In this document: positions 1 through 45,356 of the stretch, in pieces
Numbering within the stretch: the first letter of the stretch is position 1
Layout of the letters: each line of letters begins with the position of its first letter
Origin: a virus
Taxonomy: Duplodnaviria; Caudoviricetes
IMG/VR virus record: IMGVR_UViG_3300037782_000160
Coordinates: 1 to 45,356 of that record
Strand: one strand, 5' to 3'
Length of the DNA stretch: 45,356 nucleotides
The notes under the pieces: generated by a model
What the model saw: only the letters and a program-made list of their open reading frames with translations
Told to the model about the DNA's origin: nothing
Databases searched by the model: none
Position numbers and translations under genes: made by a program

Positions 1-1056
1 GTGCTCGACCTTATCTCTGAGGCGCAGCTTGTGCTGCTTATAGGGCTTGTGGGTGGTGTCGTCCTGGGCCTTGCGGCGCGGCTGGGCCAATTCTGTACGC
101 TCGGCATGATCGAAGACGTGCACTATGGCGATGACCGGGGCCGCCTCTGGATGTGGGTGGTGGCGCTGGGCGTTGCTATGCTGGCCAATTTTGGCGCGAG
201 CGCCGCGGGTCTCATTGACCTGGGCCAGACGATCTACCTATCGAACCGGTATTCGGTTTTCGGCGCGGTCCTTGGTGGCCTCTTGTTCGGCTATGGCATG
301 GCCCAGGCCGGCAATTGCGGCTACGGCATGCTCGCCCGGCTTGGCGGCGGTGACCTGCGTGCTCTGATGATTGCGCTGGTGATGGGCGTCGCAGCCTATG
401 TGACGATCAGCGGGCTCTTCAGCCCGGTCCGCGCCACGCTCTTTCCAACCATTCCGGAGCCCGATACGGCAACCGGCTATGCCCATATCCTGTCGGGCAC
501 CTTCGGTGTCTCGCCTGCGGCGATTGGGGGCGTGATCGGCGCAGTCTTGGTCGTGGCCGCGCTGCGATGGATCGGACCGAGAGACCGCCTTCTGCGCTTG
601 TTCTGGGGCGCTATGGTGGGCCTCGCGATCAGTTCGGGTTTTGTGGGAACCTATTGGGTCGCCACCCATGGGTTCGAAGCGCTACGGATCGGCTCCCACA
701 CCTTCACCGCGCCGATTGGCGACGCCATCCGTTACGTGATGTTCTCCACAGTCCTGGCGCCGAGTTTTGGGATCGGGTCCGTGCTTGGCGTGGTGATGGG
801 TGGCTTCATCGGCAGTGTGATCCGCGACGGGTTCCGATGGGAAGCCTGCGAAGACCCGCGGGAGTTGAAACGCCAGCTGGCAGGCGGCGCGCTCATGGGC
901 GTCGGCGCTGTCCTCGCGGCTGGGTGCAGTGTGGGGCAGGGGTTGTCAGCCCTGTCCCTTCTTTCGATCACGGCCCCACTGGTAGCGGCCTCGATCTGGG
1001 TCGGAGCCTGGCTTGGACTTCGCCATTTGATTGTTGGGTTGGTTTCAGCCAATTGA
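1..1056 (+). CDS. YeeE/YedE family sulfur (thiosulfate) transporter, host gene
   Basis: Multi-pass membrane protein with the three YeeE Cys motifs (RLGQFC, GNCGYG, AGCSVG). Confidence 0.9.
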   Translation: MLDLISEAQLVLLIGLVGGVVLGLAARLGQFCTLGMIEDVHYGDDRGRLWMWVVALGVAMLANFGASAAGLIDLGQTIYLSNRYSVFGAVLGGLLFGYGMAQAGNCGYGMLARLGGGDLRALMIALVMGVAAYVTISGLFSPVRATLFPTIPEPDTATGYAHILSGTFGVSPAAIGGVIGAVLVVAALRWIGPRDRLLRLFWGAMVGLAISSGFVGTYWVATHGFEALRIGSHTFTAPIGDAIRYVMFSTVLAPSFGIGSVLGVVMGGFIGSVIRDGFRWEACEDPRELKRQLAGGALMGVGAVLAAGCSVGQGLSALSLLSITAPLVAASIWVGAWLGLRHLIVGLVSAN

Positions 1057-1259
1057 GGCGTGTCAAAAATGTTGCCAACGGATACGACGTCGAAATCCGC
1101 AAACGCTCTTTTGATTGAGAGAGCCTGTGGGTGAGCACCATCGGGTCTGTGAGCTTGCTCGACACCTTGTCACAATGGTGCAGTTTTATGCGTTGCATCC
1201 GCATGGTTTTGGTTGCTATATCCGCGCCACGTTCTGAGAATGAGACCGAGGAACGGTTT

Positions 1260-1335
1260 GCCCCTATAGCTCAGCTGGTAGAGCATCTGATTTGTAATCA
1301 GAGGGTCCGCGGTTCGAGTCCGTGTGGGGGCACCA
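1260..1335 (+). tRNA. tRNA-Thr(TGT); prophage integration target (attL core at its 3' end)
   Basis: 76 nt GCCCCTATAGCTCAGCTGGTAGAGC...TCTGA-TTTGTAA-TCAGA...GGTTCGAGTCC...GGGGGCACCA; cloverleaf, TGT anticodon, encoded CCA. Confidence 0.97.
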
Positions 1336-1374
1336 TAAAAATAAGGCAAATACTGAGTCATTGTCATTCTGGTC

Positions 1375-1407
1375 TGATCATAGGGTGATCAAAGGGTGAT
1401 CATGAGT
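1375..1407. repeat. Three tandem 11-bp repeats, likely integrase arm-type binding sites
   Basis: TGATCATAGGG TGATCAAAGGG TGATCATGAGT, 40 bp from the att core. Confidence 0.65.
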
Positions 1408-2596
1408 GCGCCGCGCGGAGTTCTACCACGCGATTCAGGTCTTTCGATCGGCCGCGGATATAGCGGCTGGTCGTGTTGAGATTCTGGTGTTGGGCAGCGT
1501 TGCGGATCTGCATCGGCGTAACCCCCTCAATCTGCGAAGCTTCTGTCAGAGCACCGGCCCGAGTGTCCATGAGCCAGACATTCCTATCGACGCCAGCCCG
1601 TTTCCGAAGGCGCCTCCAAGCCTGGTTCCAACCGGATTTGGTGTAAGGCACCCCAGATCGCGGCGAGATAGTCACTGGCCCGCAGCGCTGGTCTTCCGGC
1701 AGGCATTCAAACAGGCGAATGATCCGGGCCCGAAGATCCGGTAGCAACGTGAGATCGAAGGTGTGAGGCTCCGGCAGGCTGCGACGGGTTTTCGAGATCA
1801 CCTTTGTGAAGGAACTCAGATCCTCGTTGAAGTGCTCCCACTCGATCCCGCGCTCCCAGACGCCATCAAAGTAATCACCGCGTACATCGATTGCGCGAAG
1901 CTGATACCAGTATTGGATCAGGAGCCCGATCGCGAACACGTCCATATCGTCTTTGTCCGCCTCGGCCACGATGGCGAATACTTGATCTCGGGTGGCGATC
2001 TGTGTCCTAGCGGCCGGCTTTTCGATACGCATGTTCGAGCGGATCTCTTTGACCCGGGCTGCACCTGGCGCGTCGATTAAGACCCCATGTGTTGCCAAGC
2101 GGCTGAGCGTGCTGAACCAACGATGGATGTGATCCTTCGATCGGCCCTTCGCTTCCTTCATCGACTTGATCGTCATCAGCATCTCATAGTTCGTATCGCT
2201 GATCTTGATCGGCCCGATGGCCTCATCGACTAGGACGAGCTGCTGATCATAGCCAATTCGCGTGTTTGCCTGGACCTCGTGATAGCGCGAGAACGGATCT
2301 GACTTGTATCGGCCGATCAACCAATGCCATGTGCCTGGTTCAGTTTTCGGCGCGTCGGCACCATCATACCAGCGCAGCATTTCGCGCGTCATGTCACGCG
2401 CCTGCATGGCCCATTCTGCCGGTACTTGATCACCTCGTTGACCAGTTCCCAGAAGACGGCTCTTGATCTGATATCCCGCTTTCACATAGCGGGCCGGTGC
2501 CTTCCAATATAGAAACCGGCCGCCATTCCCGCCCCATGTCGTGCACGGCGCGTAATGGGGATCGGATTCATCCCATAGTGCTTCCTTAAAGCGCAT
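1400..2596 (-). CDS. int: Tyrosine recombinase (phage integrase)
   Basis: LRAIDV (catalytic R), MDTRAG (HxxR-equivalent), AQHQNLNTTSRY (H and catalytic Y); adjacent to tRNA. Confidence 0.9.
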   Translation of the reverse strand: MRFKEALWDESDPHYAPCTTWGGNGGRFLYWKAPARYVKAGYQIKSRLLGTGQRGDQVPAEWAMQARDMTREMLRWYDGADAPKTEPGTWHWLIGRYKSDPFSRYHEVQANTRIGYDQQLVLVDEAIGPIKISDTNYEMLMTIKSMKEAKGRSKDHIHRWFSTLSRLATHGVLIDAPGAARVKEIRSNMRIEKPAARTQIATRDQVFAIVAEADKDDMDVFAIGLLIQYWYQLRAIDVRGDYFDGVWERGIEWEHFNEDLSSFTKVISKTRRSLPEPHTFDLTLLPDLRARIIRLFECLPEDQRCGPVTISPRSGVPYTKSGWNQAWRRLRKRAGVDRNVWLMDTRAGALTEASQIEGVTPMQIRNAAQHQNLNTTSRYIRGRSKDLNRVVELRAAHS

Positions 2597-2864
2597 TTGT
2601 GTTGATCCTTGCTGTTGGAGTTGTGGTGGTTTGTGTCGCGGAGCCGTCTGACTTCTGGCGCCGCGCTTCTATCCAAGCATCAACATCGGCCTTGATGTAA
2701 AGGCCAAGGACACGATCAGCGGTCGGAAATCCCGCCGCTTCCAGAGACTCGCGGTTCTTGATGAACCAATCGTAGGCACGCCCCAACCGCACCGCGACCC
2801 ACCGTTTGGAGGCCATTTTCGACGTGCGGTCGAACGTGCGGTCCTGGTCGGGGAGTGCGGTCAT
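2586..2864 (-). CDS. Probable excisionase / AlpA-like DNA-binding protein
   Basis: Winged-HTH-like (VAVRLGR...GFP...YIKADVDAWIE); overlaps the int start. Confidence 0.7.
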   Translation of the reverse strand: MTALPDQDRTFDRTSKMASKRWVAVRLGRAYDWFIKNRESLEAAGFPTADRVLGLYIKADVDAWIEARRQKSDGSATQTTTTPTARINTNAL

Positions 2865-2867
2865 CTT

Positions 2868-3098
2868 TCAAAACCCTTGATTATCCGAGACGCGTTCGGT
2901 GAGCCCCCATCCGACGATCGAACTCCAAGCACCAACAAAGTACGCTTTGTAATCCTCGCGCATCGCCGTCTTGACGTAGGCCGGCACGATAGCGTCGGGC
3001 ACTTCGGTCACATGTTTCCGTTCCCGGTCGTACATCAGCCATGGTTGATCGGGATCGTTGGTCATTATCGGGCGCTGAACTTTGACGATCTGTGTCAT
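2868..3098 (-). CDS. Hypothetical phage protein (76 aa)
   Basis: Start reassigned to MTQIVKV; ATGA overlap with upstream gene and GGAGAG RBS. Confidence 0.7.
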   Translation of the reverse strand: MTQIVKVQRPIMTNDPDQPWLMYDRERKHVTEVPDAIVPAYVKTAMREDYKAYFVGAWSSIVGWGLTERVSDNQGF

Positions 3099-3469
3099 AT
3101 CATCTCTCCATCGGGCACAAGGATCACCTCGTCGCGCGTGAGGAGGGTGATCGTCTCCATCGTGGCGTTGAGGTATCTGAGGTAGAGAACCGCAGGGTAG
3201 GTCTCTGCGATCCAGTCGATCCGCACGTCCACATGATCCACGAGGTTGTGGCAGTGCAGGCAGCCGGCCACCGCGGCAAAGTCCGTGACCTTCGTGCTGG
3301 TGCCTTTGCCATTGACCGGCAGGTGGACACCAACGACTGTATCTTGAGACGCGCAGCGATGACCCGGGATAATGCTTGAGATGCGCAGGGTGCACGGATA
3401 GTGCTTCATCTGCGCCATCAGGGCCTCGGACCGGAGTTTCGGCAAAAGGTGTGGGCGATAGTCAAGCAT
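3095..3469 (-). CDS. DUF1364/YbcO-like Zn-binding nuclease-domain protein
   Basis: CTLRI...C...HL...KG...K..D....GCLHCHNLVD pattern. Confidence 0.75.
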   Translation of the reverse strand: MLDYRPHLLPKLRSEALMAQMKHYPCTLRISSIIPGHRCASQDTVVGVHLPVNGKGTSTKVTDFAAVAGCLHCHNLVDHVDVRIDWIAETYPAVLYLRYLNATMETITLLTRDEVILVPDGEMI

Positions 3470-3689
3470 GAGGTGTCCTCACCAGCGAAAGACGGGGCAT
3501 CGGAGCCCAGAGAACCATTGGCCTCTTCATCGAACTGTGCGAGTAGCGTGGACGGAAACCGCGTACCGATCGTTTCGAGATCGGATTGGCCAAATAGTAA
3601 GCAACGGCCATTACGCCATCGTCATGAACGACAAGGAACGGTTTGCCATCTGTTGGGGCGGTGTTCATTGGTTGGAGATCAATCTGCAC
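3462..3689 (-). CDS. Hypothetical phage protein
   Basis: QPMNTAPTDG motif common in phage small proteins; coupled operon. Confidence 0.6.
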   Translation of the reverse strand: MQIDLQPMNTAPTDGKPFLVVHDDGVMAVAYYLANPISKRSVRGFRPRYSHSSMKRPMVLWAPMPRLSLVRTPHA

Positions 3690-3894
3690 GGGTGCTCTCC
3701 TCGAAACCCTGCCTGATGAACTCGGCCGGTGTCATCGTTGTTAGACGTCTGAACCGCTCACGGTATGTGCTTTCGCCCATTCCCAATCGATCTGCGGCTT
3801 CATTGATTTTGCCGCCCGAGAGTGTCAGCGCCTCCTCTAGAATCGCTTGTTTCTCATCGGTCTGACGGCGCGTCATTTCAGCCCAGGTCTCCAT
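3679..3894 (-). CDS. Fis-type HTH protein
   Basis: EKQAILEEALTLSGGKINEAADRLGMGESTYRER matches the Fis/NtrC C-terminal HTH. Confidence 0.75.
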   Translation of the reverse strand: METWAEMTRRQTDEKQAILEEALTLSGGKINEAADRLGMGESTYRERFRRLTTMTPAEFIRQGFEESTRAD

Positions 3895-4205
3895 CACGAA
3901 ACCCCGCCGCCCAACCCGCAATACCCTCGCTCGTGGTGGCCAGGGATTGAGTATAGCGATGGATCGGCAGCGACACGCGCAACGGCCGCCTTGTGCAGCG
4001 CAGCTTTGCCCTTACCAGTTGCCTTGTGCATCTCCTCGATCTCTCGTGCCACGGCGCTCTTGAAGGCCGGATCGTCTGCCATCAGAGGGAGGAAGCGCCA
4101 AGCCGCGCATTTCGGTCCTCGACACATCTTTGACGGGTCTGCAAAGGTGCGCGCGACGGGGCATTCCCAGGTTTTTGCGGCGTCTTCTGGCGTTAGGCTA
4201 TGCAT
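3894..4205 (-). CDS. Hypothetical Cys-rich phage protein
   Basis: WECP...CRGPKCAAWR...GYCGLGG motif; coupled to recT. Confidence 0.7.
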   Translation of the reverse strand: MHSLTPEDAAKTWECPVARTFADPSKMCRGPKCAAWRFLPLMADDPAFKSAVAREIEEMHKATGKGKAALHKAAVARVAADPSLYSIPGHHERGYCGLGGGVS

Positions 4206-5241
4206 CAGGTTCATCCTCCGCATCGCGTTCTGCCTTCCAGCCAGCCGCCCAATTCATCCACTCGGGGGTTCCGGGCCCGTGCGGGCAATCATTCAGCGAC
4301 TTGTCATTCTTCGCAGCGGTGGTGCCCTCAGCGTACTCTAGCGAGTTTTGATCAATCTCCGGCGCTTCTTTCTGATCCTGTTCGGGTTCTAGGATCTCGC
4401 CGCTGACAGGCTTGGGCTTGTCCTGATCCTCGATTGCTTGAGCGAGGTTCCGGCGGCTGGATTGAGGTTCTTCTGGGGTCACGTCGCGGATCTGCGGGGG
4501 CTCATCGTCCATCGTAATGTGGCGCATGTCCTCGGCGGACAGATCAAGGCGCTTGGTCAAACGGCGGATTACCGTCTTGTGCGCCATCTGTTCATAGTGA
4601 TCCTTCCAAATGCCAATGGGTTTGTCGGAAGGGTCGTACCTATCGTTGCCCCCCTTCACCCTTTGGCTTGCGGCCATCTTTCGGATCTTTTCGATTTCCA
4701 AGATGTCCATGAACTGGCGGACAACCGTTCCATCCTTAAGCTTGGCGATGGCGTAGTACGCGATTGCGTCGCCCTTTTCGCCAAACAGAATTGGGCGGTG
4801 CTCAAGTTTTTCATCGTCACCCACCACATACACGAAGCGGCCCTCGTCGTACTCTTTCTGGTAAACCGTGTGAGCTCGAATGTCGGTAACGTCGCCGGAT
4901 CGCCGCGCCATTTTGATCAACCCGAACACCATCGGCATGGCTTGGCATTTTTTGACGTAGCGGCCGTTTTCGCGGGTGTTGAAGGGAACCATAGCAGCCT
5001 CACGGCCATCAGGCACAAGCCCGGCCGCCGCCAGCTTCCTGATGGACTTGAACACGCTCTCAGGCTCGCAATCCATGATCTGTGGATTATCCTGCACCGC
5101 TACTATGGCCGCGTTGCGGAAAGCGTCAGGCGCGACGTTCGATGGCAGGGCCAAATCCTTGCTCTCGACCAGCTTTGAGAGCGTGCCCTTGAATTCGACA
5201 AGCTTCTGTTGGCGTTGCTGTGAAATCGTCATGTCATTCAT
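4198..5241 (-). CDS. recT: RecT family ssDNA annealing protein
   Basis: CEPESVF...AAAGLVPDG..A..VPF, GLIKMARRSG, W..HYEQMAHKTVIRRL motifs. Confidence 0.92.
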   Translation of the reverse strand: MNDMTISQQRQQKLVEFKGTLSKLVESKDLALPSNVAPDAFRNAAIVAVQDNPQIMDCEPESVFKSIRKLAAAGLVPDGREAAMVPFNTRENGRYVKKCQAMPMVFGLIKMARRSGDVTDIRAHTVYQKEYDEGRFVYVVGDDEKLEHRPILFGEKGDAIAYYAIAKLKDGTVVRQFMDILEIEKIRKMAASQRVKGGNDRYDPSDKPIGIWKDHYEQMAHKTVIRRLTKRLDLSAEDMRHITMDDEPPQIRDVTPEEPQSSRRNLAQAIEDQDKPKPVSGEILEPEQDQKEAPEIDQNSLEYAEGTTAAKNDKSLNDCPHGPGTPEWMNWAAGWKAERDAEDEPDA

Positions 5242-5417
5242 TGGCTTGCCTCAAGTTCAGTTGGCGTTTTTCCGGTTGTCTCGGTTCGTTCCGCGGTGCT
5301 TGCGACCCCTGCACGGTCCATGTTCTGAGGGCCCGGCTGCACTCCACAACGACGACAGGAGAAGACTCCCGCCCTTCGCCTCGTGATCCGCTTGGCTCCG
5401 CATTTTCTACAGTTCAT
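5238..5417 (-). CDS. Small Zn-ribbon protein (59 aa, not in ORF track)
   Basis: Manual translation MNCRKCGAKRITRRRAGVFSCRRCGVQ...; GAGGG RBS; ATGA overlap with recT. Confidence 0.7.
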   Translation of the reverse strand: MNCRKCGAKRITRRRAGVFSCRRCGVQPGPQNMDRAGVASTAERTETTGKTPTELEASQ

Positions 5418-5424
5418 GACGGCC

Positions 5425-5598
5425 CTCTGATCTTGTTGAGCGGGTTAACCAGACACGCACTTCGCCCTAGAGCCCCACGTGCTTTGATGTCTGGTTAACC
5501 CCGATCGCAGAGAGATCTTTTTTCCCTCAAGAATAGGTTCCGCATGGAACCTATAGACAGCGCTCCTATGGGGCTTAGGCACTAGGTCACACTGTCTA
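5425..5598 (-). ncRNA. Structured intergenic RNA element: three hairpins with loop-loop complementarity
   Basis: 14-bp perfect stem 5442-5455/5488-5501, 9-bp stem 5533-5554, stem 5554-5598; loops 5466-5477 and 5569-5579 are complementary. Confidence 0.55.
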
Positions 5599-6015
5599 TT
5601 CGGTGACATCCTCCCCATCGGTTTGGTGGGCGATTGCAAGCTGATCGACCATCTCTTCGTGGTCCTTGAAGAGTGCGTCGCGCAGTTCTTTCTTCTTACG
5701 GCGACGCTCGGCAGATTGAACCGCGCTGATCGCTTCGCTTTCCTGATCGAGAACGTGATCGAAGGCATCTTTGTCGATGCGCTGAACAATCCACGTGATC
5801 TCGCCGTGAGTGTCGAAGTTGATCTCAACATCCACATCCGTGACCTTGAACACCGTCATCGCGTGGCGAGTGCCGCTTTGCACAACAACGAGATCGTCCT
5901 TCCTGATCGTCGGGTCGAAGGTCTTGAAGATGTGGCGTTTGCCACCCTCTTCGTACTCGCCCTCAATCGCGCGAACCTCATCGTTAATGAGAAAGACAAT
6001 ATGGGAGTTTTGCAT
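5596..6015 (-). CDS. Hypothetical phage protein
   Basis: 139-aa ORF with AAAGG RBS, in operon with recE. Confidence 0.75.
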   Translation of the reverse strand: MQNSHIVFLINDEVRAIEGEYEEGGKRHIFKTFDPTIRKDDLVVVQSGTRHAMTVFKVTDVDVEINFDTHGEITWIVQRIDKDAFDHVLDQESEAISAVQSAERRRKKKELRDALFKDHEEMVDQLAIAHQTDGEDVTE

Positions 6016-6021
6016 GGGTCG

Positions 6022-7008
6022 TTACCTTTCAATGCTTGGGAGTTCGCCATTGATTTGCATCTCGCCTAAGCGGTGCATCTGACTGTCGGGGAGAGTGTAC
6101 GGGAGGACGTCTTCAACCGGCTGCGGCCAGTACCCGGTTTCCATGCACTTCGCGAATGTATCGATCGCGGAGCGGCATTTGACTCGGCCCCAATAGAGCG
6201 CTTCTTCGTCAAGGTGCACCGGCGTGCAGGTATAGGGCGCGGTCGATTGCAGAAGGATCAGCACGCATTCGGCTGCCTCGTGGCCTAACACGACTTGAGC
6301 CCCGATCTGGCCAAGGCCCATCTGCATTGGATACTCGTTGTCTGTGATGGCCTGCTGAACCGCGCGTTTGATGCTCTTGGTGCGCGGGGCGAAGGTCTTT
6401 AGATCCGCGAAGTCGAAGCCATTCGCCGGGATGACATCAATTCGGCTCTTGAGCCAAACGCCGGTCGCGGTGTCTTCCCAAATCAGAGAAACCTCGGTCA
6501 GGTGGCCGGTCAGCGCTTCAACAGCCAGCGGGTTGGCCTTGAGGCTCGCGCTCATCCGAACGATCCGCTCTACCTGTTCGTGCTGTAGGAGCGTGCGGTC
6601 GGCGGCCTTGGCGTCAAACTCTTCCCAGAAGGCGGCACCGGGCGCCGCTGCTTCGCTCCATTCGCCTGTGCGTTCAAATGCGGCGCGTTGCGTCTTCGTG
6701 GGGCGCTGCGGAGCATCAGCCGGGACATAGCAATAGGTCGCGTCGAAATCCTCTTCGCCCAACATCAGCGCGTGGGCGGCCTTGCCAAGCGTCAATGCAT
6801 CGCTCTGGACGGGCGACGGCAGACGGTCCTCGTTAAGATCCGAGGTCATCCAGAAATGGTAGGGGCTTTGCGACCATATCGTGCGAAGACCGCTCGAGCT
6901 GATCGAAGGGCCCGGGCAACAATCCTGGCTGTGGTAGTGCGCCATCGACATACGGTAGACACCGGGGCCGGGTACGCTCTCGCCGTCTGGGATTTCGATG
7001 ATGTTCAT
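6022..7008 (-). CDS. recE: RecE/exonuclease VIII-like PD-(D/E)XK nuclease (DUF3799-like)
   Basis: SISSSGL, LGKAAH, EVSLIW, KSRID, ADLKT, YPMQ motifs; near recT. Confidence 0.88.
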   Translation of the reverse strand: MNIIEIPDGESVPGPGVYRMSMAHYHSQDCCPGPSISSSGLRTIWSQSPYHFWMTSDLNEDRLPSPVQSDALTLGKAAHALMLGEEDFDATYCYVPADAPQRPTKTQRAAFERTGEWSEAAAPGAAFWEEFDAKAADRTLLQHEQVERIVRMSASLKANPLAVEALTGHLTEVSLIWEDTATGVWLKSRIDVIPANGFDFADLKTFAPRTKSIKRAVQQAITDNEYPMQMGLGQIGAQVVLGHEAAECVLILLQSTAPYTCTPVHLDEEALYWGRVKCRSAIDTFAKCMETGYWPQPVEDVLPYTLPDSQMHRLGEMQINGELPSIER

Positions 7009-7058
7009 GGCGGTTTCCGGTTGGCCCGGCGCCGGTCTCCCGACGCCGGTTGGATTGA

Positions 7059-7523
7059 TCAGGCGTCAGTCGTTTGCTTTTCTTGCTTTTCTGCTTCGGC
7101 GCGTCGGATCAAGTCCTCGGCATCTTGCGCTGCAATCTCATCGTCGCTGTAGGGGGTCAGGTACGCAGACGCCGAGAGATACATCCGCACCTTACCGTCA
7201 GTGGCGATGGCGCAGATCCTGCAATCGGCTGGGAGGCGTGCAGACAAGTCGCTCGTTACATCTTTGATCTCGTAGATGTTCGACAGCGGATCGACTGGAG
7301 GTTCAATGTAACCAGAAAAAACGAGCGGCTGGCCGGAGAAACGCGATGTATCTCCCTCGAGTCGTTTCAGCCGAACCGCATCGCCAATGGAGAACTTATT
7401 CGCTTCTTGCAGAAAGACTTCTTCAACCGCAGCCTTGCAAGCATCCACTTGTTCGCGGTGGGTCATCGGTTTCTGACCGGCACCGTCTTCTGAAAGCGCT
7501 TCTATGATAGTTTGGATATCCAC
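7059..7523 (-). CDS. Hypothetical phage protein
   Basis: GAGGAG RBS, GTG start, acidic protein. Confidence 0.7.
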   Translation of the reverse strand: MDIQTIIEALSEDGAGQKPMTHREQVDACKAAVEEVFLQEANKFSIGDAVRLKRLEGDTSRFSGQPLVFSGYIEPPVDPLSNIYEIKDVTSDLSARLPADCRICAIATDGKVRMYLSASAYLTPYSDDEIAAQDAEDLIRRAEAEKQEKQTTDA

Positions 7524-7524
7524 C

Positions 7525-7770
7525 TTATACTCCTCTTGCTGATTGGCGGCGGCAGGAACGAAACATGCCGTCCGGTGAATAGAGTTGTTTGAGTTGCGAT
7601 AGCGTCATCGTGCGGTCGCTATCTTTGATCTCCCGAAGGCCACGGATACGTGGGCCCGTGCCATTTGAGCGGCGGATGCGCTGGCCTCCTCGGCACAAAT
7701 CCGGTGCCTCGCTGGCGAGAACAGGCATCCAGTTACCGAAGGCCGTCATCTGCTCGTAATAAACCGCCAT
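7525..7770 (-). CDS. Hypothetical phage protein
   Basis: Coupled ORF in leftward operon. Confidence 0.6.
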   Translation of the reverse strand: MAVYYEQMTAFGNWMPVLASEAPDLCRGGQRIRRSNGTGPRIRGLREIKDSDRTMTLSQLKQLYSPDGMFRSCRRQSARGV

Positions 7771-8249
7771 CAGCCCACGAGCCTCGTGAAGAGGACGATC
7801 ACCGCCACTGCGAGGGCGTAACTCATCAGGGTCAGGATGATGCTTGCTCGGTATAGCCCTAACGGCGGAACCAAGATTGCACCCCGCTTCTCCATCAGGT
7901 CTTCGTATCGCTTCATCTGCGCCTTGGCGTCGGCCTTTGCTTTATGCGCGACATGAAGCAGGGCGGGCTGGTTTGGCGGGCAGAACGCCTCAATGACGCG
8001 AGCCGCGACAACGACGCGATAAGGCGTCGCAAATGGATCGCTGAGCACTGAACCAGCCCATTTGGTTTGCTCGTCCCTCGTAAGCGGATTGAAGTCCGGA
8101 TACCCGGAAACGAGGATCCGCGAAATGGTGTCGGCAGGGAGAGGCCCATCCGGGCAACTCGCCTCTCCCTGCCTGGTCGCGGCATCGGACCCGTCTACAG
8201 GCAAAACGGCGGCCGCGGTCTCGGTGATGATGTGTGAATAAGCGCGCAT
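7770..8249 (-). CDS. Hypothetical protein with C-terminal transmembrane helix
   Basis: Start reassigned to MRAYSH (TGATG overlap); hydrophobic C-terminus. Confidence 0.6.
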   Translation of the reverse strand: MRAYSHIITETAAAVLPVDGSDAATRQGEASCPDGPLPADTISRILVSGYPDFNPLTRDEQTKWAGSVLSDPFATPYRVVVAARVIEAFCPPNQPALLHVAHKAKADAKAQMKRYEDLMEKRGAILVPPLGLYRASIILTLMSYALAVAVIVLFTRLVG

Positions 8250-8425
8250 CAGGACAGAACTCCGATCCAAAAAGCAGCGATTATGATGGTCGTTGCGATC
8301 CCGGCGATCATCATCAAACCATCTTCCATGCGGCCGCCTAAGTGAGCGCTCCAGCCGCAAGCAAAGAGCAACGCGACACCGATCAAAAGCAGTACGAAAC
8401 TCAGCAAGACGGTGATCATACTCAC
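8249..8425 (-). CDS. Small two-TM membrane protein (56-58 aa, not in ORF track)
   Basis: Manual translation MSMITVLLSFVLLLIGVALLFACGW...LMMIAGIATTIIIAAFWIGVLS; overlaps both neighbours. Confidence 0.65.
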   Translation of the reverse strand: MSMITVLLSFVLLLIGVALLFACGWSAHLGGRMEDGLMMIAGIATTIIIAAFWIGVLS

Positions 8426-8592
8426 ACTCCCATCGCTTCGGTTGGAAGCACCCGCACCGTCTGGCGCCCGCTTCCGTCACAGAAGAAGCACGTGACCCAA
8501 GAGCCATCGCTATCGCGCTGACCGCCACGCCCTTTGCATGGGCGACAGTGTTCGGCATTTGCCTCAGAACGCGGGTTTTCGATGGATTTCAC
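8422..8592 (-). CDS. Small DnaJ-type Zn-finger protein, first gene of PL operon
   Basis: CRPCKGRG...CFFCDGSG; GGAGA RBS before GTG. Confidence 0.6.
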   Translation of the reverse strand: MKSIENPRSEANAEHCRPCKGRGGQRDSDGSWVTCFFCDGSGRQTVRVLPTEAMGV

Positions 8593-8619
8593 TGGTCTTC
8601 TCCGTGTTTCTGGGGAGAA

Positions 8620-8673
8620 GACATATGCCATGAAAGATGGCACGTCAAACAGAAAATGACATAAAAAATGGCA
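8620..8673 (-). promoter_or_regulatory. PL promoter with two repressor operators
   Basis: Minus-strand TTGACG-N17-TATGTC whose spacer is exactly the palindrome TGCCAT-GAAAG-ATGGCA (8626-8642); second site TGACAT-AAAAA-ATGGCA (8657-8673). Confidence 0.8.
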
Positions 8674-8998
8674 AAGCGGTTTTCATGCTTTGTTAATCAA
8701 TGGCGGATTTACCGGACTGGGCGCGGAGGAGTACCGCGTTTCGATTTCCAAGTGCATTGATCGTCTGGAGATGAGACGGCAGGGCAATCGAAGCCCTTGG
8801 AGCACAATCGATCGACGTGGAAGATCGGGCTCCTGCATCCTTAGTTCGAGAGTCAGCGCTAATAAATCCCGAGAAAGCCGCCTGCTGATGCAGGGTCATC
8901 AATCAGTTGTTTTGGAAGGGTTGCAAGGTGAACAGAATCATTGAAGACAGGATCGACGTTCTAATCGATGCTGCGCACGAGACCGGCTTTACCATTGA

Positions 8999-9283
8999 CT
9001 ATTTGGAGGCTCTGACCTCTGGCCTGTCCCGGAGTGCGGCTCGCAGAGTCATTGGCAACGCATCGTCAATGCCTTCGTATATGAAGTCTAGCGACAATCC
9101 ATATGTCCGCCGCAAGGCGAGGGCGCCGTCTACGGAGACCCGTTGCTGACCACTTTCCCAATTCGAGAGTTGTGATCTCTTGATGCCGGCCTTCTTGGCG
9201 TAGTCCTCCTGCTTGAGCCCCTCAAGGGATCGATGCCAGCGAATTCGCATGGCGATATCTGAGAAGGGTGCATCATCGGACAT
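8999..9283 (-). CDS. CI-like XRE-family repressor, no peptidase domain
   Basis: RIRWHRSLEGLKQEDYAKKAGIKRSQLSNWESG XRE HTH; divergent from the cro-like gene. Confidence 0.85.
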   Translation of the reverse strand: MSDDAPFSDIAMRIRWHRSLEGLKQEDYAKKAGIKRSQLSNWESGQQRVSVDGALALRRTYGLSLDFIYEGIDDALPMTLRAALRDRPEVRASK

Positions 9284-9299
9284 GCTTGGCACGTTAGTA

Positions 9300-9364
9300 C
9301 GCCATAGAAAATGGCGCGATGGACAATCGTATGGCTTGTCCAATGCCATATCATATGGCATAGC
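9300..9364 (+). promoter_or_regulatory. PR/OR control region with two operators
   Basis: CGCCAT-AGAAA-ATGGCG (9300-9316) and TGCCAT-ATCAT-ATGGCA (9344-9360); TTGTCC-N17-CATAGC (9336-9364). Confidence 0.75.
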
Positions 9365-9370
9365 GATCAT

Positions 9371-9664
9371 ATGGAACAATTCCCTGCGCTCAAAATCCTC
9401 GATGAACTCGACCCACAAGAGTTGAAGGATAGACTCGACATCAAAGACCGTTCCATCCGTTTGGTGCGCGAACGGAAGATATTTCCTGCAAGCTGGTATC
9501 CGACCATTCTTAGTCTATGTAAGGCTCGAAGGATCGAATGTGATCTGAACGCCTTCAATTGGAAAACACCTCCTCAAAATCAGGCCCTTAGCGAAGCCTT
9601 GCCACAAAACATGGCAACGGAGCAGCGCTCATTCAAGGGGCATAAATCTGAGGGCGGAAAATGA
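9371..9664 (+). CDS. Cro-like regulator
   Basis: Divergent from cI; LKDRLDIKDRSIRLV...IFPASWY pattern typical of alphaproteobacterial phage Cro. Confidence 0.7.
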   Translation: MEQFPALKILDELDPQELKDRLDIKDRSIRLVRERKIFPASWYPTILSLCKARRIECDLNAFNWKTPPQNQALSEALPQNMATEQRSFKGHKSEGGK

Positions 9665-9669
9665 TTGGG

Positions 9670-10092
9670 CTAAAGCCCACACTCCTCGGCGTACCGAAGC
9701 AGGTTGAGCCGAAGGTGGATAACGCTGATCAACGCGATGGCGTCAAGATCCTCATCAAGCGGCGTGATCGGCGAGATGTAGTCAACATCGACCAGTGGGA
9801 CTTCCTCAAGGCTTTCTGCTTGCCCGACATATTCCACCGGCCCAGTTCCGTCTGCGTTCAACATGGCCCAGGGGAACAACCCGAACTCGATTGGATGAGT
9901 GAGAGTACTCAAGGCGCCTTGATCGCAGAAGACCCAAACGTGCAGCCTTCGGGCATCCCCTTGATCGATCACCCACGGGCGATCAACGAGTTCGATCTCG
10001 ATACCGTCTTTGAACTCCGATGCTTCCCAGTCCAGTCCCTGCCCCCACGCGGGTGTCGCCAACAGGGCGCTAATCGCAATCGCTTTCCACAT
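9670..10092 (-). CDS. Exported protein with signal peptide (moron-like)
   Basis: MWKAIAISALLATPAWG Sec signal; opposite strand to the PR operon; TTGACA upstream at 10128-10123. Confidence 0.7.
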   Translation of the reverse strand: MWKAIAISALLATPAWGQGLDWEASEFKDGIEIELVDRPWVIDQGDARRLHVWVFCDQGALSTLTHPIEFGLFPWAMLNADGTGPVEYVGQAESLEEVPLVDVDYISPITPLDEDLDAIALISVIHLRLNLLRYAEECGL

Positions 10093-10385
10093 TTTTTCAT
10101 TCAGACGGTTCTGAGGGCTGTCTGTCAAGTATGCGCGGCGAGTCTTCCTTGCCTGGGTATCGTGGCCCGGGCTCAACCAGTCCGACCTGATCATGGTGGT
10201 TCGCCGCGTGGGATGAGAACCCATCATAGTAGCCACCAAAGGTCGGAAACCTGGGCCTGCGCGAGCCAGATCGCGCACCCAATTCTGCGGGGATTCCATC
10301 ACATCCTCCCGATGGAACCCAGAACCTCAAGGCGCGCGGGGTCTCTCCGCGGAAGCGCGCCATAACCTCACCTGTTGGAGAACTT

Positions 10386-10419
10386 GCCGGCGGCTTTATC
10401 GGTCGCCGGCCTTTTTCTT
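10386..10419 (+). terminator. Intrinsic terminator (tR-like)
   Basis: GCCGGCGGC-TTTATCG-GTCGCCGGC followed by CTTTTTCTT. Confidence 0.65.
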
Positions 10420-10433
10420 GAAAGGACACCGCC

Positions 10434-10883
10434 ATGAGCGATGCAGACGAAATCACATTGGATGCGGATAAGCTGCATTCGAACCTGCAAAAATGGAAAA
10501 ACCAGGACGCCAAGCGCGCGTCCGATGCTGGAGAAACCCGACAGTCGATTGGCCAATTTGTCGAAGACACGGGCGTCAACAAGAAGGCGCTGAGCCACAT
10601 TCGTCAAATCGACAAGATGCCGGAGGAAAAGCGCGCCGATTACCTGCGATCGTCAGACGCTTTGATGGCCGAAATGCGCCCGCATTGGGACGGCCAATCC
10701 ACCGCTGACATGTTCGATCCCGAGCATGATGACGCTGTTGAACCGCCAGAGGAGGCAGAGCCCGAAGCCAATGACCTGGCCGAAGACAACGTAACGGCCT
10801 TTGATCCCGAGGCTGAAACTGCGGAGTTCGAAGCCGAGGTGGACGGCCACTATGGCGACGACACCCCCGATGAGGCTGCGTGA
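10434..10883 (+). CDS. GapR (DUF2312)-like DNA-binding protein with acidic tail
   Basis: GVNKKALSHIRQIDKMPEEKRADYL resembles the GapR core; D/E-rich C-terminal ~55 aa. Confidence 0.55.
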   Translation: MSDADEITLDADKLHSNLQKWKNQDAKRASDAGETRQSIGQFVEDTGVNKKALSHIRQIDKMPEEKRADYLRSSDALMAEMRPHWDGQSTADMFDPEHDDAVEPPEEAEPEANDLAEDNVTAFDPEAETAEFEAEVDGHYGDDTPDEAA

Positions 10884-11407
10884 AAGTCCTCGCCTTTGAT
10901 ATCGCGACCGTGACCGGCGTTGCCTTGGGCGATGCCGGTCATGCCCCGCGTGCCTGGACGGTTGATCTTGGAGAGGGTCGCTCACGTGCAGCGAAGTTCT
11001 CCCGGGCCATCCTCATGGTTGAGACACTGGTCGACTACCACAAGCCGGATCTGATCGCCGTAGAGGCCCCAGTGGGCGGGCCAAAGACCTCGCACGATCT
11101 GGTTGGTCTCTGGGCCTGTGTCATCGGCGCCGCGCATAAGGCCGGATGCAAGAATGTCGAAAGCTGCAACATCGGGACCGTGCGCAAGCATTTCCTGGGC
11201 AAGCATCTGACCGCCGCGCATTTCCCTGGCTCGTCTAAGGCTTTCGCCAAAGCACAGATCAAGAGCGCGGTGATGAACCGATGTGCCGCGCTCGGTTGGG
11301 TTGTCGAGACACATGACGCGGCCGATGCAGCGGCGGTCTGGGATTACGCCTGCGCCAAGCACCACCCCACGCACCACACCACCACGATCGGGGGACTCTT
11401 CACGTGA
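10880..11407 (+). CDS. RuvC-like Holliday junction resolvase
   Basis: VLAFDIATVTGVA, IAVEAP, HDAADA acidic motifs. Confidence 0.8.
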   Translation: MKVLAFDIATVTGVALGDAGHAPRAWTVDLGEGRSRAAKFSRAILMVETLVDYHKPDLIAVEAPVGGPKTSHDLVGLWACVIGAAHKAGCKNVESCNIGTVRKHFLGKHLTAAHFPGSSKAFAKAQIKSAVMNRCAALGWVVETHDAADAAAVWDYACAKHHPTHHTTTIGGLFT

Positions 11408-11556
11408 CAGAAGAACAGATCATCAGGAAACGGCTCGCGAAGGGCTATGGCACGGAAGACATCGTTGTGATGGATCGGATCTGTCTCCAGAAGGTCAGGT
11501 TTGTCATCCGAAAACTGCGTGCCACCGGGATTCTCGAGGCGATTTATCGTGTATAG
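11404..11556 (+). CDS. Small HTH-like protein (50 aa, not in ORF track)
   Basis: Manual translation MTEEQIIRKRLAKGYGTEDIVVMDRICLQKVRFVIRKLRATG...; GTGA overlap. Confidence 0.6.
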   Translation: MTEEQIIRKRLAKGYGTEDIVVMDRICLQKVRFVIRKLRATGILEAIYRV

Positions 11557-12994
11557 TCAGCCTCATAACATCGATTGCGAACAGCAAGTTTTGGGCGGGC
11601 TCCTACATCAAAACGGGCTCCTCAACGCGCTTGCCGATGTGCCGCCAGAGGCGTTCTTTGACCCGGTTCACGGCCAGATCTATGCGAGCATCAGAAACCG
11701 CGTGGAAGACGGCGGTGTCGCTGATGCAACAACGCTGCGGTTCGAGTTTCAGGACCACGATGGGTTAACCAAGCTCGGCGGCGCGGAATACCTACTCCGG
11801 CTGCAAACCTCTGCCGTCGCGACGTCGATGATGCCCGATTACGTGAAGGAGCTCATGGCTCTCTTTGCGCGTCGGACGGCCATGGAAGCGCTGCATGTCG
11901 GCCTCGATAAGCTAGAACGCTACGAACCAGATATGAACGCGGAAACCGTGCTTTCGGATGTGGAGGCGCGGGTATCCGAAGCGATTGGGACGGTCCAACA
12001 CAAACCGCTCAGCCGAAGCTTTCTCGCTGGCATGACGGGCGCGGTCGATCAGATCAATGCCGCGCATCACTGCGGCGCACCGGTTGGGGTTTCTACAGGT
12101 CTCCGGCAGCTTGACGGCCAAATCGGCAACATGGGGGCGGGGGAGTATCTGGTGCTCGCCGGGCGTCCATCAATGGGAAAGAGCGCGCTCGCGCTCAATG
12201 TCGCGCTCAAGGCAGCGCAGCGAGGCGAGGGCGTCTTTTTTGCCTCGCTTGAGATGTTCGATGAACAACTGGCGATGCGTTCGTTCTCACAAATCTTGGC
12301 TGAAAAAGGTCAATCGGTTCCGTACTTTAACATGCGTCGAGGTGATCTCACAGATGGGCAGTTTGAGGGTGTCCTTCGCACCGCCCACGATATGACAGAC
12401 CTCCCGATCCAGACTTGTGACCCATCATGCCGGAGCCTGCCACGTCTGCGCGCCGCGTTGAACGATGGTGCGCGCCGGCTGCGGGCCCAAGGGGCGGAGA
12501 TGAAGCTGATCGTCGTGGATTATCTCCAGCTCATCGATCCCGTTGGGCGGTATCGCTCCGGCGACACAAATGCGCGTGTGTCGGCGTCGTCTGCCGCGAT
12601 GAAAGCAATGGCTGGTCACTACGGTTGCCCGGTCATGTGCCTCTCCCAACTCTCACGCCAGGTTGAGATGCGAGACCCGCCGGTGCCGATACTCTCAGAC
12701 CTGCGAGACTCCGGGGCAATCGAGCAAGACGCCGATACGGTGATCTTCTGCTATCGCCCAGAATATTATGCACAAAAACGGATCGACGCGGCCAAGGGCG
12801 CAGGTAAGGGCCCGGGTGATGTCGCGGATCTCGAAGCCGCGATCGCAGGCCAGCGCAACCAGATGAAATTGATCGTCGCAAAGCAGCGAACCGGGCCGAC
12901 CGGAACTGTGACGGTCCACTGTGAGATCGAGAAGAACGTGGTGCGTGACCTGGGTGATGACCCGGCGCAAGCGATGATGGAGGGATTCCGATGA
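11549..12994 (+). CDS. dnaB: DnaB-like replicative helicase
   Basis: PHNIDCEQQVLG, AGRPSMGKS, SLEM, VVDYLQL, LSQLSR, LRDSGAIEQDAD, KQRTGP. Confidence 0.95.
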   Translation: MYSQPHNIDCEQQVLGGLLHQNGLLNALADVPPEAFFDPVHGQIYASIRNRVEDGGVADATTLRFEFQDHDGLTKLGGAEYLLRLQTSAVATSMMPDYVKELMALFARRTAMEALHVGLDKLERYEPDMNAETVLSDVEARVSEAIGTVQHKPLSRSFLAGMTGAVDQINAAHHCGAPVGVSTGLRQLDGQIGNMGAGEYLVLAGRPSMGKSALALNVALKAAQRGEGVFFASLEMFDEQLAMRSFSQILAEKGQSVPYFNMRRGDLTDGQFEGVLRTAHDMTDLPIQTCDPSCRSLPRLRAALNDGARRLRAQGAEMKLIVVDYLQLIDPVGRYRSGDTNARVSASSAAMKAMAGHYGCPVMCLSQLSRQVEMRDPPVPILSDLRDSGAIEQDADTVIFCYRPEYYAQKRIDAAKGAGKGPGDVADLEAAIAGQRNQMKLIVAKQRTGPTGTVTVHCEIEKNVVRDLGDDPAQAMMEGFR

Positions 12995-13890
12995 GAAAGA
13001 GAGTACGCCGCGAAGGGCGCCAGTATGCCGCGATCCCGAATGAAGCGATGCGATCAAAGCAGATATCCCTCGAAGCGCGCGGGATGCTGGCTCTGATGAT
13101 GGGATATAGCGACGATTGGGTTTTTTACCGCGCGCATCTCATGGAGATCGCGGGTATCGGTCGCGATAAGTTTCAACGGATCATGGGGGAACTCATGGAA
13201 GCCGGATATGTCTCGCGCGAGTATGTGAAGGACGAAAAGGGTCGGCTTCTCGGGCAGACCTACGTCATCCATGATGAGCCGGTTTCCGAGAGCCTGAAAA
13301 GCCGGTCCTCGGCCGAGGGCCTGGATTCCCGACGGACGGGTGAACCGACGGACGGGTTTTCAGGCCCTATAAGAAAACCAGACTCTAAAGAAAACCAAAC
13401 TAAGGAAGAAAACCAATGCCCCCCAACCCCCAAGGGGGAGGATGATCTTTTCTCAGAATTTGAAGAGAAACAACGAAACGAAGATCCGCCACCTAAAGAT
13501 GAAAGACCAACTGTCGAAGAGCTGTTTAACGAATGGTGGAATCTTTATCCGCGGCGGCCGAACGATCCGAAAAAGCCTGCGCTGGCGAAGTTCAAGGCGG
13601 CGCTGCGAAAGGTTTCCTTCGATGATCTGATGGCGGCGACGCGCGCTTTTGCCGAAACCCGCAGAGGCGAAGACCCCAAGTTCACTCCAATGGCGAAGGC
13701 TTGGCTTCATCAGGAGCGTTGGGACGGGTTTCTTGCGGCGGCAGAGCCACAGGCGCCGCTACGTGATCCTGATGATCCGTTTGTTGGTCTACCGCCAGCG
13801 GTCTTGGAGATCGTCAACCTCGAGATCGGAGAGGAGGCGCGGAGACGTGCTGCCGCCGCGTATTGGGCGCGACGGGAGGCGGCAGAGTGA
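12991..13890 (+). CDS. Phage replication initiator (HTH)
   Basis: YAAIPNE...ISLEARG...ELMEAGY N-terminus; FNEWWNLYPRR...WLHQERW C-terminus; internal iterons. Confidence 0.8.
   Translation: MRKRVRREGRQYAAIPNEAMRSKQISLEARGMLALMMGYSDDWVFYRAHLMEIAGIGRDKFQRIMGELMEAGYVSREYVKDEKGRLLGQTYVIHDEPVSESLKSRSSAEGLDSRRTGEPTDGFSGPIRKPDSKENQTKEENQCPPTPKGEDDLFSEFEEKQRNEDPPPKDERPTVEELFNEWWNLYPRRPNDPKKPALAKFKAALRKVSFDDLMAATRAFAETRRGEDPKFTPMAKAWLHQERWDGFLAAAEPQAPLRDPDDPFVGLPPAVLEIVNLEIGEEARRRAAAAYWARREAAE
13286..13416. repeat. Iterons plus A-rich tract: probable phage ori
   Basis: CCGAG(A/G)GCCTG at 13286 and 13313, inverted copy at 13353-13368, CCGACGGACGGGT at 13329 and 13345, A-rich tract 13369-13416. Confidence 0.7.
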
Positions 13891-14087
13891 AAAACCCAAG
13901 GAACATTTGGGCTCTGAGTGGTTGGGAAACTCTTACGCGCGGCGAGAGGGAGACCTTCGAAGCGGTCTTTGATCGCGTAGGCGGAACCCGGCTCGATGAG
14001 TTCCAAGGCGTTTGTCGGGACAGATCGGTGGAAAGGATGATCCGCACTTTTCGGACTCGCGCCTATCCTTCGATGCTTTGGTGCTAG
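13887..14087 (+). CDS. Hypothetical protein
   Basis: GTGA overlap, GGAGG RBS. Confidence 0.55.
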   Translation: MKNPRNIWALSGWETLTRGERETFEAVFDRVGGTRLDEFQGVCRDRSVERMIRTFRTRAYPSMLWC

Positions 14088-14095
14088 GAGTTACG

Positions 14096-14350
14096 ATGCC
14101 TCGATTACCCAAGATCGCCACCCTCCGCTCGATCGAAGAGATCGAAGGGTTCGCATGGGGCGCTTCCATAAGTGGCCAGTTGCTCACCACAGACGAAGCC
14201 ACGGCGCTGGAAGACCGCTTGAGCGAGTTATCTGGCCATAGCGGCCGGGAAAGGCACCGGCAGGCACTTTCGGTCATTCGAGGTGCAATTGTCGCCCTTG
14301 AGTCGGACCTCGCGAGACCATCACCGAAACAAGGGGCGCTGCCGATATGA
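14096..14350 (+). CDS. Hypothetical protein
   Basis: AGGAG RBS before MPRLPK; ATGA overlap with next gene. Confidence 0.6.
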   Translation: MPRLPKIATLRSIEEIEGFAWGASISGQLLTTDEATALEDRLSELSGHSGRERHRQALSVIRGAIVALESDLARPSPKQGALPI

Positions 14351-14889
14351 GCATAAAGCCGACAAAACATGCGCAGAAAAGCATGAAAAGAGCGCAGGAG
14401 CAGGGCTGGGTGATCGTTGCTGCCTCGGACGAGGACATGATCTGCCGGTGTCCAAGTCGTGGCTGCGGTCTCAAGGCGCGCTTCAAGTTCGGTGACAATA
14501 TCCCGAGTTGCGATCCAGCGCTCAATCGCGACACCTCATCGATCCCAATCGGTAGTTTTTCGGATCTTCGGAAGGTTCTCCGAAGCAGGCGTGAAGAGCT
14601 GCGCTTGTCGATCAACGACACCGAAGAGATCGCGGGCCTATCCGTCGATCATATCGCGAAGATGGAGAAGGATCGGCCTGATCGGATACCCAATCTCGAT
14701 ACGATCATCCATTGGGCGAACGCGCTCGGCCTGGAAATCACCTTGCGACCAACTGAGATGACGCCTTTTGCGCTGCGCCGCTTACAGGAGACCCGCCATT
14801 TGGCCGAACGTCGCGGGCGCAGAATTAGTCAGCTTCGCCGTCGCGGCCCAAGTTCTTCCGGGCGTGGAGGGCAGCACCGCGAAGAGTAG
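14347..14889 (+). CDS. Cys-rich domain plus XRE HTH transcriptional regulator
   Basis: CRCPSRGC; LRSRREELRLSINDTEEIAGLSVDHIAKME...WANALG. Confidence 0.75.
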   Translation: MSIKPTKHAQKSMKRAQEQGWVIVAASDEDMICRCPSRGCGLKARFKFGDNIPSCDPALNRDTSSIPIGSFSDLRKVLRSRREELRLSINDTEEIAGLSVDHIAKMEKDRPDRIPNLDTIIHWANALGLEITLRPTEMTPFALRRLQETRHLAERRGRRISQLRRRGPSSSGRGGQHREE

Positions 14890-15172
14890 TTGCGACTTTG
14901 GCGAGCGACGTGGCGGTTTCGTCAATCGCTTCCATCATGATCACATCCGAATTTCGCTGTAGGGCCCAAGCGTGTAGCAGAAGGATCGCCATCGTTGGCA
15001 CCTCGGCAATCAGCCCGCGCCAGTTAGCGACTGTCGATGTCGCGGCGCCGGTATCGCGGCAAAACTCGGTGCCAAAGCGTTCCGTTCCATAGACCAAAGC
15101 TCCGAGACGCATGAACTCGTCACGCTTCTCTTCCTTGGTCATCTCTTCGATCTTGTCAGCGGTGAGGTGCAT
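14825..15172 (-). CDS. Hypothetical protein, possible HTH
   Basis: GAGGA RBS; FCRDTGAATSTVANWRG HTH-like segment. Confidence 0.6.
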   Translation of the reverse strand: MHLTADKIEEMTKEEKRDEFMRLGALVYGTERFGTEFCRDTGAATSTVANWRGLIAEVPTMAILLLHAWALQRNSDVIMMEAIDETATSLAKVATTLRGAALHARKNLGRDGEAD

Positions 15173-15233
15173 TGTTTTCGATCCTCGCGAGTTGTAGAAC
15201 TGCGCTACCGGGCAACCGGACTTTGCGCAAGGT

Positions 15234-15272
15234 GCCGGTCTCGTCTGTGGTGGGCGAGGCCGGCTTTCTTTT
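15234..15272 (+). terminator. Intrinsic terminator-like hairpin
   Basis: GCCGGTCTCGTC-loop-GGCGAGGCCGGC then TTTCTTTT. Confidence 0.5.
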
Positions 15273-15628
15273 CAGAGAAGGCGCTTGGGTCTTTCTCGCT
15301 TCTCGATCTGGCGTGAGACTCTGCGCGACAGGGCGCGCAGCTCCTCGGTCGTAGAGGCAATCACTCGCTTTTCAAACGTAAGCCAGTCGTATGCTTCCCA
15401 GAGTGCAACGATTGACGAAACCTCGTTCGTGTTTTCGAGGCTTTGACTTAGTTTCTTTATCAATCTCGCTACCTCCGACGAAGAGCGGTCGAATTCGTCG
15501 GTTTGCGACAGAAAAAGAGCGACACTTTGCAAGACCTGTTTGTGAATTCCGTGCGAACGACTCTCGATCGCGATGCGAACCTTATCGACAAGCCGTTGGG
15601 CTCGTTCCTTAGACTTGACCTCAGACAT
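15272..15628 (-). CDS. Hypothetical helical protein
   Basis: AGGA RBS; AT-richer codon usage than neighbours. Confidence 0.6.
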   Translation of the reverse strand: MSEVKSKERAQRLVDKVRIAIESRSHGIHKQVLQSVALFLSQTDEFDRSSSEVARLIKKLSQSLENTNEVSSIVALWEAYDWLTFEKRVIASTTEELRALSRRVSRQIEKRERPKRLL

Positions 15629-15753
15629 ATTCTTTCCTAGCTTCCGTGTCTTAGCGCCTCAAAAGGCCAATTTAGTTGCGGTATCCGTGCAGTCTGCTAA
15701 GTTTACGAGGTAACGCCTCATCAGCATTAGTTGCTGCATCATAGGGTGCCACC

Positions 15754-16188
15754 TCAACCGGCAGCCTCGGGCAGTTTCTCCCATAGCGCAATCTCAGCGG
15801 CGTCCTGCGGCCCGATCCAATCGCTTTGATATGGCGTTTGGCCACCGTCATCGCATTGGCAAGACCAGTCTTCAGACCATTCTGCCCAATCTTCGTGGCG
15901 ATAGTAGTTTCGCCAGACGATAGGATTGCCACTGGTGTCGGTGTCGATCTCTGACCACGCGGGGCGCTTCAAGAGATCGGCCCGCGTTTTTGGGCTGCAC
16001 AGGTGGATTTGTGCACACGACGTCACGTAAGGAGCATCCCAACAATTGCCGTCATCGACCTCCCAAGCGGTGGCAGGGACATCCTCGCAGATAGCGATAG
16101 CCTTGGCGTCGCCAGCATTGGCAGCAACAACCTGGATAAAGGCGCTTTCAGTCACATCGCGAGTGAGGCAGATTTGAAAGGTAGGCAT
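15754..16188 (-). CDS. Hypothetical acidic protein
   Basis: GGAGAGG RBS; WSEDWSCQCDD motif. Confidence 0.7.
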   Translation of the reverse strand: MPTFQICLTRDVTESAFIQVVAANAGDAKAIAICEDVPATAWEVDDGNCWDAPYVTSCAQIHLCSPKTRADLLKRPAWSEIDTDTSGNPIVWRNYYRHEDWAEWSEDWSCQCDDGGQTPYQSDWIGPQDAAEIALWEKLPEAAG

Positions 16189-16191
16189 GGT

Positions 16192-16455
16192 TCAGCCCTC
16201 TCCAGTTTCAGCGTTGAAGTGATCGATGGCGCGGCGAAGAGCTTGTTCGGCGGTTTCGCCCCAAGTCGGTGCGGCGTGGAGCAAGTAGGAGATCGCATCG
16301 CTAACCGCGTCCTCTGGCTCAGTTCCCGTCATCTCGCGCACTGTGGCTGCGAGTTCCTGGCCCCAAGTCATCCGCTTCGCATTCATGTCGTCTGGGTCTT
16401 TGCCGCCATGGATTGGGGTCAGTTCCGCCAATGCAGCGCGTTGATATTCGGTCAT
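16192..16455 (-). CDS. Hypothetical protein
   Basis: GAGAGG RBS; DAVSDAISYLLH...ALRRAIDHFNAE motif. Confidence 0.7.
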   Translation of the reverse strand: MTEYQRAALAELTPIHGGKDPDDMNAKRMTWGQELAATVREMTGTEPEDAVSDAISYLLHAAPTWGETAEQALRRAIDHFNAETGEG

Positions 16456-16539
16456 AGGAAACCTCTCTTTGTGGTGGGTGGTGGTGTCGTGGTTCTGGCC
16501 CACGGGATGCCGCCCCGCGTGGGGGCGGACACCGATGGG

Positions 16540-17139
16540 TCAGGGCTGAATGCGAATGATCTTTGTGTGAACCTTGGCCGCCGCGAATGTGTCGCGCGGC
16601 AATTGCTCCAGCAACAACGCGCCCGGGTGTTTAAAGGTGATTGGCACAAGCGCTACCATCGTCGCGGGCTCTTGGTGTCCGTGTTGCCCCATGAGTGACA
16701 ACGCCGCTTGCACATGCTGCCGCACCTCGCGGAAGGGCGGGTTCATAATCACGCGCGGAAACTGGGCTTTGCCCCGCGCCTCTTCGGCGTAGTCCAGAAA
16801 ACAACGGTGGATCGTCGGGCCAAGCGGACGGCACAAAGCCGCTAGGGCGTGGTGCCGTTCGATCATTGTCAGTTCGCAAGGACTGTGACCGGACGCCAAC
16901 AGGGCCGAGGCAAGGGCGCCGGTGCCCGCGCTCGGCTCCAAGGTGAGATAATCCCCCTGCGGTCCAAGATATTCCACCATGCGTGCCGCGACGTCCTCCG
17001 GGGTAACGTGGCATTCTGTGGCCTTGTCTACCGCGACAGGCTCCGCCAGTTTTACCGGCTCGGGGCGGGGTGTCTCCCGGCGACGTTTTATCGGGATTGC
17101 AATGGGCTTGTCGGGCCGGGTGTAGACGCTGCGCTTCAT
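16540..17139 (-). CDS. Compact SAM-dependent amino-methyltransferase
   Basis: LEPSAGTG (motif I), IMNPPF (motif IV); ATGA-coupled to the DUF3560 gene. Confidence 0.85.
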   Translation of the reverse strand: MKRSVYTRPDKPIAIPIKRRRETPRPEPVKLAEPVAVDKATECHVTPEDVAARMVEYLGPQGDYLTLEPSAGTGALASALLASGHSPCELTMIERHHALAALCRPLGPTIHRCFLDYAEEARGKAQFPRVIMNPPFREVRQHVQAALSLMGQHGHQEPATMVALVPITFKHPGALLLEQLPRDTFAAAKVHTKIIRIQP

Positions 17140-18485
17140 GCCGCTGCCTCCGGTGCGGTGAAGTCTGCCGACTCGGGCGTTGGGTGTGCCTTCTGGTCGG
17201 TGATGAAGATGACCGCCCACCCCACTTGATAGCGTGGGCCGGTGTGGTTCGGGTTCAACGTGATCCGCAAGCGAAACCCACCGCACGCGCTTAGGCGAGT
17301 GCCCTTGTGGTCGCCATAAATCGCTGAATAGTCTGCTTTCGCCATCCGCGCGACGGGTAGGGCCTCGGTCGGCTCTGCTCCACGATAGGTGGCGTGCGAT
17401 TTTACGGCCACAAACCCGGTTGGCGATTCAATATTCAATAGCGGCGGCTTTGCGGGCTTTTTGGCCGGGGGCGTCCACCCGCAAGACTGCATGAGGTCGC
17501 GCCAATCGTCTGCGGAAAGCTCAAGCGACATGCCGTTCCCAATGTGGACAGGCAACGGGGCTTCACATTCCACGATCCAAGAGTCGCCATCGCCTTTGGT
17601 CGCCTTCGGTTTGTCGGCCCCAAATTCGCGCACAAACATTTGAATCGTGGTTGCTTGGATATCGCCCGAAAAGCGCGGCACGTCGCCAAGCATCGAACGT
17701 TCATACGCCAAGCGGTTGAGCGTGTGCGCAATCCAACGGGCATAGTGCGGCCCCTCGATTGTCCGCGTTGCGCTTGCGATAACCTGGCTGCGGGCGTCCT
17801 CCGGGGAAACATCGCCCCGGTCGACCTTCGACCAAAAATCATAGGAAATAGACAGGCCGCCAATCATCTTTTTGATGGTTTCCGGGTTGGTCGTCGCTTC
17901 GAGCAGATCGCGCCGCTTGTGCGCTGAATTGATCGTGCGTTGCAGGTCTCGCAATTCCGCCAATAGCGTTTTAATCCGGCGCGCGCGGACTCGCGGATCA
18001 TTCTTGCGGTTGGCGTGGCGCTCGACGCCTTCGGCGCGGTAGAGCCAGAAATCAGACGCCCGCGACGCCTTCACGGCCTTATCCATGGCCGAGTCCATGC
18101 GTTCCTTGTCCTTCCGGGCCCGTCGCTCGCTGTGGTGGCCTATCAGGATTGGCTGGCCCATGACGAAGCGCTCGGAAAGCTCGTGCGCTGCGCGGCTGAA
18201 TGCGGACGATTCCCGGGCGCGCTTGTCGGCCAGAGCGTCAAGCCGTGCGGCCTTGGCCTGTGCTCGCTCAGCAAGTGTCATCTCTTCGGGCTCGATCTCG
18301 CCCGCCAGTTCAATCGCCAAATCCTCGCGGGCTGGCGTCCATTTGGGCGCGACGAAAAGTTCCTGTTTCGGCGCCCATTTGAAGCCAGCGGCCTTAACCT
18401 TTTCGAAGGTCTCAGCGTCCAACCGTGCGGACGGGTAGAGGCGCAATTTGTTGTCTTCGGGGCTGTATGTCGCTTGAATGTCCAT
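17136..18485 (-). CDS. DUF3560 domain-containing protein
   Basis: ATYSPEDNKLRLY, GFKWAPKQELFVAP, GQPILIGHHSERRARKD signatures. Confidence 0.9.
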   Translation of the reverse strand: MDIQATYSPEDNKLRLYPSARLDAETFEKVKAAGFKWAPKQELFVAPKWTPAREDLAIELAGEIEPEEMTLAERAQAKAARLDALADKRARESSAFSRAAHELSERFVMGQPILIGHHSERRARKDKERMDSAMDKAVKASRASDFWLYRAEGVERHANRKNDPRVRARRIKTLLAELRDLQRTINSAHKRRDLLEATTNPETIKKMIGGLSISYDFWSKVDRGDVSPEDARSQVIASATRTIEGPHYARWIAHTLNRLAYERSMLGDVPRFSGDIQATTIQMFVREFGADKPKATKGDGDSWIVECEAPLPVHIGNGMSLELSADDWRDLMQSCGWTPPAKKPAKPPLLNIESPTGFVAVKSHATYRGAEPTEALPVARMAKADYSAIYGDHKGTRLSACGGFRLRITLNPNHTGPRYQVGWAVIFITDQKAHPTPESADFTAPEAAA

Positions 18486-18488
18486 CGA

Positions 18489-18698
18489 TCAGCCCTCCAC
18501 GACTTCAAAGCATGGGGCGTCGAACTCGGCGGCAAGCGCGTGGCGTAGGCATTGGCCGTACTCGCCAAGTGCAATAGCCAGGCTGGCGGTGCGTTCGCCG
18601 ACCTGCAAGCCATAGCGGACATGATAGCCAAACGCGGTTTGGATCACGGCAATATCAGCGCCGTCTGGTGTGGTGGTTTCAATGATCTTGCGGAGCAT
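18489..18698 (-). CDS. Hypothetical protein
   Basis: AGGAG RBS; YHVRYGLQV...EYGQCLRHAL. Confidence 0.65.
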   Translation of the reverse strand: MLRKIIETTTPDGADIAVIQTAFGYHVRYGLQVGERTASLAIALGEYGQCLRHALAAEFDAPCFEVVEG

Positions 18699-18797
18699 CG
18701 CTGCAAGTCTCCTGTGGTGGTTGTGGTGTGCCTCTATACATACAGTAGCCAGCGACTAAATCAAGCATAAAAATACATAATCCAGAAAAAACCGCCC

Positions 18798-18838
18798 GTG
18801 CATCCGTTTTCGGCCCCGTCAAGCCATATCCTCTGCGC
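18798..18838 (+). promoter_or_regulatory. Putative late promoter (GTGCAT box + TATCCT), leaderless terS
   Basis: Same motif and spacing as 20409, 22270, 26819, 37341, 37908. Confidence 0.6.
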
Positions 18839-19351
18839 ATGAGCACCGCCGTAACGCCCACAATCCCCGCCAGATCGAGCACTAAACCCGCTCCACCGGC
18901 CTCCGTTCGCTCCAAAATCCGCGCCGCCATCGCTTACAAAGTAGATAAATTAACAACAGTAGATGAAGCATGCCGCGAAGCGGGCTGTTCGCCTGCCGGG
19001 TACTACAAGGCAATGAACAAGCCAGAAGTCGCGAAATGGGCAGAGGAACTTGAGGCTTACTATGTTGAGCAAGCCGACAGATTGAGGCGCAGATATCGGG
19101 CTGATGCGATCCATCATGCGCGCAAACTGATGCTTCAAGCCAAGAGCGAGGCCGTGCAGGCAAGGATGGTCGAGTTCCTCGCGCGCGACCCGGAATCGGC
19201 CAGCACATCGATCACGATCAACTCAGGCGGCGGAGCGGTTGGCGTGGGCTATGCTTACGTGCCTCCAGGCGCTCAGGTGGTGAAAGTCACTGATGACGTA
19301 TCAGGTGCTCAAGACGCGCAAGTGATTGAAGGTGAAGCAGAAGATGTGTGA
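18839..19351 (+). CDS. Probable terminase small subunit
   Basis: N-terminal HTH (TVDEACREAGCS...YYKAMNKPEV), SEAVQARMVEFL, IEGE tail; upstream of terL. Confidence 0.7.
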   Translation: MSTAVTPTIPARSSTKPAPPASVRSKIRAAIAYKVDKLTTVDEACREAGCSPAGYYKAMNKPEVAKWAEELEAYYVEQADRLRRRYRADAIHHARKLMLQAKSEAVQARMVEFLARDPESASTSITINSGGGAVGVGYAYVPPGAQVVKVTDDVSGAQDAQVIEGEAEDV

Positions 19352-19620
19352 AGGCGGATCAATCGCCATGATCAGACCGCAAAGGTTACATGATCCAGAT
19401 GCCAGAAACGCGGCGCAATTACAAAGGGGGAGGGGGTCAGATAGGCACCCCCGGGGGCAAAAATCGGCCGGTCGGATCCCTTACTCCACCACCCCACACG
19501 CGCGTCTTTTCATTTTTCTGGTTTCTGTATCTTTTTCTTACAGATTGCAGAAAGTGGTGTGGCTGATCCCCGGGCTGAGACTTTTTCGCATTCTTGAATG
19601 TGTAACTTTGGAGGTTTCTG

Positions 19621-20016
19621 ATGTCTGATGTTATCCCGTTTGATCGTGGTGGTGGCGACGATGATGAGGATCTGATCCTTGTTTGTGATTGTGGCGGGCA
19701 GACGTTCTTCATCCACCAGGGGTGGTTTTGCTGTTCCGCGTGCGATGAGGTTTTGACGGATGATCTCCAGCTATCAAGGAAACTGGTGGGAGCTGAGGTG
19801 GTTGATCGCGAAGCTGGAACTCGTAACCGGACGATCTTTCCATCGGAGGAAATGGCTCAAAGGCGTGTTCTCGCGAGTGTTGGCGCGGACACGGCGGCGA
19901 TTGTGGTGATGAACAAGGATGGCATCACTCATGTCTGGTCGATGGGCGCTGACAGTGAAGAGCAGCGCGAATGGTTTCGGAAGCGCGTGGATGACCTTCT
20001 TGATCAACTGATCTGA
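19621..20016 (+). CDS. Hypothetical Zn-ribbon protein
   Basis: GGAGG RBS; CDCGG...CSACD. Confidence 0.75.
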   Translation: MSDVIPFDRGGGDDDEDLILVCDCGGQTFFIHQGWFCCSACDEVLTDDLQLSRKLVGAEVVDREAGTRNRTIFPSEEMAQRRVLASVGADTAAIVVMNKDGITHVWSMGADSEEQREWFRKRVDDLLDQLI

Positions 20017-20045
20017 TCGTGCATCATCTCAAGAGTGCATCTGGC

Positions 20046-20074
20046 TTGATCAGTGGTTATCTTGGTGCTATACT
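20046..20074 (+). promoter_or_regulatory. Strong sigma70-type promoter for the hammerhead-containing ncRNA
   Basis: TTGATC (20046-20051) N17 TATACT (20069-20074) with extended -10 TG; predicted TSS ~20081 coincides with the first paired base. Confidence 0.75.
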
Positions 20075-20081
20075 TTCATGT

Positions 20082-20282
20082 GCAAGCGGTGTCCTGTCCG
20101 CGTTGGTGTCCCGGTGGGGTTGATAGGGTTCAAGGACACATCTGGCCCGGCATTAAAGCGCCTGACGATTGCTTGAGATAGCATGAAACCCGAAAGGGTC
20201 GCGCGGAGCCCTCCCAGCCGGGGAATAAATGAGGGCCTAGACCCCACGCCAGACCAACGCGGACAGGACACCGAAGGCTTGC
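20082..20282 (+). ncRNA. ~200-nt rod-like ncRNA carrying a hammerhead ribozyme
   Basis: Perfect 21-bp IR 20087-20107/20253-20273 plus nested stems GCAAG/CTTGC, GTGGGGT/ACCCCAC, CCCGGC/GCCGGG. Confidence 0.75.
20158..20204 (+). ncRNA. Type I hammerhead ribozyme; predicted cleavage after C20200
   Basis: GCGC-CUGACGA-U UGCU UGAGAU AGCA U-GAAA-CCC GAAA GGG-UC/GCGC: all conserved core nucleotides, three stems, GUC triplet. Confidence 0.88.
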
Positions 20283-20408
20283 GGCTTTCTGCCGTGTATC
20301 GCCTTGCCTTGCTGTTTCCTGTATTTATGACGTAGCGCCTGCCTTCACGTGAAAGATCACGTTCCACGTGGTTCATTAGTAGGTGAGGGCGGGCTCATCT
20401 AAGACCAC

Positions 20409-20448
20409 GTGCATCTGCGATTTTCGTCTGGCCCTTCACCTTGGGCCT
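20409..20448 (+). promoter_or_regulatory. Putative late promoter (GTGCAT box + CACCTT), leaderless terL
   Basis: GTGCAT 40 nt before ATG 20449; no Shine-Dalgarno. Confidence 0.6.
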
Positions 20449-21966
20449 ATGTCGATTTCATTCACGCCCGAGGGATTGCAGGTTTACGAACCTGATGGCC
20501 CGGTTTTGACCGAAGCCTTTTGGGACCGAAGCGAGTTTTCGGTGATCCAGGGGCCCATTGGGTCTGGCACGTCCTCGATGTGCTGCCACAAGATTTTCGT
20601 GATCTCGTGTGAGCAAGAGCCCGACCGCGAGGGCGTTCGCAAATCACGCTGGCTGATTGTCCGCGAGAGCTATCCGCAGCTTGAAAAGACAACGATCAAG
20701 ACCTGGCTCGATTGGTTTGCCGAAGAGGTGTTTGGCGATTTCCGTCGATCTGTCCCGCCAACACATATGGTCCGGGTTCCGCATCCATCCGGCGATGGTA
20801 CGACCGTCGAGATCGAACTGATCTTCATCGCGATCGACAGCCCGGAGGTGGCTGAGAACATCGCCGCATCATTCGAGATTACCGGTTTCTGGGTCAACGA
20901 GGCTCAGTTTGTCGAGAAAGCGGTCATCGATGAGCTCTTGTCGCGTTGTGGCCGATATCCTCCGCCAAAGGATGGCGCCGGAGCGACCTGGTTCGGTGGG
21001 TTTGCGGACATGAACGCGCCGGTCGAGGGGCATTGGATCCCATACATGCGCGGTGACATTCCGTTGCCCGATGAATGGACCGATGACATGAAAGCCGAGA
21101 TGACGCCGCCGGAAGGGTGGCGGTTCTTCATGCAGCCGCCGGGCCTGATCGAAGTCATGGAAGACGGCCGTCCAACCTATCATCCGAACCCCGCGGCGGA
21201 GAACCAAAAGCATCTCGTTAAGCCGTACATGCAGCAAATCCGCGGCAAGAAGAAATCGTGGATCGATCGGCGTGTTCTGAACAAGACCGGGCTCTACGCC
21301 GAAGGGAAAGCGGTCTATGAGAGCTTTAGCGAGATGGAACACATCTCAGAGGTGGATCTTTACCCAACGCCAGGTGCGACGGTCTTTGTTGGGCTGGACT
21401 TCGGTCGAGATCCCGCGGCGGTGATGGGCCAGTGCTTCCAGGGCGAATGGCGCGTTATGGAAGAATTGATCGGTGACAACGTGTCGGCCGAGATATTTGC
21501 GCCAAAGCTCAAGCGTTTCCTGGCCGAGAAATTCCCCGGGCATGAAATGATCTTCGGTGGCGATCCGCGCGGCCGGGACGGAACACAAGCCACTGAGACC
21601 ACGGCATATGACATCTTTGCAACCCACGGGATGCGCGTCGAGCAGGCTACCACTGATAATGACCCGGAATTACGCCGATCCACTGTCGATAAGGTCTTGG
21701 ACCGGCGGAACGGATTGCAAATCTCGCCGCGGTGTCTGGTGCTGAAAACCGGCATGGCAGGCGGTTATCACTATCCCAAAATCAAGGGCACAACCGGGCT
21801 GTATGCGCCGCGCCCAAAAAAGAACCGCTATTCGCATCCCGTCGAAGCGATGGAGAACATGATGCTGATCGGGGGTGAGGGCGACAACATCGTCCTGGGA
21901 TCACGAACCAGGCCGGCCCCCGCGAAGATGCCGAAGCGAAGAGTGCGGCTTAGGAAGTTCGCATGA
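20449..21966 (+). CDS. terL: Terminase large subunit
   Basis: GPIGSGTS (Walker A-like), WVNEAQ (Walker B), DMNAP, GLDFGRDPAA nuclease motif, KNRYSHPVEA. Confidence 0.92.
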   Translation: MSISFTPEGLQVYEPDGPVLTEAFWDRSEFSVIQGPIGSGTSSMCCHKIFVISCEQEPDREGVRKSRWLIVRESYPQLEKTTIKTWLDWFAEEVFGDFRRSVPPTHMVRVPHPSGDGTTVEIELIFIAIDSPEVAENIAASFEITGFWVNEAQFVEKAVIDELLSRCGRYPPPKDGAGATWFGGFADMNAPVEGHWIPYMRGDIPLPDEWTDDMKAEMTPPEGWRFFMQPPGLIEVMEDGRPTYHPNPAAENQKHLVKPYMQQIRGKKKSWIDRRVLNKTGLYAEGKAVYESFSEMEHISEVDLYPTPGATVFVGLDFGRDPAAVMGQCFQGEWRVMEELIGDNVSAEIFAPKLKRFLAEKFPGHEMIFGGDPRGRDGTQATETTAYDIFATHGMRVEQATTDNDPELRRSTVDKVLDRRNGLQISPRCLVLKTGMAGGYHYPKIKGTTGLYAPRPKKNRYSHPVEAMENMMLIGGEGDNIVLGSRTRPAPAKMPKRRVRLRKFA

Positions 21967-22370
21967 GCCAGCCAAGTGTTTGGTACTTTGCGTTCTATGG
22001 GACGGAGCGAGATCCGCGAAGCTGGTTCGGTCATGTCGATATGTGGGGGTTCGATCCAGACACCGACTCTTGGGTGTTCCTCTCTCCGTCCTATTCCTCA
22101 ATGCCGGTGGAGGTGACGCATATCGCGGAAGAGGTTGATGCGCTCTTTGCGGCCCGTCTCAGTCTCGCGCGCCATGTCCTTCGATATGATCGGGCGGCGG
22201 TGAAAAACGCCCTGCCGCCGGTCACTGTGCAAACCTGCGCCTCGATCTGCGGTCATGTCGTGGGCTTGCGTGCATTCACGCCTTGGGGCCTTCGCAGGAA
22301 ACTCCTCGCAAATGGTGCCGAGGTGTTGAACATTGAGACGTCCGAAGGAAGATCCAGCGGCAAAAGCTGA
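21963..22370 (+). CDS. Podovirus conserved protein, possible permuted papain-like fold
   Basis: FGHV near N-terminus; TC...TPWGLRRKL near C-terminus. Confidence 0.55.
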   Translation: MSQPSVWYFAFYGTERDPRSWFGHVDMWGFDPDTDSWVFLSPSYSSMPVEVTHIAEEVDALFAARLSLARHVLRYDRAAVKNALPPVTVQTCASICGHVVGLRAFTPWGLRRKLLANGAEVLNIETSEGRSSGKS

Positions 22371-22491
22371 GCGTGACCGCGAAAAACGTGTGGCCGAACT
22401 CGAGCGTAAGCGCGCCGCCCAGGACAACTCCGCCTCTCTGACAACCGACTATCGCGCCGTCTACGGCCGTCGATCTCTGTTCGATCTATGA
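22333..22491 (+). CDS. Small basic virion-associated protein (52 aa, TTG start, not in ORF track)
   Basis: GAGGTG RBS; MRRPKEDPAAKAERDRE...GRRSLFDL; ATGA overlap with portal, the usual T7 gp7.3-like position. Confidence 0.65.
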   Translation: MRRPKEDPAAKAERDREKRVAELERKRAAQDNSASLTTDYRAVYGRRSLFDL

Positions 22492-23954
22492 AGCACCTCA
22501 AACCATCCAAAGCGTTTTCGACGCGATACTCGGCCGCGAAGCGCTGGCGTGCCCAGGTTCAGCCTGAGATCAAAGAGGTGCTGCGTTACTGTGCGCCCGA
22601 CCGCGTGAACGAATTCTCCGATGGGACGCAGATTGCAGAGACCGACACCTTCACGTCCATCGGGGAGGAGATGAGCACCGATTTTGCCGGTGATCTGGTG
22701 AATTATTACTTCCCGTCCGAACAGCGATGGAGCGAGCTCGAAGTCATGACGCCGGTCGCGGAGGCAAATGCAGCCGCCGTTGAGAAGCTTGTAAAGGAGC
22801 GAGAGGCAGCGATTTTCGACCTCTTGGACATGTCAAACTTCAACGATCTCAAACCGCAGCTCATGTTCGAGGCTTGTCACGGAACGATGGCCCTTTGGAT
22901 GGACGCCGGCCACTTGACTGAGCCGATATTCATGGAGGTGTTGCCGCCATCCGAGGTCTTGATCACCCCGGGGCACCGGAGGTTTCTTGATCGGTTTCGC
23001 GAGAGTCAGGTGATCGCACAGAACCTCCAAGCCACGCTTCCGAATGCAAACCTTAACGATCCGGCAATCCAGAAGAAGATGGAGCGCGAGGGCGCAACCG
23101 CGAAGGTCTGTTGGGGATACTGGCTTGATTGGTCTGATCCCGGAAATCCGCAATGGCGCCACGAGATCACCATCGACGGAAAGCGCGTTACCGAACCCGA
23201 AATGATCATCGGGCCCATGAATGGTGCCTGCCCAATGCTGGTTGGGCGGTTCAATCCGCGGGTCAAGCATCCCTGGGGTCGGGGCCCGGGCCGGAAGGCG
23301 CTGCCTGATCTATCGACGCTCAACAAGATCGAAGAGGTCGTTCTGACGAAGCTTGATGATCAGCTCGATCCGGCGTGGTCATACATGGATGATGGCGTGA
23401 TGGATCTCAAATATGGGGTAGAGCCAGGCATGGCCTATCCGCGCCGGTCGGCTGAACCACCGGCGCCGCTCCATGACGAGAGCCGCCTAGATTATGGCTT
23501 CTACACAAAGGGTGATCTTGAAGAGCGTGTGCGCGTTGCCTTCTATCAGGATGGTCCACGCCAGCGCGGCGACACCCCGCCCACGGCGTCTCAGTGGGTC
23601 GATGAGCGGCGGCGTGTCCAAGCGCGGCTTGGCAAACCATCAGCGCCAATCGCTACGGAACTTGGCCTGCCGATCATCCAGCGAGCGGAATACCTGGGGG
23701 TGCAACTCGGGATGTTGGAGAGTGCAATCACATTGAACGGCAGCGTGATCAACGTGCGCCCCATATCTCCCATGCAGCGCTCACAAGACCAAGACAAAGC
23801 GATGATCTCGCGCTCCAACATGGATACCGGCCAACAGGTGTTTGGCGATCAGTTCGTCCAAGTCATCGATCCGGTTCAGTCCTATCAGAATTACCTGAAA
23901 GCGACCGGCGATGAGATCATTGTTTTGAGAGAGGCGCCTACTGATGAAGCTTAA
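22488..23954 (+). CDS. Head-to-tail connector (portal), T7/BPP-1 type
   Basis: WGRGPG, PPTASQW, VRPISPM motifs; size and position. Confidence 0.9.
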   Translation: MKHLKPSKAFSTRYSAAKRWRAQVQPEIKEVLRYCAPDRVNEFSDGTQIAETDTFTSIGEEMSTDFAGDLVNYYFPSEQRWSELEVMTPVAEANAAAVEKLVKEREAAIFDLLDMSNFNDLKPQLMFEACHGTMALWMDAGHLTEPIFMEVLPPSEVLITPGHRRFLDRFRESQVIAQNLQATLPNANLNDPAIQKKMEREGATAKVCWGYWLDWSDPGNPQWRHEITIDGKRVTEPEMIIGPMNGACPMLVGRFNPRVKHPWGRGPGRKALPDLSTLNKIEEVVLTKLDDQLDPAWSYMDDGVMDLKYGVEPGMAYPRRSAEPPAPLHDESRLDYGFYTKGDLEERVRVAFYQDGPRQRGDTPPTASQWVDERRRVQARLGKPSAPIATELGLPIIQRAEYLGVQLGMLESAITLNGSVINVRPISPMQRSQDQDKAMISRSNMDTGQQVFGDQFVQVIDPVQSYQNYLKATGDEIIVLREAPTDEA

Positions 23955-24255
23955 ACCGCTCCGGCCGGGCTCCGGGCCAATCCGCAACTATCTCGGCTTT
24001 CTGTCCAAGAAGGAGAGCGAGGATCTCCAGATCATCATCCGAAACCTCTTGTCGACACCGGATGGTGTTATCTTCATGGATTTATTGGAAAAATCGCTTG
24101 TGTTTTCGCCTCTCGGTGTTCGCACAGACCCCCGTGCATTGGAGTTTATGAACGCGCAGTCCTTCATCTTCCACGATTTGAACCGCATCGTGAGTGAGGA
24201 CGCCGCCTATGTTCATCCGCCCAACGAAGAAAGAGATTCTTCGGAACGCTCCTGA
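23944..24255 (+). CDS. Bbp19-like protein
   Basis: LLSTPDGVIFMDLL pattern; lies between portal and scaffold. Confidence 0.6.
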   Translation: MKLKPLRPGSGPIRNYLGFLSKKESEDLQIIIRNLLSTPDGVIFMDLLEKSLVFSPLGVRTDPRALEFMNAQSFIFHDLNRIVSEDAAYVHPPNEERDSSERS

Positions 24256-24949
24256 CAATCCAGGTGGTACGCCGCCGGTTGAGACACCTCCCGTCGAGAC
24301 GCCCCCGGCGCCTGACTTCGGTGCGTTTATCCCCGAAGCGTACAAGGGCGATGATGGCACCTATGACACCGCGAAGTTTCGCGAAGATTTCGACGGTCAC
24401 GCGGCCCGCGCGGGTCAACTCGAAGAAGAACTGACCGAGCTGCGTGGCGCGATCCCAGAAAATGCGACCGGCTATGAAATCGTTGCGCCTGACGAAATCG
24501 ACTTTGGCGAAATTGAAGTGCCGGATTGGTTCGCCTTCGAGCTCGACTCCGAAAGCCCCGTCATCGCGGAAGCTCAAAACTGGCTCCACGAGAACAACGT
24601 TCGCCCCGAGGCCGTACCTGGCTTGATCAGCATGTTCGCGCGGATGAAGGCAGCGGAGGCGGCCGATCATCAGGCGATGGCAAAGGAGCAACGCGACGCC
24701 CTCGGGGCAAATGCCGAATCCCGCATCGCGACGATCAAACGTGCCCTGGAAACCAAGCTGCCCGACGCCGCACAGCGCGACGCCCTGATGAAGGTCGCAG
24801 TGTCCGCTGATGCGGTTCGCGGCCTCGAAAGTTTGCTGAAATCTGGCTCCCAAACGCCAGTGACAACCGCAGATCAAAACGCGGACCTCATGGACCTGCC
24901 GCCCGCCGAACGACTGGTCGAAATCAACCGTCGCTTGGCGGAAAAATGA
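24209..24949 (+). CDS. Capsid assembly scaffolding protein
   Basis: Acidic/Pro-rich, GAIPENATGY motif; directly upstream of capsid; GAGGA RBS. Confidence 0.75.
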   Translation: MFIRPTKKEILRNAPDNPGGTPPVETPPVETPPAPDFGAFIPEAYKGDDGTYDTAKFREDFDGHAARAGQLEEELTELRGAIPENATGYEIVAPDEIDFGEIEVPDWFAFELDSESPVIAEAQNWLHENNVRPEAVPGLISMFARMKAAEAADHQAMAKEQRDALGANAESRIATIKRALETKLPDAAQRDALMKVAVSADAVRGLESLLKSGSQTPVTTADQNADLMDLPPAERLVEINRRLAEK

Positions 24950-24960
24950 AAGGCTGAGAA

Positions 24961-25923
24961 ATGGTTCATACCATTGTCGAATATGCGCGAACGGTTGAAG
25001 ACCCGATGGCGCGCACGATCATCGAACTCTTCCCGGAAGCGGTCGATTTCTACGGGATCCTTCCCTTTAAGCCCGCGCCCGGCGGAGCATATCGCTATCA
25101 TCGCGAAGGCGCGTTGCCGAACAACATCGGCTTCCGCGGGATCAACGAAGAACCCCAAGAAGGCCACGCTGTCTTTAACGATCTCGTTGAGACCTGCTTC
25201 CCGATCGCTGGTAACATCGACGTCGACCGCGTTCTGCTGAATCGTTATGGACCCGAGCGCCGCGCTCGTGAGCAGATCATGGCAATCAAGCGCAAGATGA
25301 AGGTCTGGGCCGATACCTTCATCAAAGGCGACAGTCAGTCATCTCCGACCGAATTTACGGGTCTACAGAACCGGCTGCAAATCGTCGGCGGCGACGTCAG
25401 TGCGTCGAACTATGACTCTCGCGTTGTGGCCAACAGTGTTGCCGCTGGCGGTGGTGCCCTTTCTCTCCAAAAGCTGGATCTCGCAATCCACCACACGGAA
25501 AACCCGACTGCGATCATTATGCCGCGCAAGATCAAGAGCCGTTTCCCGGCCGCGCAGCGAGACACGCAGATTGGGGGCTTCATCACCTTCGATAAGGATG
25601 AGATGGGCCGCCCTGTGACCCGCTATGGTGAATTGCCAGTCTATACCGGCTACGGCATCACTCCGTTTGGCGAGTTCTTGCCCTTCGATGAAGTTCCATA
25701 CGGCGGTGGCGTCGCGAACACCGCGTCGATCTACATCGTCAGCTTCACCGATGGGGGTGTCTGCGGGATCGAGACACTGCCAATGGAAGTCACCGATATC
25801 GGTTTGACCGAAACGGGTGTCTGGCACCGGACCAATGTCGAGCATGACAATGGCCTGGTGGTTGAAGGCGCCTATGCCGCAACCCGAATGACCTCCATCA
25901 CCGACGCACCGATCGTCAAATAA
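24961..25923 (+). CDS. Major capsid protein
   Basis: LPF...LPNNIGFRGINE...FIKGD...EFTGL pattern of BPP-1-like capsids. Confidence 0.88.
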   Translation: MVHTIVEYARTVEDPMARTIIELFPEAVDFYGILPFKPAPGGAYRYHREGALPNNIGFRGINEEPQEGHAVFNDLVETCFPIAGNIDVDRVLLNRYGPERRAREQIMAIKRKMKVWADTFIKGDSQSSPTEFTGLQNRLQIVGGDVSASNYDSRVVANSVAAGGGALSLQKLDLAIHHTENPTAIIMPRKIKSRFPAAQRDTQIGGFITFDKDEMGRPVTRYGELPVYTGYGITPFGEFLPFDEVPYGGGVANTASIYIVSFTDGGVCGIETLPMEVTDIGLTETGVWHRTNVEHDNGLVVEGAYAATRMTSITDAPIVK

Positions 25924-25933
25924 GGAGCCCAAA

Positions 25934-26365
25934 ATGCCTGTTCAAAAAGGATATCCCTTCGACAAGGAGCTTTCGTATCGCGCGAAAGGCTCCGCGGCGG
26001 TGGCGGCCTCCGGCTACGTTGGTACGCAAAAGGACCAAGGCGGTGCAGTCCTCACCGAAATGGTGCTGGTGCTCAACATCGAAGCGATCGATGTTGCCAA
26101 TGGCGATGAGGCGTACACGTTCCGCGTGGTTGGCTCGCAAACCCCCGATCGATCTGATGCGCGGGTGTTGGCCGAATATACGGTTGGTGATGCGGCCGCA
26201 AAGCCGATAGACACCGCCGATGATATGGCCGGCGAGCAGCACGTGATCCAGTTCAATACGCAGCGCGCGGGATACAACCAGCGCTATCTGGATCTGCGCC
26301 TCGACGTGGCTGGCACGACGCCATCGATCACGTTCTCAGCGTTCCTCAGCAAGAAGATGGGGTGA
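25934..26365 (+). CDS. Capsid cement/decoration protein (Bbp16-like)
   Basis: Beta-rich 143 aa after MCP; QRYLDLRLDVAGT motif. Confidence 0.65.
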   Translation: MPVQKGYPFDKELSYRAKGSAAVAASGYVGTQKDQGGAVLTEMVLVLNIEAIDVANGDEAYTFRVVGSQTPDRSDARVLAEYTVGDAAAKPIDTADDMAGEQHVIQFNTQRAGYNQRYLDLRLDVAGTTPSITFSAFLSKKMG

Positions 26366-26369
26366 GCAC

Positions 26370-26765
26370 ATGCCGTTGATGGTCGAACTCAAACCGAACC
26401 CCGCCTATAAGGTGCCTTCCGACGCATCCGCCGCCGACAAGAAGCGATTGGCAGCGGCGTGGAGCCAGATCAAGGCTGAGAAGCCGAAGACCGTGACCGC
26501 CGCGACCGCGAAAGAGGCCGTCATTAACTCCGGCGGGATGTATACCTTCGTTGAGCCAGATGAGCCCGAAACATCGCCGGTCACTGGCGTCTCGTTGGAA
26601 AACATGCCGCTGGAAGACCTCAAGGTGCTCATGTTGCAGCTTGGCGTGAAGACCGAGAAGCAGATGACGCGCAGCCAGGTTATTCAAACCGTTCGCTCGC
26701 GGCTCGATCAGGTGAATGTCGTTGAAGACGATGAACTGATCGAAGAGGACTCAGCGCAGTCCTAA
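26370..26765 (+). CDS. Hypothetical head-operon protein
   Basis: Operon position; C-terminal HeH-like helices. Confidence 0.65.
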   Translation: MPLMVELKPNPAYKVPSDASAADKKRLAAAWSQIKAEKPKTVTAATAKEAVINSGGMYTFVEPDEPETSPVTGVSLENMPLEDLKVLMLQLGVKTEKQMTRSQVIQTVRSRLDQVNVVEDDELIEEDSAQS

Positions 26766-26789
26766 CGGCGGTAGGGCAGTGATGAGAGG

Positions 26790-26816
26790 GGGGTGGGCTT
26801 CGGCTCACCCCTTTTT
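26790..26816 (+). terminator. Intrinsic terminator after head genes
   Basis: GGGGTGGGC-TTCG-GCTCACCCC-TTTTT. Confidence 0.9.
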
Positions 26817-26818
26817 CT

Positions 26819-26858
26819 GTGCATTCGCATCGTTTTGCGCCGGTGACACACTCCGCGC
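26819..26858 (+). promoter_or_regulatory. Putative late promoter (GTGCAT box + TGnCACACT), leaderless tail gene
   Basis: Immediately after terminator; GTGCAT 40 nt before ATG 26859. Confidence 0.65.
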
Positions 26859-27461
26859 ATGGCTACGAATTTCACCAGATTGACCATCATCAACGCGGCG
26901 CTTCTTTCGCAGGGGCAAACAGAGTTGCAAGCCGAAGATGATGGCTCGCTCGAATGGCGCACGCTGGCCGCAAATTGGGCAAACCTCGTGGAGTCCGAGT
27001 TGGAAGACGCCGCGATGGCACATTCCTTTGTCGAGGAAGAACTGCCGGCGCGCGCAGGCGATGGATCCTTTGGGTTTTCTGATCGGTATCTGACACCCTC
27101 GGCCGCGCTCCATGTTCGCGATGTGTGGACGGAGGACGCTTCGGGCGAGAGAACTCGGATAGATTGGTATCAGGGCCGCGACGCCATCCACGTGAATAGC
27201 GCAAACGGTATCTGGTGCGAGTATGTCGATTGCAGCGAAACCACAGACTTTCCTCCGCTCTTCGTCCGCGGGGTGCAGCAATCTCTCGAGGCAATCATTC
27301 TTCGCGCGCTCAAAGAGGAATATGGCAACGCTGACAAAATGGATGCGCGGGCACAATCGCACTTTCAGCGCGCGCGCACATCATCGTCCAATCAAAAGTC
27401 TAAAAGACGGTTCTACTCAAACGAGTCTCGCTTTGTAAGAGCGAGGTTCCGCCGTGGTTAA
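26859..27461 (+). CDS. Tail tubular protein A (adaptor, T7 gp11-like)
   Basis: LTIINAALLSQGQ, HSF, FPPLFV motifs; 200 aa. Confidence 0.8.
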   Translation: MATNFTRLTIINAALLSQGQTELQAEDDGSLEWRTLAANWANLVESELEDAAMAHSFVEEELPARAGDGSFGFSDRYLTPSAALHVRDVWTEDASGERTRIDWYQGRDAIHVNSANGIWCEYVDCSETTDFPPLFVRGVQQSLEAIILRALKEEYGNADKMDARAQSHFQRARTSSSNQKSKRRFYSNESRFVRARFRRG

Positions 27462-29625
27462 GCAAACCGTCACGCAGCGCGATTTCTCGTATGGCGCCGC
27501 GCTCCCAGAGATCATCGAAGGTGATGATTTGGAGCTGCGCTCCCAGAGCCTCCGCGACGCCAAGAACCTCCGCATCACGTCTGGCCGCACCGCGCGGCAA
27601 CGGATGGGAACCATAAATCTGCGGGCATATCGGACAGGGACAGAACAGACCTTCGAGATGAGGCCGCCGAACGCAGCCCGGTTTGGGGTCATCGTCGGAG
27701 ACGATTATCTGTTGATCATCAACGAAAACTACGAAGATGTGACGTCCTTCGACCAGGTGCCTTGGTCCTCCGCGGGAGAGGTCTGGGCCGCTGATTTTGG
27801 CGACTTCCTGGTGCTTGGGCCGAAGTTCTACGCCCTCGAATACAAGGAGGGGGAGTGGACCTTCGGCGAAATGGTCTTTGCGGATGCGGCGCGCGGCGGT
27901 CTTGCACTGCCGTTCTGGGCATTTGATCCCGGAACAACCATCCAGCCCTCGGCCCTGACAGGCGCCGTAACGGTGACGGCATCCAGCCCGATCTTTTCAG
28001 CGAACTACGAGGGCATTCGCCTGCGTTACGCTGAGCGCCAAATGATTGTTACCCGATACATCAATCCGACAACCGTCGAGGCTGATGTTGTCGATGAGTT
28101 GCCGCCGACTTTTCGGATCACGCTACCTGATGTTGACGGCTTTCTTGTCGGTCAGGTGGTCAATTCGACCGAACGCAATTGGAGCGGGATCGTCGTGGAT
28201 ATCGATGGTGTGGATCTGATTTGCGTTACGATCCGCGAGTTTGATGGTCCGCTGACGAGTGAGGAGATATCGAACCCGAACTATTCGCGCTCCCCAACAG
28301 CGGTGGTCAAACTGACGGAGCCTCGTGCGACCACGATTTGGGACGAGCAATTGTTCTCCGACGCGCGCGGCTGGCCGAGATCCGGCACATCGGTGAATGG
28401 CCGCCTCGCGCTTTGCGACTTTCCGGCGATTCCGAACCTGATCGCGATCTCTTCGTCCCGCGCGTTCAACGATTTCCTGGTGGGCCTTGAAGATGATGAT
28501 GCGATTGTGCGCCAAGCCGGGAACAACAACCCACGCTTCCTGCATATCGTCGCGGCCGTGGACTTGCTCCTGCTGAGCGATCGGGGCTGCTATTACGTCA
28601 AGACGCGCGATGGCGAGGTGCTGAGCCCGGCGAACTTCCAAGCAGTGCAGTTTGATCAGCGCGGGTGCAACGAGGTGAAACCGGCGATGGTCGACTCCGG
28701 TGTCGTCTTTGTCGAGAAGGCCGGCAATGCCATCTCCGCCTGTTTTTTGAGCGGCAATGTCTATCTGAACTGGACGGTTGTGAACATCTCGCAATATCAC
28801 CACCAGCTTTTTAGCGCGTCAGTTGGTATCTGTGGATCGGTTGAAGCCACTGATCTCTCTGAAAAATACCTCTTGGTTCTGGAAGGCGATGGCAGCGTGG
28901 TTGCGATGTCGTGGAACACCGACCTGGATCAGGAGCGGGCCGGTTTCATCCCGTGGCTCTTTGATGGCAGTGCGAAAGCGGTGTTCCCTCTGTTTGACGC
29001 CTATCACATGAAAATTGAGAGGGCGCCTGGTCAGATCCAGATGGAGCGCTTCGATCCTTCCGCCTTCATGGATAGCACAGTGATCACCAGCGGAGAGATC
29101 AATGGTCAGACACTTCAAACCGACGCGGGGCAGGAAATCACGACTGATGGTGGTGTGGCGCTGTTTGTCCAGGATCCAAAGGGCGCGCATCTGGCCGGGA
29201 TGACCGTCAAAATCTGGCGTGATCTCGAAACGATTACGACCCGAGAACTGGATCAAGTCGGTGAGATGGCAAATCCGCCAGATGTTGTTGGCGAGTTTCA
29301 CATGGGCCTGGCATTCCGACCGAGCCTAAAACCCTGGCCTCGCGAAGTTCTTGAAAGCCCGCGCCTCGGAATGCTCAAAGCCCGCGTGATCCGGTTCTCC
29401 GTGGGTGTCCGCAATACCGTGGCGTTCTTGGTGCGCCGGAATGAAACCACGACTGCTATCCCTGCCCGAGGCCCGGCAGACAGTCCTGGTTTGGCACCAC
29501 CGCTCAAGAACGATGTCTATCGGTTCAACATCTTCGGCAATCGCGCGCATCCAGATATGGAGATCTTCGCGGAAGAGCCCGGGCCTTTTGAGATCACGAC
29601 AATCACGCAAGAGGTTCAGGCGTAA
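27454..29625 (+). CDS. Tail tubular protein B (nozzle, T7 gp12-like)
   Basis: QRDFSYG N-terminus, FSDARGWP, beta-propeller-like; position. Confidence 0.85.
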   Translation: MVKQTVTQRDFSYGAALPEIIEGDDLELRSQSLRDAKNLRITSGRTARQRMGTINLRAYRTGTEQTFEMRPPNAARFGVIVGDDYLLIINENYEDVTSFDQVPWSSAGEVWAADFGDFLVLGPKFYALEYKEGEWTFGEMVFADAARGGLALPFWAFDPGTTIQPSALTGAVTVTASSPIFSANYEGIRLRYAERQMIVTRYINPTTVEADVVDELPPTFRITLPDVDGFLVGQVVNSTERNWSGIVVDIDGVDLICVTIREFDGPLTSEEISNPNYSRSPTAVVKLTEPRATTIWDEQLFSDARGWPRSGTSVNGRLALCDFPAIPNLIAISSSRAFNDFLVGLEDDDAIVRQAGNNNPRFLHIVAAVDLLLLSDRGCYYVKTRDGEVLSPANFQAVQFDQRGCNEVKPAMVDSGVVFVEKAGNAISACFLSGNVYLNWTVVNISQYHHQLFSASVGICGSVEATDLSEKYLLVLEGDGSVVAMSWNTDLDQERAGFIPWLFDGSAKAVFPLFDAYHMKIERAPGQIQMERFDPSAFMDSTVITSGEINGQTLQTDAGQEITTDGGVALFVQDPKGAHLAGMTVKIWRDLETITTRELDQVGEMANPPDVVGEFHMGLAFRPSLKPWPREVLESPRLGMLKARVIRFSVGVRNTVAFLVRRNETTTAIPARGPADSPGLAPPLKNDVYRFNIFGNRAHPDMEIFAEEPGPFEITTITQEVQA

Positions 29626-30047
29626 TGGGGTTTGATCCGATAACAATGGGGCTTGCTGCCCAGGTTGCCGGGCCGGTCTTTGGTGGTGCGGCCGAGATGA
29701 GCCGGGCCCGGGGTATCCGCGAGCAGGAGAAGGTCAACGCGGAGATTGGCCGGATACGCGCCGATCAGACGGATACCAGCGCGCGCACCGGTCTCGAGAG
29801 CGAGTTAGCTGAGTATCGCGCCGTGCTTTCCGCTAATGATGCACCTGCCAGCGTCGCGACCCTTGGCCTCCTGAACACCGTGCGTGACCGTCGCGAACGC
29901 GATCGACGGATCACTGTGGGCAACCGGCGGCAAGAGTCTCGCGATGCAACGAGACGCGCAGAGGCCAAGCGCCCTGGATTGGCCCTAACCTCTGGGGTGT
30001 TGAGGGGAATGCCGTCGCTCTTTGAACTGTATGGGGAGCTTCGCTGA
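29625..30047 (+). CDS. Small internal virion (ejection) protein
   Basis: MGFDPITMGLAA N-terminus; position. Confidence 0.65.
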   Translation: MGFDPITMGLAAQVAGPVFGGAAEMSRARGIREQEKVNAEIGRIRADQTDTSARTGLESELAEYRAVLSANDAPASVATLGLLNTVRDRRERDRRITVGNRRQESRDATRRAEAKRPGLALTSGVLRGMPSLFELYGELR

Positions 30048-32815
30048 TGGCACGGCTCCGTAAGATTGTGCCTTCGGCGCCTGTGTCCAACTTCCAGCAG
30101 GTTGTGGACCCGGGCCCGGGCGTCTTCGATGCTCTTTCTGAGGCCGCCGATGTCGCTTTCGAGATGTTCGACCCCCTGGCGCGCGAGCAGGCAGAGCGCG
30201 AAGGCTTGGAGGCAGGTTATCGCGATGGAGGGCGCACCAGCGTTACCGTAGAGGGGCAGGGCGGTGGTCCGGGCCGTGGTGTTGGGGCTTCACCGGATAT
30301 CAACGATCCTCGGCGCGGGATCATGCCTACAGGGGCAAACACACTCACGCGAAATGCAAGCGACGCGGCCTTGAGCATGATCCGAGGTTTCGAGGGGTTT
30401 CGCGAGACGCCCTATTGGGACGTGAACGCGCTTCGAGTCGGATACGGATCGGACACAATCACACGCCCAGATGGGTCAGTGGTTTCGGTGACTGATGGGG
30501 TCCGGGTAACTCGCGAGGACGCCGAGCGCGACCTTCTCCGGCGGGTCAACGACGAGTTCTTGCCTTCCGCGCGCGCGGCGATTGGAACCGGTCGGTTTGA
30601 TCAACTAAGCAGCGGGCAACAGGCTGTTCTGGGTTCGCTGGCCTACAACTATGGGGCTGATGCATGGCAGAACGATCTGGCTGGCGTAGCCAACGCTGTG
30701 ATCTCTGGCGATATGGCTGCCGCCGAGACCGCTATTCGTGCTCTTGGCTCCCACAACGATGGCATTAACGATCATCGGCGGGACGCAGAGGCCGATGTTT
30801 TTGCTGGCAATGTGTCGTTGGTAGAACAACCGATGGTTCAGATCCGCACTGAAGCGGGAAACCTCGAGCTGCGCGACCCTGACCTGTTCTCCGGGCGGTA
30901 TGACCGTATCCGCCAGACTGCGGCGGCCGGTGCCTATTCGGCCAATGTGATCATGCAGGCGCAAGATGATCTGGCCACTCTTCGTCGGAGTTTTCCGCTT
31001 AATCCCACCGGCTTTGGTGAGGCCGCGGACGCTTATCTGAGGCAGGCGGTGAACAATGCGCCGGAGCCGTTGAGGTTGCAGCTTGAGCAAGATCTTCGTG
31101 TCGAGGCGCAGAGAACCTATCGCGGGATCGTGGATGCGCGCCACAGAGATACGATGAACCGGGCAAACAACGAATCCCGCGCGCTTGTGGATCGCTACTC
31201 CGAGGAGTTTGTCCGTTCCCTGGCGTCTGGTGATGTGGATGGCGCGGCGGTGGCGCGGGCGCAGTTGGAGTCGACACTTCGGTATCGCGAGAACCTTCCA
31301 GGGATCGCTTGGACACGGGCGCAGAGCGAGAACGTCATCATCTCGGCCCAAGCAGATGCGCGGCAGGAGCGTGAGCGTCTTATCTCAGAGCGGCAGACGG
31401 AGATTGGAGAAACACTCACGAGTATCCGGCAGTCGGCCAACCACGACCGCACGCATGAGGATGAGGCAATTCTTTTCACGCCAGAGGCGCGGGCTCACCC
31501 CGATTACAACCGGACCTTTGCCGCTGTTGATACGCGGAATATGCGCATTCAACTCCATCGAGAGCCGCCGTCGCACTTGGAGGAGATAATCAACCATGAG
31601 CGTGGTGCTGCAATTGGAGAAACCTGGGAAAACGACTATCTTGAGAACTTCGAGGAAATCCAATCCATCCAAAACCGTGGCCTCGCCGAAGATCCAATGG
31701 CCTATTGGGCAGATACGTCCCGCTTTCCGGTGCCTGATCTGTCTGATTTTGATGTGAACAATCCGACGACGATCATTCGAGGGTTGCGCCAAAGGGCAGT
31801 GTTTGCAGAAGCGATGACCGCCGCAGGATGGCCCAACACGAGGCGGATTTTCACGAATGAAGAGCGTGAGCAGCTTTCGGTGATCTTGTCGCCTGATACC
31901 GAACTGCCGGCGCGCACGGCTTTCGCCGGCATGTTGATCGAAGCCCTTGGCCCCAGGGCGGTGCAAGCCGCGACGGAGCTTGGCGCTGACAGTACCACCA
32001 GTGGGTTCGTGGGTTTGGCTGCGCGCACGGGTGATCTGCAAACACTCGAGGTTGGGCTGACCGGTCAGGCGATGCTTCGGGCGGGCCAAGCCCAACGTGC
32101 CGCACCGGCAGATCGGATTCTCTCGAACATCGCGCCGGAAGTTGACGAAGCCCTGCCACCTTCCGGCAATGTCCGGGCGCAGATCTCCGAGATGGCGGAG
32201 GCTTATGCGGCCTATCATGCGGGCACTGGCGTTCCTGACGCGGACCTGATGGCGGAAGGGGCGATGTTCGCCATCGGTTATCGCGAGGCGGATGGCTCCG
32301 GCGGCGTGCAACCCATCGGCGCCCTTGGTGGACGGGATATGTTCCTGCCGCCGGGTGTCCGTCCCGAGGAGGTGTCCGAGGCCCTACAGATTGGTGTTGA
32401 TCGACCTGCCATTGTCGCGATTGCTGACCGCCATTTCGTGATGCCTGTGCCGACAAGCCGCGCAGCACGCCGCGACCGGCAGTCATTTAACCAGATTGCG
32501 CGAACCGGTGATGAGGATGCGATGGCCGCGTGGCTCCATGAGAACGGCTTTGCGTCCTACACAACGCGCGAAGAGGCGGATGCGTCGGTTCCTTCCAACA
32601 TCGTCTGGGGTGAGACGGGGCCGCCCATGATGGCCGGTGAAGTTATTGATGAATCGGTTTTGTCCACCATGCAACTGGCGCCCGTTATGGGGCGCGGTGG
32701 CGTTGTGATGGGCCATTACTATCTGCGCGGCGATGGATGGGACGCCGAAGACGCCGATGGCAATCTGTTCATTGTGAATCTGAATGAGCTGATGGAGCGT
32801 GCCGGTGTTCGTTGA
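30047..32815 (+). CDS. Internal virion protein with GH24 lysozyme domain
   Basis: IRGFEGFRETPYWDVNALRVGYG...SLAYNYG...HRRDAEA. Confidence 0.8.
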   Translation: MARLRKIVPSAPVSNFQQVVDPGPGVFDALSEAADVAFEMFDPLAREQAEREGLEAGYRDGGRTSVTVEGQGGGPGRGVGASPDINDPRRGIMPTGANTLTRNASDAALSMIRGFEGFRETPYWDVNALRVGYGSDTITRPDGSVVSVTDGVRVTREDAERDLLRRVNDEFLPSARAAIGTGRFDQLSSGQQAVLGSLAYNYGADAWQNDLAGVANAVISGDMAAAETAIRALGSHNDGINDHRRDAEADVFAGNVSLVEQPMVQIRTEAGNLELRDPDLFSGRYDRIRQTAAAGAYSANVIMQAQDDLATLRRSFPLNPTGFGEAADAYLRQAVNNAPEPLRLQLEQDLRVEAQRTYRGIVDARHRDTMNRANNESRALVDRYSEEFVRSLASGDVDGAAVARAQLESTLRYRENLPGIAWTRAQSENVIISAQADARQERERLISERQTEIGETLTSIRQSANHDRTHEDEAILFTPEARAHPDYNRTFAAVDTRNMRIQLHREPPSHLEEIINHERGAAIGETWENDYLENFEEIQSIQNRGLAEDPMAYWADTSRFPVPDLSDFDVNNPTTIIRGLRQRAVFAEAMTAAGWPNTRRIFTNEEREQLSVILSPDTELPARTAFAGMLIEALGPRAVQAATELGADSTTSGFVGLAARTGDLQTLEVGLTGQAMLRAGQAQRAAPADRILSNIAPEVDEALPPSGNVRAQISEMAEAYAAYHAGTGVPDADLMAEGAMFAIGYREADGSGGVQPIGALGGRDMFLPPGVRPEEVSEALQIGVDRPAIVAIADRHFVMPVPTSRAARRDRQSFNQIARTGDEDAMAAWLHENGFASYTTREEADASVPSNIVWGETGPPMMAGEVIDESVLSTMQLAPVMGRGGVVMGHYYLRGDGWDAEDADGNLFIVNLNELMERAGVR

Positions 32816-34871
32816 ACCAGATGACGCCGACATCCCACGCCCCCCGGCAAGAAGCGCGCCCCGTGGGTTTGCGTCTCGATGGGAGGTTCTACAGGACTCT
32901 TTCCGGCTCGAGTCCATCGAGACCGATCGGTTCAACATCCGGTCGCGCAGGATCGCCGCAGAGTATGATGAAATCTGGGGTGCGGTTCGGGAAGCGCTAG
33001 GCGAAGAAGGGGCGTTTGAAGCGCTCAATTCTGCCGGCATGGCGACAAACAGGCGTTTTGCTGGCGGGCGACCCGTCAACGGCGGCCTCTTCCAAAGCCG
33101 TGGGCAATATGCGCAGGCCCTTCTTGATGTCGCAGCGACACTGGATAGCTCGCGTTACGGTGCTTTCCCGTCCGACCCCGACGCGCTCGAGGATGAGGTC
33201 AACACCAGTCTTCGCGCCGAATGGGATGATGCAAACGACACCCTCGCGATGGGGCCTTGGGGAAGCGGGGTGGTCGAGTTCTTGGGCCGTGGCGCGGCGG
33301 CGATGACGGACCAAACCAGCCTTGCGCTTATGCCGTTGGGCGGCGCAGGCGGATCAATCGGTCGAATTGTGCTCGCGGAAGCAGCGTTAGGCGCCGTTGG
33401 TGAGGCCGCAGTCTTGCCCAGAATGTTCGAGGTTTCCGAAGAAATTGGCATTCCTGAGCCGCAGCCGGTCCAGCAGATCGCTGCAGGTGCCGTTTTCGGT
33501 GGTCTGTTGGGAGGAGGTGGCGCGGCGCTGATGCGTGGCATCTCCTATGCGCGGCTTCGCAGGCAGATCAATCCACCTGCCGGCGTCTCGCATGGCCTTG
33601 CGCAGACTGCTATTGCGGAAGCAGAACAGGCCCTTGCCTCGGGCCGCGCTGTTGATCCTATTCCGATCCCCGAACCACAAGGCCGCGATACCCAGGTGGA
33701 GGCTGAGTTGGATCTTGCGCTAACCGCGGCAAGAGAAGCGGAACAATCGGCGCGCGAGGAGTTTGGGTTATTGACACGCCCGGCTCTCTCATCGCTTCGC
33801 AGATCGGGTATTCAGCTTCATCCAGAAGGTGAAGCAGCGGCAGAGCTCCGCGCGATGGGCGTGACGTCTCGCACGGCGCCGGGCCTCTACAGCCGACAGA
33901 ACGGCGTGCGCGATATCGACAACATCGTGGCATCTGAGTCGGCACTTCGCGAAGTGGTGCGCACCGGAGATGATGGACTCTATCTGGACCGCCAAGACCT
34001 TCTTGATGCGATCTCGGAAGAGGTTGGTGGGCGGCCCCGTGTTCCGCAGAGGATCCGCGATGCCCAGGCCGCTCAGGTTCAAGCAATGCGGTTTGAACAG
34101 ATGGTTGAGGGTGTCGTTCGCCGGGCGGACGCTCGCACCGCACCAGAAACACCTGACGCGGGATACTTCCCGACCCGGAACGAAGAGGGTTTCGCTGAAA
34201 GCTTTGACCCTATCGCGCGTTCTGATCGTGCCATGTCGGAAGCGGAGCGGTATTCGAGCGACGTGATGCCGATGACCGAAGCGGAGCGGTTCGAGTTCGC
34301 GAAAATCCTTGATGATCGCGGTGGATATCTGGATGATGTGGCGGAGCGGATAGCACTCATGGACCTGGAGGAAGCCGAATATGGCGGAGCTTCAAGAGCT
34401 TTCGATCGAGATGCAGGCGGCGCACAGACGCGCGACCGAGATATCCAGGGATTCAACCGTTCAACAGAGCCAACGGGACGCCGCGGATCGGGCGATCAAG
34501 AAGATCGAAGCGCTCGCACGGAGCAGACACCAGAAGGCGAACAACTCCTTATCGATGGTGTAGATGCGGTTTCGCAAAGGGACCGGCTTGAAGCCCGCCA
34601 GAATGCGCCATTGATCGGTGGCAATCGTGCTGCGGATAACGGCCTGTTCGATACCGGCGCCCGGCTTCAAGACGACATGTTCGAGGATTTAACTTCGCGG
34701 GAAGCGACCGATGCGATGGATCGGATCGAGACGGACCTGCGCCAAGATCTGGAAGATATCGACGCCGGAGAGTTCGACGGGATGAGCGCAAAGCAGATTC
34801 TTCGCGATCTCGAGGCTGACCGAGACCACATGGCTGCCATTGATGCCTGTGGGGCAGGGGGAACGACATGA
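32799..34871 (+). CDS. Internal virion (ejection) protein
   Basis: Ala/Gly-rich hydrophobic segments; operon position. Confidence 0.65.
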   Translation: MPVFVEPDDADIPRPPARSAPRGFASRWEVLQDSFRLESIETDRFNIRSRRIAAEYDEIWGAVREALGEEGAFEALNSAGMATNRRFAGGRPVNGGLFQSRGQYAQALLDVAATLDSSRYGAFPSDPDALEDEVNTSLRAEWDDANDTLAMGPWGSGVVEFLGRGAAAMTDQTSLALMPLGGAGGSIGRIVLAEAALGAVGEAAVLPRMFEVSEEIGIPEPQPVQQIAAGAVFGGLLGGGGAALMRGISYARLRRQINPPAGVSHGLAQTAIAEAEQALASGRAVDPIPIPEPQGRDTQVEAELDLALTAAREAEQSAREEFGLLTRPALSSLRRSGIQLHPEGEAAAELRAMGVTSRTAPGLYSRQNGVRDIDNIVASESALREVVRTGDDGLYLDRQDLLDAISEEVGGRPRVPQRIRDAQAAQVQAMRFEQMVEGVVRRADARTAPETPDAGYFPTRNEEGFAESFDPIARSDRAMSEAERYSSDVMPMTEAERFEFAKILDDRGGYLDDVAERIALMDLEEAEYGGASRAFDRDAGGAQTRDRDIQGFNRSTEPTGRRGSGDQEDRSARTEQTPEGEQLLIDGVDAVSQRDRLEARQNAPLIGGNRAADNGLFDTGARLQDDMFEDLTSREATDAMDRIETDLRQDLEDIDAGEFDGMSAKQILRDLEADRDHMAAIDACGAGGTT

Positions 34872-37339
34872 GTTTTGCTGATTGCCTTCAACGCGCGCTG
34901 GATGATGGTCTGACAGATGCGGATCGGGCCCAGGCGACACAGGACGCGTGGCGCGAGCAGTCGGATCGATATGCGCTGTTTATGAACCGTCGCACGGCCG
35001 AGGAGCGGGCATATCAGGATATCCGCGACGCCTTCCGGCATTCCAGCGCGATCAAGCGTCGATCTCGCCTGGCCGATCTTGAGGTGATGCGGCGGAACGT
35101 TGAGGAAGTGACCGCCAGCACCGATAAGGTTGGCGCGATCCGCCGGCCGATTGAGCGTCGCGAGGGCGCAGACGATCAGCTTGATAGCGTTCGGTTCGAG
35201 CAAGACGCACTGGTGCAACTCTTCCAGGGTATGATGGCCCGGTTTTTCACCGATGTGCATCGCGATCTGATCGGCCGAGTGAAGAAGCGCGCCACACTAC
35301 GCAATGTCGCCCGCGAACTTCACGGCGAAGCGGCAGGCGATGCGGTTGCGCGCGACATGGCCGACTCAATTCGCAAGACATTCGAGCACATGCGGGTGAT
35401 GTTCAACGACGCGGGCGGCCATATCTCCAAACTGGATGATTGGGGGCTTCCACATCGGCACAATGCGCGCGCGATCGAGGCTGCGGGGATTGATACTTGG
35501 CTTCGTGAGACGAGTCCGCGGATGAATTGGGAGCGGATCGAGAATTATGCGACCGGCCGCGCCATGTCCGAAGCCAGCGAAGAAGCCAGAGAGACGTTCC
35601 TACGCGATGTGTATCGCAGCATCATCACACAGGATGCACCAGATCATGAACCGCGATATGGGCCAGCGATGGGCGGTGGAAAGCGCGGCGACGCCAACTC
35701 TCAGCGCCGGATCCTGCATTTCCGGTCGGCTGATGATTGGATGGCGTATAACGAGCGCTTCGGAGATGGCGATATCTTTGGCGCGATCAGTGGTCATATT
35801 CACCGTATGGCGCGTGACATCGCTCTGGTGCGCCGCTTTGGCACCGCCCCGCGGGCTGGGCTCGAGCATCGGATCCAAGTGGCCTTACACCAAGCGAAAG
35901 AAGCCGGTGATGCGAAGGCGATCCGAGAGATCAATGAAAGCCTGACGCTGAGCCGGGCCATGATGTCTCAGGTGTCGGGTGAGGCCGCAACGCCTGTACG
36001 GGAGTATTGGGCCAACTTCTTTTCCGGTGTTCGGCAAGTGACAACCTCAGCCTATCTCGGCTCCGCAATCCTCGCGTCAGGTGGCGAGTGGGCGGCGATG
36101 CGCCTTGCGGCTCGATCGATGGGTATGAACCGCAACAACGTCTTGTCTCGCCATATCAAGCTTATGGCCTCTTCCAATGAGCGAGAGATTGCGGCTCAGC
36201 TTGGCTACATCGCTGACACACTAACAAGTGCTGGCAACACGATGGCCCGCCTCCTAGCCGAGGTGCCAGCGAATGAGTTTCTGGAACGCGTTACTAGTTT
36301 TGTGATGCGCGCGCAGGGGCTTTCCTTCTGGACCGATATGGGGCGCACCGCGTTTCGGATGGAGTTCTCGGCGCTCTTCGCCCGAAATGCGGGCCGCCGT
36401 TTGGCGGATGTGGACGATGAGCTCCGCGAGGTTCTTACAGCGCGCGGGGTGACGGAGGCCGATTGGGCGGCGTTCAGCGATCCGCGTTTTCTCTTTACCG
36501 CTCCAAATGGCGCACGCTTCCTTTCCCCCAACCACTGGATCCACGCAACCGATCTAGCGCCCGATCAGGCCCGCCGGATCGCGCTGCGCATGTCCTCGAT
36601 CATTGAAGAACAGGTCGAGTTCGCTATCCCATCGATGAGCGTCATGGGACGTGCAGCTATCCAGGGGGAGGCCCGGCCAGGCACGCTCCCGGGCGAACTG
36701 GCTCTTTCTGGCCTGTCCTTCAAGAGTTTCGCCATGTCGATCTGGATCAACCAGAGCCGCAGGGTCATGGCACAGCCCACGAGTTGGGATCGAGCCTCCT
36801 ATCTCGCGGAACTGATAGGAACCTTTACCATGATGGGTGCGGTCAGTGTTCAGCTCAAAGAGTTGGCCAAGGGCAATGATCCGCGACCGATGGATAGCTT
36901 TGGCTTCTGGGGGGCTGCGTTCATCCAAGGCGGCGCCGGTGGCGTCGTCGCTGATCTGTTTTCCACGTCTGATAGCCGGGTGGGCGGTCTGGCAAGCTAT
37001 TTCGCCGGGCCAGTTGTCGGTTTGGGCGGGCAGGCGATGAACCTCACAGTCGGCAACGCGCTTGAAGCGATCCGAGGGGAAGATACGAACGCTGGCCGCG
37101 AGTTGTCCCGGTTCGTTTCCAGAAATACACCGGTCGCATCCTCGCTTTGGCAGATCCGAACCGCGGTCGATCGCATGGTGTTCGATAACCTCCAGCGCTT
37201 CTTGGATCCTGAGGCCGAGCGATCGATGCGGACGCAGGCGCAAAACCAGATGCGCGAGTTTGGCAACGCTCAGTGGTGGGGCAACGGAGATATGGCACCA
37301 TCGCGAGCCCCTGATTTTGGTACGATGTTTGGGCAGTAG
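34868..37339 (+). CDS. Large internal virion / DNA transfer protein
   Basis: WGLPHRH, RILHFRSADDWMAYNERFG, FKSF, GGAGGVVAD motifs seen in podovirus ejection proteins. Confidence 0.75.
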   Translation: MSFADCLQRALDDGLTDADRAQATQDAWREQSDRYALFMNRRTAEERAYQDIRDAFRHSSAIKRRSRLADLEVMRRNVEEVTASTDKVGAIRRPIERREGADDQLDSVRFEQDALVQLFQGMMARFFTDVHRDLIGRVKKRATLRNVARELHGEAAGDAVARDMADSIRKTFEHMRVMFNDAGGHISKLDDWGLPHRHNARAIEAAGIDTWLRETSPRMNWERIENYATGRAMSEASEEARETFLRDVYRSIITQDAPDHEPRYGPAMGGGKRGDANSQRRILHFRSADDWMAYNERFGDGDIFGAISGHIHRMARDIALVRRFGTAPRAGLEHRIQVALHQAKEAGDAKAIREINESLTLSRAMMSQVSGEAATPVREYWANFFSGVRQVTTSAYLGSAILASGGEWAAMRLAARSMGMNRNNVLSRHIKLMASSNEREIAAQLGYIADTLTSAGNTMARLLAEVPANEFLERVTSFVMRAQGLSFWTDMGRTAFRMEFSALFARNAGRRLADVDDELREVLTARGVTEADWAAFSDPRFLFTAPNGARFLSPNHWIHATDLAPDQARRIALRMSSIIEEQVEFAIPSMSVMGRAAIQGEARPGTLPGELALSGLSFKSFAMSIWINQSRRVMAQPTSWDRASYLAELIGTFTMMGAVSVQLKELAKGNDPRPMDSFGFWGAAFIQGGAGGVVADLFSTSDSRVGGLASYFAGPVVGLGGQAMNLTVGNALEAIRGEDTNAGRELSRFVSRNTPVASSLWQIRTAVDRMVFDNLQRFLDPEAERSMRTQAQNQMREFGNAQWWGNGDMAPSRAPDFGTMFGQ

Positions 37340-37396
37340 CGTGCATCTGTGAATGACTGAACCCGATTGATACTCTCAAAAAAGCGAGAGTTTGAA

Positions 37397-37888
37397 ATGG
37401 CATTCACGATTGATCAACTGGCTGCTCTGACTGCGGCGGCTGACGCTGACTTGCTCACCATTCTTGACGACAACGCAGCCGGTGAGCGGATGAAAAAGAT
37501 CACGCTCGCGGATCTCTTCACATATATTGATGAGAAGGTGAAGTTGACGACGCTCAATGCGCAAGGAGCGGCGCCCTGTTTCGCCGCACGTGCTTGGGTA
37601 AGCTTCGACGGTGGCGCGGTCCCGACGATCTTTGGAAACGGAAACTTTTCTGCTGTTTCTCGTGTTGGCGCCGGAATTTGGGACTGCTCGTTTGAGGTAG
37701 ACGCGCCGGACACTGACTATGCAGTGGTGGCCACAGCTGGGGCTGAAAACTTTAGCGGCCGAAATGTTTCAATTGGATTGTCAGATGATCCAGCGCACCA
37801 AACAGTCGGTGGTTTTCGCTTAATCAACCGCCGACAGGAAGGTGTTACCGCCGACACGATCCGGGTCAATGTCGCCGTGTTTTATTAG
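37397..37888 (+). CDS. Short tail fibre-like protein
   Basis: ARAWVSFDG...DTDYAVV pattern; own GTGCAT promoter at 37341. Confidence 0.6.
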   Translation: MAFTIDQLAALTAAADADLLTILDDNAAGERMKKITLADLFTYIDEKVKLTTLNAQGAAPCFAARAWVSFDGGAVPTIFGNGNFSAVSRVGAGIWDCSFEVDAPDTDYAVVATAGAENFSGRNVSIGLSDDPAHQTVGGFRLINRRQEGVTADTIRVNVAVFY

Positions 37889-37967
37889 GTCTGTCTCTGC
37901 CGCTTCCGTGCATTCTGTAAAACAACATCGAAGGGGAAACTCTCGATCGAAAGATTGAGGTGCCCGA

Positions 37968-39167
37968 GTGTCGATCCTTAAGCGCAAAGCAGAAATCGCC
38001 CATCGCGGTCTGAACAACGATCAGTTGATGGTTGATTTGTGGAGTCGCGTCGTCGTGACTTACCCGACTGTTGCTGCATTGTTGAGTGATCGGTCTTTGG
38101 CATACATGCGCGGGCCCTCTCCTGTGAGTGTTGGGGATCTGATCCTTGTTCTTGACGGCATGGCGCTCTTTGAGGTGGCGGAAGAGGGTGCCGACGATTA
38201 TCACCGGATCACCTACTATGAGTTAGTGAAACTGTATGAGGCCGGAATCCGCTATACGACGCGCGATCGGTTCGTTTCTGCGGTTGCCCGCGGATTGTCA
38301 TTGTTTGACGGCGTAGAGGTCAGAGCGGCAGGGCTTGGGTACATCGCCACCAGTGGATCGACCGAGATCCCTGACCTTCCTGGGTTCGTGCCGGCGCCCT
38401 ATTATCTCCCCGATTTCGCCGGTGACGTGACGGATTGGCATGCGATCACCGGCACCGGGATCGTTAGTGGCATAGACGCCTCAAATGCGCCGACACCATC
38501 GGGACGGTATCACGGTTTTTTCTCGTCGGTTACGCCAACAAACCAGTTCAACTTAGCTATTCACCGCGACAATGGGCGGGCATTTTGGGCCAAGCGCACT
38601 GGTGGCTGGGATGGCTGGAAGTTACTCGGCGCAAGTCAAACCCCGATTGCGCGGGCTGTTGCAGGCAATGACGCGAGCATCGACTTCATTTTGCCGGATG
38701 ACGGGTACTACCAAAGCTACTTGTTCGTTCTAAACAACCTCATTCCAAGCGTTGATGACGCGGCTCTGCTTCTGCGATCCTCGGCTAATGGCGGGTTAAG
38801 CTATGACGAAGGCTCACACTATGCATGGACGATGAACACAACACGTCCGGCGGGCAATACCGTCAATGCAGCAAACTTAAATGGCGCTATTCAACTGACT
38901 TCTTCTTCGCCAGGTCTCGGCGTGGGCAACGATGTGGGAGAGGAAGGTTATAGCGGTTCTCTCGTGATCCACAATCCAGCAGATTCGAAACAGACATATG
39001 TCAATTTCGACAGCGCTTATTCTTCCGCTGGACAGGGTTTTCTCGTGAACAAGGGAGGAGGGAAGAGACTTCTTGCTGCGACAGTGAACGCTGTCCGTTT
39101 CCTGTTCTCCACAGGCAATGTCCAAAGCGGCTCAATCTACATGTACGGCTATTGTGAGGACACGTGA
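37968..39167 (+). CDS. Tail fibre / receptor-binding protein
   Basis: Knob-like NAP...WDGWK segment and beta-sandwich C-terminus (AVRFLFSTGNVQSGSIYMYG); GTGCAT promoter at 37908. Confidence 0.7.
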   Translation: MSILKRKAEIAHRGLNNDQLMVDLWSRVVVTYPTVAALLSDRSLAYMRGPSPVSVGDLILVLDGMALFEVAEEGADDYHRITYYELVKLYEAGIRYTTRDRFVSAVARGLSLFDGVEVRAAGLGYIATSGSTEIPDLPGFVPAPYYLPDFAGDVTDWHAITGTGIVSGIDASNAPTPSGRYHGFFSSVTPTNQFNLAIHRDNGRAFWAKRTGGWDGWKLLGASQTPIARAVAGNDASIDFILPDDGYYQSYLFVLNNLIPSVDDAALLLRSSANGGLSYDEGSHYAWTMNTTRPAGNTVNAANLNGAIQLTSSSPGLGVGNDVGEEGYSGSLVIHNPADSKQTYVNFDSAYSSAGQGFLVNKGGGKRLLAATVNAVRFLFSTGNVQSGSIYMYGYCEDT

Positions 39168-39598
39168 TGCTGACAAAACTGGTCAATGGCGAACGTATTG
39201 CAATGACTGAGTACGAAGCGGCGGAGTTTGTCGCCAGCCAAGGCCGCCCTGCCCCAACCGAAGAGATGGTCCGTGAAGAGGCCGCGCAGTGCCTGGAAGA
39301 AATGGCCAGACTATATACACGGCAGGAGCGCGAAACCTGGCATGTCCAGGTGCCGGAGGCCGAAGCGCTGAAAGCGGACGCCACGGCTCCAGCACCTCTC
39401 CTGCGCCAGCTCGCCGCCGAAGATAACGTCACGCCTGTTGCGTTCGCGAATCATGTCCTGGGCAAGCACCTGGCCATGGCGACGGTCGCGGGCGCGATCC
39501 TGGCGGCGCAGCGACGGCTGATCGGCATGGACCCGATCCCCGCCGACTACGCCCAACAGCTAAAGGCTGCCGCAACAGCCGCAACCCCCGCAGAATGA
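39164..39598 (+). CDS. Tail fibre assembly chaperone-like protein
   Basis: ERETWHVQVPEA...APLLRQLA and PIPADY motifs; follows the fibre gene. Confidence 0.65.
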   Translation: MMLTKLVNGERIAMTEYEAAEFVASQGRPAPTEEMVREEAAQCLEEMARLYTRQERETWHVQVPEAEALKADATAPAPLLRQLAAEDNVTPVAFANHVLGKHLAMATVAGAILAAQRRLIGMDPIPADYAQQLKAAATAATPAE

Positions 39599-40023
39599 GG
39601 CAAACCATGAGGCATACGTTCACATCGACATCGCATTCGCTCATCACCGCACTCGGCGACTTGGCCCAAAACTGGCCGACCTTCATGCTCTCCGGTTTCG
39701 GTGTAGCTCTCGCCTTCGATGAGTTCCTGGGCGGCACGCTTCTGGCGATGGCCTTTGCCTCCATGATGTCGCGCCATCGAAAAGACAGGCGTCGTCTCTC
39801 CGTGGTTCTGATCACGGCCTTCCTGTTCTCAACACTCACGGCAATCTTTTGGCCTGGTCAGGACACCTTGGTGCCGGCGCAGGCTGGAATGGTTGTTGCC
39901 GGTCTTCTGTCTGGCGCTCTGATGCGCGTGGCGGTTGGTGTCGGCGATCGCCTAGAGGAGCGCGCGCCAGACATTGCCGATGAGATCGTTCGTTTCATTT
40001 TTCGGAGAGGGCCAAGACCATGA
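39595..40023 (+). CDS. Probable holin
   Basis: Three to four hydrophobic segments, basic C-terminus, directly upstream of endolysin. Confidence 0.65.
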   Translation: MRQTMRHTFTSTSHSLITALGDLAQNWPTFMLSGFGVALAFDEFLGGTLLAMAFASMMSRHRKDRRRLSVVLITAFLFSTLTAIFWPGQDTLVPAQAGMVVAGLLSGALMRVAVGVGDRLEERAPDIADEIVRFIFRRGPRP

Positions 40024-40685
40024 GCTTCACCATTCGTGACCAACAAGCCCGTCTCGCCGCCCTCGGCTTCGATCCTGGCCCAATCGATGGCCTTATGGGA
40101 CCAAAGACCCGGGCCGCGCGTGTCGCAGCGCTGCGCGACCGTGGCGGGCATAGCGCCGCTGATCTCTTCCACCACTCTGGCCTGCACCGGATCCATTGGC
40201 ATTGGACCGCCGGAGCCTATGGCGATATCGCGATGGAGCGTCGTGCCTATAACGGCCTGATCGATGAGCGAGCCAACCGGATCGATGGCGACTTCCGGTT
40301 CGAAGCGCAGGCGCGATACCAAGTCGGGCGGGCGGCCTCGCACACCCTGAATGCCAACACCGGCGCTATTGGCCTCGCCTGTGACGCGATGCATGGGGCA
40401 CAAGAGCGACCACTGAAATGGGGCGCGCACCCGCTGACCTGGGAGATGGTTTGGGAGATGTGCGAGTGGTCGGCAGAGCTTTGCGCAGCCTATGATATCC
40501 CAGTCTCCTGCTGGTCAACGTTGAGCCATGCGGAGGTGCAACCGACGCTTGGTATCCGCCAGCGCGCGAAGTGGGACTTTACGGTTCTGCCGGGCGACAC
40601 CGCAGCGAGTGATCCCATCGCGATTGGCGACCGTCTGCGGGGCATGACGATTGAGAAGATGCAGGACCTGAGGTTGGCGGCATGA
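40020..40685 (+). CDS. Endolysin: PG-binding domain plus N-acetylmuramoyl-L-alanine amidase
   Basis: LGFDPGPIDGLMGPKT; HWHWTAG, SHTLNANTGAIG, LSHAEVQ, KWD. Confidence 0.88.
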   Translation: MSFTIRDQQARLAALGFDPGPIDGLMGPKTRAARVAALRDRGGHSAADLFHHSGLHRIHWHWTAGAYGDIAMERRAYNGLIDERANRIDGDFRFEAQARYQVGRAASHTLNANTGAIGLACDAMHGAQERPLKWGAHPLTWEMVWEMCEWSAELCAAYDIPVSCWSTLSHAEVQPTLGIRQRAKWDFTVLPGDTAASDPIAIGDRLRGMTIEKMQDLRLAA

Positions 40686-40999
40686 CTGCCCTTCTTCGCG
40701 CTCTGCCGATGGTATTGGCCGGTGGCGCAGTTGGGGGGCTGGTGTGGCTGATCCTCGGTGCTCAGCTCAAAGAGGCACGCGCCGAGCTGGCGATTGAACG
40801 CCACGGCCGTATCCAAGCAGAGGCGACGCTTGACCGCCAAGCGCAAGCTGCGGCCGTTCACCGCGCGCATCTCGACCGCATGTCAGAAATGGATCGTGGC
40901 CGGATCGAGACCATCGACTTCTTGCGAGAACTGGAGGGCGGAGATGCACCGCTATCTGACTATCTGCGCGCTTCTGGTGAGCGCCTGTGGGGGCAGTGA
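40682..40999 (+). CDS. Rz-like inner-membrane spanin
   Basis: N-terminal TM plus coiled coil after endolysin. Confidence 0.75.
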   Translation: MTALLRALPMVLAGGAVGGLVWLILGAQLKEARAELAIERHGRIQAEATLDRQAQAAAVHRAHLDRMSEMDRGRIETIDFLRELEGGDAPLSDYLRASGERLWGQ

Positions 41000-41186
41000 G
41001 GCGGTCAAGGTTGTTCCCGAGACGCCCGTTGCCTCTGCCGATCTGTTTGAGCCCTGCTCGGGATGGCTGTTTGGCCCACCTGCGAGTGAGCGAGAATTGG
41101 CGGAAGCGGCAGAGGCTGAACAAGGCGGTCGTAGATGTGCAAATGCCAAGCTGCACGCGCTGAGAGAAATCTACGGGCCTCAGTGA
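40944..41186 (+). CDS. Rz1-like outer-membrane lipoprotein spanin
   Basis: MHRYLTICALLVSAC lipobox, Pro-rich, overlaps Rz 3' end in another frame. Confidence 0.75.
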   Translation: MHRYLTICALLVSACGGSEAVKVVPETPVASADLFEPCSGWLFGPPASERELAEAAEAEQGGRRCANAKLHALREIYGPQ

Positions 41187-41542
41187 TTGTCGGTCGCGAC
41201 ACCGGCCGTGTGTGCCCTCGCTGGCTCCCGCACATCATTCCACCCCATATCGCCTTTCGCCCAGTGGCGGTACTGATCGCTGTCGACGTGATCGTCTAAC
41301 CGCAGTCCGGGCAGCGCATTGAGGAAGGCTGCTAGGTCATCGGTATGGCGGAAGAGGACGAGCAACCGCCACCCGTGCATGTGCTTGATCGCCCGGCGCG
41401 GACCACCGTTCAGTTTTATCCAATCATCGATCTCTTCATGAGACGCGCCGACCGGCCCGGAGATCGTAGATTTGAAGTGTGCGTGTATCGGAAATGCGCG
41501 CAGGTCGTTGGTCTTCTGAGAGCTTGAGCGGCGTGGGGGCAT
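41180..41542 (-). CDS. Hypothetical protein with own promoter and degenerate LexA box
   Basis: TTGACC-N17-GATGTT upstream; GTTC-N7-GCCC spans the start codon. Confidence 0.6.
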   Translation of the reverse strand: MPPRRSSSQKTNDLRAFPIHAHFKSTISGPVGASHEEIDDWIKLNGGPRRAIKHMHGWRLLVLFRHTDDLAAFLNALPGLRLDDHVDSDQYRHWAKGDMGWNDVREPARAHTAGVATDNH

Positions 41543-41598
41543 AACGAGAACATCGGAGATGTGTCACGGTCGGTCAAGCACCTCTTCGGTTGTCTGGG

Positions 41599-41931
41599 TC
41601 ATGCTGCACCCTCAGTCATTGCTACAAGGCGATCTGCCAGTTCCGAATAGCGAACCGCCTGGTCGCAGTACTTGTCGATTAACTCGTCGCGTTCAGCGAG
41701 AAGGGCGCGGAGTATTTTGGCAGCTTGGTTTGCATCAGCTGTCATTCGGTCGGCAATGTTTTGGATTGTCGGGTAATCCCCCTGACCCAAAACGACAATC
41801 ATACCTCCAACCGTGCCGCCAAGACCTGAAAACTCCTCTTCGCAGGCGATTTGGATTGCGCTCTTGTACGGTTCGCGCGTTTCGATGCGCCGGGCAAACC
41901 GCTCCACCGCTTCTTTTGATGTGTCAGTCAT
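41599..41931 (-). CDS. Hypothetical phage protein
   Basis: MTDTSKEAVER...LRALLAERD motif; coupled operon. Confidence 0.65.
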   Translation of the reverse strand: MTDTSKEAVERFARRIETREPYKSAIQIACEEEFSGLGGTVGGMIVVLGQGDYPTIQNIADRMTADANQAAKILRALLAERDELIDKYCDQAVRYSELADRLVAMTEGAA

Positions 41932-42317
41932 TCTCCATGCTCCTGTAGGGCGATACGCACGATCTTTGCGATGTTCGGGTTATAGGTCTCTGCGGAACTG
42001 ATGTCTGTTTCGATCAAGCCCAAGCCTTCCCGCAACCGCGCGATCTCCGCGTCTTTGGCGGTGTTGTCAGCGGCGAGGGCTTCTAGGGTGTCTGCGGTTT
42101 TGGCATAGAAATCACTTCTTAGTTTGCTTTGGTCCTCAAGTAGTCGGGATCGATCATGCCTTGTTTCGTAGTGCGCTCGGGCCATCGCGCGAAAGCGCTC
42201 CACCAACTCCCCCACCCCCTCCGGCAGATCGGGGCGGGCGCGACGGCGTGGAGGATCATACCTCAGATCGCCATCAGGAACGTTTGTTACCGGCGCGTTG
42301 CAATGAGGGCATTTCAT
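41928..42317 (-). CDS. Hypothetical phage protein
   Basis: MKCPHC start with ATGA overlaps; ELVER...ADTLE...EIARLR motif. Confidence 0.65.
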   Translation of the reverse strand: MKCPHCNAPVTNVPDGDLRYDPPRRRARPDLPEGVGELVERFRAMARAHYETRHDRSRLLEDQSKLRSDFYAKTADTLEALAADNTAKDAEIARLREGLGLIETDISSAETYNPNIAKIVRIALQEHGE

Positions 42318-42505
42318 GGCGCAACTCTCCTGTTCCAAATGTCAGCCGCCGACCCGCCATGTCCGACACGCGCCCATCCTCCTTTAGAGCCGCACGTGAT
42401 GCACTCGGCCCAAACGATAGCGCTGCCATCAGTCGCCCATTTCTCAATCGCATTACCGCCGCAAAACGGGCACGGCTTAAGGTCGAACGTCTGCGCATCA
42501 TCCAT
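42314..42505 (-). CDS. Lar family restriction-alleviation-like protein
   Basis: LKPCPFCGG...CITC...WNRR. Confidence 0.8.
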   Translation of the reverse strand: MDDAQTFDLKPCPFCGGNAIEKWATDGSAIVWAECITCGSKGGWARVGHGGSAADIWNRRVAP

Positions 42506-42947
42506 CACTTTTCTCCTGCTCTATCCGAATTCGCTCCAAGATCAACTTCCCCCCTTTGGTCCATCCGCATCGGTGCCAGCCTGCGGCCAAGAAACAATAT
42601 CCGGGATTGGCGCTCCGCACCTTTGACGGATCGACGTAGGTGTAATGCCTGCGACAAGCCCAAGCCTGATCAGCGATGGCGCAAGCCTGTCGGATAAGCT
42701 CACTCGATTTGTGCGGGCTTTCGTTGCGGAAGAAGGCACAACTGATGCCGTGCTCCCCGGAGTCGCTGATGAAGTTTCGCCAAACAAATCCTGCGTCACC
42801 AGTTCTTGTTCTAAGGACGATCTTTTCACCCGGCCCCGCAAACAGGCGGCGCATCCTCCCGTCGCGATATTGGTAGGCGGAGTAATGCCGTTCATACAGG
42901 GCCAGGAGCGTTCGATCTCCGTCTTTGGAGATCCACCAATCAGCAAT
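42498..42947 (-). CDS. Mom-like GNAT-fold protein (probable ATT start)
   Basis: YERHYS, GPGEKIVL, FRNE, YTYVD...NPGYCFLAAGW; frame is open upstream to ATT 42947 behind AGGAG. Confidence 0.6.
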   Translation of the reverse strand: MADWWISKDGDRTLLALYERHYSAYQYRDGRMRRLFAGPGEKIVLRTRTGDAGFVWRNFISDSGEHGISCAFFRNESPHKSSELIRQACAIADQAWACRRHYTYVDPSKVRSANPGYCFLAAGWHRCGWTKGGKLILERIRIEQEKSDG

Positions 42948-43284
42948 CGCTCTTCTCCTGCTCTATGAGGGCGTCAAGGCTTGCCAGAAGCCAGGCGCGG
43001 GCGGGGGTGTCAGCATAATTGTCGTTCTTCTGGTTTTCTGGTGATATTACCCACGCGCGGTAGCGGCGACCTATATCAATTCGCGCCCGCCACCCCGGAA
43101 GCATCGCGTCATGCAGAGCCTTGGCGGCGTCAAGGGAGCCCCGAGTTGATGCTCTATGGCTGTCGTGCCACGTGCAATGGCCGTACGCGCTTTCGCTTGG
43201 GAAGGCGGCGGCGTGATGATGGGCGGTATCAAGGCCCGCCGCCACCTTCTCCCGTAGCTCTATCAGCGCATCAGCTTTGGTCAT
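42940..43284 (-). CDS. Hypothetical phage protein
   Basis: SLDAAKALHDAMLPGW...TPARAWLLA motif. Confidence 0.7.
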   Translation of the reverse strand: MTKADALIELREKVAAGLDTAHHHAAAFPSESAYGHCTWHDSHRASTRGSLDAAKALHDAMLPGWRARIDIGRRYRAWVISPENQKNDNYADTPARAWLLASLDALIEQEKSDC

Positions 43285-43504
43285 CGCTCTCCCCCTCTTG
43301 GCGGGCGGCGATCCGATCATCTTTACCTTCAACGGAGCCGTCATCATCTGTTGCGGGGCGTTGAGCCATCCGTCCCTCGCCGCCGCTGTCACCTGCGCAT
43401 TCTGGGCAAGGGCCGGTTATATCGACCGAATTTCGTATGGTGTCCCAACCGCAGTCCAAGCACTCGTAGTATGTGTAAGCCGCCCGTCCGTCTCTACTGG
43501 TCAT
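43271..43504 (-). CDS. Small Zn-ribbon protein
   Basis: ECLDCG...CPECAGD. Confidence 0.6.
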   Translation of the reverse strand: MTSRDGRAAYTYYECLDCGWDTIRNSVDITGPCPECAGDSGGEGRMAQRPATDDDGSVEGKDDRIAARQEGESDDQS

Positions 43505-43790
43505 TCGCGATCTCCAACAGCACATCGGCGTGGCACGGCTCATCCGGCGGGCACCAGCAAGCCAGATCCTTGCCGCGCAGATCGGCTTTGATCTCAGCCA
43601 CGCGGGCGGCCTGTTCGGGCAGTGCGAGATACAGCGCGAAGAGGCGCGTGACCAAGGCCCGATCCATTCGGCCTTCGCTGTCGCCGTGGTACGGATTGCC
43701 CCATTTCGTTGGTCGGGCAACGATCACCGCGTCCGGGTGGTCCTTGCGCCAGCCGCCCTTGCGGCGGTGCATTTGGATGCGCTTAGGCAT
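43494..43790 (-). CDS. DUF4326 domain protein
   Basis: RPTKWGNP...LRGKDLACWCP...CHADVL. Confidence 0.9.
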   Translation of the reverse strand: MPKRIQMHRRKGGWRKDHPDAVIVARPTKWGNPYHGDSEGRMDRALVTRLFALYLALPEQAARVAEIKADLRGKDLACWCPPDEPCHADVLLEIANDQ

Positions 43791-43794
43791 CGCT

Positions 43795-44061
43795 CTATCC
43801 TTCCATGTCTATATTGGTGGATTGTTGTGCTTTGTGACGGGCAAGCGCCGCACCCAAAGACCGCGAGAACTCACGCGCTTTCCGGCGCTCCTCGGACAGC
43901 TCATGGGCGCGGATATTGGCCTCGACCCACCTGCGCTCTTCAGGAGTTGCCTCACCTCGATTATACCGACACCAATGACACTGGCAGGGCGGGCACATGC
44001 TATCGGGCGCATCATCTTCACGTGGCGATGGGTGATCCTGGCCGCAGACACCGCAGCTCAT
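43795..44061 (-). CDS. Hypothetical Cys-rich protein
   Basis: MSCGVCG start with ATGA overlap. Confidence 0.55.
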   Translation of the reverse strand: MSCGVCGQDHPSPREDDAPDSMCPPCQCHWCRYNRGEATPEERRWVEANIRAHELSEERRKAREFSRSLGAALARHKAQQSTNIDMEG

Positions 44062-44726
44062 CGACCTTCCTCTCCGTCTATGTTGGTGGGGTGGACTGTG
44101 ACGCTGTAGAAGGCGCACCATAGATTGCGGTCCCAAACGTCTTGGTACTGGCGCTTGAACCCTTCGCCGTAGTCAAGCCAGCCGTCACTCGGATTGCCGT
44201 AAGGCCCGCCGGGCACCATGTGAACCGGGTCAACGCCGGTGGCACACGCTTCCTTCGGGCTGATCCTGTGAATCTGCTTCACGGCTACATCGTTGACGAT
44301 CAGGGTCAGGCGGCTAGCCCAAGGGGGCATTTCGTCGTCGGGGCGCCACTTCATTTCTCGCGCCTGGACCCACCGGATGCGCTCGATGGTCAAAGCGTCG
44401 CTCTGCGGCTCGTGTTCCGGCGCGTCGACCTGATAGAGCACATTGTCTATCCGCCTAGGTCGCTGAACTGCGGGGTTAAGGGCGTACGCCTCGCGGCCCC
44501 AGATCCGATCCCCGGCGGCGAAGCCAACCCGGATCGTCGCACCGATGCCCATGCCGCCCACCAGCAACCATTCGCGCTTGCCAGTCCGTTCAGCGTGCCA
44601 ACCGGTAAACTCTCGGTTCGCGCCATCATTCCATTCCGGCTCCAACGGCCTCACGATCAGCGACAAGCGGCCATCCAATGCGGCGCGTACCTCATGGGGG
44701 CGGAGGTCTAGGGGGTGGTCAGTCAT
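44058..44726 (-). CDS. ASCH/PUA-like conserved phage protein
   Basis: VRAALDGR, GDRIWGRE, MPPWASRLTL, EACATG, WDRNLW motifs. Confidence 0.65.
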   Translation of the reverse strand: MTDHPLDLRPHEVRAALDGRLSLIVRPLEPEWNDGANREFTGWHAERTGKREWLLVGGMGIGATIRVGFAAGDRIWGREAYALNPAVQRPRRIDNVLYQVDAPEHEPQSDALTIERIRWVQAREMKWRPDDEMPPWASRLTLIVNDVAVKQIHRISPKEACATGVDPVHMVPGGPYGNPSDGWLDYGEGFKRQYQDVWDRNLWCAFYSVTVHPTNIDGEEGR

Positions 44727-44741
44727 TGGGTGGTTCCTCCG

Positions 44742-44999
44742 TCAAAGACGCTTCCGGCCGGCGTATTCGACCTCATGTCGGCGCTGGCGGAGTGATTTCG
44801 TTTCTGGCTGCTTGGGTTCGAGAGATTGGCGCAAAGATCGTTCAATCTCGCGCTGGCAGCCGGGCGACAAGCTATCCCAATCGGCCTGCGACCAACCTAG
44901 TTCTGGCGGCGGGGAGTAACCTGGCGCGTCAGTTTGGTAAGTGAACAAACGGCGAGAGCACTCTCTAGAGAGCGCCTCCTCAATCGAAACGCCCATCAC
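44742..44999 (-). CDS. Hypothetical protein
   Basis: GGAGG RBS before GTG. Confidence 0.5.
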   Translation of the reverse strand: MMGVSIEEALSRECSRRLFTYQTDAPGYSPPPELGWSQADWDSLSPGCQREIERSLRQSLEPKQPETKSLRQRRHEVEYAGRKRL

Positions 45000-45023
45000 G
45001 GCCTCCTTTCTGGGTGGGGGGGC

Positions 45024-45356
45024 TCAATCGCAAAACTCGCGATACTGAGACTGATCATCCTCTTCGTCCTCTGCCTCGATCGCGGGAGGGTCGCGGTATT
45101 CGAGCGGGCGCGGTGGCCGTGGATCGCGGTGGGCGTAGTGATCTTTGGCGACGCTCTCAGAGATCGGTCGCAGGGCATAAATCGATGACGCGCCATAATA
45201 CTCCGTGGCGTAGGTGCCATCATCGGTCTCGACGTCGATGCGGAGCATGAGCCCGCCGGCAATCTCTTCTTCGCGTGCCCGGCCGATCCGTTGGCGGTGG
45301 CCCATCAGCTCCAGGAGCACCCAACCGAACTCGCGCGGCGTCTTGCTATCTGTCAT
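45024..45356 (-). CDS. Conserved phage hypothetical protein
   Basis: WVLLELMGHRQRIG...MLRIDV...YYGASSIY motif. Confidence 0.7.
   Translation of the reverse strand: MTDSKTPREFGWVLLELMGHRQRIGRAREEEIAGGLMLRIDVETDDGTYATEYYGASSIYALRPISESVAKDHYAHRDPRPPRPLEYRDPPAIEAEDEEDDQSQYREFCD

What the first reader, a model, noticed from the sequence alone, without database searches (positions are those of the whole stretch)
20158..20204. Complete type I hammerhead ribozyme between terS and terL
Seen in sequence: stem I GCGC (20158-61/20201-04), core CUGACGA (20162-68), stem II UGCU/AGCA with a UGAGAU hexaloop, GAAA (20185-88), stem III CCC-GAAA-GGG, and a GUC cleavage triplet (cut after 20200). Established: this is the hammerhead consensus (C3-G8 pair, G12-A13-A14, A15.1-U16.1, H17); from memory, UGAGAU matches a loop-2 sequence used for tertiary contact in peach latent mosaic viroid hammerheads. 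Unusual: positions 10.1/11.1 are U-U rather than the usual G-C. Stem I continues through an asymmetric internal loop into CCCGGC/GCCGGG, the geometry needed for a loop II-stem I contact. Hammerheads have been reported in bacteria and prophages, but their function there is largely unknown.
Basis: partly seen in the sequence, partly recalled or inferred. Interest (0 to 1): 0.85.

Follow-up and report, generated by a model that had tools for sequence, protein, structure and literature searches.

The report
Hammerhead inside symmetric knotted phage RNA
A real hammerhead-type motif in this prophage sits as an optional insert inside a larger, uncatalogued, doubly knotted RNA shared by many unrelated phages, where it is predicted to cut itself and likely frees one half to lock onto a matching half, finishing a small RNA whose job is untested.

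Summary
The hammerhead is there as described (1 hit in the window, 0 in 1000 shuffles). Its U10.1·U11.1 pair is a published variant. It is not a free-standing terS–terL element: it is an optional insert in a ~100-nt double-pseudoknot RNA (window 20100-20247). I found 187 distinct copies in unrelated phages: 110 linear with a hammerhead, 24 circularly permuted, 53 without. Its helices covary; no Rfam family or paper searched describes it. This scan found the family before on other DNA. Measured here: each half starts with N-CGYNG, and the two N bases (G20100, and G20201, the first base after the cut) are identical in 159 of 166 copies, 33 of 33 short hammerhead-less ones and 26 of 26 held-out copies. 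After CCA-less tRNA genes the first N sits at tRNA position 75 in 9 of 12 cases. Best reading (0.5): the cut unmasks the second half so a pseudo-symmetric knot matures as a free RNA. Main rival (0.25): the knot is itself a new ribozyme. No cleavage was shown.

The parts
20046..20074 (+). Sigma70-like promoter TTGATC-17-(TG)TATACT; predicted start about 20081
   Evidence: 1 found against 1.2 expected in shuffles, so weak alone, but the predicted start falls at the first base of the closing stem
20082..20107 (+). 5' arm of the closing stem P0; its inner part also covers N1-CGUUG and the first 2 bases of helix Y
   Evidence: 21 contiguous pairs 20087-20107/20253-20273
20100..20105 (+). Start of half 1: N1 (G20100) + CGUUG; U20104 pairs with A20229
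   Evidence: G-C 166, U-A 27 of 195
20106..20111 (+). Helix Y 5' strand (pairs with 20134-20139)
20114..20121 (+). Helix X 5' strand (pseudoknot; pairs with 20240-20247)
20134..20139 (+). Helix Y 3' strand
20140..20145 (+). Nearly invariant AUCUGG junction; CUGG could pair with CUAG 20237-40 (weakly supported)
20146..20151 (+). Helix Z 5' strand (pseudoknot; pairs with 20217-20222)
   Evidence: 22 distinct Z helices, 1168 of 1170 cells paired, partly by the parser's own filter
20158..20204 (+). Type I hammerhead motif, U10.1.U11.1 variant; predicted cut between C20200 and G20201
20201..20207 (+). Start of half 2: N2 (G20201) + CGCGGA; the first 4 bases double as the 3' strand of hammerhead stem I
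20208..20213 (+). Helix W 5' strand (pairs with 20231-20236)
20217..20230 (+). Helix Z 3' strand and conserved loop GAAUAA-M-U (M = A20229)
20231..20247 (+). Helix W 3' strand, CUA linker and helix X 3' strand
20253..20282 (+). 3' arm of the closing stem P0
20333..20398 (+). Separate structured RNA resembling DUF3800-VIII, below the family cut-off; no DUF3800 gene found in this record
   Evidence: 36.9 bits against 40.2, E 9e-5; z -5.2
18839..19351 (+). Probable terminase small subunit (context)
   Evidence: phrog_2538, E 2.4e-4
19621..20016 (+). 131-aa ORF of no known family between terS and the RNA (context)
20449..21966 (+). Terminase large subunit (context)

Best explanation
An intact type I hammerhead motif sits as an optional insert in the linker between the two look-alike halves of a conserved double-pseudoknot phage RNA, and it is predicted to cut after C20200, which likely frees the start of the second half to dock against the matching start of the first half and finish a free-standing small RNA. 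Shown by sequence comparison: the hammerhead; helices Y, W, X, Z; the U20104-A20229 pair; the three architectures; the identity of N1 and N2. Inferred: (1) transcription from the promoter at 20046-74 gives a ~200-nt rod closed by P0; (2) stem I masks N2-CGC until the cut, after which this 4-bp stem opens; (3) N1 and N2 form a like-with-like pair on the pseudo-twofold axis; (4) the nicked, knotted product with a 5'-OH end resists decay and acts in trans late in infection, most likely as a nuclease-resistant decoy or binder for a host RNA-directed factor, since it is stocked among tRNA, Y RNA and RNase P genes and has no partner gene of its own. Odds: cuts in vitro 0.85; part of the larger motif 0.97; cut serves maturation 0.55; decoy role 0.25.
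For: Hammerhead beyond chance. Same flanks around hammerheads in Arthrobacter, Enterobacter, Pectobacterium, Mycobacterium phages and in 15 of 5426 E. coli genomes. 187 distinct copies: 110 linear+hammerhead, 24 permuted+hammerhead, 33 with a 2-6 nt linker, 19 other inserts, 1 permuted without. On 32 hammerhead-less copies 93.8% of cells pair against 74.1% shuffled and 33-53% slid; 19 of 27 pairs change on both sides. N1=N2 in 159 of 166 (0.37 expected from composition; next base out 25 of 166), 33 of 33 short-linker copies, 26 of 26 held-out copies (control 10 of 26). N1 and N2 change 56 and 57 times on a tree, the pair 60 times, so changes are coupled; no third base complementary to N was found. 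Predicted cut directly 5' of N2 in 138 of 195. Discrete unit: closing stem of 9 bp or more in 58 of 146 against 15 shuffled; tRNA within 30 nt in 33 of 187, on both sides in 16; no recurring partner gene among 92 flanking ORFs.
Against: No cleavage was measured. In the window's full rod, stem I has probability only 0.21 and helix Y 0.0 in nested folding, because P0 invades N1-CGUUG; forcing Y+W costs 7.9 kcal/mol (pseudoknot energy not counted). About a quarter of copies have no hammerhead (53 of 195), so the cut is not required; three held-out copies are predicted to cut about 13 nt upstream of N2 and one has a decayed core. RNA contigs of X23 and X24 bridge the site and no joint was seen. 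The N.N pair is inferred from identity alone; 7 of 166 break it. The decoy role rests on neighbourhood only. Copies were found with motif patterns, which inflates apparent invariance.
Confidence: 0.5

Rival explanations
1. The knotted core is itself a second, undescribed self-cleaving ribozyme that cuts just 5' of N1, using N2 as the guide base; the hammerhead cut switches it on. In tRNA arrays it would trim the upstream tRNA as theta ribozymes do.
For: After CCA-less tRNA genes N1 lies one base past the discriminator in 9 of 12 cases and within one base of that in 10 of 12 (gap -1 to +1 in 11 of 12); tRNA-to-tRNA spacers of one base occur in 4 of 33. L001, L005, L137 show the same register by eye. 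Theta ribozymes are defined by such placement (PMC10879173). Many invariant unpaired bases. Compact double pseudoknots are typical of small ribozymes (recalled).
Against: After CCA-encoding tRNAs the gap is 5-28 nt (13 cases). Host RNase Z cuts CCA-less precursors at the discriminator (recalled), which explains the register without new chemistry. Most copies have no tRNA nearby and N1 is internal in permuted copies. The 12 cases are not all independent (four are tRNA-Gly).
Confidence: 0.25
2. A cis-acting mRNA device: the hammerhead splits the late transcript ahead of terL and the knot clamps and protects both new ends, tuning terL against terS (closest to the first reader's view).
For: Lies in late-operon gaps: beside terL in 4 loci, scaffold/major head, portal, capsid/tail, and between Q and holin in E. 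coli prophages. The long-range pair between the 5' motif and a pseudoknot loop recalls exonuclease-resistant RNAs (recalled).
Against: 16 of 187 copies are boxed in by tRNAs on both sides; closing stems and circular permutation point to a discrete RNA; neighbours vary. It does not explain N1=N2.
Confidence: 0.13
3. A natural ligand-gated hammerhead: the knot binds a metabolite or signal and controls cleavage through stem I.
For: Stem I shares bases with the conserved start of half 2; conserved junction bases; alternative folds within 1 kcal/mol.
Against: 53 of 195 copies have no hammerhead; no consistent downstream gene class.
Confidence: 0.07
4. The hammerhead is an inactive or selfish passenger in a tolerant loop.
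For: Presence is scattered on the tree (33 changes against 44 shuffled); some cores are decayed; stem I is weak in the window.
Against: Core and NUH triplet are kept in 138 copies with varied stems, at one register; U3.A8 compensation in phage Gaia.
Confidence: 0.05

Closest known systems
Type I hammerhead ribozymes of phages and prophages (Rfam RF00163; Perreault et al. 2011, PMC3088659)
   Same: Core CUGANGA/GAAA/NUH, three stems, open stem I, phage intergenic site, U10.1-U11.1 variant already reported active.
   Different: Here it is a module inside a larger conserved RNA that also occurs without it or permuted behind it; stem I is only 4 bp and is built from that RNA's own conserved bases.
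PLMVd hammerheads (passage in PMC2632901)
   Same: UGAGAU loop 2 and a UAA element next to stem I.
   Different: Type I and DNA-encoded; loop 2 varies across the family, so the contact is not a family feature.
Theta (minimal HDV-like) ribozymes (Kienbeck et al. 2024, PMC10879173)
   Same: Small double-pseudoknot phage RNAs placed flush against tRNA 3' ends.
   Different: Different helix order, no Rfam HDV-type match, often far from tRNAs, carries a hammerhead; self-cleavage by the knot is untested.
Orphan structured RNAs of phages and bacteria (DUF3800 motifs, drum, ROOL; Weinberg et al. 2017, PMC5737381)
   Same: Widespread, strongly conserved, function unknown.
   Different: No Rfam match to the knot, no partner gene, two look-alike halves with a coupled N.N position.

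Membership tests
Type I hammerhead ribozyme | C3-U4-G5-A6-N7-G8-A9 and G12-A13-A14 core | tested here: met
Type I hammerhead ribozyme | A15.1-U16.1 pair and NUH triplet | tested here: met
   A20188-U20199, GUC 20198-20200
Type I hammerhead ribozyme | Three stems round the core, stem I open | tested here: met
Type I hammerhead ribozyme | G10.1-C11.1 pair (usual, not obligatory) | tested here: not met
   U.U here; a reported natural variant; 12 of 138 family hammerheads
Type I hammerhead ribozyme | Stem I-stem II tertiary contact | tested here: inconclusive
   UGAGAU with UUAAA before stem I fits PLMVd, but only 6 of 18 UGAGAU-type copies have UAA directly before the parsed stem I
Type I hammerhead ribozyme | Site-specific self-cleavage | not testable with these tools
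   contigs cannot show RNA ends
Rfam RF00163 Hammerhead_1 (as a model) | Score at or above the gathering cut-off | tested here: not met
   no hit in the window at E<=10; relative L003 28.7 against 34
Theta / HDV-like ribozyme (for the knot) | Nested P1-P2-P3-P1.1-P4 order with catalytic C in J4/2 | tested here: not met
   helix order is Y,X,Y',Z,W,Z',W',X'; no HDV-type Rfam hit; HDV order recalled
Theta / HDV-like ribozyme (for the knot) | 5' end within 5 nt of a tRNA 3' end | tested here: inconclusive
   true for 11 of 12 copies behind CCA-less tRNAs, not for the window or most copies
Theta / HDV-like ribozyme (for the knot) | Self-cleavage at its 5' end | not testable with these tools
   needs in vitro assay
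DUF3800-VIII RNA (20333-20398) | Score at or above 40.2 bits | tested here: not met
   36.9 bits, E 9e-5, full length
DUF3800-VIII RNA (20333-20398) | DUF3800 gene nearby | tested here: not met
   no PF12686 match in the 45-kb record
Any Rfam 15 family (for the knot) | Covariance-model match | tested here: not met
   window and 35 loci scanned, no match over the knot

The most novel reading that the evidence does not exclude
The knot is a new class of pseudo-symmetric ribozyme working in relay with the hammerhead: the hammerhead cut frees N2, N2 pairs with N1, and the knot cuts 5' of N1. The released piece (window 20100-20200) has a 5'-OH and a cyclic phosphate, and because N1=N2 its own 5' end fits hammerhead stem I (all 4 pairs in 106 of 138 copies), so it can close into a 101-nt, viroid-like RNA circle encoded by a DNA phage.
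Probability: 0.12. Interest if true: 0.95.

Novelty: categorically new. Interest (0 to 1): 0.76.

Why it matters
The hammerhead alone is a new member of a known class. The RNA that holds it matches no catalogued family. The role of hammerheads in phages is an open question (PMC3088659); here well over a hundred share one context and one cut register, which makes a specific job testable. The coupled identity of two distant bases across C, G, U and A is a rare constraint that points either to a symmetric pair in a pseudo-dimeric fold or to strand-exchange chemistry. Copies lie in cultured phages of laboratory hosts (Constance, Karkharias, Gaia), with natural hammerhead-less and permuted controls.

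Tried and rejected
TerL-based locus searches found no relatives, and an exact hammerhead pattern found none in viral contigs; relatives came from blastn and motif patterns. Rfam: no family over the hammerhead or knot in the window. RNA evidence: three metatranscriptome runs hold the region as contigs; one contig (X22) ends at 20193, two (X23, X24) bridge the site, no joints; contigs cover nearly the whole 9000-28500 stretch with many breaks, so the 20193 end is no evidence either way. A partner gene: none recurs; 92 of 116 flanking ORFs were scanned, the rest, mostly from tRNA-array loci, were left out. A third base complementary to N: none at any anchored offset (best balanced score 0.54). 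Helix Z seemed invariant at first; that was my pattern's bias, it varies in held-out copies. CUGG/CUAG pairing: only 2 covarying copies in the first set, about 20 exceptions, left open. HDV-like, pistol and RNase P readings of the knot were considered from recall and dropped on helix order and Rfam. Plasmids: no match. The covariance model R1 handles the hammerhead insert poorly and was not used for counts. One search had helices Y and X off by one base; one search corrects them. The 10.1/11.1 tally was distorted by the pattern; one search replaces it. Literature searches found no description of the knot; the supplement of PMC5737381 could not be read and might hold it.

Full report
Setting. 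The window is a provirus record of a temperate phage: integrase next to a tRNA gene, replication genes, then terS (18839-19351), a 131-aa ORF (19621-20016), a 432-nt gap, and terL from 20449. Close TerL relatives carry names from Rhodobacterales genomes. L201 is identical to the window over all its 1226 bases.

Observation. All hammerhead elements are at the stated places. A descriptor finds this one hit in the window and none in 1000 dinucleotide shuffles. Rfam misses it. U10.1-U11.1 is already reported as a natural variant (PMC3088659, passages). The UGAGAU/UAA match to PLMVd is confirmed by one passage of PMC2632901.

The larger RNA. blastn of the gap hit the same flanks around a hammerhead in Arthrobacter phages (78% over 103 nt) and, in swapped order, in an Enterobacter phage. 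Pattern scans of viral, metagenome and genome contigs gave 304 matches to the 3' half: 187 distinct copies with both halves and 8 distinct without a 5' half found, several cut by contig ends and two apparently chance. Classes: 110 linear with hammerhead, 24 permuted with the hammerhead in front, 33 with a 2-6 nt linker, 19 with another insert, 1 permuted without. Named carriers include phages of Arthrobacter, Mycobacterium, Pectobacterium and Enterobacter, 15 of 5426 E. coli genomes (the one opened lies between Q and holin), and contigs of several phyla.

Anatomy, window coordinates. Half 1: N1 G20100, CGUUG, helix Y (20106-11/20134-39) whose loop gives helix X (20114-21/20240-47), then AUCUGG and the 5' strand of helix Z. 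Then the hammerhead. Half 2: N2 G20201, CGCGGA, helix W (20208-13/20231-36) whose loop gives helix Z (20146-51/20217-22) and GAAUAAAU. Each hairpin loop pairs with the tail of the other half, so the two halves look like a swapped pair. Y and W pairs top the mutual-information list in 167 copies (effective number 48.7), with a single long-range pair U20104-A20229 (G-C 166, U-A 27 of 195). On 32 hammerhead-less copies 93.8% of 864 cells pair, against 74.1% shuffled and 33-53% slid, and 19 of 27 pairs change on both sides (the structure was derived from these sequences, so the margin is inflated). Z varies in held-out copies (22 distinct helices).

The coupled base. N1 and N2 are the same base in 159 of 166 copies (C, G, U and A all occur; 0.37 expected), while the next base out matches in 25 of 166. 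It holds in 33 of 33 short-linker copies, so hammerhead stem I is not the cause. On a FastTree tree of the core N1 changes 56 times, N2 57 and the pair 60; 16 pairs of hammerhead-less copies at 85% identity or more differ in N (the tree is short and poorly resolved). As a held-out test I scanned for the 5' half only: of 115 distinct matches, 54 were dropped as chance (helix Y under 5 of 6 pairs), 12 had no 3' half, 23 were already known and 26 were new; N1=N2 in 26 of 26, control 10 of 26. No third position complementary to N was found. Five of the 7 exceptions are A/C or G/U, the like-with-like combinations that a symmetric trans pair tolerates (recalled; weak, some copies are related). I read this as a direct N.N pair on the pseudo-twofold axis; strand-exchange chemistry is the alternative.

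What the hammerhead does. In 138 of 195 pooled copies the predicted cut is directly 5' of N2 (partly by the parser's definition, 4 more have another register or a decayed core, 53 have none). Stem I is 4 bp and uses N2-CGY as its 3' strand, so it masks the start of half 2 until the cut. In the window a promoter-like site (not above chance alone) predicts a start at about 20081, the first base of a long closing stem (z -4.6 for the region). Against easy maturation here: that stem also covers N1-CGUUG; nested folding gives stem I probability 0.21 and helix Y 0.0, the hammerhead fold lies 0.8 kcal/mol above the minimum and Y+W 7.9 above. The stem reaches N1 in 19 of the 58 copies that have one.

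Context. No partner gene recurs among 92 of 116 flanking ORFs; terL appears at 4 loci. A tRNA lies within 30 nt in 33 of 187 copies, on both sides in 16; Y RNA-like and RNase P RNA genes lie near two copies. Behind CCA-less tRNA genes N1 is at tRNA position 75 in 9 of 12, against one-base spacers in 4 of 33 tRNA-tRNA pairs; behind CCA-encoding genes the gap is 5-28 nt (13 cases). This fits a theta-like cut by the knot (PMC10879173, passages) or a host RNase Z cut (recalled).

Expression. Three metatranscriptome runs hold the region as contigs; they show neither ends nor joints. Cleavage in vivo is not shown.

What is known. Rfam has no match over the knot in the window or 35 loci. Nine paper searches and a text search of 11 supplement files of PMC3088659 did not find it. 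Seen: passages of PMC10085705, PMC5737381, PMC2632901, PMC7151607, PMC10879173; passages and part 1 of the Discussion of PMC3088659. The supplement of PMC5737381 and bioRxiv supplements could not be read and might list the motif. This scan's earlier agents reported the same family on other DNA; I had reached that reading before looking. The lines shown for those notes do not mention the N1=N2 rule or the position-75 register, but I saw only their summaries.

Verdict. The hammerhead is real and ordinary; the RNA that holds it is uncatalogued. Best reading 0.5: cut-triggered maturation of a free, pseudo-symmetric knotted RNA, likely a decoy. Second ribozyme 0.25, cis mRNA device 0.13, ligand-gated hammerhead 0.07, passenger 0.05. 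Interest 0.76.

Noticed in passing
window 20333-20398 +: Full-length DUF3800-VIII-like RNA (36.9 bits, cut-off 40.2) directly behind the knot RNA and 50 nt before terL, with no DUF3800 gene in the record; not seen beside the 35 other copies scanned.
   Followed up: partly
window 20088-20094 and 20105-20111: A 7-base repeat lets both the Y 3' strand and the P0 3' arm pair in two registers, a possible folding switch.
   Followed up: no
L001 1400-1680, L002, L005, L140: tRNA-like elements that ARAGORN and Rfam miss flank the RNA in Arthrobacter phages; phage Judy keeps the upstream one but blastn shows no knot RNA behind it.
   Followed up: partly
L437, L444, L460, L489: Four viral loci share a 5'-half-like motif with a conserved downstream sequence but no recognisable 3' half; possibly a distant sister family or coding sequence.
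   Followed up: no
L405, L450, L486: Sub-family whose hammerhead has a long stem III and is predicted to cut about 13 nt upstream of N2.
   Followed up: no
L137 about 1255-1300 (phage Gaia): Hammerhead with the compensated U3.A8 core variant.
   Followed up: no
L071 1270-1410; L040 2686-3015; L325 146-1360: YrlA-like Y RNA, a phage-borne RNase P RNA and an RNA ligase gene lie near copies of the RNA.
   Followed up: no
window 17136-18485 and 16540-17286, minus strand: DUF3560 protein and a methyltransferase-like ORF lie antisense just upstream of terS.
   Followed up: no
P0070, P0113: TerL relatives of about 845 aa carry a PF14528 homing-endonuclease domain, probably inteins.
   Followed up: no
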